Shown: positions 1 through 64,000, counted from the first letter of the stretch. The stretch: DNA of 64,000 nt from Acidimicrobiaceae bacterium (GCA_026706815.1 JAPOYA010000017.1:4101-68100), one strand, 5' to 3'. The notes: generated by a model not told the origin, from the letters alone. Translations and numbers: made by a program.

Positions 1-608
1 GGCGTGCCCACCACCGCGGCCACGCCCAACGATCGGGCGATGATCGCCACATGGCTGGTCGGGCCGCCGGCCTCGGTGATGAAGCCGAGAACCACGCTGG
101 GGTCGAGCATCGCAGTCTCCGCCGCGGTGATCGCCGTTGCCACCAGGATCGACGGCTCTTCAATGGTCCCCAGATCAGCGCTCTCAACCCCGGCGAGGTG
201 GCGACGCACACGGTCGGTGACCTCCACCACGTCGGTGGCCCGGGCCGCGATGTATGGATCGTCGATAGCCGCGAACATGGCAGCGATCTCCGCAGAGGTG
301 TTGGTCACGGCCTCCTCGAGGGTCGCGCCTGAAGCAACTCCAGCGGCCACAGAATCGGCCAACATCGGGTCTTCCGCCATAAGAGCCTGAGCACCGAGAA
401 CCTCAGCGGCTTCGGCGCGGCCGGCGTTGCGCGCGTGTTCCTGCAGCCGGATCAGATCAGCTTGGACCGCCGCCATGGCGTCGTTGAAAGAAGCGACAGG
501 ATCCTCGGTGACAGGAATCTCCACCTCCACCGTGTCGATCACCACCGCGGGCCCGATGGCCACCCCTCCCGCTGCGCCTGTGCCTACGAGCCGTGCCTCG
601 GCCCTCAT
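1..608 (-). CDS. ptsI: PTS enzyme I (phosphoenolpyruvate-protein phosphotransferase), N-terminal ~202 codons; continues past the window start
   Basis: Absent from the ORF track because there is no stop in the window. My minus-strand translation from ATG 608 reads MRAEARLVGTGAAGGVAIGPAVVI...VVLGFITEAGGPTSHVAIIARSLGVAAVVGT. GGxTSHxAIxAR is the EI phospho-histidine block. The ATG overlaps the upstream stop (ATGA, 608-605). Confidence 0.85.
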   Translation of the reverse strand, partial: MRAEARLVGTGAAGGVAIGPAVVIDTVEVEIPVTEDPVASFNDAMAAVQADLIRLQEHARNAGRAEAAEVLGAQALMAEDPMLADSVAAGVASGATLEEAVTNTSAEIAAMFAAIDDPYIAARATDVVEVTDRVRRHLAGVESADLGTIEEPSILVATAITAAETAMLDPSVVLGFITEAGGPTSHVAIIARSLGVAAVVGT

Positions 609-1363
609 CGCTTTCTCCTTGATCTTTTCGGCTTTCTTCCCTTCCCCCACTGTGGTTTCGCGGCAGGCGGCAGGGGGACGAGCAGATCGTCCAGAGTGTC
701 GTAGAGACAGGCCCACGCGACCATCGTGATGCTGGTCGTCATCACCAGGGTGATCAGCGTGATTAGGCCTGTCAGGGGGTTGACGCCGTAGCCGAGAGGC
801 AGCAGGGCGACAAAGTTGAACATGAAGAACAGAGCCAGGATCGCGAACAGCGCGATCCGCCGCTTCTCGCTCAATCGAACGCTGGTGCCCAAGGACCGGA
901 GCGGGCCCTCGACTCTTCCGTCGGCGACGACGTAACCGAAGAACGCATACAGAACAGCGACCAGGAAGAACAGAATCGGGCCGAACAGAGTCCTGAGATA
1001 CTGGAATCCCAGAAAGAACGCCGCCCAGAACCAGAACGAGCAGACCAACTGGTCTACGAAGCGATTCCAGTTTCGAAACGGCGCGGTGATGTCGATGGGT
1101 TCGCTGCGCGCCGCGTTGAGCGCATAGGAGAACCATGGAAGCGACGCTGTGCTCGCCAAGATCAGGCCGACGGTGCTGATCCCCAGAACGCGTAACCGGT
1201 CGTCTTCGGCCCCCCACACCGAAAATGTGCATGCTGCCAAGACAGCGAAAGCAGCAACCGCTGCCAGTGTCAGTGGAATCACATTCGCGACATAACCGCG
1301 CAAGCCGCGCCGGAACATCTCTGATATCGGCAGCGGAAACGGTTTGACTTTGGGTTCGGGCAT
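605..1363 (-). CDS. Polytopic membrane protein of unknown function (about 6 hydrophobic segments, basic C-terminal tail KPQWGKGRKPKRSRRKR)
   Basis: 252-aa ORF with repeated long hydrophobic stretches. Its stop overlaps the ptsI start. I recognise no family motif. Confidence 0.6.
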   Translation of the reverse strand: MPEPKVKPFPLPISEMFRRGLRGYVANVIPLTLAAVAAFAVLAACTFSVWGAEDDRLRVLGISTVGLILASTASLPWFSYALNAARSEPIDITAPFRNWNRFVDQLVCSFWFWAAFFLGFQYLRTLFGPILFFLVAVLYAFFGYVVADGRVEGPLRSLGTSVRLSEKRRIALFAILALFFMFNFVALLPLGYGVNPLTGLITLITLVMTTSITMVAWACLYDTLDDLLVPLPPAAKPQWGKGRKPKRSRRKR

Positions 1364-1476
1364 TCAGGCTCAGTCAAGTCGAATGAAGTTTCAGTAGCCG
1401 GCAGTCTGGCAAAAATACCGAAGTGCCGCCACCCGTGTTCGAGGTTCGCAAACTGCACAGAGCCGGCGAAGAGGCA

Positions 1477-2421
1477 TCAGTGCAAGGCTTGGCCAACACT
1501 CATCTCAAGGGGTGCATCGGTGGTTATTGTCACCGCGGCCCGGTCCTCATCGGTGCAAGGCGGACCGACAGTGTCTGTTGAGCGAACCGCGGTCCGGGCC
1601 CACGCCAGTGCAGTGCGCAGGGCGTCCGGCCCCTTCGCGCCGGCGGCCAAGAAACCGGCGAGCAGCGCATCGCCTGCTCCGACCGTGTTGCGGACGTCGT
1701 TCGCCGGTGAGTTGCCGTAACTGACTCGGTCGTCCACGAGGACCGCTCCGCTGCCCCCCAAACTGACCAGAACCGTGCCCCAGCCGTGACGCTGGAGTTC
1801 GCTGGCGGCATCGACCACATCACCCAGAGTCCACAGCGGTTCTTCAGTCAAGCTCGCCAGTTCTTCGAGGTTCGGCTTCGCTATTGCACAGGGCGTGTGG
1901 GCCATCCGTGCAAGAGCGGCACCGCTGGTGTCGATCACCAGTTTTTCGGTCGTGTCCGGCAGCCGGGTGGCCAGCTGTGCGTAAAAGTCGGCCGGAGCGC
2001 CAGGCGGAAGGCTGCCACTGGCCACCAGCCACTGCGAATCGGCAGCATGTTTTACAGCGGTGTTGAGGAGAGCCTCGCATGCAGTTTCGTTGAGCCGGGG
2101 ACCGCTCTCATTGATCTTCGTTGTGGTGCCGTCGCCCTCGATGATGGTGAGATTGGTGCGAACAGCGCCTTCGATGGCGACTAGGCGGGTCTGGGTTCCT
2201 GCCTGGTTCAACGGAGCGATCAGATCGGCGAGGCCATCGGGGCTGCCCGGAAATACCGCCTGGGCCGGATGTCCGTTCGTTGTCAGCGCCCGCGCCAGAT
2301 TGACGCCTTTGCCTGCGAATTCAACGCTTGCCGTCGTTGCCCTCAGAACCTCACCTCGCTCCAGGCTCCCAATAGACAGGGTGCGGTCGATGCTGGGGTT
2401 CGGAGTGAGCGTGGTGATCAA
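1477..2421 (-). CDS. fruK: 1-phosphofructokinase (PfkB/ribokinase family)
   Basis: N-terminus ITTLTPNPSIDRT, C-terminal NTVGAGDALLAGFLAA (PfkB signature), 314 aa. The TTG start overlaps the upstream stop (TTGA at 2421-2418). Confidence 0.85.
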   Translation of the reverse strand: MITTLTPNPSIDRTLSIGSLERGEVLRATTASVEFAGKGVNLARALTTNGHPAQAVFPGSPDGLADLIAPLNQAGTQTRLVAIEGAVRTNLTIIEGDGTTTKINESGPRLNETACEALLNTAVKHAADSQWLVASGSLPPGAPADFYAQLATRLPDTTEKLVIDTSGAALARMAHTPCAIAKPNLEELASLTEEPLWTLGDVVDAASELQRHGWGTVLVSLGGSGAVLVDDRVSYGNSPANDVRNTVGAGDALLAGFLAAGAKGPDALRTALAWARTAVRSTDTVGPPCTDEDRAAVTITTDAPLEMSVGQALH

Positions 2422-4181
2422 TGCGCTGGGACGGTCCGGTAGTTTTCGAACAGGATCTGCTCGGCTTCAGGCGTCCATTCTCCCCGTTCCCCCAAGGCTG
2501 CGCCAATATCGGGGAACTGTTCAGCCAGCTCAGCGAGGCCCAGCAGCGGTACCCCGCTCACTTGGGGAAAGATCATGACCTTGCCCGCGAAACGGCCCTG
2601 CATCACTGCTTCGACACCGTCACGGGCCGCCTCAATCCCCCCTATGGCTGCCAGATTCAGCGCCGGGGAAAGCGAGCCGTTCATCGCCTTGTCGAGCACC
2701 AGCGCCTGGTCGCTGATCGCGGAACCCGATGTGCCCGTGTACTGGGCGTTGTGAAGGTAGACACGGCTCATGTCGAGCGGACCCATGGTCCCGTTGGCGA
2801 TGCCCGCGAAGAACACCAGCATCCCGTCGGGGTGCATGAGCCGTGCCGCGTCGGCCATAACCGCAGCTACGGGCACGGTCACGACCACATCGTCTGCGCC
2901 TTCACCATCGGTGAGCCTGCTCACCATCTCCTCGGTGGTCTCATCCGCGGCGCTCGGGTCGAACAACACCAGTGTGCGGTCGGCCTTCTCTGCCAGTGGA
3001 CGCAAAGACGCTTCCAGCACAGCCAGACGAATACCGTCGGGATCGACCCCGATGATGGTGGCCGGGCCGCTGTCGCTCTCGATAGCCCGCTGAATGTGCA
3101 TCTGCCCCATCGGACCGCCGGCCCCGATGAACACGGCGGTTCCCCCCCGGCGCAGGTCACAGCGGTTGCGGGCCTCGCCGTATGCAGCGGTTATGTCAGG
3201 TCCTCGGGTGCCGACATAGGCGGTGTAGTCGTAGTGCAGACGGCCGAAATCGATTTGAGGCAAATCGTCGAGGGGGTGTTGCCCGACGAGATTCAAGGTT
3301 CCCCTGAACGCGATCTGGCGGGCCGCGTTGGTCACCTGCACCGCTGAGCGGGGGTCGAGCAGGATGATGTCGTCGAATCCGGCCCCGCCGGTCATTTGCG
3401 CGGTGAGAGCCTCGTAACCGTCAGGCCCGATCCCGTCGGCGACGATCGTCTCGGTATCAGCGCCGATCGACTCGAGGACTCTCTTATGGACTTCACCAGA
3501 CAGATCGGTCAACACGACAGCAGCAGCATCGGCTATGCACTGGCCGAATTGATAGTCGGTTCGGTCGTTTGGATCGCCGATTATCCAGGTCTTGCCGCCT
3601 GCGAGGGGCTCTAGGCGCCTTCGTTGTGTGTATACGGCTTCTACGCAGGCCCACGGCTCCGACAAGGCCGCCGCCGCGTAGCCGATTTCGTCGTTCACGG
3701 GGATCACATAGGCGCCGTCGTCGGCGTCGAGAACCTCAGGGCCGATCAAGTGGTACTGGATCAGGCCGCCGGGAATCGTGTAGCCGTAGGCCGTGCTGCG
3801 TCCGTCGACGTGAATGTCGGGCTGTATTGCCAGACGGTCCCCCTTGTTGAACTTCGAAGCGAGATCAGAGCCCACCTCGATCACGGTGACCGCTGCCTCA
3901 TGACCGAGCCGGGTCGGCTCCACGGCCAGGTCACGGCCATACAGTTTGGGGTGGTCATTGCCCAGGCGGATGAGTTTCACGTCCGAGAAGCAAAGGCCCA
4001 CTGCGTCGATGCGGACTAGCAGTTGGCCCGGGCCTACTTCGGGAACCTCCATCGCTTCGGGAGAACCGTTGTCGCCCATGCTCTCAAGGCCCGTGCCATA
4101 CATGTTCCAGCCGAGGTTCGGTTCTGGCAGCGCGGTGTCGCCGACACGATAATCGGCGAAGGTCCAGCCTTCGGTGGTCAT
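2418..4181 (-). CDS. Unusually long (587 aa) zinc-type medium-chain dehydrogenase/reductase
   Basis: GroES-like N-domain motifs: VRIDAVGLCFSDVKL and LGHEAAVTVIEVG. A GAGGPMG Rossmann motif appears only about 170 residues after the EPWACV hinge. Start trimmed to ATG 4181 (MTTEGW), preceded by GGAGGAG; the longer track ORF overlaps the upstream gene. Confidence 0.75.
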   Translation of the reverse strand: MTTEGWTFADYRVGDTALPEPNLGWNMYGTGLESMGDNGSPEAMEVPEVGPGQLLVRIDAVGLCFSDVKLIRLGNDHPKLYGRDLAVEPTRLGHEAAVTVIEVGSDLASKFNKGDRLAIQPDIHVDGRSTAYGYTIPGGLIQYHLIGPEVLDADDGAYVIPVNDEIGYAAAALSEPWACVEAVYTQRRRLEPLAGGKTWIIGDPNDRTDYQFGQCIADAAAVVLTDLSGEVHKRVLESIGADTETIVADGIGPDGYEALTAQMTGGAGFDDIILLDPRSAVQVTNAARQIAFRGTLNLVGQHPLDDLPQIDFGRLHYDYTAYVGTRGPDITAAYGEARNRCDLRRGGTAVFIGAGGPMGQMHIQRAIESDSGPATIIGVDPDGIRLAVLEASLRPLAEKADRTLVLFDPSAADETTEEMVSRLTDGEGADDVVVTVPVAAVMADAARLMHPDGMLVFFAGIANGTMGPLDMSRVYLHNAQYTGTSGSAISDQALVLDKAMNGSLSPALNLAAIGGIEAARDGVEAVMQGRFAGKVMIFPQVSGVPLLGLAELAEQFPDIGAALGERGEWTPEAEQILFENYRTVPAH

Positions 4182-4215
4182 GAACAGAGCCTCCTCCAAG
4201 AAGCAATAGGCGAGA

Positions 4216-5451
4216 TTAGATCCAGATGGTGGACTGCTGGGACAGGAACGAACGCTCAGCCAACCCGTGCCACACCGAAATGCTGTCGCGGAAGCTGCGC
4301 CACGGCTCGAAGATCGCCCCGAACTGCGGGTCTTCCCCGGCGAGGCCGTTGAGGACATTCTCCGTTTCAGCTTTGAAAGCCCTCATCAATTCCGGTGAGA
4401 ACTCGCGGATGACGGCGAACTGCTGTATGTGTCTCAGATCGATCTGGTTGCGGTAGTCGTAGTGGGCGACCGTGTTGATGTTGGTGGCCATGGCAGCGAT
4501 CTCAACGACGGACTGGTAGTACGGCGGCAGTTCATTCCAGCGTTCAAAGGAGATCTGCACCTCCAGAGTGGCGCCGGGTTCCCACCAGCCCGGGTGGTAG
4601 TAGTACAACTGCCCGTCGAACTCGTCCAAGCCGAGGATCAAATCGTCGGTGGGACCGACGAACTCGGCGCTGTCGATCTCACCCCGCTGGATTGCGTCGC
4701 GAATATCGCCGGCGCCCAAATCGACTTGCTCGCCGCCCAAGTTCTCCAACACCTGACCGGCAAGTCCCGGAATCCGCATTCTCAGCCCGTGCAGGTCGGT
4801 CTCGGTTTTGACTTCCTTGGTGAACCAGCCACCCATCTGACATCCCGTGCTTCCAGCGGGAAAGGTGATGATCTGGTGCTCGTCGGCGTAGAAATCGTTG
4901 AGCATCTTCAACCCGCCGGCATGGTATAGCCAGGCGTTCTGCTGGCGTTGGGTGAGCCCGAACGGAACCGTGGTTCCGAACTGTTGCACCGGGCTGAGAT
5001 CCACGTGGTAGTACGCCGCGCTGTGCCCCATGTCCACTTCGAGGTCGCGCACCGCGGGCAGCACCTCTAAGGCGCCGATGGGTTCGCCTGCGGGTTTGGG
5101 AGTGATCTTGAACGCGCCGCCGGTGAGTTCGCTCACCTTCTGTGCGAAGAACTGCGCCGCGCCGTACAGCGTCACTAGCGATTCGGGCCAACTCGTGGCC
5201 ATGTCCCAGTTGATCTGAGGCCCGGCGAACGAGGTTCCGGCGGTATCGGCGGGGTCCTGGGGCGCCGCGCCGGCGTCGTCAGGGGTCAGCACCTCGTTCT
5301 CCGCGCATGCGGCCAACACGGCGGCGGCTGCTGCAAAACCCGCCACGCCGACAGCGCCCTTTACGAAACCCCGGCGCTGTATCTGCCCCGGCCCGTAGGT
5401 TTCCTCAACGCAGTCGGCCCCCCGTGCTTGTTTCACAATTGCTTCTCCCAC
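4216..5451 (-). CDS. TRAP-type transporter solute-binding protein (DctP family), Tat/lipoprotein signal
   Basis: RRGFVKGAVGVAGFAAAAAVLAAC (twin-arginine plus lipobox), then a DctP-like core (INWDMATSWPE..., GGWFTKEV). No DctQ/DctM genes are adjacent. Start codon uncertain. Confidence 0.75.
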   Translation of the reverse strand: MGEAIVKQARGADCVEETYGPGQIQRRGFVKGAVGVAGFAAAAAVLAACAENEVLTPDDAGAAPQDPADTAGTSFAGPQINWDMATSWPESLVTLYGAAQFFAQKVSELTGGAFKITPKPAGEPIGALEVLPAVRDLEVDMGHSAAYYHVDLSPVQQFGTTVPFGLTQRQQNAWLYHAGGLKMLNDFYADEHQIITFPAGSTGCQMGGWFTKEVKTETDLHGLRMRIPGLAGQVLENLGGEQVDLGAGDIRDAIQRGEIDSAEFVGPTDDLILGLDEFDGQLYYYHPGWWEPGATLEVQISFERWNELPPYYQSVVEIAAMATNINTVAHYDYRNQIDLRHIQQFAVIREFSPELMRAFKAETENVLNGLAGEDPQFGAIFEPWRSFRDSISVWHGLAERSFLSQQSTIWI

Positions 5452-5506
5452 AACGGATTTCCCCAGACAACATAACTGGCCGCGCCCACGACCGGGCTTG
5501 GCCGCT

Positions 5507-6037
5507 CTATGAAGATTGTCTCAGAGTCTTGCGGATCGACTTCATCAGCAATACGAGGTGCAGATCGTCGGTGGGCGACGGCTCGAATTCCGGGATCAAG
5601 TGGTGATAGAAATCTTGGGCTTCGGCGCTCTCAGCATGGACCAGCAAACCCCGACAGCCGATCTCGCCGCCTAACGCGGCCGTGCGTTTCAGCACGTCCA
5701 GCAGCAGGCCCGCGCCGAGCCCATGACCTTCATGGTCGATACTGACGCCAAGCCGGGCCAGCAGTGCCACGGGTTGGGGGTAGCGACCAGCGCCCTTTCG
5801 CAACCGCACAGCTGCGTCCGCAATCTGTATCTGCGCCATGCACCATCCGTAATAGGCGACCACATCGAGGCGCTCAGGTTGGGTGACCACAAATATCTTC
5901 GTCGTGCCCATCGCCGTTGACTGGCGCGCGTGCAGTTGTAGCCATTCGGTCTGCTCGTCTGAGCGGCACTCGAAATTCTCGATCAGATGATCGGTAGTGA
6001 GCGGTGTTGGCGGAAGATAGCGCGGGTTATTCGTCAA
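5507..6037 (-). CDS. GNAT-family acetyltransferase toxin (TacT-like)
   Basis: 176 aa with FECRSDEQTEWL, LLARLGVSIDHEGHGLGAGLL and AQDFYHHL (GNAT A/B motifs). It overlaps the upstream DUF1778-type gene by 11 nt. Confidence 0.8.
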   Translation of the reverse strand: MTNNPRYLPPTPLTTDHLIENFECRSDEQTEWLQLHARQSTAMGTTKIFVVTQPERLDVVAYYGWCMAQIQIADAAVRLRKGAGRYPQPVALLARLGVSIDHEGHGLGAGLLLDVLKRTAALGGEIGCRGLLVHAESAEAQDFYHHLIPEFEPSPTDDLHLVLLMKSIRKTLRQSS

Positions 6038-6314
6038 CGAAGGGTGATGGTCGGGCCATCAGGGTCCGCAAGCCGGGGAGGTCTTCAGCGGGGCGGGCAT
6101 TGATTTCTTCCCACACTTTTGCTGCTTCAGCGCTGAGTGTGAATTCGTTGCGGTCAGCTAACACACGGCGAGCAGCTATCGTCAAATGGGTAACGACGAA
6201 CTCGGTGAGCTGGGTGCGGTTAGCGTTCACCGCTCGGTCAATCAGCGCGCGGTCCGCCGGCGTCAACCGGACCTCGATCCTCTCACTGCGCCGCGGGCGT
6301 ATATCGGTAGCCAC
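6027..6314 (-). CDS. DUF1778/RHH antitoxin (TacA-like)
   Basis: RSERIEVRLTPADRALIDRAV...TEFVV is typical of DUF1778. Start trimmed to GTG 6314 (VATDIRP), preceded by AGGAG. Confidence 0.8.
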   Translation of the reverse strand: MATDIRPRRSERIEVRLTPADRALIDRAVNANRTQLTEFVVTHLTIAARRVLADRNEFTLSAEAAKVWEEINARPAEDLPGLRTLMARPSPFVDE

Positions 6315-6337
6315 TGTTCTCCTGCTCACCTCGAGAC

Positions 6338-6359
6338 AATTGTACGGCAATTGTACGGC
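6338..6359. promoter_or_regulatory. Perfect tandem 11-bp repeat (aattgtacggc x2) 24-45 nt upstream of the antitoxin start; candidate TA operator
   Basis: Read directly: caattgtacggcaattgtacggcaa. Confidence 0.4.
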
Positions 6360-6538
6360 AACCGCAACTTGAATGGAAAGGTTGGAGCGAGTGTTTCGAA
6401 CCAAGAATTGGTTCCGTAGTTGCAAGACAGGTTGATTGAGTCCTGAGTGGGTCCCCGTTCCTAGGTGGCTGTGGACGGAGACCGGCTCGGTCCAGAGCGC
6501 GAAACGCGTCTAGGCGGTTTGACCAGTCTGTTATTGGG

Positions 6539-6609
6539 AGCGGGTGACGGGAATCGAACCCGCGTTATCAGCTTGGGAAGCTGATGTTCTGCCATTGAAC
6601 TACACCCGC
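6539..6609 (-). tRNA. tRNA-Gly (anticodon CCC)
   Basis: Reverse complement GCGGGTGTAGTTCAATGGCAGAACATCAGCTTCCCAAGCTGATAACGCGGGTTCGATTCCCGTCACCCGCT folds as a cloverleaf. Anticodon loop is TTCCCAA. CCA is not encoded. Confidence 0.9.
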
Positions 6610-7032
6610 GGGCATGGCTGATTTGAGCCGAGTTCGGCTAGTCGGCTCGGTCGCAGTCTATTGCCGCTGCTGGCAGCCAACCCACACCGGGTTGACTCAT
6701 CAGAAATATCAGGTGGTCCACACCCGAAGGCATGCCCGTCGTTCAATGCTTCACGCGGGGTGGCTGCACCACCAGGTTTTGCGGGCGGGTGACGGAACGG
6801 GTCTGACTGTCGTCAGCTCGGCCCGCAGTCTATTGGCGCGGGCTTCTGCCAGGCCGAGCATCTAACAGAACTCGACCGCTCGTCGGGCTTCGACCGAACC
6901 AAAATCCGCGCTGACGGAAGTTCCATGGTGACGATGCACGACGCGATTTGGTGGGATGGACTTACGGCTGCGGGTAGGGTCGCCTCGGACCGGCTACGCG
7001 AACCATCGTTGAGTCGATGAGATCGGATACAA

Positions 7033-7599
7033 GTGATTCTCTCTGACCGCTCGCTGCGTGAACAGCTCGAGAACGGGCGCATCATCATTGATCCGCTCGA
7101 CCCCTCGGCGTTGCAGCCTTCGTCGGTGGATTTGAGGCTCGACCGGTTCTTCCAAGTCTTTCGGAACCACACGATGGGCCATATCGACGTGAAAGCGGAC
7201 CTCAGCGACCTCACCCAGTTGGTCGAGATCTCACAGGACGAATCGTTCATCCTGCATCCCGGCGAGTTCGTGTTGGGCAGCACCCTCGAACGGGTCGCGG
7301 TTCCCGATGATCTCGTGGCGCGTCTCGAGGGGAAGTCGAGCCTGGGGCGGCTGGGCCTGTTGATCCACTCAACGGCGGGTTTTGTCGACGCGGGGTTCGA
7401 CGGGCAGCTGACGCTGGAACTCAGCAACGTCGCCAATCTGCCGATCAAGCTGTATCCCGGCATGAAGATCGGACAGATCTCGTTTCAGCAGATGACCACG
7501 GCCGCGGAGCATCCGTACGGCTCTGATCAGCTTCAATCGAAGTACAAGCACCAGCGTGGCCCCATGCCCAGCCGCTATTGGGAGAACTTCGAGAGCTGA
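7033..7599 (+). CDS. dcd: dCTP deaminase
   Basis: [20 protein letters not shown]...[10 protein letters not shown]...[13 protein letters not shown]...LELSN; 188 aa, GTG start. Confidence 0.9.
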
Positions 7600-7622
7600 G
7601 CCTGACGCCTGAGCCGTGGCGG

Positions 7623-7907
7623 TCAGCGGTATTGGGTCGCGGTGATGATGCCCGCCAGGATCATTCCCAACCCCAGCAGCAGCACTGGATTCGACGTGTC
7701 CCAAAATGAGCCGACGTAGTTGATGATGATCGTCGCGATGCCGACGCCGAGCAGGCCGAACATGAGGATGGGAACCCACTTGGGGCTCGGGGGCATTGTG
7801 TCTTGACCTGTGTGGGACACAGTATCGGGGGTGTATCCGTCGGGTCTGGTTCCTTTGGGGGTGACCCTGCCACCGGACACCCGGCGCTTTGTGGGCTTTT
7901 GGGACAT
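7623..7907 (-). CDS. crgA: Cell division protein CrgA
   Basis: 94 aa with a basic N-terminus (KPTKRRVSGGRVTPKG), SPKWVPILMFGLLGVG and a second TM segment ending TATQYR. This is the CrgA architecture. Confidence 0.8.
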   Translation of the reverse strand: MSQKPTKRRVSGGRVTPKGTRPDGYTPDTVSHTGQDTMPPSPKWVPILMFGLLGVGIATIIINYVGSFWDTSNPVLLLGLGMILAGIITATQYR

Positions 7908-7953
7908 GTGGCAACTCTAGAGGCTCGACGACGTCGGCGGGCCTTCTTTGGGG

Positions 7954-8002
7954 AATCACATGAATGTGATTATCCACGGATTTGCCCACAAGCTGTGGAT
8001 AA
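7954..8002. promoter_or_regulatory. crgA upstream region with an 18-bp palindrome and two inverted DnaA-box-like 9-mers
   Basis: aatcacat-ga-atgtgatt at 7954-7971. TTATCCACG at 7970-7978 (+). TTATCCACA on the minus strand at 7994-8002. Confidence 0.35.
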
Positions 8003-8010
8003 GTCCCGGT

Positions 8011-8262
8011 TCAGTCGACCGGAGCCACCAGATCCATGTCCTCCAGACAGTGCCGGGGAGGCTCCGGATCCTCGTCGGGTGCGACGGTCATACGAACCTC
8101 CGTGCCGCAGATGCTGCAACGGTAGGTGATCTTCACCTTGCGCAGTTCGCCCGCAGGTGGTGGCTCGGGAGCGGGCCGAGCGAGTCCCCGCAGCATCGCC
8201 AACCCGATACGGATGATCAGGAAACCCGCCACCACAGCGATGATCACATTCAACACGTTCAC
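8011..8262 (-). CDS. Small membrane-anchored protein with CxxC...HC zinc-ribbon-like tail
   Basis: 83 aa. N-terminal TM segment (VIIAVVAGFLIIRIGLAML), then YRCSICGTEVRMTV...PRHC. Lies 10 nt downstream of the thiolase-like gene. Confidence 0.5.
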   Translation of the reverse strand: MNVLNVIIAVVAGFLIIRIGLAMLRGLARPAPEPPPAGELRKVKITYRCSICGTEVRMTVAPDEDPEPPRHCLEDMDLVAPVD

Positions 8263-8272
8263 TGCAGCCAGC

Positions 8273-9418
8273 CTAGGTCCGACGCCGCCACAGCGTGACC
8301 GCCGAACCGGTCGGACTGGCGCTTACTGCAGCGACGCACTCGCCGGGGGCCGCGTTCGACACTCCGTCGACGGTCAGACGGAGCTCCTCCGCTGTGCCCG
8401 CGTCCCCGACGCCGAGGGTTCCCCCATCGGGATTGACGGTCGACGGATCAACCTCAAGGCGATGACAAATCGACAACAACCCGGCAGCGGTGCTCTCAAC
8501 TATCTCCCAACGGGCAATGTCAGGTGTGTCAACGCCCGCATGCGAAAGAGCACGCTCAAGGGCCAGTTCCACACCGCCAGTCGCATCCAGAGGACTTCCT
8601 GCAGCGCGTCCAACGCCTAGGACATCGGCGACCGGCGGCCCCTTTGCAGCAGGGCCTCCGCCAGTCAATAGCAGCGCGGCTGCACCATCGGCAGGCGGTG
8701 CGAACGAATACGCAGTGACCGTGCCGTCGGCAACGAACAACGGCGGCAACTCAGAGGGGTTGTCGGCCACCTCTCGGTGCTCGTCGGCGGCAACCGATGT
8801 CCCCCGAACGGCGGTGAGGCGACTACCCGGATGGGCCGCGACCGACAGCAGACAGCGGGCGTCCGCAGCACGGCGGCGCTCGACGCTGCGAGCCGCGGCG
8901 AGATCTTGTTGCACCCGATCAATCCCGAGCAGCCCAGCAGTTGACTCGGCAGCTCTCGGTGGTGGCAGCAAGCCCCCATCGGCCGCGACCCGCGTGGCGG
9001 GACCCTCACCCCACGGCTGTCCGTACACGCGGTTCAAAGCCGAAGCCCCAGGTGCAACAAGCGATGCCACCGACACCCCGACCACGACCACCGTGTCGGC
9101 AGAACCGGACATGATCGCAGCGACCGCGGCATGAAGAGCAGCCGAACCGCTCATCTCCGCCGAGTCGACGACGATCCCGCCGATTCGATCAGACCAACCT
9201 GCGCTGAGAACAGCCGCCCGAGCCATGTTCGCACCCTGCGCGCCGACTGGTTCGGCGCATCCAACCCACACCTCGTCGACCGACTCAGCAGCAACGCCGC
9301 AACGGTGTATCACCTCGTTCATCACCGACGCGCTCAGGTCGACCGGATGCCAACCGGCGAGAGCACCGTCTGTTCCGGTGAACGGGGTTCGGCAGGCAGC
9401 GGCGAGCATGACGGTCAT
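8273..9418 (-). CDS. Thiolase-fold protein, apparently lacking the catalytic triad
   Basis: Thiolase-like order of blocks: GANMARAAVLSAG, VVDSAEMSGSAALHAA, NPDGGTLGVGDAG, VAAVSASPTGSA. Positions expected to be Cys/His/Cys read Glu/Asp/Ser by my manual alignment. Confidence 0.7.
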   Translation of the reverse strand: MTVMLAAACRTPFTGTDGALAGWHPVDLSASVMNEVIHRCGVAAESVDEVWVGCAEPVGAQGANMARAAVLSAGWSDRIGGIVVDSAEMSGSAALHAAVAAIMSGSADTVVVVGVSVASLVAPGASALNRVYGQPWGEGPATRVAADGGLLPPPRAAESTAGLLGIDRVQQDLAAARSVERRRAADARCLLSVAAHPGSRLTAVRGTSVAADEHREVADNPSELPPLFVADGTVTAYSFAPPADGAAALLLTGGGPAAKGPPVADVLGVGRAAGSPLDATGGVELALERALSHAGVDTPDIARWEIVESTAAGLLSICHRLEVDPSTVNPDGGTLGVGDAGTAEELRLTVDGVSNAAPGECVAAVSASPTGSAVTLWRRRT

Positions 9419-9522
9419 TGCGAGAGTCTTCTACACTGAACGGCACTCGGGCAGCCATCAGGCTTGGACCCGACGATTCTCACACGAAACGCGCTCATAC
9501 CGGAACACAAAAGGGGAACGCA

Positions 9523-10071
9523 ATGGGATCAGCATTGATGCTCGGCACCGAGAGCTACATCACCGATATGGACGGGTTCAGCCTGGGCACGCTAGTTGTC
9601 AGGGTTGCCATCGGTCTCACCATGGCGGTTCACGGCTACGGAAAATTCTTCCGAGGCGGCAGGATTCCCGGCACTGCAGCTTGGTTCGATTCCATGGGGA
9701 TGCGCCCGGGGAAGCTCCATGCGCTGCTTGCCGCCTCCACCGAGATCGGCGCCGGACTCCTGTTGGCTTTTGGTCTGTTGACTCCGCTGGCTGCGCTCGC
9801 CTTTGTGGCTCTGATGGTTGTGGCCGGATGGACCGTCCATCGCAACAACGGTTTCCTTATCGTCGCTGGGGGGTGGGAGTACAACTTCGTGCTGGCGATC
9901 ATCGCCGTTGGCATAGCCGCAACCGGCCCCGGGAAGTACTCCCTCGACTACCAACTCGAGTTGATCGAGAACTTTGACGGCGTGACCGGACTGCTGATCA
10001 GCGCTGTCGGCGGGATCGCCGCCGCCATCACCCAACTAGCCCTGTTCTACCGCCCCCCAGCCACCGAGTAG
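9523..10071 (+). CDS. DoxX-family membrane protein
   Basis: VRVAIGLTMAVHGYGKFF...AGLLLAFGLLTP...GPGKYSLD. Start trimmed to ATG 9523, after aaggggaa. Confidence 0.8.
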   Translation: MGSALMLGTESYITDMDGFSLGTLVVRVAIGLTMAVHGYGKFFRGGRIPGTAAWFDSMGMRPGKLHALLAASTEIGAGLLLAFGLLTPLAALAFVALMVVAGWTVHRNNGFLIVAGGWEYNFVLAIIAVGIAATGPGKYSLDYQLELIENFDGVTGLLISAVGGIAAAITQLALFYRPPATE

Positions 10072-10136
10072 CTTCTCTTTATCAGGGATTGCATGCCGGG
10101 CGGCTCTGGGTGGTATATTTTCCGGTATGAAATCGT

Positions 10137-10391
10137 ATGATAATTCCGCCGTTCGATCGACTTGCGGAGGTACGACTTATCGCTGGATACCAATGGAACT
10201 CGACGACACATGAGATCGGCCCGGCGGTTCTGTCCCTTCGTGATGGCTTGGACAATGTTCTCTGGATGATTGAACTGCTTGAACCGGTCGATGGAAGCTC
10301 TGTCATGCCCATCGCGGATTCGAAAACACCAGAACCGCCGACCATCGAGTTCTCGGATGTACCGGTCAGAGAAACGAAGGCAAGCGAATAG
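10137..10391 (+). CDS. Hypothetical 84-aa protein, stop overlapping the start of the XRE-ImmA/IrrE gene
   Basis: ORF in a visibly lower-G+C patch. Its TAG (10389-10391) shares a G with the GTG at 10391. No recognisable motif and no clear RBS. Confidence 0.3.
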   Translation: MIIPPFDRLAEVRLIAGYQWNSTTHEIGPAVLSLRDGLDNVLWMIELLEPVDGSSVMPIADSKTPEPPTIEFSDVPVRETKASE

Positions 10392-11431
10392 TGGGGATAG
10401 GCGAGGCGATCGCGATGGCCCGGCGTGCCCGTGGTCTCACACAGGGATTGCTGGCTGAACGCTTGGGGATAACGCAGGCGGCCCTGTCTCGGTATGAGAA
10501 CGAACTGCGAGATCCAACTGATGATGCCCTTGATCAAATTGCTTCGACTCTCGGAGTGCTGCCCGAACTCTTGAGCCAAGCTGACCGTATGGAAGGAGCT
10601 CTCGCCGTTGGAGCTCATATGCGACGACGGGCTACAGCCAAGCCGACCGTGTGGCGTCGTCTTGAAGCCCAGTTGAATCTTCACCGGCTCCACGCACAAC
10701 GTCTTTTTGACGAGTTGGACCTGCGAACCGAACTAACTATCCCTTGGCTTGATCCGTTCGAATACGAACCGACGACGGCCGCCCGTCTCTTGCGAATGCA
10801 GTGGCGTATGCCCAGCGGCCCGGTGAGAGATCTTGTGGGGTGGATGGAATCCGCCGGTTGTCTGATCATCGACACAGACTTCGGAACATCCCGAGTCGAC
10901 GGACTCTCTCAATGGAGCGGCACTTACCCAGTCGTGATGCTCAACCTCTCCGCGCCGACCGACCGTCGTCGGCTGACCTTGGCCCATGAGCTGGGGCACC
11001 TGTGCCTCCATAGCCAAGGGGTACCCGACGATGTCGAAGCCGACGCCACCGCTTTTGCTGCTGAGTTCCTGTTGCCCGAAGAGACGATTCGGCCCCAGTT
11101 GCGCAACCTCACTGTTGGTCGGCTGCACGACCTCAAACGTTTGTGGGGGGTGTCAATGCAGGCTCTAATCGAACGATCCCACGAATTGGGAGTCATCACT
11201 TCCAGGGAGCGAACCAACTTTTATAAGAGGTTTAGCGCGCTGGGTTGGCGGACTCGTGAGCCTTTGAGTGACGAACTAGCACAAGAGCGTCCCCGTTTGG
11301 CGGCGGAGATCGGCAGAGCACTGCTCGCTCGCGGCCATAACAAAAGTGAGGCCGCAAGGATCTGTGGTTACACCGTTGACAACCCTGACAATCCCTTCAT
11401 CGTCGACAAGCACCAGCTGCGATTGGTGTGA
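10391..11431 (+). CDS. Fused XRE-family HTH / ImmA-IrrE (COG2856, M78-like) metallopeptidase
   Basis: N-terminal IGEAIAMARRARGLTQGLLAERLGITQAALSRYENE (XRE HTH). HEXXH occurs as LAHELGHLCLH with a downstream EFLLPEE. Confidence 0.8.
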   Translation: MGIGEAIAMARRARGLTQGLLAERLGITQAALSRYENELRDPTDDALDQIASTLGVLPELLSQADRMEGALAVGAHMRRRATAKPTVWRRLEAQLNLHRLHAQRLFDELDLRTELTIPWLDPFEYEPTTAARLLRMQWRMPSGPVRDLVGWMESAGCLIIDTDFGTSRVDGLSQWSGTYPVVMLNLSAPTDRRRLTLAHELGHLCLHSQGVPDDVEADATAFAAEFLLPEETIRPQLRNLTVGRLHDLKRLWGVSMQALIERSHELGVITSRERTNFYKRFSALGWRTREPLSDELAQERPRLAAEIGRALLARGHNKSEAARICGYTVDNPDNPFIVDKHQLRLV

Positions 11432-11462
11432 TGGGCAAGGCTCGAGACGGCAGGTGAAGGGG

Positions 11463-14189
11463 TCAGCCGGTGTTGCGCAGTCCGGCGGCGACACCGTTGA
11501 CGGTCAGCAACAGGGCGCGGCGCAGCCGGGTCAAGTCGTGGCCTGCGTCGCGCCCGGCGCGGGATCGGGCGAGCAACTCGACCTGCAGCACGTTGATCGG
11601 GTCCAAGTAGGCGTCGCGCACAGCCAGTGTGCGCTTCAGAATCGGCAGGTCGTCAAGAAGGCCGCGTTCAGTGATCTCAGCGATCTCGGTCACAGTGCGG
11701 TCGTGTTCGGCGGCAATGGCGTCGAAGAAGTGGTGCAATTCCAACGGCACGAGCCGGTCGACATAATGGCGGGTGATCGCGAGGTCCGTTTTGGCGAGGG
11801 TCATCTCAACGTTGGAGATGAACGCGGCGAAGAACTGCCAGTCGTCATACATCGCCTTCAGTTCAACCGCGTGGCCTGCTGACCGGGCAGCTTCGAGAGC
11901 GGTACCGACTCCGAACCATCCCGGAATGATCTGACGGGACTGGGTCCAGCCGAACACCCACGGGATTGCTCGGAGCCCTTCAAGCCCGGCTCCGGCGCTT
12001 GAGCGGCGCGCCGGACGCGAACCTATGTTCATGTCGGCCAGTTCCTCCACTGGAGTGGACTTCTGGAAATAATCGACGAATCCGGGAGTCTCGAGCAGCT
12101 CCCGGTAGGACTTGAAAGCCCGTTGCGACATGAGTTCCATGACAGTGTTCCAACTGTGTGTCTCGGACCACTCGTGGCGGGGAGTGCGGTGCGCGAGCGA
12201 GGCTTCCAGAACTGCCGACAGAGCCAAGTCGAGGTTTCGTTGGGCCAACCCGGGCAGTCCGTACTTGTCGGCAATGACCTCGCCCTGCTCGGTGATCTTG
12301 ACCGCCCCGTTGATCACCCCGGCCGGCTGGCTCAGGATCGAGGCGTTGGTGGGGCCTCCCCCTCGCCCGACGGTGCCGCCCCGACCGTGGAACACGGTGA
12401 TCTTGATACCGGTTTCCGACGCCACCTCAGCTATCTGACGCAATGCCTTGTGTATCTCCCATTGGGAGGTCGTGATTCCGCCGTCCTTGTTGGAGTCCGA
12501 ATAGCCGACCATCACCTCCTGGGAGTTGTCCCTCAACTCCAGCAGACGTCGATAGGAGGGGTTGTTGAGCAGGTCGCGCAACACGACGCCGATACTTCGG
12601 AGATCGTCGATCGTCTCGAACAGCGGTACGAAACCGAGCCGGGCTACTCCAGCCACGAGATCGATCAGTCCGACGTCGCGGGCCAGCACGGCAGGAGCGA
12701 GGATGTCGTCGACTCCTTGGGTCATCGAAACGATGTAGACGCCGATGATCTCGTCGCCAGCCTGGTCCATGGCATCGCGCAGGGCCGCGAGCAGGGACAG
12801 CGAATCGCTGCCGGCCCCGCCTGTCGGCGGCGCAAGCGGGCGGCGGCTGCTGAGTTCGGCGGTCAGCAGTTCGATCCGAGCGGAGCGATCCAGGGTGGAG
12901 TATTCGGTGCCGAGAGCCGAGAAGAGCTCGTCGAGCGCGCGATGGTGGACGTCTGCGTGCTCGCGGATGTCGAGGGTGGCCAAGTGGAACCCGATCATCG
13001 CCACGGTGCGGCGCAGCCGCGCCAAACGGCCCTGTGCCAACAGCGTGCCGCGGTGCGAAGCGAGCGATCTTCCCATGACCGCCAGGTCCGCTTCCAATTC
13101 TTGGGGGGATGTGTAGGCGTTTGGCCGGGGGGGGTTTGCGGCGGTTTCTTGGAGGCGTTGATGGATGACGCCGCAGCGCCGTCTGTAGGGCTCGCCTTGG
13201 CTGAGCTCGTCGAATCTTGCTGTGACCGCGGGAAACGCCGCACGGTCAGCATCCAGTTGACCGAGCAACTCCTCGGACACCTCCGCGACCACGTCGCTGA
13301 CCGACAGCTCCGCTGAGAGCTGCTCGACCTCGTGGATCAGAATGCGCAGCGCCCGACTCCGTTGGAACTCGAGCACTTCGAGCGTGATCTCAGGTGTGAC
13401 GTTGGGGTTTCCGTCGCGGTCGCCTCCGACCCATGAACCGAAATGAACCGGAGCGTTCTCGTTGAGAGCTCCTCCAATACTGCGCAGAGCAGAATCTATG
13501 TCGTCGAAAAGTTCGGGAACCCCTTCGGTCGTGATCTCGTTGAGGAAATAGAGAATCGAGCGTGCCTCGTTCACCGGGTTGGGTTGGGTTCGCCGCAACT
13601 CGTCGGTTTGCCAGATGACGTCGATCAGTTCGTCGATCCGGCGATCGACGCGCTTTTTGTCGCTTGGTCCGGCGCTGGACTCGTTGCGCTCCTCGATGAG
13701 AACGGCGATCTCTGCGAGCTTGTCGAGTATCGATCTGCGCGAGGCCTCGGTGGGGTGGGCTGTAAACACCGGTCGCAGGTCGAGCGAGCAGGCCGTCTCA
13801 ATGATCTCTGCGTCTTCGACCCCGCTGGCCTGGAGTTTGGCCACGGTTTCGGCGAATCTCCTGTTGGTTGTCAGCGGGTTGGCGTTGAGGTGTTCGATGC
13901 GGTGAACCTGCTCGGCGGTGTTGGCAAGATGGAAATAGACGGTGAACGCGCGCACCAGCAGGATCGCCTCGACGAGGTCGACGTCTGTGAGGTGGTCGAT
14001 GAGATCCGACCCGGATTCGCCGTTGCGGTGCAGGCGGCTTGCGTGCGTGCGCACTTGCTCGACTGTCTCAAGCAGTTCAGGGCCGTGTTGGCGCACCAGC
14101 GCCGATCCGAGCTGGGCGCCGAGCCGCCGGATGTCGTTGCGAAGGGCCGCGTCGATCTGCTTCAGGTGCGCGTCGGTCACGGTTGACAC
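11463..14189 (-). CDS. ppc: Phosphoenolpyruvate carboxylase
   Basis: 908 aa with VFTAHPTE, GYSDSNKDGG, FHGRGGTVGRGGGP and the C-terminal LLTVNGVAAGLRNTG. Confidence 0.95.
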   Translation of the reverse strand: MSTVTDAHLKQIDAALRNDIRRLGAQLGSALVRQHGPELLETVEQVRTHASRLHRNGESGSDLIDHLTDVDLVEAILLVRAFTVYFHLANTAEQVHRIEHLNANPLTTNRRFAETVAKLQASGVEDAEIIETACSLDLRPVFTAHPTEASRRSILDKLAEIAVLIEERNESSAGPSDKKRVDRRIDELIDVIWQTDELRRTQPNPVNEARSILYFLNEITTEGVPELFDDIDSALRSIGGALNENAPVHFGSWVGGDRDGNPNVTPEITLEVLEFQRSRALRILIHEVEQLSAELSVSDVVAEVSEELLGQLDADRAAFPAVTARFDELSQGEPYRRRCGVIHQRLQETAANPPRPNAYTSPQELEADLAVMGRSLASHRGTLLAQGRLARLRRTVAMIGFHLATLDIREHADVHHRALDELFSALGTEYSTLDRSARIELLTAELSSRRPLAPPTGGAGSDSLSLLAALRDAMDQAGDEIIGVYIVSMTQGVDDILAPAVLARDVGLIDLVAGVARLGFVPLFETIDDLRSIGVVLRDLLNNPSYRRLLELRDNSQEVMVGYSDSNKDGGITTSQWEIHKALRQIAEVASETGIKITVFHGRGGTVGRGGGPTNASILSQPAGVINGAVKITEQGEVIADKYGLPGLAQRNLDLALSAVLEASLAHRTPRHEWSETHSWNTVMELMSQRAFKSYRELLETPGFVDYFQKSTPVEELADMNIGSRPARRSSAGAGLEGLRAIPWVFGWTQSRQIIPGWFGVGTALEAARSAGHAVELKAMYDDWQFFAAFISNVEMTLAKTDLAITRHYVDRLVPLELHHFFDAIAAEHDRTVTEIAEITERGLLDDLPILKRTLAVRDAYLDPINVLQVELLARSRAGRDAGHDLTRLRRALLLTVNGVAAGLRNTG

Positions 14190-14257
14190 GTTACATATTC
14201 ATTCACGCGGGTTCCGCTACTTGTTCGTCGGCTCTAGGGGTCACGCCGTCTTCTGTC

Positions 14258-14863
14258 TCAACCTCGGCGTGACAGATCATCACAGCCGCGAACATACCAG
14301 CGCCACGGCAGTTCGGTTCCCGCGCTGAGGCCGATGCGGGTGGAACAACCTGGGTCTGCTGGAGGCGGGGTTCCATCGTCGAGCAGCTCGATGCCGGCTT
14401 CTGCGGTTGCCAGGTTTGCGCCGTTGTTGGCGCCGTCGATGCCGAAAGCTGAGGTGAACTTGGCAGGTCCACTGCACAAGTCTCGGTCGCGCCGAGCCGC
14501 GGGCCTGCGCTTTCTCATGTCGTTCAGACCGGCAAGGGGGGTCGCGGCCCGCAGCAGCACGGCGCTGCACTCGCCGTCGTCGCCGCATACGACGTTGGCG
14601 CACCAGTGCATCCCGTAGGTGAAGTAGACGTATAGACGCCCGGCGGGTCCGAACATAACCTCGGTGCGGGGAGTCATGCCGCGGTATCCGTGGCTTCCGG
14701 GGTCGTCGAACCCCTTGTATGCCTCAACCTCTACTAGTCGGCCGCGGCAGTTTCCGAACACGATCACCTTGTTGAGCAACTGGGGGGCCACATCGAGTGA
14801 GTCCCGAGCGAAGAAGTCCCGTTGCAGTCGCCCTTCGCCCCCAGCTCGGTGGTTGTGCTGCAT
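14258..14863 (-). CDS. mpg: DNA-3-methyladenine glycosylase (Mpg/AAG family)
   Basis: FFARDSLDVAPQLLN...GRLVEVEAYKG.DDPGSHGYRGMTPR...GRLYVYFTYGMHWC. Confidence 0.85.
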   Translation of the reverse strand: MQHNHRAGGEGRLQRDFFARDSLDVAPQLLNKVIVFGNCRGRLVEVEAYKGFDDPGSHGYRGMTPRTEVMFGPAGRLYVYFTYGMHWCANVVCGDDGECSAVLLRAATPLAGLNDMRKRRPAARRDRDLCSGPAKFTSAFGIDGANNGANLATAEAGIELLDDGTPPPADPGCSTRIGLSAGTELPWRWYVRGCDDLSRRG

Positions 14864-14872
14864 CTTGCGGGG

Positions 14873-15316
14873 TCAGACTTCCAGCATCAAGGTTACTGGG
14901 CCGTCGTTGGTCAACTCGACGTCCATCATCGCCCCGAACGATCCGGTGGCCACGGTGGCACCGAGAAGCCTCAGCTCGGCTGAGAGCTCGTCGATCAGCT
15001 CGGCTGCTTGACCTGGTTCAGCGGCCGCCGCAAAAGACGGGCGACGGCCCTTGCGCGTGTCGCCGTAGAGAGTGAACTGGCTGATCACCAGAACCTCCCG
15101 GCTCGTGTCGGCCACTGACCTGTCCATGTGCCCGTTCTCGTCGGCGAATATTCGCAGGTGCCAGAGTTTGCGGGCTAACCTCGCCGCGCTTTGCCGGTTG
15201 TCGCTGTGGGTCACGCCAACGAGGCAGCACAGCCCAGCGCCGATCTCCCCGACGACCTCGCCAGAGACGCGGACTCGTGCCTCTGTGACCCGCTGCACCA
15301 GAGCTCTCACACTCAC
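14873..15316 (-). CDS. dtd: D-aminoacyl-tRNA deacylase
   Basis: (MS)VRALVQRV..., [23 protein letters not shown]. The start may be the second GTG, at 15310. Confidence 0.9.
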
Positions 15317-15475
15317 AACCTACTTCCCGTTGAGCCCATTCGAGGAACACAGCGAGGAACACAGCTTCGGGCTGCGCGCGTGCGCTTTGCAGGTGGCATT
15401 GCTCGGGCGGGATGACCCATTGCCTACGCAGTTGAGCCGCTCGGTCGCAGCGGGTCGATACCTGGCTCACCCGCC

Positions 15476-15568
15476 TCAGCCGGTGAGGAGTTGATGGACG
15501 CGCTGATGGGAAACTCCGATGAGTCGCCCGATGTCGCGCATTGGCAGACCCTCGGCGCGGAGGGCCAC
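15476..15568 (-). pseudogene. Short stand-alone helix-turn-helix ORF or remnant (30 codons from GTG; frame open back to 15646)
   Basis: My translation: (..FDRRRSSL)VALRAEGLPMRDIGRLIGVSHQRVHQLLTG*. It resembles an isolated HTH from a recombinase, transposase or sigma region-4 type domain. Too short for the ORF track. Confidence 0.3.
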
Positions 15569-15777
15569 TAGACTTGATCTCCGCCGGTCAAAACCAAAAA
15601 CCCCCGGACGCCGAAGCAACAGGGGTAGTGGGGCAGACCGCAGCGATTAAGGACGACTCCCGTCAACGGATCTGAGTTGGCAGATAGGAGCGGCTCCTTC
15701 ATACTGATTCATACTGACCGTGGAACCGCACGGCCGTCGCGCTGTCGGACTCCGGCCCCAACCCCGATCGAGGATCC

Positions 15778-17322
15778 ATGTATCCCGGCCACAATGCAAA
15801 GACGACACCCGACAAACCAGCCGTCATCATGGCCGGCTCCGGCGAGTCGGTCAGCTACCGCCAACTCGACGAGGCTTCGAATCGGTTGACCCATTGGCTC
15901 TTCGCCCAAGGGCTGAGAGCGGGTGACCACATAGCGATCCTGGCCGAGAACAGCCCGCGTTACTTCGAGGTGTATTGGGCGGCTCTGCGCTCGGGGCTCT
16001 ACATCACCGCCATCAACCGCTTCCTGTCCCCCGAAGAAGCGGCCTACATCGTCAACGACAGCAACTCGACCGTGCTTGTGACGACCTCGGCGATGGCTGA
16101 GACCGCAGCCAGCATGGCCGAGATGATCCCTCAGTGTTCCAAGCGCCTGATGATGAACGGAACGATCGACGGTTTTGACTCCTACGAAGACGCCGTTGCG
16201 GGGATGCCCGCAGAAAGGCTCGAAGACCAGCCGGCCGGTGACGTGATGCTCTATTCCTCTGGAACCACAGGCCGGCCGAAAGGAGTCAAACGGAAGTTGA
16301 GCGGCCTGCAGATCGACGATCCGGAACGGGTGTCCTTGACCATGCTTCTGCGACATCTGCTGGGCATGGATCACACTTCCCTGTACCTCTCGCCGGCACC
16401 GCTGTATCACTCGGCCCCGCTGCAGTGGTGCGCCGGGATCCACGAACTCGGCGGCACCGTCGTGGTGATGGAGAAGTTTGACGCGGCGAAGTTCCTCGAG
16501 TACGTCGAGCGCTATTCGATCAGGGAAACTCAGGTTGTGCCGACCATGTTCGTGCGCATGCTCAAGCTCCCCGAAGAGGTGCGCACCGGCTATGACCTGT
16601 CGTCGCTGAACATGTGCATCCACGCGGCGGCGCCTTGCCCGGTGCCAGTGAAGGATCAGATGATCCAGTGGTGGGGTCCGATCATCAACGAGTACTACGC
16701 CGGGACCGAGGGCAACGGGTTCTGTTTCATCACCAGCGAGGAATGGCTTGAGCACAAGGGCTCGGTGGGGAAGTCCGCGATCGGCATTCCCCACGTCTGC
16801 GACGACGAAGGCAACGAACTCCCGACCGGGGAGGCCGGGTTGATCTACTTTGAACAGGACATATCGGCGTTCGAATACCACCGAGATCCGGAGAAGACCG
16901 CCGAGTCGAGACATCCGCAACACCAGAGCTGGTCGAAGCTCGGTGACATCGGCTATCTTGACGAGGACGGGTACCTCTATCTGACGGATCGCTCAGCGTT
17001 CATGATCATCAGCGGCGGGGTGAACATCTACCCCCAAGAGATCGAAGCGTGCTTCGCTCTGCATCCGAAGGTCGCCGATGTGGCAGTGTTCGGTTTGCCC
17101 GACCCGGAGATGGGCGAGTACGTCCACGCAGTCGTACAGCCCGAGGCTGGGTTGGAGCCGTCGGACGAGCTCGCCGAAGAGCTTCGGTCTTTCGCACGCG
17201 GTGAGATCGCGCATTACAAGGTGCCCCGTGTGATCGATTTCCGAGCGGAGCTGCCGCGGCTGCCGACCGGGAAGCTCTACAAGAAGCCCCTCCGCCAAGA
17301 ATACCTGGACCGCGAAACCTAA
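15778..17322 (+). CDS. AMP-dependent acyl-CoA synthetase/ligase (FadD-like)
   Basis: MLYSSGTTGRPKGV, YYAGTEG, GDIGYLDEDGYLYLTDR and the C-terminal PTGKLYKK. Confidence 0.85.
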   Translation: MYPGHNAKTTPDKPAVIMAGSGESVSYRQLDEASNRLTHWLFAQGLRAGDHIAILAENSPRYFEVYWAALRSGLYITAINRFLSPEEAAYIVNDSNSTVLVTTSAMAETAASMAEMIPQCSKRLMMNGTIDGFDSYEDAVAGMPAERLEDQPAGDVMLYSSGTTGRPKGVKRKLSGLQIDDPERVSLTMLLRHLLGMDHTSLYLSPAPLYHSAPLQWCAGIHELGGTVVVMEKFDAAKFLEYVERYSIRETQVVPTMFVRMLKLPEEVRTGYDLSSLNMCIHAAAPCPVPVKDQMIQWWGPIINEYYAGTEGNGFCFITSEEWLEHKGSVGKSAIGIPHVCDDEGNELPTGEAGLIYFEQDISAFEYHRDPEKTAESRHPQHQSWSKLGDIGYLDEDGYLYLTDRSAFMIISGGVNIYPQEIEACFALHPKVADVAVFGLPDPEMGEYVHAVVQPEAGLEPSDELAEELRSFARGEIAHYKVPRVIDFRAELPRLPTGKLYKKPLRQEYLDRET

Positions 17323-17352
17323 ACATCCGAACCCGCAAAACCCCTGGAGTGG
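17311..17352. repeat. Left copy of a 42-bp direct repeat (putative attL); includes the last 3 codons plus TAA of the acyl-CoA synthetase
   Basis: cgcgaaacctaaacatccgaacccgcaaaacccctggagtgg is 41/42 identical to 19405-19446. Confidence 0.9.
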
Positions 17353-17530
17353 GGGTATCGCGACCCCTCTGTGCCTGGGGGTTTAGAGAGGTGGTTCTAG
17401 TTTCTCCATATTCGTTGAGCCTGACGACAGACATCGCGAGAAGGCTAATTCGCTTGTTTTGGCGGCTTGAGCTGCGGGTTCGCAACCGACAGCGATTCGG
17501 CTTCCCCGGTGACTCATCCATTGCCGCCGA

Positions 17531-18208
17531 TCAGCGGGCATTGACGGTTCCCGAGTCGCCTCCATATTCGTGAAGGGTGTCTTGATAGTCGTTGACGTTC
17601 CGGAAACGCCAATATCTACAGCGCGGGTTCTTGTCTGGTTGTTTCAGCGACCGCTTACCCTTACGATTCTCGGCCAGGATCAGCTCGGCGGAGTAGGCGC
17701 GGAGAGGGATCGGATCGGCGTGGAGGAGTTGAGGAAGTTCGACGAGGTCTGGTTCGGGCCAGAGCGGGTCACCGATGTTGATGTCGATGTGGAAGTGGAG
17801 CTTCGCCCGGTCGAGCTGTCCGGTGACCGTTGCGCGGATTCCCGGATAGGAAGCGTCGTCGCGGATCTCCTCCACCTTGGCGATGGCCAGTTGGTTGAGG
17901 CCGTCATCGAGGTTCACGTTCACGATGTCGGCGACGATGCTTGCGATGGCGGCGAGGTCGCCGTCGACGTCGGTTCCGACTAGGTCGATGTCGCGGGTTG
18001 GTCGTCTCTCGGTGTAGGCGGCGAGCAGAACACCTCCTTTGAGGACGAATGTTGCGGCGTGGTCGGTTTCGACGAGGCGGCGGAGGAAGCCTTCGAGCGC
18101 GTAGAACTGGAAGAGTTCGTCGACTGGTCGGCCTGTGGCGCGGGCGACGGCTTGGAGGTCGAGATAGGCAGCGCCCGCGGTTGTGTTTCGGCTCGGTTGG
18201 GGGCTCAT
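17531..18208 (-). CDS. abiEii: AbiEii/AbiGii-family nucleotidyltransferase toxin (type IV TA), possibly C-terminally truncated
   Basis: FVLKGGVLLAAY..RPTRDIDLVG is the nucleotidyltransferase motif, followed by HFHIDINIGDP. It is 225 aa, and the tail after LILAE looks degenerate. ATGA overlap with abiEi. Confidence 0.75.
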   Translation of the reverse strand: MSPQPSRNTTAGAAYLDLQAVARATGRPVDELFQFYALEGFLRRLVETDHAATFVLKGGVLLAAYTERRPTRDIDLVGTDVDGDLAAIASIVADIVNVNLDDGLNQLAIAKVEEIRDDASYPGIRATVTGQLDRAKLHFHIDINIGDPLWPEPDLVELPQLLHADPIPLRAYSAELILAENRKGKRSLKQPDKNPRCRYWRFRNVNDYQDTLHEYGGDSGTVNAR

Positions 18209-18789
18209 TGAAGGGTTTCGATTGCGGCCCGAAGTGCTGGCATGGCGCGCGGAAACGATCTGGCTAGTTCCAGGAGCTCTGAGGGATGGTTGCCGCGTTG
18301 GTTGAGCCAGCGGCGTAGGGCTGTGTGTGCGAGGTCGATGCCGAGCCGATGACGGAGGCGGTAGGTGTCGATGATCGAGCGCGCCGGGCTGTAGATGGCG
18401 ATGGTGATCGTGTCGACGAGGTGAAGGTCGTCGCGTCCGATGTAGAAGGTGTCACGGTCGAACCGATGCCAGGTGACGGGAGCCCGTGTCTTCGGCTGCC
18501 AGTGGTGACGCGGCAAGGCGGCGTCGATTGTGTGGGGGATCTCGTCGGTGAGGCTGTGGTGAGCGAGGGCGGTCGTGAGGCAGAGGGTGGTGCGAGGGTT
18601 GCGCAGAGCTAGCTCGAGAAGGTCTGGGTCGGCACCGTGTCCGGCGCGGGCGTAGATACCGCGCGCAATGCGGTCCAGGTCGCCTTGGGCGGTCAGCTTC
18701 GCGAGGTCGCGGTCCGAGATCCCGAGGTCGCGGGCCTCGGCGCGCGTAAACGCGACCGGAATGGTTGCGGGGGACATGTATGAAATCAT
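18205..18789 (-). CDS. abiEi: AbiEi-family antitoxin / transcriptional regulator
   Basis: 194 aa. FTRAEARDLGISDRDLAKLTAQGDLDRIARGIYA is a winged-HTH N-domain typical of AbiEi. Its stop overlaps the abiEii start. Confidence 0.8.
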   Translation of the reverse strand: MISYMSPATIPVAFTRAEARDLGISDRDLAKLTAQGDLDRIARGIYARAGHGADPDLLELALRNPRTTLCLTTALAHHSLTDEIPHTIDAALPRHHWQPKTRAPVTWHRFDRDTFYIGRDDLHLVDTITIAIYSPARSIIDTYRLRHRLGIDLAHTALRRWLNQRGNHPSELLELARSFPRAMPALRAAIETLQ

Positions 18790-18930
18790 AGCCAGAAGGT
18801 GCCTATGTGGCTATGAATTGATTCGCGATGCGGGCATCGGCCGACCGGAGCCGTCCTGGCCTTCGCGGCCCGCGGCTGCGGCGGCGCGCTCAATGTTGCT
18901 CGGTGCTGCCCCGGAAGTCCTAATAACCTC

Positions 18931-18948
18931 GTGTAAACATGTTTGCAC
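18931..18948. promoter_or_regulatory. Imperfect 18-bp palindrome gtgtaaacatgtttgcac in the divergent abiEi / unknown-ORF intergenic region
   Basis: Read directly. One mismatch between the 9-bp arms. It overlaps the most upstream possible start (TTG 18943) of the unknown ORF. Confidence 0.3.
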
Positions 18949-19452
18949 GGGGATCGACGCGCACTCGAAACTGTCGTGGAGAGAATTACCACGCTTGATT
19001 TGGTGGCGGTTGCATCGACAAACTCAGCTTGTCGCTATGCGTTGGGTAATCCCGACAAACAGTTCGATCCTGTTTGGTCTGCCGTGTTTTTTGATGTGGC
19101 GACCAGCCTCACAGAACTTGCCAAAACCGCAAGAGACTACGACGCTCTTCCTGACGAGCACCTGGCACTTGATGGAACTATTCGTGAACTTGTGGCTGCT
19201 GCAACAACCGACGACCTTGTAGAGACACTCGACTCTTTTGAATTTGGTGACGAACGTCGAGAGTTTTTTGATTCGGTCATCGCTGTGTACGCCAACGTTG
19301 CCGCGACACTGAACAACGAAACAGTGTTGGTTGGTTGCCCGCCGACGCTTTTTCGAACCAAAAACCGCGAATTCCGGCCTGAAACCGGCTGTTTTCGGTT
19401 AACTCGCGAAACCCAAACATCCGAACCCGCAAAACCCCTGGAGTGGAGCTGA
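18943..19452 (+). CDS. Hypothetical acidic protein (up to 169 aa), cargo of the mini-island
   Basis: ORF in the lower-G+C stretch with a protein-like composition (..LTELAKTARDYDALPDEHLALDGTIRELVAAATTDDLVETLDSFEFGDERREFFDSVIAVYANV..). Its 3' end runs through the right repeat and stops inside tRNA-Ala. Start uncertain. Confidence 0.35.
   Translation: MHGDRRALETVVERITTLDLVAVASTNSACRYALGNPDKQFDPVWSAVFFDVATSLTELAKTARDYDALPDEHLALDGTIRELVAAATTDDLVETLDSFEFGDERREFFDSVIAVYANVAATLNNETVLVGCPPTLFRTKNREFRPETGCFRLTRETQTSEPAKPLEWS
19405..19446. repeat. Right copy of the 42-bp direct repeat (putative attR); overlaps the last 3 nt of tRNA-Ala
   Basis: cgcgaaacccaaacatccgaacccgcaaaacccctggagtgg. The single mismatch turns the TAA of copy 1 into CAA. 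Confidence 0.9.
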
Positions 19453-19517
19453 CGGGAATCGAACCCGTGACCTCCTGCTTGCAAAGCAGGCGCTCTAGCC
19501 AACTGAGCTACAGCCCC
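19444..19517 (-). tRNA. tRNA-Ala (anticodon TGC)
   Basis: Reverse complement GGGGCTGTAGCTCAGTTGGCTAGAGCGCCTGCTTTGCAAGCAGGAGGTCACGGGTTCGATTCCCGTCAGCTCCA. G3:U70 pair is present. Anticodon loop is TTTGCAA. CCA is not encoded. Confidence 0.9.
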
Positions 19518-19609
19518 GTGACCGAGAGGATACCGCTTCGGCCCGCCGCCACGGTCCCCGGCTCGCCTTGGGCGTGGCATCGCCACGGCGACGGTGGCAG
19601 GATCAGGCG

Positions 19610-20887
19610 ATGGAATCACGGGCTCTCAAAACCAATTCGATGGACGACTTTGACCTGCGGATGTCGGAGGAGTCCCGCCCCTTCTTCGAGGCAGTCGTCG
19701 AGTTCCTCGAAGCGGTCGTGGACCCGATGCAGGCAGAGTTCTTCGCCGCTGGTGAAGGACGAGCCGACCGTTGGAGCTACACCGAACGCCAGCTTGAACT
19801 GTTGGAGGGCGCCAAGGACCAGGCCAAGGAGAAAGGCCTGTGGAACTTCTTCCTGCCAGACACCGGTCAGGGCCTGTCGAACCTCGACTACGCCTATTTG
19901 GCTGTCGAACTGGGCAAATACCCACTCGGATCGGAGTCGCTCAACTGTTCGGCGCCAGACACCGGCAACATGGAAGTCCTCGAACGAGTGGGCACCCCCG
20001 AACAGAAGCAACAGTGGCTCGAACCGCTCCTGAACGGCGAGATCCGCTCCTGTTTCGGCATGACCGAACCGGGCGTCGCCTCCTCCGACGCCAAGAACGT
20101 GCGCTGCCAAGCCGTGCGAGACGGTGACGAATACGTGATCAACGGCGAGAAGTACTACATCTCCGGCGCCGGAGACCCGCGTTGCAAAATCATGATTCTG
20201 ATGTGCCAGACAAGTCCCGACGGGCCGCCGCATCGACGCCAGTCGCAGATCCTGGTGCCGATGGACGCCCCTGGCCTTGAGATCCTCGGCCCAATGCATG
20301 TCTTCGGTCAAGACGACGCACCCCACGGCCACATGCACCTGCGCCTCACCGATGTGCGAGTGCCCGTCGGCAACATGTTGTGGGGCGAAGGCCGAGGATT
20401 CGAAATCTCACAACTCCGCCTCGGCCCGGGCCGCATCCACCACTGCATGCGGGGCATCGGAGCCGCCGAGAAAGCTCTTGACCTGATGTGCCGCCGCGGA
20501 CTGGCACGTGAGGCATTCGGCAAGCCGCTCGCCCGGCTCGGCGGCAACACCGAGATCATCGCCCGAGCCCGCACCGAGATCGAAGCCATGCGGATGATGG
20601 TGCTGCGGGCCGCGAAAGCCATGGACACCCTCGGCAACGCCGAAGCAAGGGTGTGGATCAGCGCAGTCAAAGCCCTGGTTCCCGAACGAGTCTGCAAGAT
20701 CATCGACCAAGCCATCCAGATGCATGGTGCAACCGGTGTGTCGCAGTGGACGCCTTTGGCCGGGATGTATCAGAGCCAGCGCACGCTGCGCCTCGCCGAC
20801 GGCCCCGACGAGGTTCACTGGATGGTCGTCGGACGCTCCGAACTTGCCAGCTACGAGGGTCTGGAAGTGCCAGCCTCGTCGGCATGA
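19610..20887 (+). CDS. Acyl-CoA dehydrogenase
   Basis: CFGMTEPGVASSDA, YISGAGDPRC, and HGATGVS near the C-terminus. Start is ATG 19610 or 19640; the track ORF start at 19568 is less likely. Confidence 0.85.
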   Translation: MESRALKTNSMDDFDLRMSEESRPFFEAVVEFLEAVVDPMQAEFFAAGEGRADRWSYTERQLELLEGAKDQAKEKGLWNFFLPDTGQGLSNLDYAYLAVELGKYPLGSESLNCSAPDTGNMEVLERVGTPEQKQQWLEPLLNGEIRSCFGMTEPGVASSDAKNVRCQAVRDGDEYVINGEKYYISGAGDPRCKIMILMCQTSPDGPPHRRQSQILVPMDAPGLEILGPMHVFGQDDAPHGHMHLRLTDVRVPVGNMLWGEGRGFEISQLRLGPGRIHHCMRGIGAAEKALDLMCRRGLAREAFGKPLARLGGNTEIIARARTEIEAMRMMVLRAAKAMDTLGNAEARVWISAVKALVPERVCKIIDQAIQMHGATGVSQWTPLAGMYQSQRTLRLADGPDEVHWMVVGRSELASYEGLEVPASSA

Positions 20888-20951
20888 GCCTTGATCCTGG
20901 GTGACTTCGGGGAATGAGCCCGGGAGACCCAAGGGGGGTGAGTTCCCGTGC

Positions 20952-22010
20952 TCAGGGTGCCAGGGGCCGGCCGAAAGGCAGTTCGTCTTGCCAGGTCAGC
21001 AGATACGACTCAGCAGCTTTGCATGCGGCCAAGAACGCTCCATCGGAGTGGAAGGTGAAATCGTTGCTCAGAGAGCCGACAGTCTGTTCGACCGCGGCGA
21101 GAATCTCGGCGTCGGGAAGGTCCGGGTCTCCCCAAAGCGCAAGGGCCGAGCCGGCGAGAGCGACAAAATCGGCTGGTACCGCCACACCGCCGCGCCGCAA
21201 CACCGCAAGCGCCCGGGCAGTCACCGGTATACGACCACACGCAACCACGGCTGCAGCATCAGAGATCTGCGCGGCGATCTCGTGGTTGACCACACCCATC
21301 TTGGAACCCGCGAAGAACACGTCAGCCCCCGAAGCGAACACCTCGACAGGGCCGGCCACATCGCCCAGTTCGTTCACCAGGCCAGGCCCGTGCTCCAACC
21401 AGACATCGGCCAGAGTCTGAGCATCGAACCCGGAACTGGAAGAGACCGATCCGGCGGTTGTGGAGATAGCGCCGACTGTGGCTCCACGCTCGATCACAGC
21501 AGCCGCCAACGCCGGTCCGTTGGCGCCGAAACCCTCGATCGCGACCGACCGGTCCGACAGGTCGCCGACGCTGTGATGCGCACACACCGCGGCTCCCAGG
21601 CCCTCGGCCCGATCAACCAGCGTTGAACCTTCGCCCGAAAGCCGAGTCGTGTCTCGAGGGTCACTGGCACGCAGCGGTTCCAGATCGGCTTCGCTGACGC
21701 CCTTGGCAGCATCGGGCAGATAAGTGCCGTACTCGACCAACTCGGCCGCTTCAGCCACGAATGCGCCGACCGCTTCGCCTCGCTCGGGGACTTCCGCGCT
21801 GATTCCTGCCGACGCCCCACCATGACGCATGTTGAGCACCGCATACATGTAGGTCTGCGACCGCGCCAAGTCTTTGGCCCCGCCTTGGAGCACCCTGCGA
21901 GCCCAACGTACCGGACCCGAAGAAGTCTCTGCCCCAACCAGGTCGATGGCCACGAAGGCATCGGTGGACGTGAACTTGTGGATACGCACGTTCGCAGCGT
22001 ACGCGATCAA
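20952..22010 (-). CDS. Glu/Leu/Phe/Val-dehydrogenase-family protein (short form), possibly non-catalytic
   Basis: Dimerisation-domain-like N-half, and a Rossmann motif VAIEGFGANGPALAAAVIERGATV. The glycine-rich catalytic block reads RHGGASAGI, with no Lys. Confidence 0.65.
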   Translation of the reverse strand: MIAYAANVRIHKFTSTDAFVAIDLVGAETSSGPVRWARRVLQGGAKDLARSQTYMYAVLNMRHGGASAGISAEVPERGEAVGAFVAEAAELVEYGTYLPDAAKGVSEADLEPLRASDPRDTTRLSGEGSTLVDRAEGLGAAVCAHHSVGDLSDRSVAIEGFGANGPALAAAVIERGATVGAISTTAGSVSSSSGFDAQTLADVWLEHGPGLVNELGDVAGPVEVFASGADVFFAGSKMGVVNHEIAAQISDAAAVVACGRIPVTARALAVLRRGGVAVPADFVALAGSALALWGDPDLPDAEILAAVEQTVGSLSNDFTFHSDGAFLAACKAAESYLLTWQDELPFGRPLAP

Positions 22011-22040
22011 CCGCGCTGTGATGAACGCCGGAAGCGACCG

Positions 22041-22235
22041 TCAGTCACTCACCTCGATTGCGAACTCGGGACAGTTGTCGGCCGCGAGCACCGCCTTCTC
22101 TTCAAGCTCGTTGGGAATATCGCCCTCGATGCGCAAGATGGCGTAACCCTCATCATCGGTGTCGAACAGTTCCGGGGCGAGTATGTAGCAGCGATTGTGA
22201 CCTTGACACGCGTCGCTATCCAAGTTGATTCTCAT
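22041..22235 (-). CDS. Small single-cluster ferredoxin (3Fe-4S type)
   Basis: 64 aa with DACQGHNRC...DNCPEFAI, a CxxHxxC...CP pattern. Confidence 0.8.
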   Translation of the reverse strand: MRINLDSDACQGHNRCYILAPELFDTDDEGYAILRIEGDIPNELEEKAVLAADNCPEFAIEVSD

Positions 22236-22249
22236 GCCAGCACCCTAGA

Positions 22250-23827
22250 TCAGCCCTCGGCAATAAGTCTTGTCAGGGTCAACTCGGGTTGGTCCGCCTC
22301 AAGGCGCTGCAGCCAATAGGGACTCTCAAACAGAGCCAGCAGTTCACCGTCGGAACGACTGACAACCGTCACACCGCTCATCTGGCGAAGCTCGGGGGCA
22401 GACGTTTCATCGGTGATGCGTGCCGTGGTCCAAGCGCAGGGGTTCAGCTCGACCGATGCGCCGAACTCGTTTTCGAGCCGATGAATCGCGACCTCGAACT
22501 GCAGCGGACCGACCGCAGCGAGGATCGGCGCCTGATCCCCGACCTCGGGTTCCCGCAGGACTTGAACCACGCCCTCCTCGTCGAGTTGGTTGACGCCTCG
22601 GCGAAACTGCTTGGCCTTGGACGTGTCGAGGGTGCGTGCCACCCGGAAATGGGAAGGAGCGAAAGCCGGCATTTCAGGCCAGCGGACCGGGGAATCAATG
22701 TAGACCGCATCGCCGACCCGGAAATCGTTGGCGTTGACCAGACCGACCACATCACCCGGAAATGCCTCCTCCACAGTCTCGCGGTCCCGGCCGATCACAG
22801 ACTGGGCGTACTTTGTGGCGAACGGCTTGCCGGTCGGACCATGGGTGACGACCATGCCCCGTTCGAACCTTCCCGAACAGACCCGCATGAATGCCATCCG
22901 GTCACGATGGTTGCGATCAGTATTTGCCTGCACCTTGAACACGATCGCGGAGAACGGATCGGCCAGAGCACGGGGCTCACCTGCCTTGTCGTGACGCGGC
23001 GTCGGCGACGGCACCAGATCGACCATGGCGTCGAGCAGCAACCTGACCCCGAAGTTGGTGAGCGCCGACCCGAAGAAGACTGGCGACAACTCCCCTGACT
23101 CGAACAGCTTCGAGTCGAATTCGCGTCCGACCGAATCCAGAAGCTCGACGCCGTCCCGCGCCTCGGTCCAGAGGTCACCCTCTTCTTGGGCCGCCCGGTC
23201 GCTGTCGACAAGTTCTTCCGGAGCTTCCGTAGCGCCCCTGGCAGTGCGGGTGAAACGCAAGAAGTCACCGCTCCGGCAGTCGATCAGCCCCCGGAACCGT
23301 TCGCCGTCCCCGACTGGCCAGGTGATCGGGACCGGTTCGAGGATCAACTGCTCTTCAATCTCATCGAGCAGACCCAAAGGATCACGGCTCGGCCGGTCCC
23401 ACTTGTTGATGAACGTGACGATCGGGACTTCCCGGTCGCGGCAGACCTCGAACAGCTTGCGGGTCTGATTCTCGATGCCCTTGGAGCCGTCCAGCACCAT
23501 GACGGCCGCGTCGGTTGCGGCCAGAACCCGGTATGTGTCTTCGGAGAAATCGCGGTGGCCGGGGGTGTCGAGCAAGTTGAGCACACAGTCTCGATAGCCG
23601 AACTGCAGCACCGTTGAGCTGATGGAGATGCCGCGTTGCTGTTCAAGCTCCATCCAGTCCGAGGTAGTGGACCGGTGCGAGCCCTTGGCCCTGACCGAGC
23701 CAGCGCCGGCTGTCAGAACACCCCCGTACAGGAGGAACTTCTCGGTCAGTGTGGTTTTGCCCGCGTCGGGGTGCGAGATGATGGCGAACGTCCGGCGACG
23801 TTGCGCTTCGGTCTCAAGTTCAGCCAC
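22250..23827 (-). CDS. prfC: Peptide chain release factor 3
   Basis: RRRTFAIISHPDAGKTTLTEKFLLYGG, LLDTPGHRDF, and TFINKWDR as the NKxD-type G4 block; 525 aa. Confidence 0.95.
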   Translation of the reverse strand: MAELETEAQRRRTFAIISHPDAGKTTLTEKFLLYGGVLTAGAGSVRAKGSHRSTTSDWMELEQQRGISISSTVLQFGYRDCVLNLLDTPGHRDFSEDTYRVLAATDAAVMVLDGSKGIENQTRKLFEVCRDREVPIVTFINKWDRPSRDPLGLLDEIEEQLILEPVPITWPVGDGERFRGLIDCRSGDFLRFTRTARGATEAPEELVDSDRAAQEEGDLWTEARDGVELLDSVGREFDSKLFESGELSPVFFGSALTNFGVRLLLDAMVDLVPSPTPRHDKAGEPRALADPFSAIVFKVQANTDRNHRDRMAFMRVCSGRFERGMVVTHGPTGKPFATKYAQSVIGRDRETVEEAFPGDVVGLVNANDFRVGDAVYIDSPVRWPEMPAFAPSHFRVARTLDTSKAKQFRRGVNQLDEEGVVQVLREPEVGDQAPILAAVGPLQFEVAIHRLENEFGASVELNPCAWTTARITDETSAPELRQMSGVTVVSRSDGELLALFESPYWLQRLEADQPELTLTRLIAEG

Positions 23828-23910
23828 CTGTACAGGCTATGAGACTGGGCTTGTCTTGTTGCGGTTGAGGCCTCATAGCCGGTGGGCCCTGTAGTAGGTG
23901 GGTAGAGCGG

Positions 23911-24969
23911 TCAGGCGTCTCGGGCGACCACATAGTCGGCCAGAGCACGAAGGGCCCCATGGCTGCCGTTGATGTCGGGCAGGTCGTCGACGGCCTCCAA
24001 AGAAGTGGTCGACAGTCGCTCGATTTCGGCTTCGGCAGCGGCCACCGCGCCGGTTTCGACCATCACCTCTTGTATCGCGGCGACGTTGTCGTCGCCCATC
24101 TCGGATCCCCTGTCAGCGGACACCGTGGCGAGCACCTCGCGTTGTGAGTCATTGGCTGCCTCACGAGCCAGCGCCAACAGAACGGTCGGTTTGCCCTCGC
24201 GCAGGTCGTCACCGACCGGCTTGCCGGTACGGTCCGGTTCTCCGAATGCTCCGAGCATGTCGTCGCGCAACTGGAAAGCCACTCCGAGCGGCATTCCGTG
24301 GGCGGCCAGCTTCGCAGCTAGGTCGACTCGACCCGCCAACGCGGCTCCGAGTTGAAGGGGACGCACGATGGTGTAACCAGCAGTTTTGTGACGAATGATC
24401 GTGCGGGCGTCAGCCACCGAGACCTCGCCCTGAGCGGTGCCGATCACGTCGAGGTACTGGCCCATGTTGAGTTCAGTGCGCAAACTGTCCCAGACGCGGC
24501 GGACCTCTGCACTGGCGTTCCCCAACGTCCGATCGGCCATGACGATGGCTATGTCTCCGACCAGTACCGCCGCGGCTTCTGCGAAGCGCCTCGCTTCGCC
24601 GTGCCAAGCACCTTCACGGTGGCGCTCGATGAAGCGGGCCCACACGGTCGGCGACGATCGACGTGTGGGAGAACCGTCCATCACATCGTCGTGGATGAGG
24701 GCGAAGGCATGAAGCAGCTCGAGAGCGCACCCGCCCGCGACGGCGCCGTCACCGGACGGATCGCCTCCCGCGGTCACCCAACCCCAATGGCAGTACGCGG
24801 GTCGGATCCGCTTGCCTCCGCCCGCCACGAAATCAGCGAGGTCAGCCAGCGGCACGTCCAACGCGGGGTTGAGTTCAGCCCAAGTTTTGCGTTCCTCGAC
24901 GAACAGGGCCGCCAGTGCCTCATCGACTCTGGTCGCCACCGCCGAGAGCTCCGTCGGTGGAAGCTTCAC
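23911..24969 (-). CDS. Polyprenyl diphosphate synthase (trans-isoprenyl, GGPP/FPP-synthase family)
   Basis: Aspartate-rich motifs LIHDDVMD and QLRDDMLG. Start trimmed to GTG 24969, which overlaps the xseB stop (GTGA). The upstream extension is an Arg-rich artefact. Confidence 0.85.
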   Translation of the reverse strand: MKLPPTELSAVATRVDEALAALFVEERKTWAELNPALDVPLADLADFVAGGGKRIRPAYCHWGWVTAGGDPSGDGAVAGGCALELLHAFALIHDDVMDGSPTRRSSPTVWARFIERHREGAWHGEARRFAEAAAVLVGDIAIVMADRTLGNASAEVRRVWDSLRTELNMGQYLDVIGTAQGEVSVADARTIIRHKTAGYTIVRPLQLGAALAGRVDLAAKLAAHGMPLGVAFQLRDDMLGAFGEPDRTGKPVGDDLREGKPTVLLALAREAANDSQREVLATVSADRGSEMGDDNVAAIQEVMVETGAVAAAEAEIERLSTTSLEAVDDLPDINGSHGALRALADYVVARDA

Positions 24970-25220
24970 GACCCCTCGTCGCCCTCGGCGGAGCCCTGGT
25001 CTTCGCTGTCGAGGTTGGCGACAACTCGTTCGACCTGCACACGGGCCGCGCCGATACGTTCGCGGCACAGGCGGATGAGCGAAGAAGCGCGTTCCACCCG
25101 AGAGGCCAGCATGTCGACGTCCAGGTCGTCGCCTTCAAGATCACGCAGGATCTGTTCGAGCTCCGCCATGGCGTCTGCATAACCAACAGCCTCGTCGGGC
25201 TCGGGTTGATTGTCGTTCAT
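24966..25220 (-). CDS. xseB: Exodeoxyribonuclease VII small subunit
   Basis: 84 aa with YADAMAELEQILRDLEGDDLDVD...LIRLCRERI. Overlaps xseA by 4 nt. Confidence 0.85.
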   Translation of the reverse strand: MNDNQPEPDEAVGYADAMAELEQILRDLEGDDLDVDMLASRVERASSLIRLCRERIGAARVQVERVVANLDSEDQGSAEGDEGS

Positions 25221-26647
25221 GTGACCCCCTCGGAAGTCGCGTCCTGTTTCTGTGCTTCGTTGGATCCGAGTGTTCTCTTCGGGTTCGTGTGGAGCGTTGC
25301 CGATGTGATCGTACTTGTGAGGTCACCGTCTGCTAGCTGAGTGGTAATGGCGTCGCCCGCCTCGAGGCCGGCCGTTGAGCGCACAACCCGACCGTCGCTG
25401 TCTCGAGTAATCGACCAGCCTCGCGCCAGCGCCAAAGCCGGGTCGAGAGCACGCACCTGAGCCGCCACCGCATCGACCCGCCGCACAGCGGTGCTCAAAC
25501 CATGTCGTTGCGCCACCTCAAGGCGCGCAACCGCCTGGCCAATCTGTCCGACAGCCCGCCGCTGCGAGGAACGCGCAGTCCGTGTCAGTCGACTGCAACG
25601 AGCCGCCAGCAGCCGGTCGCTCCGGTCGAGCGCGTTTGCCGTCAAGACGGCCACACCACCTCGAAGCGTCTCGACACGCTGATCGGCTCTTTGCACCGCC
25701 CGCCGTCCGGCGGCAACCAACGACATCTCGTGATCGCCCAGGCGAGCGAGCCAGCGCTGCACCCTCCCGACGACGAACTGGGCAGCTGCGGTAGGCGTGG
25801 CGGCGGCAGTATGGGCAACCTCGTCGGCGACGCTGCGGTCAATCTCGTGGCCGATACCGGTGACGACAGGCACACCGGCGGAGGTGATCGCGCGGGCTAC
25901 GATCTCGTGATCGAACACCGCGAGATCGGTCTTGGAACCCCCACCACGAGCGACAAGCAACACGTCTACATCAACCTGCGCCGCGGCTCGGATCGCGGCG
26001 GCGACCGGAACCTCAGCCCCCGGCCCCTGCACCGGCGTATCGACCTCTACAACCGTGAACGCCATACCGGCCCTTTCGAACACGGTTGAAATGTCGGCGT
26101 GGGCGGCGCTGCCGATAGAAGTCACCAACCCGACCCGAAGCGGGACCGGCGCCAGAAACTGTGCCGCATTGGCCCCCAAGACTCCCTCAGCGGACAGCTC
26201 GGCCAACAATGCGTCTTTGCCGGCGGCCAGTTTGCCCAACGTGTGGGTCGGGTCGATCGACGACATGCGCAGCTGTACCCGCGCCGAAGGCGGGTAGTAG
26301 TCGACCCGGCCCTGAATGCGCACGCTCACGCCGTCGCTCATGCGGATCGGATCGCCGTGTCGCTTCAGCAAACGGTTGACTCTGTCACGGGACTCGCGGA
26401 ACAGAACCACGGGCATGGTCGCGACAGGAGCAGCCCCGGGACCCTCGCCAGGTTCAACCAAGTCGAAATAGACGTGGCCGTTGCGGGCTCGATGGATGCC
26501 GCTGATCTCGCCCTCGACCCACACGTCGTCTGGCATGGTCTGCTCGATGACCGTGCGGATCACAGCACAGAGCTCGGCAACCGAGAAAGTCCCCTGATTC
26601 ATCCCGCCGACCGTACTCCGCTCGAGTGACAGCGACGCGTCGATCAT
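25217..26647 (-). CDS. xseA: Exodeoxyribonuclease VII large subunit
   Basis: FSVAELCAVIRTVIEQ...VWVEGEISG...GHVYFDL, VVTGIGHEIDRSVADEV. The real start may be ATG 26602 (MNQGTF). Confidence 0.9.
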   Translation of the reverse strand: MIDASLSLERSTVGGMNQGTFSVAELCAVIRTVIEQTMPDDVWVEGEISGIHRARNGHVYFDLVEPGEGPGAAPVATMPVVLFRESRDRVNRLLKRHGDPIRMSDGVSVRIQGRVDYYPPSARVQLRMSSIDPTHTLGKLAAGKDALLAELSAEGVLGANAAQFLAPVPLRVGLVTSIGSAAHADISTVFERAGMAFTVVEVDTPVQGPGAEVPVAAAIRAAAQVDVDVLLVARGGGSKTDLAVFDHEIVARAITSAGVPVVTGIGHEIDRSVADEVAHTAAATPTAAAQFVVGRVQRWLARLGDHEMSLVAAGRRAVQRADQRVETLRGGVAVLTANALDRSDRLLAARCSRLTRTARSSQRRAVGQIGQAVARLEVAQRHGLSTAVRRVDAVAAQVRALDPALALARGWSITRDSDGRVVRSTAGLEAGDAITTQLADGDLTSTITSATLHTNPKRTLGSNEAQKQDATSEGVT

Positions 26648-27828
26648 CAGATGCGAGAGGAAATCACAGAAGACCCGACGACGACCACCGCGCCAATCGC
26701 GAAAGCCGTGCCGATGCCGGCGACGGAGGCCAACACACCCAAGAAAACACCGCTGAGAATCTCACCGCCGGCGTAAGCCTGGCTCATGAACGACAATATC
26801 GTGGCTCGGACGTCGGACTCGCTGTGAGAGTTGGCGATCATCGTGATGAACGGTTCCGCCGTCATCCGCAACGCCTCCTGCATCACCAGGCCAACAAAGA
26901 TCGCCCAACCCACATTCGCACCAGCAGTCACTGCGATCGCCACCCCCGCCAACAGCATCAGCAACGACAGAACCCGGGCCGCGGGAACATCAATGAGACG
27001 ACGTTCGATCAGACGAATCAGCACAGTCCCCGCTCCGGCCTGGACCAAGGCGAGAGCACCGTAGAGAAACACCTCGTCGACATCGGAGGGGACGCCCGCT
27101 TCGATCAGACGGGCCAGGTCGAGGTGATCGACCACTCCTGATCCCAGGCCGTAGAACAGCGAGGAGATCGCCAACAGACGCAGAGGCCGAGTACGGGCAG
27201 TCAGCCTGGTCCCCACCCTGACGATGCGTTTGAACTCGGCGCCCGCCGCTCTCGCAGTGCGCTCGAACCCCGTTTCGGGCATGGTCATGGCCAGCACCAG
27301 CCCCCACGCAGAAATCGAAGCGCCGACAACCACGATGGCCGTCGTACGGGTTGTGGTCGCCACGAGGGCAAGCGCGATCGGCACGCCCAGAGCGTTGGCC
27401 GTCAACTGCACTTTGGCTCGGCTGATCAGCAGCCGGTCGACTCGCTTCGGGTCGTGCAGCTCATCGGTCAACCACGCAACGTCGGCCCCGCTCTGCAGGG
27501 TCCAGGCGAGCCCCCAGCCAATCTGGGTCAAAGCGATCAGCCAGAAACTCTCGAACACGCCGGCCAGCGCCAGTATCGGACCCATGATCACAAACGAAAC
27601 GATGATCGACAGGCGCCGACTGATCAGATCTGCGACGGCGCCGGTCGGGATCTCCCCGATTATGCCGCTCAGTTCAAGAGCGGTTCCCAAAAGCGCCAAC
27701 TGGTAGGGCTCAAGTTGCAGGTCGTCGACCAGTCGGGGCATGAACACGATCCATTTCGCGTTCGTGCCCGCGGCCAATACCGCGGTTGTAGCCAGAAACA
27801 GCCATGCAGGGTCGGCAGTGCGCCGCAC
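26647..27828 (-). CDS. MFS transporter
   Basis: 393 aa with about 11-12 hydrophobic segments and a GAVADLISRR loop (MFS motif A-like). Confidence 0.7.
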   Translation of the reverse strand: MRRTADPAWLFLATTAVLAAGTNAKWIVFMPRLVDDLQLEPYQLALLGTALELSGIIGEIPTGAVADLISRRLSIIVSFVIMGPILALAGVFESFWLIALTQIGWGLAWTLQSGADVAWLTDELHDPKRVDRLLISRAKVQLTANALGVPIALALVATTTRTTAIVVVGASISAWGLVLAMTMPETGFERTARAAGAEFKRIVRVGTRLTARTRPLRLLAISSLFYGLGSGVVDHLDLARLIEAGVPSDVDEVFLYGALALVQAGAGTVLIRLIERRLIDVPAARVLSLLMLLAGVAIAVTAGANVGWAIFVGLVMQEALRMTAEPFITMIANSHSESDVRATILSFMSQAYAGGEILSGVFLGVLASVAGIGTAFAIGAVVVVGSSVISSRI

Positions 27829-27831
27829 GGC

Positions 27832-29064
27832 TTAGGCGAGATTCTGGTTGCCGCCACCGTTGTTGTCGCTGCGATCGGCTGCTTCCACATGACCGCGGGG
27901 GATGCCCAGCACAAACAGGATCGCATCAAGATACGGCACCGAAACCGCAGTGTCGGCTGCTTCGGACACTATCGGTTTGGCGTTGAAGGCAATGCCGAGC
28001 CCGGCTTCGCTCAGCATGTCGAGGTCGTTGGCACCGTCGCCGACGGCCACCGTCTGTGATAGCGGAACCCTGGTCAGTTCGGCGACTTCGCGCAAGTAGG
28101 TTGCTTTGCGTTCACGGTCGACGATTGGGTCGACGAGATCGCCGGTCAGCTTCCCGTCGTCGAATTCGAGCACGTTTGCGTGGCAATAGTCGAGTTTGAG
28201 CTCCTTGGAGATCCGGTCGGTGAAAATCGTGAAACCGCCCGAGACCAGCGCCACCGAATAACCCAATCGTTTCAGTGTTCGCGCGAAGGTTCGAGTGCCC
28301 GGCGTGTAGCGCAACTTGGCTTGTGCCCTCTCAATGGCGGCCTGATCAAGGCCTTTCAGGTGACGCACCCGCTCACGCAGCGATGATTCGAAGTCAATCG
28401 CCCCCTCCATAGTCTCTTTGGTGATTTTCTGCACGACCTCGAGAGTTCCGGCCTCATCGGCCAGCAGGTCGATCACTTCGTCTTGGATGATCGTTGAATC
28501 AACGTCGAGCACAATCAGGCGTTTGGCTCTGCGTCCGATCCCCTCGGGCTGGACCGCCACGTCCATGGTGATGTGCTTCGCGGCTGCGAGCATCAGGTTT
28601 GAACGCAGTGTGTGTTGATCTCCGTTTCGAACCAGAAGTTCGTAGCTCATCACCGGGAAACTGGAGAGCCGGGTTATCCGATCAATGTTGGCCCCGGCGT
28701 CGGCGATGGCGGTGGCCGCAGCCCCGATCTCGGTCGGGCTGAGAACTGGCCCCAACAACGTGACCACCGTGCCGGGCAGTTGCGGGTCGGAAGTCGGGTC
28801 GGGAACGAAATCGAAATCGATCGTCATGCCCTGCTCCCACCCGAACAACAACAGTTCTTTGAGCAGGTCGCGGCCGCTGGGCACTTCAATTGCCAGGCCG
28901 AGGTTGAGTTGGCCGCAGATCACAATCTGTTCAATGTCGGATACGTCGGCGCCCGCTTCGGCTAATACCCCCATCAACCCGGCTGTAACACCGGGATGGT
29001 CCGGCCCGGTAACCCTCACCACGACGGTCTGGCACAGCGCGGCTGCGTCAAGTTCGCTCTGCAC
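27832..29064 (-). CDS. serB: Phosphoserine phosphatase with N-terminal ACT domains
   Basis: HAD motifs LIVLDVDSTIIQDE, VSGGF and GDGANDLDML, with two ACT-like N-terminal repeats. Confidence 0.85.
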   Translation of the reverse strand: MQSELDAAALCQTVVVRVTGPDHPGVTAGLMGVLAEAGADVSDIEQIVICGQLNLGLAIEVPSGRDLLKELLLFGWEQGMTIDFDFVPDPTSDPQLPGTVVTLLGPVLSPTEIGAAATAIADAGANIDRITRLSSFPVMSYELLVRNGDQHTLRSNLMLAAAKHITMDVAVQPEGIGRRAKRLIVLDVDSTIIQDEVIDLLADEAGTLEVVQKITKETMEGAIDFESSLRERVRHLKGLDQAAIERAQAKLRYTPGTRTFARTLKRLGYSVALVSGGFTIFTDRISKELKLDYCHANVLEFDDGKLTGDLVDPIVDRERKATYLREVAELTRVPLSQTVAVGDGANDLDMLSEAGLGIAFNAKPIVSEAADTAVSVPYLDAILFVLGIPRGHVEAADRSDNNGGGNQNLA

Positions 29065-29124
29065 GAATGTCCAGCCTACGGCGCTTCGGTCGACTTGGGC
29101 AGCGCCATTGAAGTATCAGAGCCG

Positions 29125-30990
29125 CTATACGTGATCGGCGCGGACCAAAGCTTCGTAGAGCTCCTCGTAGAGGCCGCCGCGGTGCCGCAATTCGTCGTGC
29201 GTACCGGTCTCGACGACACGACCGTCGTCGAGCACGACGATGACGTCGGCATCGGTGATGGTCGACAGGCGATGGGCGATCACCAGCGATGAACGACCGG
29301 ACAGGGCGTTGGCCAGAGCCTCCTGCACAAAGGCTTCGTTCTCGGTGTCGAGATGACTGGTTGCCTCGTCGAGCACGACGATCACCGGGTCCTTGAGCAG
29401 CATCCGCGCGATCGCCAGGCGTTGTTTCTCCCCGCCCGACAGCCGATAGCCGCGCTCGCCGACGATCGTGTCGTAGCCCTCGGGCAGAGCCGCGATCACA
29501 TCGTGTATCCGAGCCGCTCGACAGGCCGCCTCGATCTCTGCCTGCGTCGCTTCGGTGTCGGCGTAGCGCAGGTTCATTCCAACCGTGTCGTGAAACAGGT
29601 GCGGGTCCTGGCTCACGACTCCGATGGCGCGCCTCAGCGAGTCCTGGGTGAGTGAACGCACATCGTGGCCGTCGACGGTGATAGCCCCGGCGGTCACGTC
29701 GTATAGACGGGGAACGAGCGAGGTGAGCGTGGTCTTGCCCGCCCCCGAAGGACCGACGATCGCAACCATCTGCCCCGAAGCAACGGTCAGGTCGATGTCG
29801 CTCAAGACATCGCCGACCGAAGCAGTCGACTCGTCACCCCCGAGTGACGCCGGCGTCCCCTCGGGCGGGTCCGGGTAGCGGAAGCAGACATGATCGAAGC
29901 GCACCTCGCCCTGCGGGTCGACCAACTCGGTGGCATCTGGCGCATCGACGATGGCGTTGGGAGCGTCGAGAACCTCGAACACCCGCTCGAAGCTCACGAA
30001 CGCGGTCATCACGTCCACCCGGGCGTTGGAGAGACTGGTGAGCGGCAGGTAGATGCGCACGGTGTAGAGGCCCAGCGCAGTGAGCGTGCCGATGGTGATC
30101 GACTCGTTGATGACGAGGTGCCCGCCGAGCCAGTAGACGATCGCGGTGCCCACCGCTCCCACCATGGTCAGCGCAACCAGAAATATGCGGCTGTACATGG
30201 CGCTGCGCACGCCGATGTCACGCACACGGCCCGCACGGTCTGAGAAGTCGGCGGCTTCGGCGCCGTGTCGCCCGAAGAGCTTGACCAGCAGCGCGCCCGC
30301 CACGTTGAACCGTTCGGTCATCGTGTTGTTCATGGAGGCGTTGAGAGTCATCGACTCGCGGGTGATGTCTTGCAGGCTGGCGCCCACCCGACGGGCAGGA
30401 AGAACAAAAACGGGCAGGATGACGATGGCCAGCAGAGTCAGCCGCCATTCCAGGATCAGCATCGCGAGCAGCGTGCCGGTCAGGGTTATCAGGTTGCCGA
30501 CGACAGTGCCCAAAGTGCCTGTGAAGGCCCGCTGCGCGCCGATCACGTCGTTGTTCAGACGGCTGATCAGCGTGCCTGTCTGGGTTCGGGTGAAGAAGGC
30601 GAGCGGCATCCGCTGCACGTGATCGAACAAGCGCACCCTCAAATCGAAGATCAGCCCCTCGCCTATCCGTGAACTGAGCCGGCGTTCCACTAGAGACAAC
30701 AGAGCCTCAGCAGCAGCGGCACCGACCATCACGAAGAAGAGCAGGTTGAGGTAGCCACCGTTGCTGTCGACGATTGCCACGTCGAAGATCTGGCGGATCA
30801 ACAGCGGGGGCAGCAGCCCGAGGAACGTCGTCAGCACAATGATCGACAGGTACACGAGGATGGCGCCGCGGTACGGGCGGGCGAAGGCTAGCACTCGGCG
30901 CCGTGTGTGGATGTTGAACTGCTTCCCTTCGATCCCGGAGCGGTCCGCCGTCATCGAGTGCATTACCTGGAAGGGACTCGACGCAGTCAT
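29125..30990 (-). CDS. ABC exporter, fused permease/ATPase (MsbA/MdlB-like)
   Basis: 6-TM N-half, Walker A GPSGAGKTT, signature LSGGEKQR and Walker B VIVVLDEATS. Confidence 0.85.
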   Translation of the reverse strand: MTASSPFQVMHSMTADRSGIEGKQFNIHTRRRVLAFARPYRGAILVYLSIIVLTTFLGLLPPLLIRQIFDVAIVDSNGGYLNLLFFVMVGAAAAEALLSLVERRLSSRIGEGLIFDLRVRLFDHVQRMPLAFFTRTQTGTLISRLNNDVIGAQRAFTGTLGTVVGNLITLTGTLLAMLILEWRLTLLAIVILPVFVLPARRVGASLQDITRESMTLNASMNNTMTERFNVAGALLVKLFGRHGAEAADFSDRAGRVRDIGVRSAMYSRIFLVALTMVGAVGTAIVYWLGGHLVINESITIGTLTALGLYTVRIYLPLTSLSNARVDVMTAFVSFERVFEVLDAPNAIVDAPDATELVDPQGEVRFDHVCFRYPDPPEGTPASLGGDESTASVGDVLSDIDLTVASGQMVAIVGPSGAGKTTLTSLVPRLYDVTAGAITVDGHDVRSLTQDSLRRAIGVVSQDPHLFHDTVGMNLRYADTEATQAEIEAACRAARIHDVIAALPEGYDTIVGERGYRLSGGEKQRLAIARMLLKDPVIVVLDEATSHLDTENEAFVQEALANALSGRSSLVIAHRLSTITDADVIVVLDDGRVVETGTHDELRHRGGLYEELYEALVRADHV

Positions 30991-31028
30991 AACTTGAGCC
31001 TACGCAGACCCCGCTAGCGTGATACGGG

Positions 31029-32414
31029 ATGGAACGTGGCTCAAGTGCGCTGTTCACCGACCACTATGAGTTGACCATGGTGGAATCGGCTCTCAAATCC
31101 GGGGTTGCCGAACGGCGTTCGGTCTTCGAGGTCTTCGCTCGCCGCCTTCCCGAAGGCCGGGCGTACGGGGTGGTTGCAGGCATCGACCGCGTCGTGGATG
31201 CCGTCGAACGATTCCGGTTCGACGACGACTCCGTCGACCATCTGCTGGACTGCGGGGTGATTCGAGGCGAGTTGATGGCCGACTGGCTGCGCGACTACAG
31301 CTTCGGCGGAGACGTCACCGGCTACGCGGAAGGCGAATTGTTCTTCCCGTACAGCCCGGTGCTTACCGTGGCTGGTTCGTTCGCCGAATGCGTGGTGCTC
31401 GAAACGGTCCTGTTGTCGGTGCTGAACCATGACTGTGCGGTCGCCTCCGCCGCGGCCCGAGTGGCCGATGCCGCCGGTGGCCGCCTGCTTGTCGAGGGCG
31501 GGTCGAGGCGCACCGACCCGGAATCGGCGGTGGCCGCGGCACGCGCCTCGCATGTCGGAGGTTTCGACACGACCTCGAACCTCGAAGCGGGGCGTCGTCA
31601 TGGCATCCCGACCGGTGGAACCACGGCGCACGCGTTCGTGCTGGCCCACGCCTCAGAAGAAGAAGCGTTCATGGTGCAGCGCGACACCTTGGGAGTCGGC
31701 TCGACCTATCTCGTCGACACGTTCGACGTGATGGCGGGAATCCGACGTGCGGTTGATGTGGTGGGGCGGGGCATCGGCGCGGTTCGGATCGACAGCGGAG
31801 AACTGCTCGCCGACAGTCGCGCGGCGCGCCGGTTGCTCGACGAGCTCGGTGCTGTCGACTGCCGGATCGTGGTGTCGAGCGATCTTGACGAGTTCCTGAT
31901 CGCCGAGTTGGAGATGGCGGGTGCGCCGATCAACGCCTATCTGGTCGGAACCAGCCTCGTGACCGGCTCAGGCCATCCCACCGCTTCGATGGTCTACAAG
32001 CTGGTGTCGATCGCCGACGGCGACCACCCGGCTCCGCTGCGCGCGGTCGGCAAGCACTCGCCGGGGAAACGCACAATCGGTGGCCACAAGTCTGTACACC
32101 GCACCTATGACGCGAACGGCCGCTATCTGGCCGAAGTGCTTTCAGTCCTTCCCGTGGAGGTGCCCGACGATTCGATGCGCCCTCAAGTACCGCTGTTGCG
32201 CGACGGCGAGGTAGTCGCGGATCTGACCGATGTGAGCGAGGCGAGGGCCCGATGCGCCGAGCGACGCTCTCGCCTGCTCGACGAAGACCGGACTCCCTGG
32301 CCGGCGACGACTCCCGCTGTGCCTACAATCTGGGAAGGCGTTACCGAACCGCTGTCGGCGGCAGTTGTCAACAGCAATGGAGGCGTCAACAGCAATGGAG
32401 GCACGACCCGATGA
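31029..32414 (+). CDS. pncB: Nicotinate phosphoribosyltransferase
   Basis: LFTDHYELTMVESALKSG, GTTAHAFV, RIDSGEL; 461 aa. Confidence 0.9.
   Translation: MERGSSALFTDHYELTMVESALKSGVAERRSVFEVFARRLPEGRAYGVVAGIDRVVDAVERFRFDDDSVDHLLDCGVIRGELMADWLRDYSFGGDVTGYAEGELFFPYSPVLTVAGSFAECVVLETVLLSVLNHDCAVASAAARVADAAGGRLLVEGGSRRTDPESAVAAARASHVGGFDTTSNLEAGRRHGIPTGGTTAHAFVLAHASEEEAFMVQRDTLGVGSTYLVDTFDVMAGIRRAVDVVGRGIGAVRIDSGELLADSRAARRLLDELGAVDCRIVVSSDLDEFLIAELEMAGAPINAYLVGTSLVTGSGHPTASMVYKLVSIADGDHPAPLRAVGKHSPGKRTIGGHKSVHRTYDANGRYLAEVLSVLPVEVPDDSMRPQVPLLRDGEVVADLTDVSEARARCAERRSRLLDEDRTPWPATTPAVPTIWEGVTEPLSAAVVNSNGGVNSNGGTTR
32367..32402 (+). repeat. Perfect 18-bp tandem duplication (gtcaacagcaatggaggc x2), encoding VNSNGGVNSNGG at the pncB C-terminus
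   Basis: Read directly. Confidence 0.9.
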
Positions 32415-32995
32415 GGGCGTTGATCGTCGTAGATGTGCAGAACGACTTCTGTGAAGGCGGCGCTCTGGCGGTGGACGGCGGCGCTGCGGTGGCCCGTTCA
32501 ATCACCGAGCTAGCGGGTTTGGACCGTGCGGGCGGCGCATATGAGCTGGTGGTGGCCACCAAGGACTGGCACGTCGATCCGGGCGGGCACTTCGCCGACC
32601 CCGAAGTCGGCCCGAACTTCGTAGACACCTGGCCGGTTCACTGCGTGGCCGGCAGTGATGGCGCGGCCTTTCATCCCGATCTGGACATTGCGGTCGATGA
32701 GGTGTTCTTGAAAGGCCGTACGAGCGCCAGCTACACGGGTTTCGACGGCGGCGCGGCCTCCGATGAGACAGTGCTGCTGGGCGACTGGCTGACGCAGCGA
32801 GGCGTCACTTCGGTCGATGTGGTCGGCTTGGCCACCGATCATTGTGTCAGGGCGACTGCACTCGACGCCGTGGCAGTCGGTTTCGAGACCACCGTGTTGC
32901 TGGAGCACTGCGCCGGAGTCGCTCCCGAGACGACCGAGTCAGCGCTCACAGAACTCACCGCGGCCGGTGTCACGCTGGACCTCGGCGATGAGTGA
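32411..32995 (+). CDS. pncA: Nicotinamidase/pyrazinamidase (isochorismatase family)
   Basis: MRALIVVDVQNDFCEGGALAV, TKDWH, GLATDHCV. The ATG overlaps the pncB stop (ATGA). Confidence 0.85.
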   Translation: MRALIVVDVQNDFCEGGALAVDGGAAVARSITELAGLDRAGGAYELVVATKDWHVDPGGHFADPEVGPNFVDTWPVHCVAGSDGAAFHPDLDIAVDEVFLKGRTSASYTGFDGGAASDETVLLGDWLTQRGVTSVDVVGLATDHCVRATALDAVAVGFETTVLLEHCAGVAPETTESALTELTAAGVTLDLGDE

Positions 32996-33362
32996 ACCAC
33001 GGGTCGTTGCAACGGGGCTGCTCTTTCCCGAAGGTCCGATCGCGGAAGCTGACGGGAGCGTGCTGCTCGTGGAGATCGCCCGCGGCACGCTCAGCCGGGT
33101 CGCCCCCGACGGTGAGGTGACGGTCGTTGCCGAGTGTGGTGGCGGACCCAACGGAGCGGCCTACGGACCTGACGGCAAGATCTACATCTGCAACAACGGC
33201 GGGTGCTTTGAATTCAACGATGTGATGGATCTGATGGTCCCCGGTGAAGTCCCGAGCGCCTGGTCCGGCGGGTCGATCCAGCGGGTTGGGCGGGACGGCC
33301 ACCCCGGTACCCGTGATCACTGCCGCCATGCCGTCGCTCCCACGCGGTGCTTCAAGTCGTGA
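32988..33362 (+). pseudogene. SMP-30/gluconolactonase/LRE-family gene, N-terminal ~110 residues only (truncated)
   Basis: LLFPEGPIAEADGSVLLVEIARG...GGGPNGAAYGPDGKIYICNNGG matches the N-terminal propeller blades. The ORF ends after 124 aa, whereas the family is about 290 aa. A vapBC module follows. Confidence 0.55.
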
Positions 33363-33520
33363 CTGGTCATCGGAATCATCTTGGCCGAAGCAAATTCAAG
33401 AGTTGGTCTGGTCGCGGAAGGCTACCGCTGAGTGATCCGCCCCGACACAGCTGGATCTGCGCGATCAGGCCTTCAAGAGACGATCGGCGTAGCCAGGGTG
33501 TACTTGCGAGGTTTGGTTTA

Positions 33521-33552
33521 TTGCATGAAATATTCATGCTAGATTCATGCAA
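33521..33552. promoter_or_regulatory. AT-rich operator-like region with three GCATGAA/TTCATGC half-sites, abutting the vapB start
   Basis: ttGCATGAAataTTCATGCtagaTTCATGCaATG. Confidence 0.45.
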
Positions 33553-33785
33553 TGGCCAATCTTCAGGTCAGGAACATGTCCGATGTCCTTCACGAGCGTC
33601 TGCGCCAACACGCTCGCGAGCGGAATTGCACCATGAGCGCAGCGGTGCTCGAAGCGATTGAAAGGGAACTTGCCCGGTGGGAGTGGAACAAGCACCTTGC
33701 GAATCGGCCAACGACGGACCTGGGCATTGATGTTGCATCGCTGATCGCCGAAGTGCGGGAGACCCGCGACTCAGAGCTCGAATGA
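33552..33785 (+). CDS. vapB: Ribbon-helix-helix antitoxin (VapB/FitA-like)
   Basis: MANLQVRNMSDVLHERLRQHARERNCTMSAAVLEAIE is an RHH fold pattern. Its stop overlaps the vapC start. Confidence 0.75.
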   Translation: MANLQVRNMSDVLHERLRQHARERNCTMSAAVLEAIERELARWEWNKHLANRPTTDLGIDVASLIAEVRETRDSELE

Positions 33786-34183
33786 CCGGCTACGTGATCG
33801 ACGCCTCAGTGGCGGTCGAATATCTTCTGCGAACGCCGCTGGGAATCACGCTTGCTGACACGATCGAAAACGCATCATTGGCAGCCCCCGAGTTGATTGA
33901 CCCAGAAGTGATGTCGGTATTGCGGCGAGCGGTGCTCACAGGACGTCTTGAGGATTCAAGAGCCGAGATGGCGCTGAGCGATCTGGCCATCTGGCCTATC
34001 GATCGTATCTCACATCAAGCACTCGCCTTGTCAGCGTGGCAGTACTACCGCAACACCAGTGCCTATGACGCCTTCTATATTGCAGTCGCCCGCACCAGAG
34101 GACTCCCGTTGTTGACTGCAGACGGACGACTTGCGAGATCGACCGGTCTCGATATCACCGTCCACCACGTTCAAATCAGCTGA
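33782..34183 (+). CDS. vapC: PIN-domain toxin
   Basis: GYVIDASVAVEYLL, the acidic residues PELIDPEV, AYDAFYIAVA and LLTADGRL; 133 aa. Confidence 0.85.
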   Translation: MTGYVIDASVAVEYLLRTPLGITLADTIENASLAAPELIDPEVMSVLRRAVLTGRLEDSRAEMALSDLAIWPIDRISHQALALSAWQYYRNTSAYDAFYIAVARTRGLPLLTADGRLARSTGLDITVHHVQIS

Positions 34184-34231
34184 GACATCCCCCCGCAGCG
34201 TCGGTTCGCTCCCGTACACCGGCGCAGCCGG

Positions 34232-35116
34232 TCAGGGGTCGATGTTGGTGGCCATCAGGTCGGCCATCGCGGTAGCCGCCGCCGCGGTCAGAGCGCCGTT
34301 GACCAAGGGCAGGTCGGTGCCGTCGATTCGGGCGATCGACTGGACCACTCGGGTGCTCGAGGCAAGGAACGCCTCAAGTACCAGAGGCAGGTCTTCGAGC
34401 GGCAGATGGGTCTCCGCCACGTCCAGGTTCTCCATGATCAGCTCACGGGTCACACCGGCCAGGCAGCCCGTGTCGAGCGGCGGCGTGTGCAACCTCCCGC
34501 CGTCGGACCAGAAGATGTTCGACCCGGTTCCCTCGCTGACGCGGCCCTGCGTGTCGGCGAATATCGCCTCTGATGCGCCGCGTCGGCGAGCCATGTCCCG
34601 AGCCAGCACGTTCTCCGCGTAGGAGGTGGTCTTGATCCCAGCCATGGCGCCGCGCTCGTTGCGGGTGAATGACACCGTCGCTACGGCAGTGCCCGGCGCG
34701 TATCTGGGAGGCTGGTTACCGGCGATCACGATCGTCGAGCCCGGCCCCGTCCCACGGCGTGAGCCCAGGATCCCGCCGCTGCTGGTCACCGTGATCCGCA
34801 CCACACCGGCACCGGGGGCGACATCGAGGCACCGTGCGATTGCGTCGCGCAGTTCGTTGTCGTTGTAGGGGCAGTCGAACAACAGGGCTTGGGCGGAACG
34901 GCGCAGGCGGTCAAGGTGTCGGCGCACCCCGAAAGCGGCGACACCCGTGCCGTTGGGCACCACCACCAGCGTTTCGAACACACCGTCGCCGACCATCACG
35001 CCGTGGTCGTCGACCCGCAGATGCGGTTGATCGGGCTCGACCATGCGTCCGTTCATCCACAGGGCCTGCACGCTCATCGACACGAAACTATTGGCCGGGA
35101 GTGGCCCCAGCAACAC
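34232..35116 (-). CDS. Class IV (fold type IV) aminotransferase / aminodeoxychorismate-lyase-like
   Basis: VDDHGVMVGDGVFETL, GIKTTSY, TGCLAGVTR. The start is probably an internal Met (about 35077). Confidence 0.8.
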   Translation of the reverse strand: MLLGPLPANSFVSMSVQALWMNGRMVEPDQPHLRVDDHGVMVGDGVFETLVVVPNGTGVAAFGVRRHLDRLRRSAQALLFDCPYNDNELRDAIARCLDVAPGAGVVRITVTSSGGILGSRRGTGPGSTIVIAGNQPPRYAPGTAVATVSFTRNERGAMAGIKTTSYAENVLARDMARRRGASEAIFADTQGRVSEGTGSNIFWSDGGRLHTPPLDTGCLAGVTRELIMENLDVAETHLPLEDLPLVLEAFLASSTRVVQSIARIDGTDLPLVNGALTAAAATAMADLMATNIDP

Positions 35117-35135
35117 AGACGGGCTCTCTGCGCGA

Positions 35136-36380
35136 TCAGGCCCGCACGGCTCCGTAGGGATCGGCTTCGTCGCGGGTCGGGCGCGCGCTGCGGATCTGCG
35201 ACCAGATGTCAGCGAGTTCTTTGGAGCGTTGATATCGCCTTCCTCGCTTGTCGCCGATGGGGGTCAGCAAACCGGCTTCTACCATTGCCTGAAGATCGCG
35301 TGAAGCCATGCCGTCGCTGATCGGACGTCCGTCATCCGCTTCTGTTCGCATGAGGTACAGCGACCGCCGCAGGGTCCACCCGCGGGCTGTGTCGCACAGT
35401 GTGTCGACGGCCCGCTCGGGTATGCCCCGCTTTTGAGCGAGCTGGCTGCACACATCCCAGAGCATCTCGAATTCGAGCACTCGGCGCAGCACGGTGCGAG
35501 CCTGATGAGAATGCGCTGTCAGACAGAACTGGATCCAAGGTCGCGCGGTTCTCTCCGGTGACCACTGGCCGTCCGCCACGGCGTTCAGCGCTGCGTAGTA
35601 CTCCAGTGTGTTGCGTCCGAGGTACTCCTCGATGCTGAGGAACTCAGGCGCGACCGGGCCATCGTCTCGAACGGCAGCTGCGGCGAGCGCCAAAGTCTGC
35701 ACGCAACGCGCCATGCGACCGTTGCCGTCACTGAACGGGTGAATCAACACCAGATTGAGGTGCGCCATGGCCGCGGCGACCATCGGGGGCACTGTGTCGT
35801 CAGCAGCGAGAGTCGCGCACTGTTCAAAGAACTCTCCGAGCAGCGCGTCGATCTCATCGCGCCCGGGCGCGTCGTACACGGATTCGCCGTCGGAATCTGC
35901 CACCCAGATCGCCCCAGGACGCAATTGCCCGGGATTGTGCGCAAGGTCGTGTCTGATCATCATGAAGTGCAGCGCCCGAAGTGTGGGAAGGTCGATCGGC
36001 GTCGAGGGCGACGGTGATTCAATGCCGACGGCAGCTTGTGTCGCCGGTTCGGGGATCAGGCTCCTCGGTGACACGCCGGCGGCTAGTTGCAGTGCGTAGG
36101 TCATAGCGTCCCGGTATCCCGAGATCGCGCTGATGGTGTCTTTGGAGAGATCAGCAGTCGGTTCGTCGTTGTCGATTACAGCAGCTGCATCCTCAACGCT
36201 CGCGTGGTAGCCCTCGATTGAGTTCGAGCCCTGGACAGCGCGTGCGAATTGAGCGCGCCGAAGAGTGCCGTACCAACGCCGTCGCATGCGGAGATACGGC
36301 CGGAGCTGTTCGCGCAACCGCTCGATTTCGTCGACGACTGCGGTGTCTCTGTCCGTCAGGTCGGGCACTCGGTAAATCAC
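35136..36380 (-). CDS. Fic-family protein (AMPylase-type) with C-terminal winged-helix region
   Basis: Fic motif HPFSDGNGRMAR. The N-terminal SNSIEG fits the S/TxxxE(G/N) auto-inhibitory helix motif. Confidence 0.85.
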   Translation of the reverse strand: MIYRVPDLTDRDTAVVDEIERLREQLRPYLRMRRRWYGTLRRAQFARAVQGSNSIEGYHASVEDAAAVIDNDEPTADLSKDTISAISGYRDAMTYALQLAAGVSPRSLIPEPATQAAVGIESPSPSTPIDLPTLRALHFMMIRHDLAHNPGQLRPGAIWVADSDGESVYDAPGRDEIDALLGEFFEQCATLAADDTVPPMVAAAMAHLNLVLIHPFSDGNGRMARCVQTLALAAAAVRDDGPVAPEFLSIEEYLGRNTLEYYAALNAVADGQWSPERTARPWIQFCLTAHSHQARTVLRRVLEFEMLWDVCSQLAQKRGIPERAVDTLCDTARGWTLRRSLYLMRTEADDGRPISDGMASRDLQAMVEAGLLTPIGDKRGRRYQRSKELADIWSQIRSARPTRDEADPYGAVRA

Positions 36381-36506
36381 ACGCGCGATACTACCAATCT
36401 ATTCATCGCTATGCAATAAATAATAATCACTATACGCCGTCATAGGTGACACGGGGCACATTGGACACGCTGGAGTTCCCGTCGGCTATTTCGGGTTGTC
36501 GATACG

Positions 36507-36593
36507 CGGAAGGTATGGGATTCGAACCCATGGTGACCCGGAGGCCACAACGGCTTTCGAGGCCGCCCCATTCGTCCGCTCTGGCAACCTTCC
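36507..36593 (-). tRNA. tRNA-Ser (anticodon CGA)
   Basis: Reverse complement GGAAGGTTGCCAGAGCGGACGAATGGGGCGGCCTCGAAAGCCGTTGTGGCCTCCGGGTCACCATGGGTTCGAATCCCATACCTTCCG. It has a long variable arm, and the anticodon loop is CTCGAAA. Confidence 0.9.
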
Positions 36594-36666
36594 ACCACAG
36601 AGGCTACCGCAGCGCGATCCGCCCAACACCCGCGCACTGTTGCCCGGCGAGTCCGGCGAACCGAGA

Positions 36667-37470
36667 TCAGTAAAGATCCGATGAGCCGCCCGATGCACCC
36701 TCGCCGCGGGCCAGAGCAAGTTCGGCCTGTATCCCCATGCGCATCGCCAGCAGATCGGTGGTCACGGTGACCATGCGGAACCCGGCGGCTGTCCGCTTGG
36801 GCGTCAGCGCCCCCGTCGATTGGATGCCGGCGATGATGTTGTGAGCCGCGCAGCGTTCGAGGATGAAGCTGAGCGCCTCGTCGAAGACCTTCTCTCCGTC
36901 GTTGTTGCCCGGAGGCAGACCGAGAGTGATCGACAGGTCCGCCGGCCCGACATAGATCGCATCGATGTCGGGCACCGCAAGAATCTCGTCGAGGTTGGAG
37001 AGCGCTTCGGCCGTTTCGATCATCGGAATGCAGGCCACATTGCCTGGTTCCCACTTGAAGTAGTCGTGGCGCAGACCGGCCACGGTCGGACCCCAACTGC
37101 GCACACCGCGAGGGGCGTAGCGGCATGCGGTCGCGGCCTGCTCAGCCTCGGCGACCGTGTTGACCATGGGGATTATCACCCCGTGGGCCCCGGCGTCGAG
37201 AGACTTGCCGATAATGCCGGGCTCGTTGCGGGGAACCCGCACGATTGGGCTTGACCCACCCAACAAGATGGCCTGGATCATCGACACCGAGTCGGCAAAG
37301 TCGAGCGGACCGTGCTGGGTGTCGACGCAGACATAGTCGAAACCGCATCGCGCTGTGGCTTCGGCCGTCACCGTGCTGGGGACGGCCAACCAACCACCGA
37401 GAGTTGTTCTGCCTTCCCGCCATCGGTCGCAAATGTTGGTAACCGTCATGAGCATGGGTCTATCAGCCAC
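36667..37470 (-). CDS. HpcH/HpaI-family aldolase
   Basis: GGWLAVPSTVTAEATARCGFDYVCVDTQHG, IVRVP, and PMIETAEAL as the metal-binding ExE/D region. Confidence 0.85.
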   Translation of the reverse strand: MADRPMLMTVTNICDRWREGRTTLGGWLAVPSTVTAEATARCGFDYVCVDTQHGPLDFADSVSMIQAILLGGSSPIVRVPRNEPGIIGKSLDAGAHGVIIPMVNTVAEAEQAATACRYAPRGVRSWGPTVAGLRHDYFKWEPGNVACIPMIETAEALSNLDEILAVPDIDAIYVGPADLSITLGLPPGNNDGEKVFDEALSFILERCAAHNIIAGIQSTGALTPKRTAAGFRMVTVTTDLLAMRMGIQAELALARGEGASGGSSDLY

Positions 37471-37539
37471 GGCGTGACTTCATACGGGTCCGCGCCGACA
37501 CCGGTGCAATACTGAGCTTATGGGGAGCGTTGATCGGCC

Positions 37540-38895
37540 ATGACAATCGTGCGGGGCACCGTGGTCACGATGAATCCCGGCAGGGAGATCATCGGCGACG
37601 GTGCGGTTGTCATTGCCGGAGAAACCATCGCCGCGGTCGGCGGCTTCGCCGAAATGAGGGCGGCTCACCCCGACGAGAGTGTCTCGGGCCGCGAAGGCGA
37701 CCTGGTCCTGCCGGGCTACGTCAACGGACATCAGCATCTGACCGGCGACCGGCTGATCCAATCATCGATTCCCGATGATCTGCCTCCCGGTGAGGCGATT
37801 TTCTCTTGGGTGGTGCCGGTCCACGGCGAGCACGGTCCCGATGACGACGAACTCTCGGCCACGCTCACTCTCGCCGAGTCGCTGTGCAACGGCATCACCA
37901 CAACGTTCGAGGCGGGGACCGTCGCTCATCCGGACCGGGTTGTGGCTGCTGCTCAGACCGTGGGCGCCCGAGTGACGGTGGGCACTTGGGGATGGGACAT
38001 CGACGAAGGGCCGTATGCGGGCCCGGTCGATGAGGTGATCGAGCGCCAACGAGCCGCTTTGGATCTGGCGGACGGGTCTCGGGCGTCGGCTTGGGTGAGC
38101 CTTGTCGGGCATGACCTGATGTCCGATGAACTGGTCGTGGCGGCGAGCGAACTGGCCCGCACGCGGGGGGTCGGCCTGACCTTTCATCTGTCGCCGACCT
38201 CCAGCGACGTCGACGGCTATCTCGCTAGAACCGGCGTGCGGCCAGTGGTCCACCTAGCGGCGCTGGGTGTCCTGGGTCCTCATGTGGCGATTGCCCATGG
38301 GGTGCATCTCGATTCGCAGGAAGTGGCGTTGCTGGTAGACCACGGGGTTGCGGTCGTTTCGTGTCCGTGGGCCTACCTGCGTCTCGGTCAGGGCGTGACC
38401 CGTGAGTTCCGCCATCTGGATCTGTGGCGCGAGGGCGGCCGTCTGGCTTTGGGTTGCGACGCCGAGAACGCAGGCGACATGGTCGACGGAATCCGCACCG
38501 CGGCGTTGTTCGCGGGGTTGGCGAAGGACGCGGCGGTCGACCCGACGATCTTCGGAGCTCACGACGCTCTCGAACTGCTCACCATTGCGGGGGCGGAGGC
38601 TCTCGGCATGTCCGACCAGATCGGTTCGCTCGAGGCAGGCAAGCAAGCCGACATCGTGGTTCACGACCGGTCCCGGATCGAGTGGATCCCCCAGAGCCCT
38701 GATCCGGTGCTGCAACTCATCTGGGGCAGCGACGGCCGATCGGTGAGAGACGTATACGTAGCGGGCGAACTCGTAGTCGCAGACGGCCGAGCGCAGACCG
38801 TCGATGTCGCGCTGGCTGAAGAAGCCCAAAACGCCGGCCGCTCGCTGCGGACCCGCGGCGGCATCAAAACAACCTCCCGCTGGCCGATCAGTTGA
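37540..38895 (+). CDS. Amidohydrolase-superfamily deaminase/hydrolase (TRZ/ATZ, guanine-deaminase-like)
   Basis: LPGYVNGHQHL is the HxH metal site, followed by AHGVHL and GCDAEN. Confidence 0.8.
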   Translation: MTIVRGTVVTMNPGREIIGDGAVVIAGETIAAVGGFAEMRAAHPDESVSGREGDLVLPGYVNGHQHLTGDRLIQSSIPDDLPPGEAIFSWVVPVHGEHGPDDDELSATLTLAESLCNGITTTFEAGTVAHPDRVVAAAQTVGARVTVGTWGWDIDEGPYAGPVDEVIERQRAALDLADGSRASAWVSLVGHDLMSDELVVAASELARTRGVGLTFHLSPTSSDVDGYLARTGVRPVVHLAALGVLGPHVAIAHGVHLDSQEVALLVDHGVAVVSCPWAYLRLGQGVTREFRHLDLWREGGRLALGCDAENAGDMVDGIRTAALFAGLAKDAAVDPTIFGAHDALELLTIAGAEALGMSDQIGSLEAGKQADIVVHDRSRIEWIPQSPDPVLQLIWGSDGRSVRDVYVAGELVVADGRAQTVDVALAEEAQNAGRSLRTRGGIKTTSRWPIS

Positions 38896-39093
38896 CCTGT
38901 TGGATCCGACTCAATTCGATTCGAACAGCACGCAGGTGTCAGCAAAGGTTCTCATCTGAAGACGCTCGTCTTCGGTGCAGTTCATCGCGGGTCGGATATC
39001 GCTGGCCGGGTGTTCCCAGCGGTCGTGGCTTCCGTCTCAAATACGACTGCTGGGCGCGTTCGCAGGAGTCGCGTTCTGTCATCAGGTCAAAGC

Positions 39094-40482
39094 CTACAGC
39101 ACGGGCCATTTGGCCTTGTCGGGGAGGCCGGAGCGGATCGTGATCGCTTCGCCGGCGAGCTGGGCTTGGGCGTAGAGGGCCTGTTCGTCGATGGTTGTCA
39201 TCTGCCCGTTCTCCACCACCTTGGTGCCGTCGACGACGACCGTGTGCACACCGCGCCCGTCGGCCGACCAAACAAGTTGGTTGGCGACGTTGAGCAGCGG
39301 TCGCCACTCGGGCCGGTCGGTGTCGTGCAACACGACATCGGCCAGTTTGCCGACCTCGAGCGAGCCGATCTCATCGGACATCTGCATCAACTCGGCCCCG
39401 CCTATGGTCGCCATCTCATAAGCCTTCTCCGCGGGGAACATCTGCGGGTCCTGACGCCCGTCCTTGAACAGTCCGGCCACCAAGTAGGTGGCGCGCATCA
39501 GGTCGGAATAGTTCGAGGCGTTGTTGCCGTCGGTGCCGATGCCGAGGTTGATCCCGGACTGCACCATCTCGGGCATCCTGCCGACCTGGGTCACCCCGTA
39601 ACTGACCTTGAGCGCCGTGGTCGGGCAATGGGCGACATGCACGCCCGTCTCGGCCATGATCTGGATCTCGTTGTCGTCCACCTGCACGCAATGGGTCATG
39701 GCCACATCGGGACCGAGCACCCCGAGCTGCGCCAAATGCACCATGGGCCGGTGCCCGAACTCGGCCACGAAGCCCTCAGGATCGAGCTTCGCGGGCGACA
39801 TGTGAAAGCTCAGCCCGACATCGTGCTCGGTGGCCAATTCCCGGGCGGCCCGCCAGAGCGGATCGGAGCAGGTGGTATGCCCCACGAGCAGCGACCAAGC
39901 GCTGATGCGGTTCTCGGCCGCGGCGGGGTGGCGCTCGAGTTGTTGTTGCAGGTTGGCGATGGCTTGGTCGGTGTCTTGTTTGTAGACGTCGGGTTCTGGT
40001 GGCAGGTCCCAGACCCATTGGCCCACTCTCCCCCGGATCCCGACTTCTTCGAGGCCGTCGACTACTTCGTCGAGGAATCGGATCGTGCCCGCCTCCAGAA
40101 AGGTCGTGGTGCCGGATTTGAGCATTTCGGTCGCCGCGAGCTGGGCGGACAGCCGTTCTTCGGCAGCGTTGTACATGGAGTACAGCGGGCACAGCCACAT
40201 GAAGACGTTCTCTTCAAAGGGCGTGTCGTCGGGGACATAGCCGCGGGTCAGGGGTTCGCCGGTGATGTGGATGTGGGAGTTGACCATGCCCGGAGTGACC
40301 ACGAAACGGTCGCCTCCGATGGTCTCGGCTGGGTGATATCGCGTCTCGAGTCGGCTGGCCTTGCCGACAGCTACGATCTCGCGCCCACGGACCGCCACGG
40401 CGCCGTCGTGAATGATGTCACGGGTCTGGTTCATGGTGACGACGTAGTTGCCTTTGATCAGCAGGTCGATGTTCTCGGTCAC
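39094..40482 (-). CDS. Amidohydrolase-superfamily deaminase/hydrolase (paralogue-like of 37540-38895)
   Basis: TPGMVNSHIHITGE, MTHCVQV, GIGTDGNN. Confidence 0.8.
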   Translation of the reverse strand: MTENIDLLIKGNYVVTMNQTRDIIHDGAVAVRGREIVAVGKASRLETRYHPAETIGGDRFVVTPGMVNSHIHITGEPLTRGYVPDDTPFEENVFMWLCPLYSMYNAAEERLSAQLAATEMLKSGTTTFLEAGTIRFLDEVVDGLEEVGIRGRVGQWVWDLPPEPDVYKQDTDQAIANLQQQLERHPAAAENRISAWSLLVGHTTCSDPLWRAARELATEHDVGLSFHMSPAKLDPEGFVAEFGHRPMVHLAQLGVLGPDVAMTHCVQVDDNEIQIMAETGVHVAHCPTTALKVSYGVTQVGRMPEMVQSGINLGIGTDGNNASNYSDLMRATYLVAGLFKDGRQDPQMFPAEKAYEMATIGGAELMQMSDEIGSLEVGKLADVVLHDTDRPEWRPLLNVANQLVWSADGRGVHTVVVDGTKVVENGQMTTIDEQALYAQAQLAGEAITIRSGLPDKAKWPVL

Positions 40483-40579
40483 GGCTTCAACGTAGTTGGG
40501 TTGAGTTGTGTCCGTCAGACTCGCCGTTCAGATCGACCGCAGTAGCTTCAGTGTCGAGTCGACGGTCGAGGAGGACGAC

Positions 40580-40761
40580 ATGCAGATCCGGCGAGTCTCG
40601 GGTGCGTTGGGCGCGGAGATCACCGGCAGAACGGTGACCTTGCCATATGGGACGAACGCTCAACGCTGCACCGCGCGGCAGCCGACCACTTTCCCCAACG
40701 CCGTATTGTCCGCCGCCTTGAGATTGACGGCGACCACCCCTACCTCGACCCGACCGGTTGA
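40580..40761 (+). pseudogene. TauD/TfdA-family dioxygenase remnant: N-terminal 16 codons joined out of frame to the C-terminal ~42 codons
   Basis: Frame A from ATG 40580 (after GAGGAGGA): MQIRRVSGALGAEITG. Frame B from about 40633: GDLAIWDERSTLHRAAADHFPQRRIVRRLEIDGDHPYLDPTG*, stopping at 40759-40761. Confidence 0.7.
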
Positions 40762-40844
40762 CACCTGCAATCACCGTTGACAAACGACAACGCAATAATA
40801 CACTTATGTTGCATAACCCCTCTCCTCCTTCGTGGGGAGAGCTC

Positions 40845-40870
40845 GAGGCCCACCCTCAGGGGTGGGCCTC
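40845..40870 (-). terminator. Perfect 11-bp-stem hairpin (gaggcccaccc-tcag-gggtgggcctc) enclosing the NYN gene stop codon
   Basis: Read directly. There is no clear U-tract after it on the minus strand. Confidence 0.4.
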
Positions 40871-41581
40871 TGTACCTTTCTTCCAAACCTTGGGACGTTC
40901 CACGTAGCCTTTCGCTAGAGCCACCCGATCCTGCATCTGGCAAGAAGGGACTATTTCCCTCCGGAGTGGCCGAGCGCTTGTTGCTTCCCTCTGCAATTCC
41001 CGGTTTACGGACGTGGCAGGGCTAATCACATCGACGGTGTGACCAGCCTCCACGACGAGCTTGACCGCAATCTTGAGGTCGCCATCGTTGGTCACCAGGA
41101 TGGCGCGGTCACAAGCCTTGGTATGGAAGTCGTTGACAAGATGTGTGGCCATAGCAACATCCGTGAACTTTTCTTCTGGAATCTGCACGCGGACCTTGAG
41201 TGGTCGGTTAGAGCGAGCTTCGTTCCGGTCGAGCATCCAGGCAGTTAGTCGGCGTGGCGAGGGGCGAAGCCGGTCTTGCCAGGGCAGGTTTGGAGCGATT
41301 GCTCGCCACTTCGGCGCCACCTGGAACTTCCCTTCGAACACTTCGACGCCGGGGGTTGCCTGGATCGCTCTGATCAACACGCGATGCCGTCCGGGTGCTT
41401 TGGCGTCTTCAGATGCGCTCGATGAGATCTGCGCAGTGAAGTACTTCACGGTTACGAGCTGGTCGCTGGCAGATATCAACTTTCTGCCGAACGCTGCCAG
41501 ATCAAGCCACTTAAAGTCTGTGTTCTTTAGGGCGTTGTAATAGAGGTTCAAACCGTCTACGTAAACGATTGTTCTGTTCAT
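40856..41581 (-). CDS. NYN-domain (LabA/DUF88-like, PIN-like RNase fold) protein
   Basis: TIVYVDGLNLYY...KYF..., EKFTDVAMATHLVNDF, AILVTNDGDL. Visibly lower G+C than the flanks. Confidence 0.8.
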   Translation of the reverse strand: MNRTIVYVDGLNLYYNALKNTDFKWLDLAAFGRKLISASDQLVTVKYFTAQISSSASEDAKAPGRHRVLIRAIQATPGVEVFEGKFQVAPKWRAIAPNLPWQDRLRPSPRRLTAWMLDRNEARSNRPLKVRVQIPEEKFTDVAMATHLVNDFHTKACDRAILVTNDGDLKIAVKLVVEAGHTVDVISPATSVNRELQREATSARPLRREIVPSCQMQDRVALAKGYVERPKVWKKGTEAHP

Positions 41582-41636
41582 AGCGTTGAATCATGTCACA
41601 CGCTTTTTGCAAACCCCGCGAACAACCGTGCTCACG

Positions 41637-43175
41637 TCAGGTCGGTTCGGGGAAGCGAAATCGTGGACCTGCTTCGGCCCAGTCCATGTTGTCGCGGACG
41701 TATTCGCTGGCACCGTCGCGCACGGGTGTGAAGTCCCAGGAGTAGTGGCCGTCGATGGTCATCGCTGCGTGGAGCATCCAGCGGCTCCGCTGGGAGGCCA
41801 GAACCCGCTCCCGGATGGCATTGCTGTCCCAACGCTGGGCGGTCTCTGCGGCGAAGCTTGCGGCTAGTTCGGTGTGAGCTGGGTCGTCGGTGAGGTTGTT
41901 GCGTTCGAGGGGGTCGGCCTCGATGTCGTACAGCAGTGCGGGATCACTGTCGCAGTGGATGTACTTGTGTCGGCCTCGGCGGATCATGAACATCGGGTGG
42001 GAGGTCATTTCACCGGTGTATTCGGCGATGGTCTCGTCTATGGGGTCGTGCCCGCCGGTTGCGCTCTCCCACAGGCTTCGCCCGGCCAATGGAATGACCG
42101 GTTCGATGCGGCCGTTGCCGCTGCTGGCATTGTCAGATGAGGTGCCGGCAAGCGAGATGTCGAGCAGGGTGGGCAGCAGGTCCATGAGTGAGCAGACGTT
42201 GCCGACCGTGCGGTTGGCCACGCCGGGACCGGCCATGATCAGCGGCACCCGCAGAGACCGTTCAAAGAAGCTCATCTTGAACCACAGTCCCCGGTCGCCG
42301 AGCATGTCGCCGTGGTCGCTGGTGGCGATCACAATCGTGTTGTCGAGCTGTCCGGTCTCTTCGAGGACTTTGACCATCTGCCCCAGCCAGGAGTCGAAAT
42401 AGCTGGTGTTGGCGTAGTAGCCGTGACGGGCGTTGCGGCATTGCTCGTCGGTGTAGCCGATGGTGTCGGCCTGGATGCCGTGACGGATCCTCAACGTGTG
42501 GGGGTCCGGTGAATCGAACCCGTCTGGAAGGTCGATGTCGTCGTGGTCGTAGAGATCCCACCATGCAGGTCGGGCCACGTAGGGATCGTGGGGGTGGATC
42601 AGCGCTGCTGTCATATACCACGGTCGTTCGTCGGCTTCACGGGCGAAGTCGTAGAGCTGGCGTGTCGTCGAGAATCCGACTTCTTCGTCGTAGTCGATCT
42701 GGTAGGTGGCCAGCGCTTGACCCGCCTCCGACAGGCTGTCCATGTTGTGGTACCACTTGTCGATCCTGTCGTCGGCCTGGTCCCAGTTGGGCGTCCAGGC
42801 GAAATCGGCGGGGTAGACGTCGGTGTTGAGACGGCGGGTGAAACCATGGAGTTGGTCAGGGCCGATGAAGTGCATCTTCCCGGCCAGCACTGTGCGGTAG
42901 CCGGCGAGGTTGAGATAGTGGGCCATTGTCGGCACCCGCGCCGGGAACTCGGCGGCGTTGTCCCAAGCGTCTATGGCCGTGGCCGGTTGACCCGATAGCA
43001 TCGAGAACCGGGACGGTGCGCATAGGGGGAAGCTGCAGTACGCCGCGTCGAACCGCGTGCCCCGTTCGGCGAGGGCGTCCATCGCCGGTGTGCGAACCAA
43101 TCGATGGCCGTAGGCACCGGTGAAATGCGGTGCCAACTGATCAGCCATCACCATCAGAATGTTGGGCTGTCTCAT
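41637..43175 (-). CDS. Choline-sulfatase / arylsulfatase family
   Basis: NILMVMADQL, and CAPSRFSMLSGQ as the C-x-P-x-R formylglycine motif; 512 aa. Confidence 0.85.
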   Translation of the reverse strand: MRQPNILMVMADQLAPHFTGAYGHRLVRTPAMDALAERGTRFDAAYCSFPLCAPSRFSMLSGQPATAIDAWDNAAEFPARVPTMAHYLNLAGYRTVLAGKMHFIGPDQLHGFTRRLNTDVYPADFAWTPNWDQADDRIDKWYHNMDSLSEAGQALATYQIDYDEEVGFSTTRQLYDFAREADERPWYMTAALIHPHDPYVARPAWWDLYDHDDIDLPDGFDSPDPHTLRIRHGIQADTIGYTDEQCRNARHGYYANTSYFDSWLGQMVKVLEETGQLDNTIVIATSDHGDMLGDRGLWFKMSFFERSLRVPLIMAGPGVANRTVGNVCSLMDLLPTLLDISLAGTSSDNASSGNGRIEPVIPLAGRSLWESATGGHDPIDETIAEYTGEMTSHPMFMIRRGRHKYIHCDSDPALLYDIEADPLERNNLTDDPAHTELAASFAAETAQRWDSNAIRERVLASQRSRWMLHAAMTIDGHYSWDFTPVRDGASEYVRDNMDWAEAGPRFRFPEPT

Positions 43176-43386
43176 ACCCAGCGACGCTACTACTCAGCGC
43201 CCCCGGCAACTGCTCTATCCTCCGGCAGTGGGGACCATCGCCCCCATATCCGCCACAGACGTTCTTAGCCGGATGCGAGCGTGGTTGCTGCAGAGCGCGA
43301 TGAGCGCGGCGCTGCTCTGCTCGTCAGCGATTCGAGCACACCCTCTCCTGTATCCGCATGAACGGCGGCTTACCGGACTCTCCAAG

Positions 43387-43405
43387 TGGTCAGACCATAA
43401 GACCA
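43387..43405. promoter_or_regulatory. TGGTCAGACCA palindromic box (plus taagacca) in the sulfatase / VOC divergent region
   Basis: It has the same 11-mer core as the boxes at 59700 and 62439, with one centre-base difference from the box at 62390. It lies 39 nt upstream of the VOC start. Confidence 0.4.
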
Positions 43406-43443
43406 CGGCTATTGTCGCTACGCAACCAGATCAGAGGGGAACC

Positions 43444-43971
43444 ATGACCTATCCGAACACGCTCGTATTCGTCGACTTTCCGTCAGACGATGTTGACGCC
43501 GCCCACGCCTTCTACGCCGAAGTGTTCAACTGGGAGATCGAAGAACGCATCCCCGGCCTCTTCCACCGCATCGTGCCCGGGCAGAACTTCAAGGTCGACG
43601 ACGGATCGCAGGGCCCGACCGGGAACCTCCACATGGGCCTTTCCAACGCCGCCAACATGCGGCCCCACCCCGACGCCGAACCGACCGCGCCCACCAACAT
43701 GAACCCGGGGGGCCGCGCCATCCGCGCCTGGATATTGGTGAGCGACGACGATTCGTTCGACCGCATCCTGGCCGCAGCCGAGCGTCTCGGGGGCACGATT
43801 TTGTGGCGCGACCACTTCTGGACCGAGTTCGGCGGCGCCAACGCCTCCTTCCTCGACCCGTGGGGCAACCAGCTCATGCTCTGGCAGCACCTCCCCGACG
43901 CAGAACAAGACGACGACACCCATCAGGTGGTCGGCGAGTTCAGCGTCCCCGAAGGTTGGACCGTCGAATAG
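43444..43971 (+). CDS. VOC (glyoxalase/bleomycin-resistance/dioxygenase) family protein
   Basis: LVFVDFPSDDVDAAHAFYAEVFNWE...ASFLDPWGNQLMLWQ. Start trimmed to ATG 43444, after agagggga. Confidence 0.7.
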   Translation: MTYPNTLVFVDFPSDDVDAAHAFYAEVFNWEIEERIPGLFHRIVPGQNFKVDDGSQGPTGNLHMGLSNAANMRPHPDAEPTAPTNMNPGGRAIRAWILVSDDDSFDRILAAAERLGGTILWRDHFWTEFGGANASFLDPWGNQLMLWQHLPDAEQDDDTHQVVGEFSVPEGWTVE

Positions 43972-44005
43972 AGCAGTCCGTTGCCTGAGCCCAGAGCTCC
44001 GAGCC

Positions 44006-45112
44006 CTAACCGCCGAGGCCGGCGGCTGCGCTGTGAGGGCGGGTCGCTACGAAGCACTGTTGGAATCCGATGGGCTCGATCAGGCGAATGTTTGCGAATC
44101 CGGCGTCTCGCAGCCACTCTGAGAACTGTTGATGGGTAAACGTCGAACCCTTCTTGGTGCTGGCCATCATGGTTGCGCCCATGATGACGGCGTGCGGGTT
44201 GAACTTGCGTTCCACATCAGTGAAATAGTCCGCTAGCAGCAGTCGGCCCTGCGGTTTCAGCGCGCGAAAGGCCCTCTCGATGAGATGGCGGGCCCCTTCG
44301 GCGCCCTCAGTTCGACATATGTGGCCGAGCACCACGATGTCGTATGCGGCGTCCTCGATATCAATCGTGTGAAAATCCCCGGGCCGCAACTTGCAGCGGT
44401 CGGCAACCCCATGCTCGCTGGTCTTGACTGCGGCCACATCAATGATGCCGGGCAGGTCGTTGATCACCGCGGTGCCTTGGGTACAGGCCTTCAGAATGGC
44501 GATCGACCAGGGCGCCCCGCCCGCCCCGAGATCCAACACGTGGGGTTGCTCCAGAGCCGAGTAGCGGATTTTCAAGTCGGCCCGGTCAGCGCAGCGAAAC
44601 ATCGTGGTGAAAGTGCCCTCCACCAGCGGGACGTAGAAGCCCGCCGGGTCGTCTTCGATGGGAGTCGCGGGTGCGCCGTTGCGGATCGTGTCGGCCAGGC
44701 GAGCCCAGTTTTCGTGAGGTCCCGGCGCTACGGACACCAGATCGGCCATAGTCGCCGGACCATCGCTCACGAGGTAGCGCTTGGCCGTGTCGTTGAGCTC
44801 GTAGACATCCACGAACTGGTCGAGCAGCCCCAAAGCGACCACACCGTCGAGCAATGTCGCTAGCTGACCAGCAGGCACATCGAGTTTTTCGGCCAAGGCT
44901 CCCGCGGTTGTCGGGCCGGTCTCTTCAAGCGTGTCGAAAACGTCGAGTTCCAGCGCAGCGACGAGAATGTAATAACGGCCAAGACCTTCGATCGCCGCCC
45001 ATACCGGTGCCGCGGGCGGGGGTTTGTAGTCAGTCCACGGACGACCCTTGAAGGCCATCGTGTGGGTCTTCTTCAACTCGGGATACGGGGCGTCCCGTGG
45101 CTCGCTGGTCAT
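44006..45112 (-). CDS. SAM-dependent O-methyltransferase (family-2-like, with N-terminal dimerisation/wHTH region)
   Basis: VLDLGAGGAPWSIAIL is SAM motif I, followed by VVLGHIC and GRLLLADY. Confidence 0.75.
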   Translation of the reverse strand: MTSEPRDAPYPELKKTHTMAFKGRPWTDYKPPPAAPVWAAIEGLGRYYILVAALELDVFDTLEETGPTTAGALAEKLDVPAGQLATLLDGVVALGLLDQFVDVYELNDTAKRYLVSDGPATMADLVSVAPGPHENWARLADTIRNGAPATPIEDDPAGFYVPLVEGTFTTMFRCADRADLKIRYSALEQPHVLDLGAGGAPWSIAILKACTQGTAVINDLPGIIDVAAVKTSEHGVADRCKLRPGDFHTIDIEDAAYDIVVLGHICRTEGAEGARHLIERAFRALKPQGRLLLADYFTDVERKFNPHAVIMGATMMASTKKGSTFTHQQFSEWLRDAGFANIRLIEPIGFQQCFVATRPHSAAAGLGG

Positions 45113-45113
45113 T

Positions 45114-45147
45114 TGTTGAGGGTTAGCTGATGTTGAGGGTTAGCTGA
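45114..45147. repeat. Perfect 17-bp tandem repeat (tgttgagggttagctga x2) ending 2 nt from the methyltransferase ATG
   Basis: Read directly. It occupies the position where a ribosome-binding site would be expected. Confidence 0.9.
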
Positions 45148-45183
45148 GTGTGCGGTTCTAGCTCGTTGGGAAACGTACGTCTC

Positions 45184-46218
45184 TCAGGGCTTGAGAATGA
45201 TCTTGCCGAAGAAATCGCTGGACAACATCTTGGCTTGCGCAGCGGCTGCGTCGGCCAGCGCGAATTCGGAATCGATCACAACCTCGAAGTCGCCCTCACA
45301 GAACGTGTCCCACACCGGGCCGAACTCCTCGGGCCGATACGGGTCCGAGCCGAGGATCTTGATGCCTGAGTGAAACACATAGCCGAGCGACGGGATGGTC
45401 GCTTCGTCGCCCGAGGAGTTACCGCAGTTCACGAGGCGTCCGCCGATGCCGATCGCGAACAGGGACTGGCCGAACAGAGCGGTGCCCACATGATCGAAGA
45501 CCATGTCGACACCTGCGCCGGCAGTGACCCCTCGGGCGAATCCGGTTACGTCTCCGCTGCGGTTGTTGCACACATGGTCCGCCCCCAGTTCAAGTGCTCG
45601 CTCGCATTTCTCGTCGCTCCCTGCGGTGGCCAAAACCGTCGCCCCGGCGTGTTTGGCCAATTGGATGGCCGCGGTCGAAACCCCTGAACCCGCGGCGTGG
45701 ATCATCACGGTTTCGCCTGCCTGCAGCTCGCCGACATCGAACAGTGCGTGAGCCGCGGTGAGATAGCAGGTCGGGAACGCGGCCGCGTGCTCCAGCGGCA
45801 TCGAGTCCGGCACCTGGTACACATGCGAGCTTGGCGCCAGGCACTTTTCGGCGTATCCGCCGTCGACCGTTCCGCCGATGATTCCGAGTTCGCCGTAGAG
45901 GTCGCCCATTCCGGCGAGTTTGGAAGACTCGGGCACTCCCGCCAACGAAGGGTCGATGACCACCCGGTCGCCGATGGCGACATCGTCGACATGCGAGCCG
46001 ATCGCGGAGACCATCCCGGCCACGTCCATGCCCGCGATGTGGGGATACTGGAATCCCGGCATGTGGAACCAGCCGTTGCGCTGCACCACGTCGAGTCGGT
46101 TGAGCGCGGTGGCGGCCACATCGACGACCACATCCCGCGGCCCTGGCTCAGGGTCGGGGACATCGACATATTGCAGGACCTCGGGTCCGCCTGATTCGTG
46201 GTACAGCATTGCTTTCAT
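45184..46218 (-). CDS. Zinc-binding MDR / quinone-oxidoreductase-like dehydrogenase
   Basis: MKAMLYHESGGPEVLQYVDVPDPEPGP, and AAGSGVSTAAIQLAK as the Rossmann motif. Start trimmed to ATG 46218, after GGAGACAACC. Confidence 0.85.
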   Translation of the reverse strand: MKAMLYHESGGPEVLQYVDVPDPEPGPRDVVVDVAATALNRLDVVQRNGWFHMPGFQYPHIAGMDVAGMVSAIGSHVDDVAIGDRVVIDPSLAGVPESSKLAGMGDLYGELGIIGGTVDGGYAEKCLAPSSHVYQVPDSMPLEHAAAFPTCYLTAAHALFDVGELQAGETVMIHAAGSGVSTAAIQLAKHAGATVLATAGSDEKCERALELGADHVCNNRSGDVTGFARGVTAGAGVDMVFDHVGTALFGQSLFAIGIGGRLVNCGNSSGDEATIPSLGYVFHSGIKILGSDPYRPEEFGPVWDTFCEGDFEVVIDSEFALADAAAAQAKMLSSDFFGKIILKP

Positions 46219-46243
46219 AGGGTTGTCTCCGTATTCTGCGCGG

Positions 46244-47179
46244 CTACTTGAGGCCGCGGATGAAGGGTTGGGCCAGCGCTGCGGGGGCGCGTACCCGGTG
46301 GGCGAAGATGGCCATGCCGGCGATTGTGACGACGAACGGAAGGGCCTGCAGCAACTCGCTGTTGACGTCATAGCCGAGTCCCTGAATCGACAGCCGGAAT
46401 GACAGCGCTCCGGCAAAGACGACGCATCCGGCGAGCGTTCCGCGCAGGGTCCAGCCACCGAAGATGACTGCGGCGATCGCTATGAAGCCGCGGCCTCCGA
46501 CGATGGTGTCCTCGAACCTTCCGATATGACCGAAGATCAAGAAGGCGCCCCCGAGTCCGCAGGTCGCGCCGGCGTAATAGATCGACTGCCGCCGCCTCTT
46601 GTTGACGTCTATGCCCGATACGTCAGCGGACTGCGGGTTCTCGCCGACTGACCGCAACTCGAGACCCCAGCGGGTTCGATAGACCAGCCACCACGAAAGC
46701 GGCAACAGCAGATACAGGATATAGAACGGCCAGCGTTGCCCGAACAAAGCCTGTCCCAATAGGGGAATATCGCTGAGCACGGGGATTTCCCAGCGGCCGG
46801 CCAAGGTTGTCTCTGGTGCGATCTCGTTCTCCAGGAAACCAGTCAGCCCGAACACCAAGATGTTGAGCGTGAGTCCAACCACGAACTGATCGGCGGCGAG
46901 GCGGTGGCTCATCTCGGCCTGCACGCCCGCTATCAGCACCCCACCCAAGATCGCGGTCAACAGCCCGACCGCTACCGAACCGGTGAGGTGACAGCCCATC
47001 GCAGCGGCGAACGCTCCGCCCAACAGCATCCCTTCGACAGAGATATTGAGAGTCCCCGATCGTTCCGCGACCCATTCACCCGTCGCCGCGAAAGCCAGGA
47101 AAGCCGCGAACAACGCGCCGTTGAGATAGGTCGACTCGCTCGAGAAGATCTCATAGACAGCGCTTAGCAGATCAGTCAT
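46244..47179 (-). CDS. ABC transporter permease (BMP/nucleoside-sugar type)
   Basis: 311 aa and polytopic, positioned in the SBP-ATPase-permease-permease order typical of BMP-family importers. Confidence 0.8.
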   Translation of the reverse strand: MTDLLSAVYEIFSSESTYLNGALFAAFLAFAATGEWVAERSGTLNISVEGMLLGGAFAAAMGCHLTGSVAVGLLTAILGGVLIAGVQAEMSHRLAADQFVVGLTLNILVFGLTGFLENEIAPETTLAGRWEIPVLSDIPLLGQALFGQRWPFYILYLLLPLSWWLVYRTRWGLELRSVGENPQSADVSGIDVNKRRRQSIYYAGATCGLGGAFLIFGHIGRFEDTIVGGRGFIAIAAVIFGGWTLRGTLAGCVVFAGALSFRLSIQGLGYDVNSELLQALPFVVTIAGMAIFAHRVRAPAALAQPFIRGLK

Positions 47180-47182
47180 GGC

Positions 47183-48334
47183 TCACACCCTCTCCGTTGC
47201 CGCGGCGCGGGCTCGGCGGCGGTCGCGAAGGAGCATCACCGCTGCAGGGATCAACAGGGCCAGCACCAGCAGCCCCGAAATGACATCGGTGATGCGACCT
47301 TCGACCCCGGTGCTGCCGACAAAACTCGATCCCGTGCGCAACCCGGCGAAAACCACTGCCACGGGGATAGCCGCCAACGGCTTCTCATAAGCGACGAGCG
47401 CCACGAGCAGGCCTGTCCAACCGATGTTGGCCGAAAACCCGGGCACCATCTGATAGTTCCCGAAAGCGAAACCTCCGCCTGTGAGCATTGCTGCGCCGGC
47501 CAGACCCGCGAAGGCGCCGCCGAGCATCAGCGCCATCGCCCCGTATCTTGTTTCCGACACGCCTGAACGTTGCGCCGCCCTCGGGTTGCGGCCGAGCATC
47601 CGAAGCCGGAAGCCCCAAACGGTTCGTGACAGCGCAAATGCGACGATCACGGCGAGAACAACAGAGATGAATACGGTCAGGGGGAATTCGTTGCCGAAAA
47701 AGTCGGGACGGGGAAGTCGGTTGTCGGTGGCGAGCTGCTCGCTGACCTGGTTGCGGTTGCCGCGGCGGCCTTCGGGAGCCAACAGCAGCCACTCCCAGCG
47801 CAAGCTGTACGCCACGGCCTGGCCGCCAACGGTGACCAACAGCAGTGTCGACAACACCTCGGGAACGCCGCGCCAGTAACGCAGCCCAGCAGCGACTCCC
47901 GCCCAGAGGCCGCCTCCGGCAGCCCCGATGATCAGAATCAGCACCACGTTGATCGGTCCGGGCCCGCCGATCAGAAACCCGAAATACGCACCGACAGCCG
48001 CGCCGACATAGAGCTGACCTTCCTGACCGATGTTGACCAGCCCGGCCTTGGAGGAGATGACCGTGCCGAGAGCGACGACAAGCAGGGGTGCAGCGGTCGC
48101 AAGCGTTTCACCCCAGCGTCCGGGTCGCCGGACGCTGCCGTCTAACAGCGCGCTCACAACGGGTCGCCAGTCGCCCCCGGTCGCTTCTACCAGAATGGCC
48201 GACAACACCAGCGCGGCGAAAATGCTCATTGCGTAGAGAGCGGACCATTCGCTCAGCCGTGCCCCGCGTCGTGTGCGGCCTGGTTGCGCGTCGGGGCTGC
48301 CGACGGCGTCGACAGCGGTGGTTGCGTCGGTCAT
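47183..48334 (-). CDS. ABC transporter permease (BMP/nucleoside-sugar type)
   Basis: Polytopic. Start trimmed to ATG 48334 (MTDATT), which overlaps the ATPase stop (ATGA). The track extension is an Arg/Gly-rich artefact. Confidence 0.8.
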   Translation of the reverse strand: MTDATTAVDAVGSPDAQPGRTRRGARLSEWSALYAMSIFAALVLSAILVEATGGDWRPVVSALLDGSVRRPGRWGETLATAAPLLVVALGTVISSKAGLVNIGQEGQLYVGAAVGAYFGFLIGGPGPINVVLILIIGAAGGGLWAGVAAGLRYWRGVPEVLSTLLLVTVGGQAVAYSLRWEWLLLAPEGRRGNRNQVSEQLATDNRLPRPDFFGNEFPLTVFISVVLAVIVAFALSRTVWGFRLRMLGRNPRAAQRSGVSETRYGAMALMLGGAFAGLAGAAMLTGGGFAFGNYQMVPGFSANIGWTGLLVALVAYEKPLAAIPVAVVFAGLRTGSSFVGSTGVEGRITDVISGLLVLALLIPAAVMLLRDRRRARAAATERV

Positions 48335-49944
48335 GCCGCGGCCCCGCCCATCAACAGGCCGAGAGTCTCGAAGTTCGCCTCGGCCCGCGACATCTCCCCG
48401 ACAATGCGTCCGCTGTGCATGACGATGATGCGGTGCGAGAGTTCGAGAATCTCCTCGAGTTCGCTCGAAATGAGCAGAACGGCCACTCCGGACGCCGCAG
48501 CGGTTTCGAGTCGATGGCTCATGTACTCGATAGCACCGACATCGAGGCCCCGGGTCGGTTGAGCCGCCACCAGGATCTTCGGTTCTTGAGAAAGTTCCCG
48601 GGCAAGCACCACCCGCTGTTGATTGCCCCCCGACACCGACCACATCGGCGCGGTCGGTCCTCCACAGGAGATGTTGAACTGCTCGATCATCTCCTCGGTG
48701 AACGCGTGGAGGCGTCTCTGGTCGATCAAGCCTCGGGTCGCCGCGCGGGACTGGTCGACGAGCACGAGATTCTCGGCGACCGTCATGTCGAGTACGAGGC
48801 CGCTGTCGTGACGATCCTCTGGGATGACACCGATTCCGGCTTCGGCCATCGCCCCGGACTTGCCGGTCGGCACCACGGCACCGTCCACTGCGACGGTGCC
48901 CGACGAGAGTGTCAACAGGCTGGAGAGCACATCTCCGAGTGCCCGCTGCCCGTTGCCTTCCACGCCTGCAACCCCGACGATTTCGCCGGAATGCATCTCG
49001 AGTGAGAACTCGTCGAGGGCGACGACCCCGTCAGCGTCGTGTGCCACTGCCCTGTCGATGCGAAGCACTGGCTGAGCCGTTGCCGGGAGGACCGTGTCAG
49101 GTTCTACTGGTTCCACGTCGTCAAGATCAGTGTCATCTAGACTGTGAATGCCGAGAGCGGCCCGTTCGGATCTCAGCGACACCTCGCGGCCGACCATCGC
49201 CCGAGCGAGGGTCGGAGCATCCGCGTCGGTCGAGTACCGCTGATCGACGACTCTGCCCTGGCGCATGATTGTGATGTCGTCGGTGGCATGCAGCACCTCG
49301 TCGAGCTTGTGGCTAACCAACACCACGGCCCGGTTCTCCGCGGCGACCACATGGCGCAGAGATTCGAACAACTGCTCGGATTCCTCGGGCGTGAGGACCG
49401 ATGTCGGTTCATCGAAGATGACGATGCTCGGATCCCTGCGAAGGCACTTTATGATCTCAACACGCTGGCGAAGACCGGCAGTGAGATCGCCGACTCGTTT
49501 GTCGGGGTCGATCACCAGGCCGTACTGCTCAGATATCTCGCCGATGCGATTGCGGGTTGCATTCGGGTCCAGCCGTCCGGCGTCGCCGAGGGTCACGTTC
49601 TCCCAGACGGCAAGCGCGTCGACGAGGCTGAAGTGCTGATGAACCATGCCGATGCCGAGCGCCGACGCGGTCAGCGGATCATGGATCGACTCGGTCTTGC
49701 CGTCGATAGCGATAGTTCCGGCATCCGGCAGCACAAGACCGATGAGCATCTTCATCAATGTGGATTTGCCGGCTCCGTTCTCTCCGAGGAGGCCATGGAT
49801 CCGTCCACGCGCGAGCGCAAGGTCGACGTTGTCGCAGGCCACGACAGCGCCGAACCGTTTGGCGATGCCCGACAACTGAACCGCGGGGACCGGCGAGCTG
49901 TTGGTCACGCCGGTCCCCGCGTCGCCTAGTTCACTGTGGCTCAC
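48331..49944 (-). CDS. ABC transporter ATP-binding protein with duplicated ATPase domains
   Basis: Walker A GENGAGKST, signature LTAGLRQR, and Walker B IVIFDEPT. The second cassette has SGGNQQR and ILVAAQPTRGLD. Confidence 0.9.
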   Translation of the reverse strand: MSHSELGDAGTGVTNSSPVPAVQLSGIAKRFGAVVACDNVDLALARGRIHGLLGENGAGKSTLMKMLIGLVLPDAGTIAIDGKTESIHDPLTASALGIGMVHQHFSLVDALAVWENVTLGDAGRLDPNATRNRIGEISEQYGLVIDPDKRVGDLTAGLRQRVEIIKCLRRDPSIVIFDEPTSVLTPEESEQLFESLRHVVAAENRAVVLVSHKLDEVLHATDDITIMRQGRVVDQRYSTDADAPTLARAMVGREVSLRSERAALGIHSLDDTDLDDVEPVEPDTVLPATAQPVLRIDRAVAHDADGVVALDEFSLEMHSGEIVGVAGVEGNGQRALGDVLSSLLTLSSGTVAVDGAVVPTGKSGAMAEAGIGVIPEDRHDSGLVLDMTVAENLVLVDQSRAATRGLIDQRRLHAFTEEMIEQFNISCGGPTAPMWSVSGGNQQRVVLARELSQEPKILVAAQPTRGLDVGAIEYMSHRLETAAASGVAVLLISSELEEILELSHRIIVMHSGRIVGEMSRAEANFETLGLLMGGAAA

Positions 49945-51191
49945 CCGCCTGAGTATGCCTCGCCTGAAATACCGCCGAGTGCTCCGATCAGCTCACCGTC
50001 GAACGAAGCGATCTTGGCGAACGCATCATCGAGCAGAGCTTGGGCGTCAGCCGGTGCGTCACACAGCAACGCGCCGTTGAGGCCGGCTTCGGTCGGGAAC
50101 TGGTAGGTGCTGCCCTCGGCGAGTTCACCGGCGATGATCAACGGGAGTGCCTCTCTGGCATAAACGCCGCCGTCGAAGACGATGCTGCCGGTCCAGGCGA
50201 TGCCGTCGTCTCGCTCACAGACATCCGCTGGTCCCGCGGCGAACACAGCCACTCCTTCATCGGTGGCGAGTTGGCCGACAGCCTCGAGCGCGCCGCCCAA
50301 GTAGGCGTAGGCCAAGGTCACGCCATCGGATATGGCGTTGGTGAGCGCTGCGGTGGCGTTGGACGAGTTGTTGAAGTCGAACTGGAAGTCACCAGTGCTC
50401 ACGTACTCCATCGTCAAGTTGGGATCGACCGACTGAAGTCCGAACACTGTGGCGTTGTATGCCTCGCGTTCGAAGTTGATGTCGCAGCATCCGAGGAACA
50501 CGGCTTTGTCGCCGCCGTGGTCCTGCAGGATTCCTGCCATCGCGACGCCCGCCGTGTAATGGATGGGTGCTCCCCAGTCGGTTGCTTGCGCCAGGCCCGG
50601 CAGTTCTTGGAATCCCGCTCCGCAGTTGCAGTACCAGAAGACGTCGGGATACTGCTCGGTCAGGTCGGGCAGAGGCTCGGCGATCTCAGAGGCGCCCACC
50701 ATCAAGATGTCGACGCCCTGCTGCGCCAAGTCTGAAAGGGCCTGGGCGGCTTCGGCTGCGCCGATGTTGTCGGACACGATCGGCGGAGCGAAGCCATTCT
50801 CGGTGGAGTACTGCTCGGCGAAGTTCACCAGCGACTGGTAGTAGCCGTTGTCGTCGCGTGGGCCCGCGGCAGCGACGCCGATGGTGACAGTCCCGTCGCC
50901 GTTGCTGTCGAACGCCGCGACGATTTCATCAGTCTCGGGTTCGGGCATGTCCTCGGACTCGTCTTCGGGCATGTCCTCAGGCTCGTCTTCGGGCATGTCC
51001 TCGGACTCGTCTTCAGGCGTGTCCTCAGGCTCGTCTTCGGGCATATCGTCAGTGGTCTGCGAAGCCTCCGTTGTTGGCGTGGCGTCCGGCTCGGCGTCGC
51101 CATCGTCGTCCCCGCATGCAGCGGCGATGAGCGTGAGCGCGAGCAGCAACGTCAACAGTCGCAGTGGTTTCTTCAGCAGTTGTTTGGGCAT
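49941..51191 (-). CDS. BMP-family (Med/PnrA-like) ABC substrate-binding lipoprotein with an acidic repeat linker
   Basis: Lipobox LTLIAAC, then the DMPEDEPEDTPEDESEDMPEDEPEDMPEDESEDMPEPE linker, then a BMP-like core. Its stop overlaps the ATPase start (GTGA). Confidence 0.8.
   Translation of the reverse strand: MPKQLLKKPLRLLTLLLALTLIAAACGDDDGDAEPDATPTTEASQTTDDMPEDEPEDTPEDESEDMPEDEPEDMPEDESEDMPEPETDEIVAAFDSNGDGTVTIGVAAAGPRDDNGYYQSLVNFAEQYSTENGFAPPIVSDNIGAAEAAQALSDLAQQGVDILMVGASEIAEPLPDLTEQYPDVFWYCNCGAGFQELPGLAQATDWGAPIHYTAGVAMAGILQDHGGDKAVFLGCCDINFEREAYNATVFGLQSVDPNLTMEYVSTGDFQFDFNNSSNATAALTNAISDGVTLAYAYLGGALEAVGQLATDEGVAVFAAGPADVCERDDGIAWTGSIVFDGGVYAREALPLIIAGELAEGSTYQFPTEAGLNGALLCDAPADAQALLDDAFAKIASFDGELIGALGGISGEAYSGG
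50943..51044 (-). repeat. Four complete plus one partial 24-nt tandem units, encoding (E/D)-rich octapeptides
   Basis: gggcatgtcctc(g/a)g(a/g)ctcgtcttc repeats head to tail. Confidence 0.9.
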
Positions 51192-51269
51192 TGGGTTCCC
51201 CTCCTTATTTTCTGTACTCTTTGTTGTTCAGTACACTCGTTGTCGGGATCTGTGGGTGGATTCGGCGGT

Positions 51270-52436
51270 CTATTGATCGGGCCAGGCTCTGCGATAACGC
51301 TGGACCAGCCAGCGGTTGAATTGGATGTGGCTCTCCTCCTGCCACGAGTAGCGGCCCCGTGGCGCGAAACGCGAACGCAAACCCCGCTGGACCTTGGTGG
51401 TGGCATCCTGGTCCTGAGCCACGAACACTTGCACGCCGGCGTCCGAAAGCGCCATTTTGTGCTTGAACAGCGGGTCTTCCAGCGCTGAGGCGTGGAAGAT
51501 GTAACCGATCTCCACATCGATGGACTCTGGGCCCGTGGGACGAACCAGGAAGAAGAAGCACTGATCCGGCGCGGTGCCGAAACACAACGTGGGCGGGATC
51601 AGGGCGAAAGTCGAACGGGTGCGCTCCTCTTCGGTCAGTTGGGGGAAGACGTCCATGATGACCCGATGTGTGGCATTGAAGCCGCCGTCGATATGGGTGT
51701 ATCCGGCTGTGCGGAAAATGACGTTTGAGTCGTCGGACCACGGCACCGGAAATCCCGACATGCTCGACGGGCAGAAATCCTGCACGAACTGGTGAAGCCG
51801 GTTCGCGTGGTAACCGTCGTTGAAGTTCTCGAACATGACCTTCCAGTTCCAGGGCATGTCTTGAAGGGTGAACGTGCCGGGGCACACCGCATTGGCGAGA
51901 TCGTAGTTGTCGAGGAAGGGCTCGTAGCGGCTGAGGGTCGGTCCGAGAGGTGCGGCGTCCGGGTCGAAGTTCACGAAGACGAACCCCAGCCATTCCTCCA
52001 CCTTGAGCTGGGGCAAACCGCATTCGGACTTGTTGAAGTCCTCTGTGCGCTCCATTGCCGGGGCGCCCAACAGGCGTCCGTCGAGGCCGTAGTTCCAGTG
52101 GTGGTAGGGGCATTTGAAGGTCGTGGCGTTGCCCTCGCCTTCGCAAACCTGCATGGCACGGTGTTGGCAAACCGCCGACATCGCCCTGACCGTCCCCTGC
52201 TTGTCGCGGGTGATGATCAGCGGTTCATCGACGAGATTGACGGTGAACCAGTCTCCGACATCGGCGATTCGCTCGGCTCGGCCGACGCAGAGCCATTCCC
52301 TCATATAGAGCGCTTCGGTCTCGAACGAGAGGAACTCGTCGGACGTATAGATTTCAGGCGGCAGGGTCACCGCCTGCGACACATCGTCGGTTGAAGCGTC
52401 GAGCCGTGAGAGTAGATCGCTGTTCAACACGCTCAT
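51270..52436 (-). CDS. Rieske non-haem-iron oxygenase, alpha subunit
   Basis: Rieske motif CQHRAMQV...CPYHHWNY, and mononuclear iron motif ENFNDGYHANRLH. Start trimmed to ATG 52436, overlapping the ligase stop (ATGA). Confidence 0.85.
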   Translation of the reverse strand: MSVLNSDLLSRLDASTDDVSQAVTLPPEIYTSDEFLSFETEALYMREWLCVGRAERIADVGDWFTVNLVDEPLIITRDKQGTVRAMSAVCQHRAMQVCEGEGNATTFKCPYHHWNYGLDGRLLGAPAMERTEDFNKSECGLPQLKVEEWLGFVFVNFDPDAAPLGPTLSRYEPFLDNYDLANAVCPGTFTLQDMPWNWKVMFENFNDGYHANRLHQFVQDFCPSSMSGFPVPWSDDSNVIFRTAGYTHIDGGFNATHRVIMDVFPQLTEEERTRSTFALIPPTLCFGTAPDQCFFFLVRPTGPESIDVEIGYIFHASALEDPLFKHKMALSDAGVQVFVAQDQDATTKVQRGLRSRFAPRGRYSWQEESHIQFNRWLVQRYRRAWPDQ

Positions 52437-54013
52437 GAGACACCAGCTCCTTGTTTCAGAATGAATTTTCGTATTTTCCCCACGCTGGTGCGAGGGAGTT
52501 CTGAAAGCAAGGTGATTCGGTGGGGTTGCTTGTGCTTGGAGAGGCGACGGCCACACCATTGCATCAGGTCCTCGGTCTGTGGGGGGTTCGCGGCATCAGC
52601 AGGCACAACGAATGCCATCGGCACTTCGTCTCTGATCGGGTCGGGCTCGCCGATCACCGATGCTTCCAGGACCAGCGGGTGCGCGCACAGCACCGCTTCG
52701 ATCTCGACGGTCGACACGTTCTCGCCTGAGACCTTGAGCACGTCTGAGCGCCGGCCGTCGAAGAAGAAGCGGCCATCGGCGTCTCGCCATGCCCGGTCGC
52801 CGGTGCGGAACCACTCGCCGCGATAGTTGGCCGCAGTAGTCGCGGGATCCTCAAAGTAGCCTCCGAAGACGGTGATGCCGGGTGTTCCTCTGACCACGAC
52901 TTCGCCGAGTTCGCCGGCGGCACAGAGATCCCCGTCGGGGTCGTGGATCTCGACTTCGCATCCAGCGGTGACAAAACCCATCGAGTCAGGCCGGGGGTCG
53001 ACCGGTTCGTCGGTGAGGACCGCGGGGATCGTTTCGGTCATGCCGTACAACTGGCGGGGACGGCAGCCGAACCAGTCGCAGATCGTCCGGTACTGGTCCT
53101 CCGCCAAGTTCTGGGCGAACCAGCAATGTCTCAGCTTCAACCCTTCGACCGGTCCGCTGCGAGCCAGGATCATGCGCAGCGGGGCTGCGAAAAGGCTGGC
53201 ACAGGTGGCTTGATGTCGTGCTGCTTGTGGCAGGAATCCACTGGCCGAGAAGGTGTGCATCAAAGCCACCGAGGCTCCCGCCCAGATCGCCGAGGCGAAC
53301 GAGTAGTACTGGGCGTTGGCATGGAACAACGGCAGCACGACGAGTTGGCGGTCTTCAGGGTTGAGATCGGCCGCCTGCGCCATGATCTTTCCGGCGAAGG
53401 CGTAGTTGGCTTGGGTGACCGACACTCCTTTGGGGCGTCCGGTGGTTCCGCTGGTGAACATCACCGCGGCAAGGTCGGTCGGTCCGGGTGTGGGCCAGGC
53501 GGTGAACTCGGTTTCGGCGAAAGGCTCGAAGGCGGCGTCGGTTTCGTCGATCTCGATGACAGTCATCGCTTCGGGCGGCGCGGATCCCGCCAGCACTGCG
53601 GGCACTGAGGCAACGGCGGCTGCGTTGGCCACCCCCGCACGGTATTGGGCACTCCGAGTCGTCGAGCAGAAACCGACGGTCGGGGAGGTGCGCTCGATCT
53701 GCTCGGCGAATTCGGGCTCCTTGCCCATCGGGTCTGCGGGCACGATCCAGGCGCCGAGCCGGTTGGCCGCGAGCCACACCGCCACGAAGGTCGGGCAGTT
53801 GGTCAACGCCAGATGAACGCAGCTGCTGGCAGCGACGCCCTCAGCCTTGAGCCGGGCCGCGACCTGCTGGACCCGCGAATCGAAGGCTTGGTAGGTCCAT
53901 TGCGTCACCTGGCCGCGCGGATCCTCGAAGATCAGGAAGGTCTCGTCGGCGCGGGCGCGCACGGCGTGCTCCCAAACTGACGAGAACGTTGGAATCTCTA
54001 CGGTCTCAGGCAT
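52433..54013 (-). CDS. AMP-dependent synthetase/ligase (acyl- or aryl-CoA ligase)
   Basis: MFTSGTTGRPKGV, YGMTE, FRTGDRAWRDADGRFFFDGR, GKIRKF. Start trimmed to ATG 54013, an 8-nt overlap with hyuB. Confidence 0.85.
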   Translation of the reverse strand: MPETVEIPTFSSVWEHAVRARADETFLIFEDPRGQVTQWTYQAFDSRVQQVAARLKAEGVAASSCVHLALTNCPTFVAVWLAANRLGAWIVPADPMGKEPEFAEQIERTSPTVGFCSTTRSAQYRAGVANAAAVASVPAVLAGSAPPEAMTVIEIDETDAAFEPFAETEFTAWPTPGPTDLAAVMFTSGTTGRPKGVSVTQANYAFAGKIMAQAADLNPEDRQLVVLPLFHANAQYYSFASAIWAGASVALMHTFSASGFLPQAARHQATCASLFAAPLRMILARSGPVEGLKLRHCWFAQNLAEDQYRTICDWFGCRPRQLYGMTETIPAVLTDEPVDPRPDSMGFVTAGCEVEIHDPDGDLCAAGELGEVVVRGTPGITVFGGYFEDPATTAANYRGEWFRTGDRAWRDADGRFFFDGRRSDVLKVSGENVSTVEIEAVLCAHPLVLEASVIGEPDPIRDEVPMAFVVPADAANPPQTEDLMQWCGRRLSKHKQPHRITLLSELPRTSVGKIRKFILKQGAGVS

Positions 54014-55592
54014 CGTCGGGCGCTCCGTAGCCTCCCCCGCCGGGGAGTTCGAGCCTGACAACGTCGCTCCCGTCGAGGGTGATCCGAGCCTGTGTCTGCA
54101 CGGGTTCACCGTTGACCTTGAAACTGCCGGCAGCGCCTGCTTCGCCACCGAACACGCCGAGGGGAGGGTCCGCCAGTCGGCTGGTGACAGCGTTGAGCTG
54201 CCAAGGTCTGTCGGTGTCGACACTGAATTCGATCGTTTGGCCGAGACCCCCGGTCTGCGCACCCCTGCCCCCGGAGCCTCCCCGCAGTGACTTCTCCCGA
54301 AAACGGATCGGGGCCGAGGCTTCCACGACTTCGATCGGCACAGCCGAAACCCCGGTCGGGTAGGAGCAGGCATTGAGGCCGGGTTTGGCAGCGCGGGCGC
54401 CCACGCCGCCCGCGTAGGTGAACATCGCGGTGATGAAGGGGCTGCCGTCGGGGTGGCTGCCGTTGACCTGCATGGTCCAGACCGCGCCGGACCCCTCGGC
54501 CATCGCCGCTTCGGGCCGGACCTGTGCAAGCGCCTTGAGCAGCGCGTTGGGCAGGAACATGCCGACCACGTGTCGGGCTGTGCCCGGCTGCGGGGCGACC
54601 GCGTTGACGATCGAGCCCTCGGGGGCCTTGACCTTGATCGGCGCGAGGCTGCCGTGATTGTTGGGTATGTCGGGGTTGAGAACCGACCTGACGGTGAAGG
54701 TGGTGTAGGCGTGGGTGTAGTTCATCACCACGTTGATGCCCCACGGCGATGCTTCTGAGCTGCCCTCATAGTCGACTGTGATCTCACCGGCGCCGGGGTC
54801 GACTTCGAGCGAGCACACGATGTCGATGCGGCTGCTGTCGGCCAGATCGAGCACCGCGTCGGCGTTGTAGGTTCCGGCTGGGAGCGCCCGAATGCTCGCT
54901 CTCGTGGCGTGTTCGGAGCGGTTGATTATCTCATCGGCCAACGCTTCGATGTCGTCGAGCCCGTGGGTTTCGCAGAGCGCGGACAACCTCTGTGCGCCCA
55001 CTTCTCCCGAGGCCATCTGCGCGTGCAGATCGCCGGCCATGTGGTCGGGTTGGCGGACGTTGGAGAGGATGAACTTCCACACGTCGGGGTTGCGCTGTCC
55101 GCCTTTCATCAGCTTGCAAATGGGGATCCAGAGTCCTTCCTCGAAGACGTCCCGCCCGCCGGCGCCGATGCCGTAGCCGCCGACGTCGGTGTGATGGATG
55201 GTCGAGCCGAACAGGGCGATGATGCGCCCGTTGCGCCAGGCGGGCACGAGCACGGTCACATCGAGAAGCTGGCCGGCGGTTTTGTACGGGTCGTTGGTGA
55301 TGAGCACATCGCCGGGTTCGATCTGATCGAGCGGGTACTCATCGAGCATTTTGGAAGCGCCGATGGCGAGCGAGTTGATGTGACCCGGTGTGCCGGTCAC
55401 TGCCTGAGCGACCATGCGCCCGCGGCGGTCGAAGACAGCGTTCGCCAGGTCGCCGGCTTCTCGCACGATCGGTGAGAACGCCGATCGTTGCAGTGCCCGA
55501 GCCTGTTCGTTCACTGTCGAGATGAGGGATTGCCAGAGAATCTCGAGTTCGATGGGGTCGAAAGTTGCTGACGGTGTGGAGGCGGCGGTCAT
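54006..55592 (-). CDS. hyuB: Hydantoinase B / oxoprolinase family subunit
   Basis: FDPIELEILWQSLISTVNEQARALQRSAFSPIVREAGDLANAVFD is a typical HyuB N-terminus. The ATG overlaps the hyuA stop (ATGA). Confidence 0.85.
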   Translation of the reverse strand: MTAASTPSATFDPIELEILWQSLISTVNEQARALQRSAFSPIVREAGDLANAVFDRRGRMVAQAVTGTPGHINSLAIGASKMLDEYPLDQIEPGDVLITNDPYKTAGQLLDVTVLVPAWRNGRIIALFGSTIHHTDVGGYGIGAGGRDVFEEGLWIPICKLMKGGQRNPDVWKFILSNVRQPDHMAGDLHAQMASGEVGAQRLSALCETHGLDDIEALADEIINRSEHATRASIRALPAGTYNADAVLDLADSSRIDIVCSLEVDPGAGEITVDYEGSSEASPWGINVVMNYTHAYTTFTVRSVLNPDIPNNHGSLAPIKVKAPEGSIVNAVAPQPGTARHVVGMFLPNALLKALAQVRPEAAMAEGSGAVWTMQVNGSHPDGSPFITAMFTYAGGVGARAAKPGLNACSYPTGVSAVPIEVVEASAPIRFREKSLRGGSGGRGAQTGGLGQTIEFSVDTDRPWQLNAVTSRLADPPLGVFGGEAGAAGSFKVNGEPVQTQARITLDGSDVVRLELPGGGGYGAPDDA

Positions 55593-57736
55593 GGCTGCAT
55601 CCTCGTTGCCATCAGGCTTCCGTCCGCGGCGACCTCTACCGACCAACCAGGGCGGATGACCGAGGTGGTCTCACGTTCTTCGACGACAGCGGGGCCGTTG
55701 AACCTGGTCCCGACCGCTAGTTCACCGCGATCGTACACCGGAGTGTCGACCGCGGCGGCCCCCCGTCCGAACACGACCGGCCTGCTGCGATGCGGCGTGG
55801 CCCCCGCGCTCGCTTGCGCGGCTCCGGCTGCGCCCGGCGCAGGAGACACGAGCGGCGTGGGTGCCGCGCTTGCTTGCGCGGCTCCGGCTGCGCCCTGCGC
55901 AAGCACCGCGCCCTGCGCAAACACCGACAATCGCCAGGTGATCGCCTCCACCTCCACGTCGGGGATGGCCATTCCGTAGATTCGGCGATATTCGGATTCG
56001 AAGGCCTCGACAACTTGGGCCTGATCAACGGGCCATGAGGAGCCTTCGCCGACCCAGATGGTGATCTCGTTGCCCTGCCCGGCGTAGCGGGCGTCAACTC
56101 CATAGCGGTACGTGATCGCATCGTCGGGGACACCCGCAGCGCGAAGAACCCGGCGTCCCTCGCCGCGGAGCTCGTCGAGCAGATGGTCTCGTTCCGCGGG
56201 ATCCACCGAATTGATCAGGCGGGGCATCGAGCGGGCGAGGTCGATTCGCACCGGCGAAACCAGTGTCCCGAAAGCGGAGAGAACGCTGGCGTTGACAGGG
56301 AATATCACTTCATCAGACTCGAGAAGTTCAGCCACGCCGCAGGCATGAACCGGACCTGCACCGCCGAAAGCGATGATCGGGATTCCTCGAAGGTCCATGC
56401 CCATCTCGACGCCGTGCATCGATGCTGCTGCGGCCATGTTCTGGTTGACGACGTCATGGATTCCGGCCGCAGTGTCGATCATGCTGAGCGTCAGTTCATC
56501 GGCCGCGGTTCTGGTGGCCGTATCGGCCAGCGATGCGTCGAGCGGCATGTCGCCGCCAAGGAAGGCGTCGGGGTCGAGCAGGCCGAGGATCACGTCGGCG
56601 TCGGTCACCGCCGGGATTGTCCCGCCCTGGGCATAGCTCGCGGGCCCGGGATCAGCCCCGGCCGACTCGGGTCCGACCTTCAACAAGCCGAACTGATCCA
56701 CCCGAGCCAAACTGCCGCCTCCGGCGCCGATCTCGACGAGGTCCACGGAAGGAACTGACACGGGATATCCGGATCCCTTCTTGAAACGGTAAGCACGGGC
56801 CACCTCGAAGGTGTTGGTCAGCTCAGGCTCACCGTGTTCGATGAGGCAGGCCTTTGCGGTCGTGCCGCCCATGTCGAAGCACAACAGTCGTTTGACGTCG
56901 AGCCGTTTGGCGAACCAGCTTCCTGCCAACGCGCCTGCCGCGGGACCCGATTCGACTAGGCGGATCGGCCCGCGGGCCGCGTCGCCGGCCGACACAACGC
57001 CGCCGTTGGACAGCATCATCAGCACCGATCCCCCAAAACCTTCGTCGGACAGCCACCCTTGGAGTTCATCGAGGTACGGGCCGATGAGCGGCATCGTGGC
57101 TGCGTTGCAAGCGGTGGTGGTCATCCGCGGGTATTCGCGGATCTGTGGCGAGATATCCGCGGAGATGCAGACGGGAACCCCCAAGGCTCGGCGCAGGTGA
57201 GCGGCGACTCTCTGTTCGTTGGTTGCGTTGACGTAGGAGTTGAGCAGGCAGACAGCGACCGACTCGACCTCGGCGTTGAGCAGCTGTCGGGTCAACTCCT
57301 CGAGGTCTTCGGTGCTCGGATCGATTGCGATGCTGCCGTCGGCGATCGTCCGCTCGTCGAGTTCGAACGTCAGCTCGCGGGGGATCGGCGGCGGCGGGAA
57401 CTCGATCTGCAGATCGTACATGTCGTAGCGATGTTCATCGCGAATGAGCAGCGTGTCACCGAAGCCCTGGGTGGCGACGAGCGCGGCACGCCCGGTTTTG
57501 CGCTCGATCAAGGCGTTGGTGATGAGCGTGGTCGCGTGGACGATGGGCGCGGTGATGTCTTCGGGTCTCACGTCAGCCCGGTCGAGCAGTTGGGTGAGCC
57601 CGGTGCGCACACCGTCGAGCGGGGCGGCAGGTGTGGTGAGGGTCTTGTCGACGACGATCCGGCCGGTCTGCGCGTCCAGCAGTACAACATCGGTGAACGT
57701 GCCGCCGATATCGACCGCGAGCCTCCAATCTGCCAT
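55589..57736 (-). CDS. hyuA: Hydantoinase A / oxoprolinase family subunit
   Basis: RLAVDIGGTFTDVVLLD, CFDMGGTTAK. Start trimmed to ATG 57736, a 1-nt overlap with the upstream stop. Confidence 0.85.
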   Translation of the reverse strand: MADWRLAVDIGGTFTDVVLLDAQTGRIVVDKTLTTPAAPLDGVRTGLTQLLDRADVRPEDITAPIVHATTLITNALIERKTGRAALVATQGFGDTLLIRDEHRYDMYDLQIEFPPPPIPRELTFELDERTIADGSIAIDPSTEDLEELTRQLLNAEVESVAVCLLNSYVNATNEQRVAAHLRRALGVPVCISADISPQIREYPRMTTTACNAATMPLIGPYLDELQGWLSDEGFGGSVLMMLSNGGVVSAGDAARGPIRLVESGPAAGALAGSWFAKRLDVKRLLCFDMGGTTAKACLIEHGEPELTNTFEVARAYRFKKGSGYPVSVPSVDLVEIGAGGGSLARVDQFGLLKVGPESAGADPGPASYAQGGTIPAVTDADVILGLLDPDAFLGGDMPLDASLADTATRTAADELTLSMIDTAAGIHDVVNQNMAAAASMHGVEMGMDLRGIPIIAFGGAGPVHACGVAELLESDEVIFPVNASVLSAFGTLVSPVRIDLARSMPRLINSVDPAERDHLLDELRGEGRRVLRAAGVPDDAITYRYGVDARYAGQGNEITIWVGEGSSWPVDQAQVVEAFESEYRRIYGMAIPDVEVEAITWRLSVFAQGAVLAQGAAGAAQASAAPTPLVSPAPGAAGAAQASAGATPHRSRPVVFGRGAAAVDTPVYDRGELAVGTRFNGPAVVEERETTSVIRPGWSVEVAADGSLMATRMQP
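55792..55911 (-). repeat. Tandem 60-bp duplication inside hyuA, encoding an Ala/Pro-rich insert
   Basis: gcggcgtgg...gcgct(c/t)gcttgcgcggctccggctgcgccc occurs at 55792 and 55852, with 40/44 identical. The protein reads ..AAGAAQASAAPTP..GAAGAAQASAGATP.. Confidence 0.8.
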
Positions 57737-58659
57737 CAGCCTGCTGCCAAATCGTCTCTTGGGGGGCTGAACACGTCGAGGATCCAGCATTCGTCGTATT
57801 CGTCGTCGCCCACGAAGATGCTGTCGCCGTGCCACACGCCCGGTGCGGCCAGGTATGCCTGATTGGCGTTCAGAACTTCCCGTTTCGATGAACTGCCGGT
57901 CTCGTCACCGTCGAAGATCCGGAAATCGAGAGACCCTCGCACGATAATCCCGAGCTGTTCGTTGTCGTCGTGTTTGTGCAGGTACGAACCGGTTGCTCCG
58001 CCCTTGATGCGCCAGAAGCACAGCTGCAGGCTCTCGCCGGTGATCACCCGCCGTCTGAATCCCGGCCGGTCGGTCTCGCTGAACTCGTCCTCTTCGAAGA
58101 AGTGGCAGTAGTGGTTGGAGAGGTTCACATTGTCTTGTTTGTTCTCCGGCGTGGCGGCTCCGGCTGCGCCCGCCGATGGCAACGTGGTCGCCAGGTGGGC
58201 AAACCTTTCTGTGTCAGCGGTCAGATCCAAGGGCCGGATGATCGCTTGGTGCTCGTCGTCACCCCATTGCTCAGGGGGCACGAGCCACATCACCTCGAAC
58301 TCGAGCCCGTCGGGATCCTTGCAGTACAGGCTCTTGTTGACGCCGTGATCGGAGGCGCCGACGAGGACGCCGGCGGCGCGCAGCCGTTGTTCCATTTCGA
58401 CCAGTTCGGCAAGGGTCGCGACTTCCCAGGCGATGTGGTACATCCCGACCGTCTGCCGTCCGGCCTGCGATGCGCCGGAGTGCTCGCCAACGGCAAAAAA
58501 GGCGATGTCATGGTGGTTTTCAGAACCGGGCGCGCGCATGAAAGCGTATTGCCCGGCTGCGTTGATGACGGTGCTGAACCCGAGCACGTCTTCGTAGAAA
58601 CGCCGATGCCGTTCTGAGTCGCGCACGTAGAGCACGGCGTGGTTCATGCCGCTGATCAT
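57736..58659 (-). CDS. Fusion of a single-domain VOC/extradiol-dioxygenase-like module with a C-terminal cupin
   Basis: MNHAVLYVRDSERHRRFYEDVLGF, MYHIAWEV, DPDGLEFEVMW, then a cupin-like YLHKHDDNEQLGIIVRGSL. Start at ATG 58659 after GGAGG, overlapping the Rieske stop (ATGA). Confidence 0.75.
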   Translation of the reverse strand: MISGMNHAVLYVRDSERHRRFYEDVLGFSTVINAAGQYAFMRAPGSENHHDIAFFAVGEHSGASQAGRQTVGMYHIAWEVATLAELVEMEQRLRAAGVLVGASDHGVNKSLYCKDPDGLEFEVMWLVPPEQWGDDEHQAIIRPLDLTADTERFAHLATTLPSAGAAGAATPENKQDNVNLSNHYCHFFEEDEFSETDRPGFRRRVITGESLQLCFWRIKGGATGSYLHKHDDNEQLGIIVRGSLDFRIFDGDETGSSSKREVLNANQAYLAAPGVWHGDSIFVGDDEYDECWILDVFSPPRDDLAAG

Positions 58660-59654
58660 GAGACCTCCAATTGGATGAACTCGGCGAAGCGGCGGCGCCA
58701 CTCGACCGACGGTTTATCGGATTGCACGTTGACAACGCCGGTCCGGGTGAGCGGCAGGGTGCCGGGCACCTGTTCGAGCATGGCTTTGTCCTCTGCGCCG
58801 ATCGCACGATCGAAAGCGATGATCTCTTCCGGGTCGACGCTGTGGTCGTCGTTTCGCCAGACAACGAAGGTGAACGTTGATTCGAGGTCGTCGCGGGGCG
58901 TGCTCGCCAGCAGGAGGATGTGCTCGAGGCCGTCGTCGTAGCGGATCGTGCTTCTGACCATGAACGGCAGGGCGAAACCGGTTGTCATGACCCGATGGAC
59001 CACGTCTTCTTCGCTTCCGCTTACTGCCGTGGCTTCGTCGGGGTTCGCGGCGTAGACCTCGTATATGTAGCCGTAGAAGCCTTCGTCGAGTTGCTGCAGG
59101 TTGAGCTTGGGCACCAGCGGGTCCTGGCCGAGGCCGAACGTACCGGTGTGAACCCATGGAAAGTGGCTGAAGTCCATGAAGTTGTCGACGAGCCGGGGGG
59201 TGGACGCCTTCCAGGTCTCGACTCCTGTGTTCAACCTGCGGAACGCCGGGTCTTCGTCTTGGGGGATCCGAGGTATATCGACTGCCGGCTCACCGGGACA
59301 TACCCAGACGAGACCGTATCGTTCCTGCACATTGTGGCAGTTCAGGTGGGCGGTTGGCGGTATGGCAGCGCCGGGCCCGGATGACGGCACGTTCAGGCAT
59401 CGCCCTCCTTCCCCGAATGTCCAGCCGTGATACGCGCAGGTGACTTGGCCTTCGTTGTACGTGCCGATCGAGAGCGGAGCCTGCCGGTGCGGGCACTCAT
59501 CGGGCGCGGCGATCAGGTCTCCGTTCTGGCAGCGCCAGAGGACGAGGTTCTCTCCGAGGAGGCGGGTGGCGTGGGGTTTGTCTGTGACATCGGTTGATTC
59601 TGCGACCGGGTACCAGGCGGTTCGCAGCGGTGCTCGGTCTGCGAATCGTGTCAT
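58656..59654 (-). CDS. Rieske [2Fe-2S] oxygenase (VanA/PaO/KshA-like class)
   Basis: CPHRQAPLS...CAYHGWTF, and DNFMDFSHFPWVH as the iron site. Confidence 0.85.
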   Translation of the reverse strand: MTRFADRAPLRTAWYPVAESTDVTDKPHATRLLGENLVLWRCQNGDLIAAPDECPHRQAPLSIGTYNEGQVTCAYHGWTFGEGGRCLNVPSSGPGAAIPPTAHLNCHNVQERYGLVWVCPGEPAVDIPRIPQDEDPAFRRLNTGVETWKASTPRLVDNFMDFSHFPWVHTGTFGLGQDPLVPKLNLQQLDEGFYGYIYEVYAANPDEATAVSGSEEDVVHRVMTTGFALPFMVRSTIRYDDGLEHILLLASTPRDDLESTFTFVVWRNDDHSVDPEEIIAFDRAIGAEDKAMLEQVPGTLPLTRTGVVNVQSDKPSVEWRRRFAEFIQLEVS

Positions 59655-59698
59655 CGATCATCCCCCGTCTGGCATTGGCTCGCTTGGCTCTGACCGTT

Positions 59699-59719
59699 TT
59701 GGTCAGACCAACTGACCAT
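59699..59719. promoter_or_regulatory. 21-bp box ttggtcagaccaactgaccat (TGGTCAGACCA palindrome core) in the Rieske / SnoaL divergent region
   Basis: Identical to 62438-62458. It lies 45 nt upstream of the Rieske ATG. Confidence 0.5.
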
Positions 59720-60180
59720 TGGCGCATTCTATAGTGAGGTTTGTGAGCGAATCCAGCGAAGTTGCGACCCCGGGCGCGATTGCCCGTTCCTACTTGGTGT
59801 CTTTCTCCGAAAGCAGCGCCGAGGCCGTTGCTGCCCATGTGTCGCCCGACTTTGTGAACGAGCACACCTCGGCTCTCGGGGCCGGCTGCGTCGGTCGGGA
59901 GGTGTATCGCCGAAAGCTGGTCGGCTTCCTCGCCGACATGGTTGATCTGCGCTACGAGATCGAGAGCCTGATCGTTGAGGGCCCGGAGGTTGCAGCGTTC
60001 TACACCATGACTGCCCGCTGGCAGGGCGAGCACCCCATATCTGTGCGGGGCGTGCAACGCCTGGTCGTTGCCGACGGACTCATCACTCGCCGCACCGACT
60101 ACTGGGACTCCGCCGTCTTCTTGACCCAGGCCTCCCCCGAAGCCCGCACCGCCCTGACCCCCTTCGGCATCCGGCTCTGA
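59719..60180 (+). CDS. SnoaL-like / NTF2-fold protein
   Basis: Small alpha+beta-barrel-type sequence with RSYLVSFSES...DFVNEH, ADGLITRRTDYWD. The start is more likely GTG 59743 than TTG 59719. Confidence 0.65.
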   Translation: MAHSIVRFVSESSEVATPGAIARSYLVSFSESSAEAVAAHVSPDFVNEHTSALGAGCVGREVYRRKLVGFLADMVDLRYEIESLIVEGPEVAAFYTMTARWQGEHPISVRGVQRLVVADGLITRRTDYWDSAVFLTQASPEARTALTPFGIRL

Positions 60181-60425
60181 CCAAGTAGCAAGTCCGCGCT
60201 TGAAGCACGCTCGACTCCGGGTCGACTTGCGATTGAAGCGAGTCTGGCGTCGAGCCGACCTGCATGGGAGCCTCCGGTTGCCGACACAACGCTTCGGCAC
60301 AGTCGAACCAGATAGAGATTGGTTGTGGCTGGTTCATGATCGACGAGCACTTGCGTCAACCCGTCGCTCAACTCACCGGAAAGCAGGTCGCGCAGGAGAT
60401 GGTCGTCGAGGACCGTTCGACTCAC
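60099..60425 (-). CDS. Putative toxin partner of the AbrB-type antitoxin (PIN-like N-terminus?), possibly degenerate
   Basis: The GTG overlaps the antitoxin stop (GTGA). The N-terminus TVLDDHLLRDLL...TTNLYLVRLCR looks protein-like, the C-terminal half does not. It overlaps the SnoaL 3' end by 82 nt in antisense. Confidence 0.35.
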   Translation of the reverse strand: MSRTVLDDHLLRDLLSGELSDGLTQVLVDHEPATTNLYLVRLCRSVVSATGGSHAGRLDARLASIASRPGVERASSADLLLGQSRMPKGVRAVRASGEAWVKKTAESQ

Positions 60426-60661
60426 GTGGTGGCTAGGTCCGGATCGGCGGTCAACCCGCGGGCGAACGCGGCATGCTCGTCACGCCCAAGGAGGTCGGCG
60501 AGCAAATGGCGCCCCTCACCCCTAGGCAGCGTGAGCACGCCAAATCCGAGATCGAGTACATCGACCGGTCCTCCGTCGTCTAGGTTCCAGCGATGCCGAA
60601 CACTTGCGGGCAGACACACTTGGCCCGACGACGACACCAGATATTCCTGTACGCTGCTCAC
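60422..60661 (-). CDS. AbrB/MazE/SpoVT-family antitoxin
   Basis: VSSSGQVCLPASVRHRWNLDDGGPVDVLDLGFGVLTLP is a swapped-hairpin pattern; 79 aa. Confidence 0.7.
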   Translation of the reverse strand: MSSVQEYLVSSSGQVCLPASVRHRWNLDDGGPVDVLDLGFGVLTLPRGEGRHLLADLLGRDEHAAFARGLTADPDLATT

Positions 60662-60671
60662 AAGCCGAAGC

Positions 60672-60702
60672 TACTTGGTATACAGATGTTCGTCACCAAG
60701 TA
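60672..60702. promoter_or_regulatory. 8-bp inverted repeat TACTTGGT-N15-ACCAAGTA, 11-41 nt upstream of the antitoxin start
   Basis: Read directly. Confidence 0.35.
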
Positions 60703-60790
60703 TCGAATCTGCGCGAGCCGCGCAAGCCGAGATAGCTCACAAACCTCAATTGACTTGCCTGCTGATCGGTAGAATTAGAGTAGGGGACCT

Positions 60791-61570
60791 ATGGAATATC
60801 GCAATCTTCTCTACAAGCGTGATGACGCTTACGCGACGATCACGCTCAACCGGCCGGAGCGGCGAAATTGTCTGTCATCGGAGATGTTGGCCGAGCTCGA
60901 GGACGCATTGCGCACCACCGGTGCGGATGGCGAAGTAGCCGGCATCGTGCTCGCCGCCAACGGGCCTGTCTTCTCCTCTGGGCATGACCTGGGCGAGATG
61001 GCGAAGATGAACGAGGACGAGCTCAGGGAGCTGTTCACGCTGTGTACATCGGCGATGACTGCGATCGCTGAGATTCCTCAGGTGGTGATCGCTCAGGTGC
61101 ATGCGTTGGCCACGGCTGCTGGTGCGCAACTTGCGGCGAGCGCTGATCTGATCGTGGCGAGTGAGGAGGCTGCTTTCGCCACGCCGGGCGGCAAAGGAGG
61201 GCTGTTCTGCCACACACCGATGGTGGCGGTGGCGCGGCCGCTCGGACGCAAGCGGGCGGTGGAACTGGCGCTCACAGGCGACACGATCGACGCGGCCACA
61301 TCGCTCGAGTGGGGGCTGGTGAACCGTGTGGTGCCCGCTGACGAACTCGAATCTGCCACTCTCGATCTGTTGACGCGGGCAACACGGGGCAGCCGCTACG
61401 CCAAAGGCGTCGGCAAGCAGACGCTCTATGCCCAGATGGACATGTCGACCGGCGACGCCTACGAGTTGGCAATCGACGTGATGGCCCGCAACGCGGCGCG
61501 TGGCGACGGCGCCGAGTGGCCCAAGGCCTTCGTTGAGAAGCGCCGCGCCGTCTGGACCCATTCCGGTTGA
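60791..61570 (+). CDS. Enoyl-CoA hydratase/isomerase (crotonase) family
   Basis: ITLNRPERRNCLS, FSSGHDLGE, VHALATAAGAQLAASADL. Confidence 0.85.
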   Translation: MEYRNLLYKRDDAYATITLNRPERRNCLSSEMLAELEDALRTTGADGEVAGIVLAANGPVFSSGHDLGEMAKMNEDELRELFTLCTSAMTAIAEIPQVVIAQVHALATAAGAQLAASADLIVASEEAAFATPGGKGGLFCHTPMVAVARPLGRKRAVELALTGDTIDAATSLEWGLVNRVVPADELESATLDLLTRATRGSRYAKGVGKQTLYAQMDMSTGDAYELAIDVMARNAARGDGAEWPKAFVEKRRAVWTHSG

Positions 61571-61606
61571 TCCACGGTCCAGCAACGTCCGGCTTCGAAC
61601 CAACGG

Positions 61607-62332
61607 TCAGGTGAGTTTGTCGATCATGGAGCGTTCGACCTGGTCGAGGTGTGATTCCGCGGCTGAGCGCATTGCTGCAGCATCGCCGGCGACAAAGGCG
61701 GCGGCGATCGCGTGATGGCCGTCGGATGAATCGGCGATGATCTGGGCGACTTCGGCCTGGTTGGCCTCGGAGCTCAACAGCGTGAAGAACTCGACTGACC
61801 GGAAGAGCCGGTCGAGCACCTTGCCGTACAGTTCGATGAGCAGCGGGTTGTCGCCGGCGGCGGCGATGGTGGTGTGGAACTCGCGGTCTAGGCGGCGGAA
61901 CTTGCCGATCTCCAAAGAGCCGTTGAAGCGTGCTGCGAGCACTGCCACTCGTTCGCGGTCCTCGTCACTTGCCCGCACTGCGGCCATCTCGAATAGTGGT
62001 ACCTCGAGTACTCGACGAGTCTCGAACAGCTCGGCGACGAAGGATTTGCCGTTCCCGGCACCGCCTGGTGCGACGACGACTTCGGGGAGATGCTCCGCGA
62101 CGTAGGAGCGGTTGCCCCGCCGCTCCACGACGCCGAGAGACGCCAGACCCTGCATAGCCTCCCGCACCGAGGTTCGAGCGACCTGGAAGCGTTCGCTGAG
62201 ATCTCGCTCAGAGGGCATCCGGGCGCCTGGGGCAAGCTCGCCGGTGGTGATCCTCTCTAGCAGTTGGGTCCGAATCTGGGAACTGACTGTCCGGCGCGAT
62301 ATGGGTTCGAAGGGATGATCATCTGGTATCAC
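61607..62332 (-). CDS. GntR-family transcriptional regulator, FadR subfamily (FCD C-domain)
   Basis: LAPGARMPSERDLSERFQVARTSVREAMQGL is the GntR wHTH, with a helical C-domain. Start trimmed to GTG 62332, after GGGGAG. Confidence 0.85.
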   Translation of the reverse strand: MIPDDHPFEPISRRTVSSQIRTQLLERITTGELAPGARMPSERDLSERFQVARTSVREAMQGLASLGVVERRGNRSYVAEHLPEVVVAPGGAGNGKSFVAELFETRRVLEVPLFEMAAVRASDEDRERVAVLAARFNGSLEIGKFRRLDREFHTTIAAAGDNPLLIELYGKVLDRLFRSVEFFTLLSSEANQAEVAQIIADSSDGHHAIAAAFVAGDAAAMRSAAESHLDQVERSMIDKLT

Positions 62333-62389
62333 GATTGTTCTCCCCTGTTTCCCTCGGGGTCGGAGCGGATTCCGGGCAGATCGGTTCAA

Positions 62390-62408
62390 TGGTCCGACCA
62401 AGATACCA
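62390..62408. promoter_or_regulatory. TGGTCCGACCA palindromic box (plus agatacca), 58 nt upstream of the gntR start
   Basis: Read directly. It has the same palindrome arms as the other three boxes. Confidence 0.45.
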
Positions 62409-62437
62409 CAGTTGTTCTGATGCCGTGTCCAGCGCTG

Positions 62438-62458
62438 TTGGTCAGACCAACTGACCAT
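62438..62458. promoter_or_regulatory. 21-bp box ttggtcagaccaactgaccat, 27 nt upstream of the VOC gene start
   Basis: Identical to 59699-59719. Confidence 0.5.
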
Positions 62459-62484
62459 GCTAGTTTCGGGAGCGGAGGCCTGCT

Positions 62485-62961
62485 GTGACCGAATCTACCT
62501 ATCAACTCCACCCCACTGAACCTCGATGGACTCACATAGCTCTGCGTGTCAAGGACATCGACGCCACGATCGGCTGGTACAGCGAATTCACGCCTCTCGA
62601 ACTGATCGACCGCCGTGAGGATGATGAGGGGCACGGCGCCTGGCTGGGGATGCCCGGCAAAACCAACAACCCGTTCATTCTGGTGCTCGCCCAGTTTTTT
62701 GAAGGCAAGGATCCCTTCGCCGACGCCCCGCCCGCAACACTCGCCCCGTTCGCCCACCTGGGTATGGAATTGCCCGCGCGCAACGACATCGATGACATTG
62801 CAGCCAAAGGAGAGGCTGCCGGTTGTTTGGCGATGCCTCCGACAATGATGCCCCCGCCGATCGGTTACATCACGATGTTGCGCGACCCTGACGGCAACAT
62901 GGTGGAGTTCTCATGGGACCAGGGCGTATACGCCACACTTCAAGAGCAGTGGGGCGACTAA
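62485..62961 (+). CDS. VOC (glyoxalase/dioxygenase) family protein
   Basis: WTHIALRVKDIDATIGWYSEFT...HLGMEL...LRDPDGNMVEF. GTG start after ggagcggagg. Confidence 0.75.
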   Translation: MTESTYQLHPTEPRWTHIALRVKDIDATIGWYSEFTPLELIDRREDDEGHGAWLGMPGKTNNPFILVLAQFFEGKDPFADAPPATLAPFAHLGMELPARNDIDDIAAKGEAAGCLAMPPTMMPPPIGYITMLRDPDGNMVEFSWDQGVYATLQEQWGD

Positions 62962-63008
62962 CGCCCTAGCGCGTCGTCGCCCGCACCCAAGCCGCCGGAT
63001 CACGGTGG

Positions 63009-63596
63009 TCAAGAGGTGTGAATAAGGCGGTTGAACTCGAGCAGCACAGCGTTGCCGCCCCAGTTGTCGAGAACTGAGACTGAACCCGGGTACACCCACA
63101 ACTTGAGGATCATCGCCGGGTCTCCACCGGTGGCCCAGATCACGGCTGATTTGATCGGTGTTGCGTGGGTGACCACCAAGACGTTCTCGTCGGCCGCGCG
63201 TTCGGTCAATTCCGCACAGGCCTCGGCAACGCGGGTGTGCAACGATGGCAGCGATTCGCCGCCCTTGGGGCGGTAGTTGATGTCGTTTCCCCAACGCGAG
63301 CCCAGGTCGGGGACTACTTCTTCGACCTTCTGCCCTTCGAACTCGCCGAAACTGATCTCGCGCCAGCGGTCGTCAACCTCAATCATGTCGGACGAGAAAC
63401 CAGCCAGCACTGCGGTTTGTTGGCTGCGTTGCAACGAAGTCGTGAAGACCGTGTCGACGTCCCAGCGCTCTCGGACGTACGCGCCGACGTTCTCGGCCTG
63501 GAGTTTGCCTACCTCGTCGAGCGGTATGTCAGAGTCGCCTTGCAGACGCGACTCGGCGTTGCTTGCCGTCCGTCCGTGACGCGCCAGGATCAGCAC
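63009..63596 (-). CDS. Histidine phosphatase (phosphoglycerate-mutase-like) family
   Basis: LILARHGRTASNAE is the RHG motif, and VVTHATPIK is the distal His. Start trimmed to GTG 63596. Confidence 0.8.
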   Translation of the reverse strand: MLILARHGRTASNAESRLQGDSDIPLDEVGKLQAENVGAYVRERWDVDTVFTTSLQRSQQTAVLAGFSSDMIEVDDRWREISFGEFEGQKVEEVVPDLGSRWGNDINYRPKGGESLPSLHTRVAEACAELTERAADENVLVVTHATPIKSAVIWATGGDPAMILKLWVYPGSVSVLDNWGGNAVLLEFNRLIHTS

Positions 63597-63651
63597 CTGG
63601 CCAGTGTCGCACAGTTCGCCCGCCAGAGCGATTGCACTGGCGCCGACCCGA

Positions 63652-64000
63652 TCAGGTGCCGGCCAGCGCGGCGATGACTTCGGGGAAGTGCTCCATGCCA
63701 TGCCCTCCGTCTTGTTGCACCACCACATAGTTGAAACCCCAGCGCTCTCGCCGCTCCTGGAGGGTCTCCACGATCTGTGGAACCGAGCCGGCCAGCAGGG
63801 CGGGCGACTGGGCGACGTCATCTGCCGAGACCGCGAACATCTCCGCGAAGAACCCCAGAGTTCCATCCCGGTCGTCGGTGATGGTGGTGTTCATGGTGAG
63901 CGAGCTGACCTCCACATCGTCGAGGCGACTCCCGGCGCACTCGCGCAACCGAGCAATCTTTCGGTCATAGGCAGCCGGCATCGAATCAGCGATGGCGTCA
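63652..64000 (-). CDS. C-terminal part of a luciferase-like (LLM, probably F420- or flavin-dependent) oxidoreductase; begins beyond the window end
   Basis: ..SPALLAGSVPQIVETLQERRERWGFNYVVV.. is a typical LLM C-terminus. The frame is open to position 64000 (DAIADSMPAAYDRK..). Confidence 0.6.
   Translation of the reverse strand, partial: DAIADSMPAAYDRKIARLRECAGSRLDDVEVSSLTMNTTITDDRDGTLGFFAEMFAVSADDVAQSPALLAGSVPQIVETLQERRERWGFNYVVVQQDGGHGMEHFPEVIAALAGT

Follow-up and report, generated by a model that had tools for sequence, protein, structure and literature searches.

In Escherichia coli, 18 of 41 integration hotspots lie within tRNA loci, and hotspot #37 carries no detectable MGE in 68% of its occupied cases (PMC10121019); the core defence hotspots of Pseudomonas aeruginosa offer a further system for comparison (PMC10250203). 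CIMEs are without integration and transfer genes and keep both att sites (PMC5704250). AbiEii, the toxin of the AbiE type IV TA system, is a DUF1814 NTase in which motifs I–IV are all required for toxicity, motif IV being needed for both GTP binding and toxicity (Dy et al. 2014, PMC3985639).

The present study concerns a 64,000-nucleotide stretch of DNA (the window; Acidimicrobiaceae bacterium, GCA_026706815.1, JAPOYA010000017.1:4101–68100), in which a 42-bp near-perfect direct repeat brackets a short segment beside a tRNA-Ala gene. The initial annotation took the two copies for an attL/attR pair. What stands of that proposal is that the repeat is real and brackets horizontally acquired DNA without a recombinase; what speaks against it is that the left edge falls at a gene-fusion breakpoint, that the repeat lies mostly outside the tRNA, and that no empty site, second element, or recombinase was found in the sequences searched. 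Our analysis instead suggests, with a probability of roughly 0.52, that a core-gene-flanked hotspot here contains a decayed, non-autonomous remnant of 2.05 kb and that illegitimate recombination left the repeat as a scar, so that it is not a recombinase-site pair.

Results

The 42-bp repeat and its surroundings

The repeat and the genes that border it are as follows.

15778–17322, plus strand: core acyl-CoA synthetase, AMP-binding, 514 aa (Pfam AMP-binding and AMP-binding_C)
17311–17352, plus strand: repeat copy 1, the derived copy, which differs from copy 2 and contig L094 at position 10 (T instead of C)
19405–19446, plus strand: repeat copy 2, the source copy, contiguous with segment d (the tRNA-side flank) and tRNA-Ala, as in L094
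19443–19517, minus strand: intact tRNA-Ala(TGC) (ARAGORN; Rfam 19444–19517, 76 bits)
19610–20887, plus strand: core acyl-CoA dehydrogenase (ACAD), right-flank anchor (Pfam)

The repeat search agreed with the initial annotation on the position and quality of the direct repeat, CGCGAAACC[T/C]AAACATCCGAACCCGCAAAACCCCTGGAGTGG, whose copies at 17311–17352 and 19405–19446 are 41/42 identical and lie 2,052 bp apart. Several further details given there were borne out. Copy 1 reads cgc gaa acc taa, the R-E-T-stop that ends the 514-aa AMP-binding synthetase at 15778–17322, and so holds the last three codons and the TAA of that gene; the single mismatch turns this TAA into CAA in copy 2; and copy 2 covers the last 3 nt of the tRNA-Ala(TGC) gene (C71, C72, and A73), or 4 nt by the ARAGORN end. 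Most of the repeat is downstream spacer, with 38 nt outside the tRNA and only 3–4 nt (19443/19444–19446) within it.

Only these two copies occur in the whole 64-kb window when three mismatches are allowed, and chance matches are not expected (0 in 100 shuffles). A 20-nt core of the repeat had no true match among 185,579 species genomes except in one related MAG contig, L094, and none in JGI metagenomes or IMG/VR; a 32-mer likewise had no true match in genome, metagenome, and viral contigs beyond L094. The check for further copies that the initial annotation proposed thus shows that the repeat is not dispersed, and a REP-like element is ruled out, since the only site outside the window is the orthologous one in L094. 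An IS or transposon with a target-site duplication was also rejected: no transposase was detected by Pfam or PADLOC, and the DNA immediately inward of the repeat copies has no terminal inverted repeats. To our knowledge, 42 bp far exceeds known target-site duplications.

One could suppose that the structure is an assembly artefact, or that a dispersed REP-like repeat fell at both sites by chance. The Logan k=31 assembly of SRR10996932 does break where the repeat is exact over 32 bp, one of its contigs (L082) ending in copy 1 and another (L086) consisting of the island alone. However, three ENA assemblies from different accessions (ERZ23496111 scaffold_360, ERZ23499944 scaffold_5863, and ERZ27276918 k141_96399) run through both copies into unique flanking sequence, all at 100% identity, and the structure is therefore not an assembly artefact. 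In addition, a repeat of 42 bp is shorter than a read, and the two copies in 64 kb, where none is expected, have no unrelated counterparts in public collections. The window repeat count, the ENA assemblies, and the public-collection searches together refute this explanation, to which we give next to no weight.

A mosaic interior with a truncated abiEii

The 2,052 bp between the copies are a mosaic of a 314-bp orphan segment, a 1,203-bp abiE module, 434 bp of low-GC DNA, and 101 bp of tRNA-side flank.

17353–17666, no strand: segment a, 314 bp, orphan DNA, GC 0.56
17531–18208, minus strand: abiEii pseudogene, residues 1–180 homologous (DNA 17667–18208)
18205–18789, minus strand: abiEi, antitoxin and autorepressor, 194 aa (Pfam AbiEi_4, PF13338; PADLOC AbiEi positions 6–192 of 195)
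18780–18869, minus strand: putative abiE promoter/operator, with an inverted repeat (18780–18794/18808–18822) and a sigma-70-like site
18870–19303, no strand: segment c, 434 bp, low-GC (0.53) orphan DNA
18976–19452, plus strand: 158-aa ORF through segment c, probably not a gene
19304–19404, no strand: segment d, 101 bp, tRNA-side flank, ~95% identical to L094 (JAPPMP010000044.1)

Pfam and PADLOC, run on the three ORFs and on the ORF of segment a, agree with the initial description of the interior as abiEii, abiEi, and one other ORF without a recombinase, and found no transposase and no integration or transfer genes; nor did the interior match phages or plasmids. That abiEii is truncated and that the third ORF has no homologue are observations beyond the first description. 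AbiEi, with an N-terminal wHTH and a C-terminal domain, is full length (the same length as its homologues in L178–L183) and lies upstream of abiEii, which it overlaps by 4 nt (18205–18208). Homology in abiEii ends at about residue 180 of 283 in the alignment, and the PADLOC AbiEii match covers profile positions 11–179 of 294; the closest homologues are 283 aa long and, although 92% identical, align with only 80% of the query. Motifs I–III are present and motif IV (RWRDFVD) is absent. Because ~103 C-terminal residues that include this motif have been lost, the toxin is predicted to be inactive, and abiEi probably persists as an orphan autorepressor. The 45 unrelated codons that now end the truncated abiEii are encoded by segment a, which contains a 17-mer twice (17403 and 17559), has no similarity to the fetched loci, plasmids, phages, or Rfam by blastn or tblastx, and has an ORF without a Pfam match.

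Only 17667–18869 of the interior, the last position being the upstream limit of homology, corresponds to intact 1.6-kb abiE modules, which sit at unrelated loci in other sponge-associated Acidimicrobiia. The nucleotide identity is 93% between genomes whose synthetases are only ~60% identical as proteins, and by this measure the module is clearly exchanged between lineages and was acquired horizontally. The 158-aa ORF has no homologue among 5.8 billion proteins and no Pfam or PADLOC match, its GC3 is 0.48 against ~0.75 for window genes, and a 1-nt indel separates its 3′ part from the L094 sequence; a genuine gene here is improbable. Of the options raised in the initial annotation, a decayed larger island is the one that fits an interior that is mosaic and an abiEii that is truncated.

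A variable interval between conserved borders

The tRNA-Ala gene is the right-hand conserved border of a variable interval and adjoins the ACAD gene in 13 relatives; ACAD is 96–98% identical (aa) in Ca. Aldehydirespiratoraceae MAGs. The distance from synthetase to tRNA-Ala is 2.1 kb in the window, ~2.0 kb in L091, 4.9 kb in L092, 6.0 kb in L116, 7.4 kb in L088, and 9.1 kb in L089. Ancestral genes for a TPP enzyme, a fatty-acid hydroxylase, and a P450 are common to the relatives' intervals, and all three have been lost in the window genome. Into these intervals the relatives have received TA/defence-like inserts, including HipA, an NTase-HTH (NTP_transf_2+HTH) protein, and a DUF4143 AAA ATPase accompanied by a 1,387-aa protein. 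The insert of L090 comprises an SF1 helicase and an AAA+/S8 peptidase pair, and an integrase-less 8.8-kb block at the same tRNA has at its ends a 24-bp repeat, 21 nt of which belong to the tRNA 3′ end. Among the ORFs scanned in the relatives' intervals, which were the larger ones, the only mobility-related sequences were IS fragments in L094, and no integrase was present. The same conserved flanks thus enclose differing content that is rich in TA/defence cargo, often without mobility genes, and on this comparison the locus is best read as a lineage-wide variable hotspot bordered by the synthetase and tRNA-Ala(TGC)-ACAD.

On the tRNA side, the window is ~95% identical to L094 from 19304 through the tRNA into ACAD (to 19619), and L094 has segment d and the 42-mer directly beside tRNA-Ala, with C at the mismatch position. 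Among the 185,579 species genomes, a 27-mer from segment d occurs only in L094. Because segment d is missing from L116, a relative at least as close as L094, it could itself be accessory, element-derived DNA.

The left repeat copy begins at a fusion breakpoint

Orthologues of the synthetase in the relatives share 86–92% aa identity with it and end natively in ...LDRLTGD* (...SLAGD* in L116). DNA homology to the window stops exactly at 17313 in L025 and in each of the five relatives that have a synthetase orthologue (L116, L088, L089, L091, and L092); past this point the window runs on with the 42-mer, of which only CGC, the first 3 nt, is common to the native synthetase sequence. The last two sense codons and stop (17314–17322) are therefore not native, E-T-TAA being supplied by copy 1. 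Since the relatives end in LDRLTGD* and homology stops at 17313, copy 1 is a secondary copy of the last 39–42 nt of the tRNA-side flank, fused onto the synthetase four codons ahead of the native stop at a 3-nt CGC microhomology, and not a native integration target. Because L094 has C at the mismatch position, the T in copy 1, which provides the new TAA stop, appears to be derived. These observations also bear on the empty site that the initial annotation had rebuilt as synthetase stop, about 30 nt, and tRNA: that arrangement is not ancestral, and the relatives hold the TPP enzyme, fatty-acid hydroxylase, and P450 genes in its place. An empty site (synthetase–42-mer–tRNA) was sought among the 13 relatives with tRNA-Ala-ACAD, four other same-strain assemblies, and flanking-protein look-ups, with strain-level sampling thin, and none was seen.

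The left edge of the repeat hence coincides with the synthetase fusion breakpoint, a coincidence that identity between unrelated attP and attB sites does not predict. A CIME-like origin, which we regard as possible but unlikely, would make the 42-mers true attL and attR sites produced by recombinase-mediated integration of a larger element just downstream of tRNA-Ala, with the integrase and the distal part of abiEii deleted later; the remnant could then still excise or be mobilised in trans by a cognate recombinase elsewhere. Such an origin would account for a near-perfect direct repeat that brackets foreign DNA and abuts the tRNA 3′ end, for an interior decayed as expected of a CIME (definition in PMC5704250), for the patchiness of segment d (in L094, not in L116) as that of an element arm, and for the T of copy 1 and the C of copy 2 as attB and attP origins without an extra mutation, and the block in L090 shows that repeat-flanked, integrase-less blocks arise at this tRNA. 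Yet the identity block begins exactly at the breakpoint (17311–17313), which is a coincidence unless one event made both; a repeat with 3–4 nt in the tRNA and the rest in lineage-specific spacer would serve a transferable element badly as a target; no relative shows the site into which integration would have occurred, namely a truncated synthetase joined to the flank; and every assembly found carries the filled allele at 100% identity. Moreover, apart from the L094 contig, the 42-mer has no other site in the 185,579 species genomes, JGI metagenomes, or IMG/VR, and the 20-nt core and 32-mer searches of genome, metagenome, and viral contigs gave no cognate functional ICE/IME with the same att site and no second element carrying the 42-mer. 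The tyrosine and serine recombinases that the initial annotation suggested looking for yielded no candidate among the ORFs scanned in the window and the relatives' intervals; outside ~7.8–26.9 kb, the window was covered by ORF translations read by eye and ten Pfam-scanned ORFs, with none evident.

The breakpoint coincidence would be explained by a Campbell-type insertion, in which a circle from a related strain, ordered (a)-abiE-(c)-(d)-42-mer, recombined through short flank homology without a site-specific enzyme and duplicated 42 bp, the recipient synthetase having already been fused to the 38-nt flank by an earlier deletion; identity would then reach left only as far as the recipient had kept the flank. 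The exchange of abiE between lineages fits such an insertion, as does the entry of foreign flank DNA into the locus, evident in L088 from a relative's synthetase fragments. This route nevertheless demands three separate events (the prior deletion, a circle closing exactly at the third/fourth nucleotide of the tRNA, and RecA recombination over ~42 bp), and none of the genomes seen showed a donor arrangement, a circle, or the recipient state. We consider it improbable, and clearly less likely than a CIME-like origin.

Discussion

Collectively, these results favour the reading of the repeat as the scar of illegitimate, microhomology-mediated recombination, which would mean that its copies are not a pair of recombinase sites. 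This reading is favoured because the relatives' homology ends exactly where the 42-mer begins; because copy 2 and segment d also lie beside the tRNA in L094, with C at the mismatch; because the interior is mosaic and its abiEii is without motif IV; because the interval is a hotspot with varied inserts and no integrase among the ORFs scanned; and because the repeat and segment d are unique beyond L094 in the collections searched and no recombinase is evident in the window. A precedent at the locus is provided by L088, where an 88-bp internal synthetase fragment lies 1 kb downstream of that genome's own synthetase, is closer to the L092 allele (95%) than to its own (92%), and adjoins a 58-bp duplicate. 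The scar could have formed by a local duplication joined at GTGG|GGGTATC, after which a deletion started in the 3′ end of the synthetase and reached into the first copy, or by a deletion whose repair used the nearby flank as template for a short copy.

Several points weaken this reading. The duplication-plus-deletion path takes two events and a point mutation, none directly observable; site-specific integration classically leaves a direct repeat around foreign DNA at a tRNA 3′ end, and in L090 this tRNA has clearly undergone such an event; L116 does not have segment d; the T-left/C-right mismatch is equally compatible with attB/attP origin; and the absence of an integrase was judged partly by eye in the window and on the larger ORFs in the relatives. 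Public data, from few samples, contain the filled allele only, and on these the cassette would be stable and not mobile at present. Exchange of hotspot content probably relies for the most part on recombination, homologous or illegitimate, with the conserved flanks as anchors. On the scar reading the finding is an ordinary one, a dead abiE remnant in a highly variable interval bounded by a core gene and a tRNA gene. A more far-reaching idea, that the 42-mer is a functional site outside tRNA-Ala at which an unlinked recombinase shuttles minimal, recombinase-less TA/defence cassettes in sponge symbionts, strikes us as slightly less probable even than the Campbell-type route; if true, the window would be a CIME-like system with its target outside the tRNA, caught decayed, and the L090 8.8-kb block a second example of the same turnover.

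Compared with classical tRNA-targeting islands, which use a tyrosine integrase, the locus shares the position at a tRNA 3′ end, the foreign cargo, and the flanking direct repeats. In such islands a tyrosine or serine recombinase gene sits inside the element, usually beside one att site, and integration restores the tRNA because the repeat is its 3′ portion. In contrast to them, the window has no internal recombinase, 3–4 nt of its repeat are tRNA (against 21 of 24 nt in L090) so that the repeat is not the tRNA 3′ portion, the displaced copy is fused to a truncated gene instead of being preceded by native flank, and the relatives examined have no empty site. The locus resembles a CIME in being a short, recombinase-less segment with direct repeats beside a tRNA 3′ end and internal decay, but differs in having its repeat outside the tRNA gene, with the left edge at a gene-fusion breakpoint, and in that no cognate ICE/IME with the same att was found. 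Like the hotspots of E. coli and P. aeruginosa, it has conserved borders, content that differs per genome, and TA/defence-rich cargo often without recognisable mobility genes; unlike them, it lies in uncultivated sponge-associated Acidimicrobiia, the window cargo is a dead remnant, and one of the border genes has been cut short and given a new end by duplicated flank DNA. Finally, the module matches AbiE type IV TA systems (PMC3985639) in its bicistronic abiEi-abiEii order, its stop/start overlap, its full-length wHTH AbiEi, its predicted upstream inverted-repeat operator, and its NTase motifs I–III, and departs from them in the shortened C terminus of abiEii; its closest intact counterparts (92% aa identity) occupy other loci in other genera.

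The repeat pair and the DNA it encloses

Two copies of a 42-mer, CGCGAAACC[T/C]AAACATCCGAACCCGCAAAACCCCTGGAGTGG, lie in direct orientation at 17311–17352 and 19405–19446 and are identical at 41 of 42 positions; the sequence and a repeat search of the window reproduce the pair as described in the initial annotation. They are the only copies in the 64-kb window at up to three mismatches, and none appeared in 100 shuffles. Copy 1 contributes the terminal R-E-T-TAA of an acyl-CoA synthetase, and the last 3–4 nt of tRNA-Ala(TGC) fall inside copy 2 by ARAGORN and Rfam, in agreement with the overlap claimed earlier. Also as claimed, the copies enclose 2,052 bp with three ORFs, abiEii, abiEi, and one other, none of them a recombinase by Pfam or PADLOC. 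The features are as follows.

15778–17322, acyl-CoA synthetase, AMP-binding, 514 aa
17311–17352, repeat copy 1
17531–18208, minus strand, abiEii
18205–18789, minus strand, abiEi
18976–19452, plus strand, third interior ORF
19405–19446, repeat copy 2
19443–19517 (ARAGORN) or 19444–19517 (Rfam, 76 bits), minus strand, tRNA-Ala(TGC)

The repeat pair is a correct observation and not an assembly artefact: the window is 100% identical to scaffold_360 of ENA assembly ERZ23496111, and two more ENA assemblies cross both copies at 100% identity. The Logan k=31 assembly is interrupted at the 32-bp exact core of the repeat, as expected for a repeat that long at this k. A contig from one of those ENA assemblies, ERZ23499944 scaffold_5863, matches the window identically over the island and the tRNA and loses all similarity 10 nt upstream of the 5′ end of tRNA-Ala; its divergent end of 55 nt (positions 1–55), found at no other place in the window or among the fetched loci, represents either a strain-level rearrangement on the side of the acyl-CoA dehydrogenase (ACAD) or a chimeric contig end.

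The possibility raised earlier that the 42-mer is a dispersed REP-like element was rejected by searches of the window, genomes, and viruses, there being two window copies and no unrelated copies in the collections. A 32-mer of the repeat had zero matches in 185,579 species genomes, and the 42-mer had none in IMG/VR. The sole true match to a 20-nt core common to both copies and a related metagenome-assembled contig, L094 (JAPPMP010000044.1), was the L094 contig, the remaining seven matches sharing merely an 18-mer. Xer/dif-type or transposon-type ends were likewise rejected, as no inverted repeats lie at or inside the copies, and a T-arm-like stretch past copy 1 (GGGTATCGCGACCCC), considered as a pseudo-tRNA fragment, was dropped for want of any tRNA-like match at E ≤ 1.

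Copy 1 is probably a graft onto the synthetase gene

Comparison with relatives, through which alone copy 1 is recognized as grafted onto the neighboring gene, separates the histories of the two copies. Synthetases of the relatives all end in ...LDRLTGD* (...SLAGD* in locus L116), and their blastn homology to the window ends exactly at 17313, the repeat beginning at 17311. The native synthetase and the repeat share CGC only, and E-T-TAA from the repeat substitutes for the last four native codons and stop. On the other side, the window from 19304 through the tRNA into ACAD is ~95% identical to L094, where copy 2, with the 101 bp on its left, likewise abuts tRNA-Ala. Because L094 holds this arrangement by tRNA-Ala with a C at the mismatch position, copy 2 is the source; copy 1 would then be the derived duplicate, and its TAA would derive from CAA. 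The locus adds a case of a core gene whose stop codon was newly supplied by duplicated flank DNA, and the “exact empty site” that the initial annotation reconstructed from the two copies does not represent the ancestral arrangement.

Empty sites were sought by looking up the exact synthetase, AbiEi, ACAD, dtd, and ferredoxin proteins in a 153-billion-gene index, by searching JGI metagenomes with the 20-mer, and by retrieving orthologous loci via synthetase and ACAD. None was found in these searches, which yielded sites that were filled or filled differently; the exact-protein look-ups returned the filled allele only.

In L094 the synthetase is absent within 10 kb. Immediately to the left of the shared flank (segment d below) are an IS110-family (Transposase_20) ORF (7845–8819) and the N-terminal part of an IS256/Mutator-family transposase (9124–9474). 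IS-mediated rearrangement has reshaped the hotspot in this genome.

A variable hotspot between conserved borders

The window organism is a sponge-associated member of the Acidimicrobiia whose nearest relatives are Ca. Aldehydirespiratoraceae MAGs, with ACAD at 96–98% aa identity. In five related loci (L088, L089, L091, L092, and L116) the borders are conserved, with synthetase on one side and tRNA-Ala–ACAD–ELFV–Fer4–RF3 on the other, while the interval from synthetase to tRNA measures ~7.4, 9.1, 2.0, 4.9, and 6.0 kb, respectively. Three genes common to this interval, encoding a TPP enzyme, a fatty-acid hydroxylase-like protein, and a P450, appear to be ancestral to it. The differing inserts, toxin–antitoxin (TA) or defense-like in kind, comprise a HipA-family toxin (L088 and L092), an NTP-transferase/HTH protein (L116), and a DUF4143 AAA ATPase with a 1,387-aa protein (L089), and no integrase was found among the ORFs scanned in the relatives' intervals. 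The synthetase–tRNA-Ala locus is a variable hotspot with conserved gene borders.

Two of the fetched loci carry repeats of their own. In L090 (OZ242337.1), a perfect 24-bp direct repeat (167–190 and 8984–9007), 21 nt of which are the tRNA-Ala 3′ end, encloses an 8.8-kb block encoding a 912-aa SF1 helicase and an AAA+ ATPase with S8 peptidase; the left copy is preceded by native flank, and no integrase occurs among the block's ORFs of ≥100 aa. This looks like a classical tRNA integration whose recombinase was lost or is located elsewhere. In L088 (OZ240616.1), an 88-bp fragment from inside the synthetase gene has a second copy 1 kb downstream (2165–2252 versus 3462–3549) that is nearer the L092 allele (95%) than L088's own (92%); immediately after it comes a 58-bp duplicate of sequence from elsewhere in the interval (3552–3609 versus 8298–8355). 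These fragments suggest imported flank DNA of a relative and patchy recombination at the hotspot.

TA genes occur outside this interval as well. In a sister sample with identical dtd (ERZ23496922 scaffold_4536, 736–1321), a HicA-like toxin (weak Pfam match) and a 129-aa partner sit between dtd and synthetase, where the window has a gap of merely 460 bp; this is strain-level TA turnover one gene from the repeat-bounded stretch. TA-type genes also sit immediately 3′ of the window's other two tRNAs: a TacA antitoxin (6027–6425) and a weak GNAT match below the Pfam cut-off (5507–6037) adjoin tRNA-Gly(CCC) in region 5507–6609, and a Fic/DOC protein (35136–36380) adjoins tRNA-Ser(CGA) in region 35136–36593. 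Neither site has convincing flanking repeats or an integrase. Scattered TA/defense-like genes include an HTH and M78 (ImmA/IrrE-like) protein, a FitA-like/PIN pair, an NYN-domain protein, and a MazE-like antitoxin beside a 108-aa ORF (10391–11431, 33552–34183, 40856–41581, and 60099–60661), and these sponge symbionts appear to be rich in such modules.

The interior is a mosaic

Four segments make up the interior.

a, 17353–17666, 314 bp, orphan DNA, GC 0.56
b, 17667–18869, 1,203 bp, abiE module
c, 18870–19303, 434 bp, orphan DNA, GC 0.53
d, 19304–19404, 101 bp, tRNA-side flank common to the window and L094

At the DNA level, segment b shares 93% identity with intact ~1.6-kb abiE modules located at unrelated loci of other sponge Acidimicrobiia, including Ca. 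Poriferisodalis, where the neighbors are GmrSD, type III R-M, and SMC-like ATPase genes, or an IS630-type transposase with tRNA-Leu 50 nt away. In the latter case (ERZ25069482 contig_2, 7263–8988), an IS630-type DDE_3 transposase gene lies just upstream of an intact abiE that is 93% identical to the window's and stops 50 nt from the tRNA-Leu(AAG) 3′ end, so the same abiE lineage recurs near tRNA 3′ ends across genomes. In the window, abiEii is truncated past residue ~180 of 283, retaining motifs I–III and lacking motif IV (RWRDFVD), without which Streptococcus agalactiae AbiEii neither binds GTP nor is toxic (PMC3985639). The truncated 225-aa product is predicted to be harmless, and a repaired 283-aa form to be toxic and neutralized by AbiEi. 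The antitoxin gene, abiEi, has its full length and still has an operator-like inverted repeat upstream.

Segments a and c show no similarity to fetched loci, plasmids, phages, or Rfam by blastn, tblastx, Pfam, and Rfam, and an origin as remnants of the relatives' genes, an IS, a phage, or a plasmid was rejected. The ORF at 18976–19452, running through segments c and d, was rejected as a real gene: a search of 5.8 billion proteins gave no homologue, GC3 is 0.48, and L094 does not keep the reading frame. Segment d was not found beyond L094, and the restriction of a 27-mer from it to that contig led us to reject the idea that it terminates a repeated mobile element.

Two smaller matches were observed. 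A 17-mer, TCTCCATATTCGTKRAG, occurs twice in segment a (17403–17419 and 17559–17575, 16/17 identical, 156 bp apart) and nowhere else in the window, two matches arising in just 1 of 100 shuffles. A perfect 15-nt inverted match, GATCCTGGCCGAGAA, pairs 15936–15950 (the AILAEN codons of the synthetase) with 17667–17681, the final 15 nt of abiEii homology before the truncation point. This 15-mer is native to both genes, and two abiE-module 15-mers in all match elsewhere in the window; chance is an unlikely reason (roughly 0.2–1.5%) for it to fall precisely on the breakpoint, and no rearrangement explaining it was reconstructable from the sequences.

A rearrangement scar or a pair of att sites

On its left, the repeat begins within 3 nt of the breakpoint of the synthetase fusion, at the CGC microhomology. 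Such agreement is expected if a single illegitimate-recombination event made the junction, and would be a coincidence if the repeat were an independent attP/attB identity. We therefore favor, at roughly even odds (about 0.5), the repeat being a scar of illegitimate recombination. A local duplication joined at GTGG|GGGTATC might have been followed by a deletion that extended from the 3′ end of the synthetase gene as far as the first copy's interior, or a deletion might have been repaired by templated copying of nearby flank; in either version, a subsequent C-to-T change would have created the new stop. The window must have lost the three ancestral genes and distal abiEii, and short partial flank duplications occur elsewhere in the hotspot, as the 88-bp and 58-bp examples in L088 attest.

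The main rival, which we consider doubtful, holds that the copies are true att sites left by an old integration, as in a cis-mobilizable element (CIME). The hypothetical attB-like junction would then read synthetase...GACCGCGAAACC[T/C]AAACA...CTGGAGTGG|AGCTGACGGG (tRNA), and the attP-like junction ...GGTTAACT|42-mer|GGGTATCGCGACC. The tRNA location, the L090 precedent, and the patchy distribution of segment d, missing from L116, are consistent with such an origin, which nevertheless leaves the breakpoint coincidence unexplained and must contend with a repeat positioned outside the tRNA and with searches that found no cognate element or recombinase and no empty sites. Within the window, no recombinase that might act in trans was seen in Pfam tables covering ~7.8–26.9 kb or among the other ORFs, which were inspected by eye with ten Pfam-checked, a weaker scan than a full HMM search. 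A Campbell-type insertion, by homologous recombination via a short flank, seems improbable. The observation in the initial annotation stands, and its interpretation holds in part.

The locus is mainly a warning that a clean direct repeat beside a tRNA can be a rearrangement scar rather than an att pair. It also documents, for sponge-associated Acidimicrobiia (Ca. Aldehydirespiratoraceae), a TA/defense hotspot with a core gene on one side and tRNA-Ala on the other; the feature type is known, and this further instance leaves current understanding unchanged. Its abiE pair belongs to the AbiE family in degenerate form and is an added example of toxin-first decay in such a module. In form, the locus is like the CIMEs described previously (PMC5704250), and the membership tests that were run went against placing it among them. 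Defense hotspots flanked by core genes have reportedly been described in Pseudomonas aeruginosa. In Escherichia coli, many occupied sites of such hotspots lack identifiable mobility genes (PMC10121019), and the window locus behaves like the hotspots of both species.
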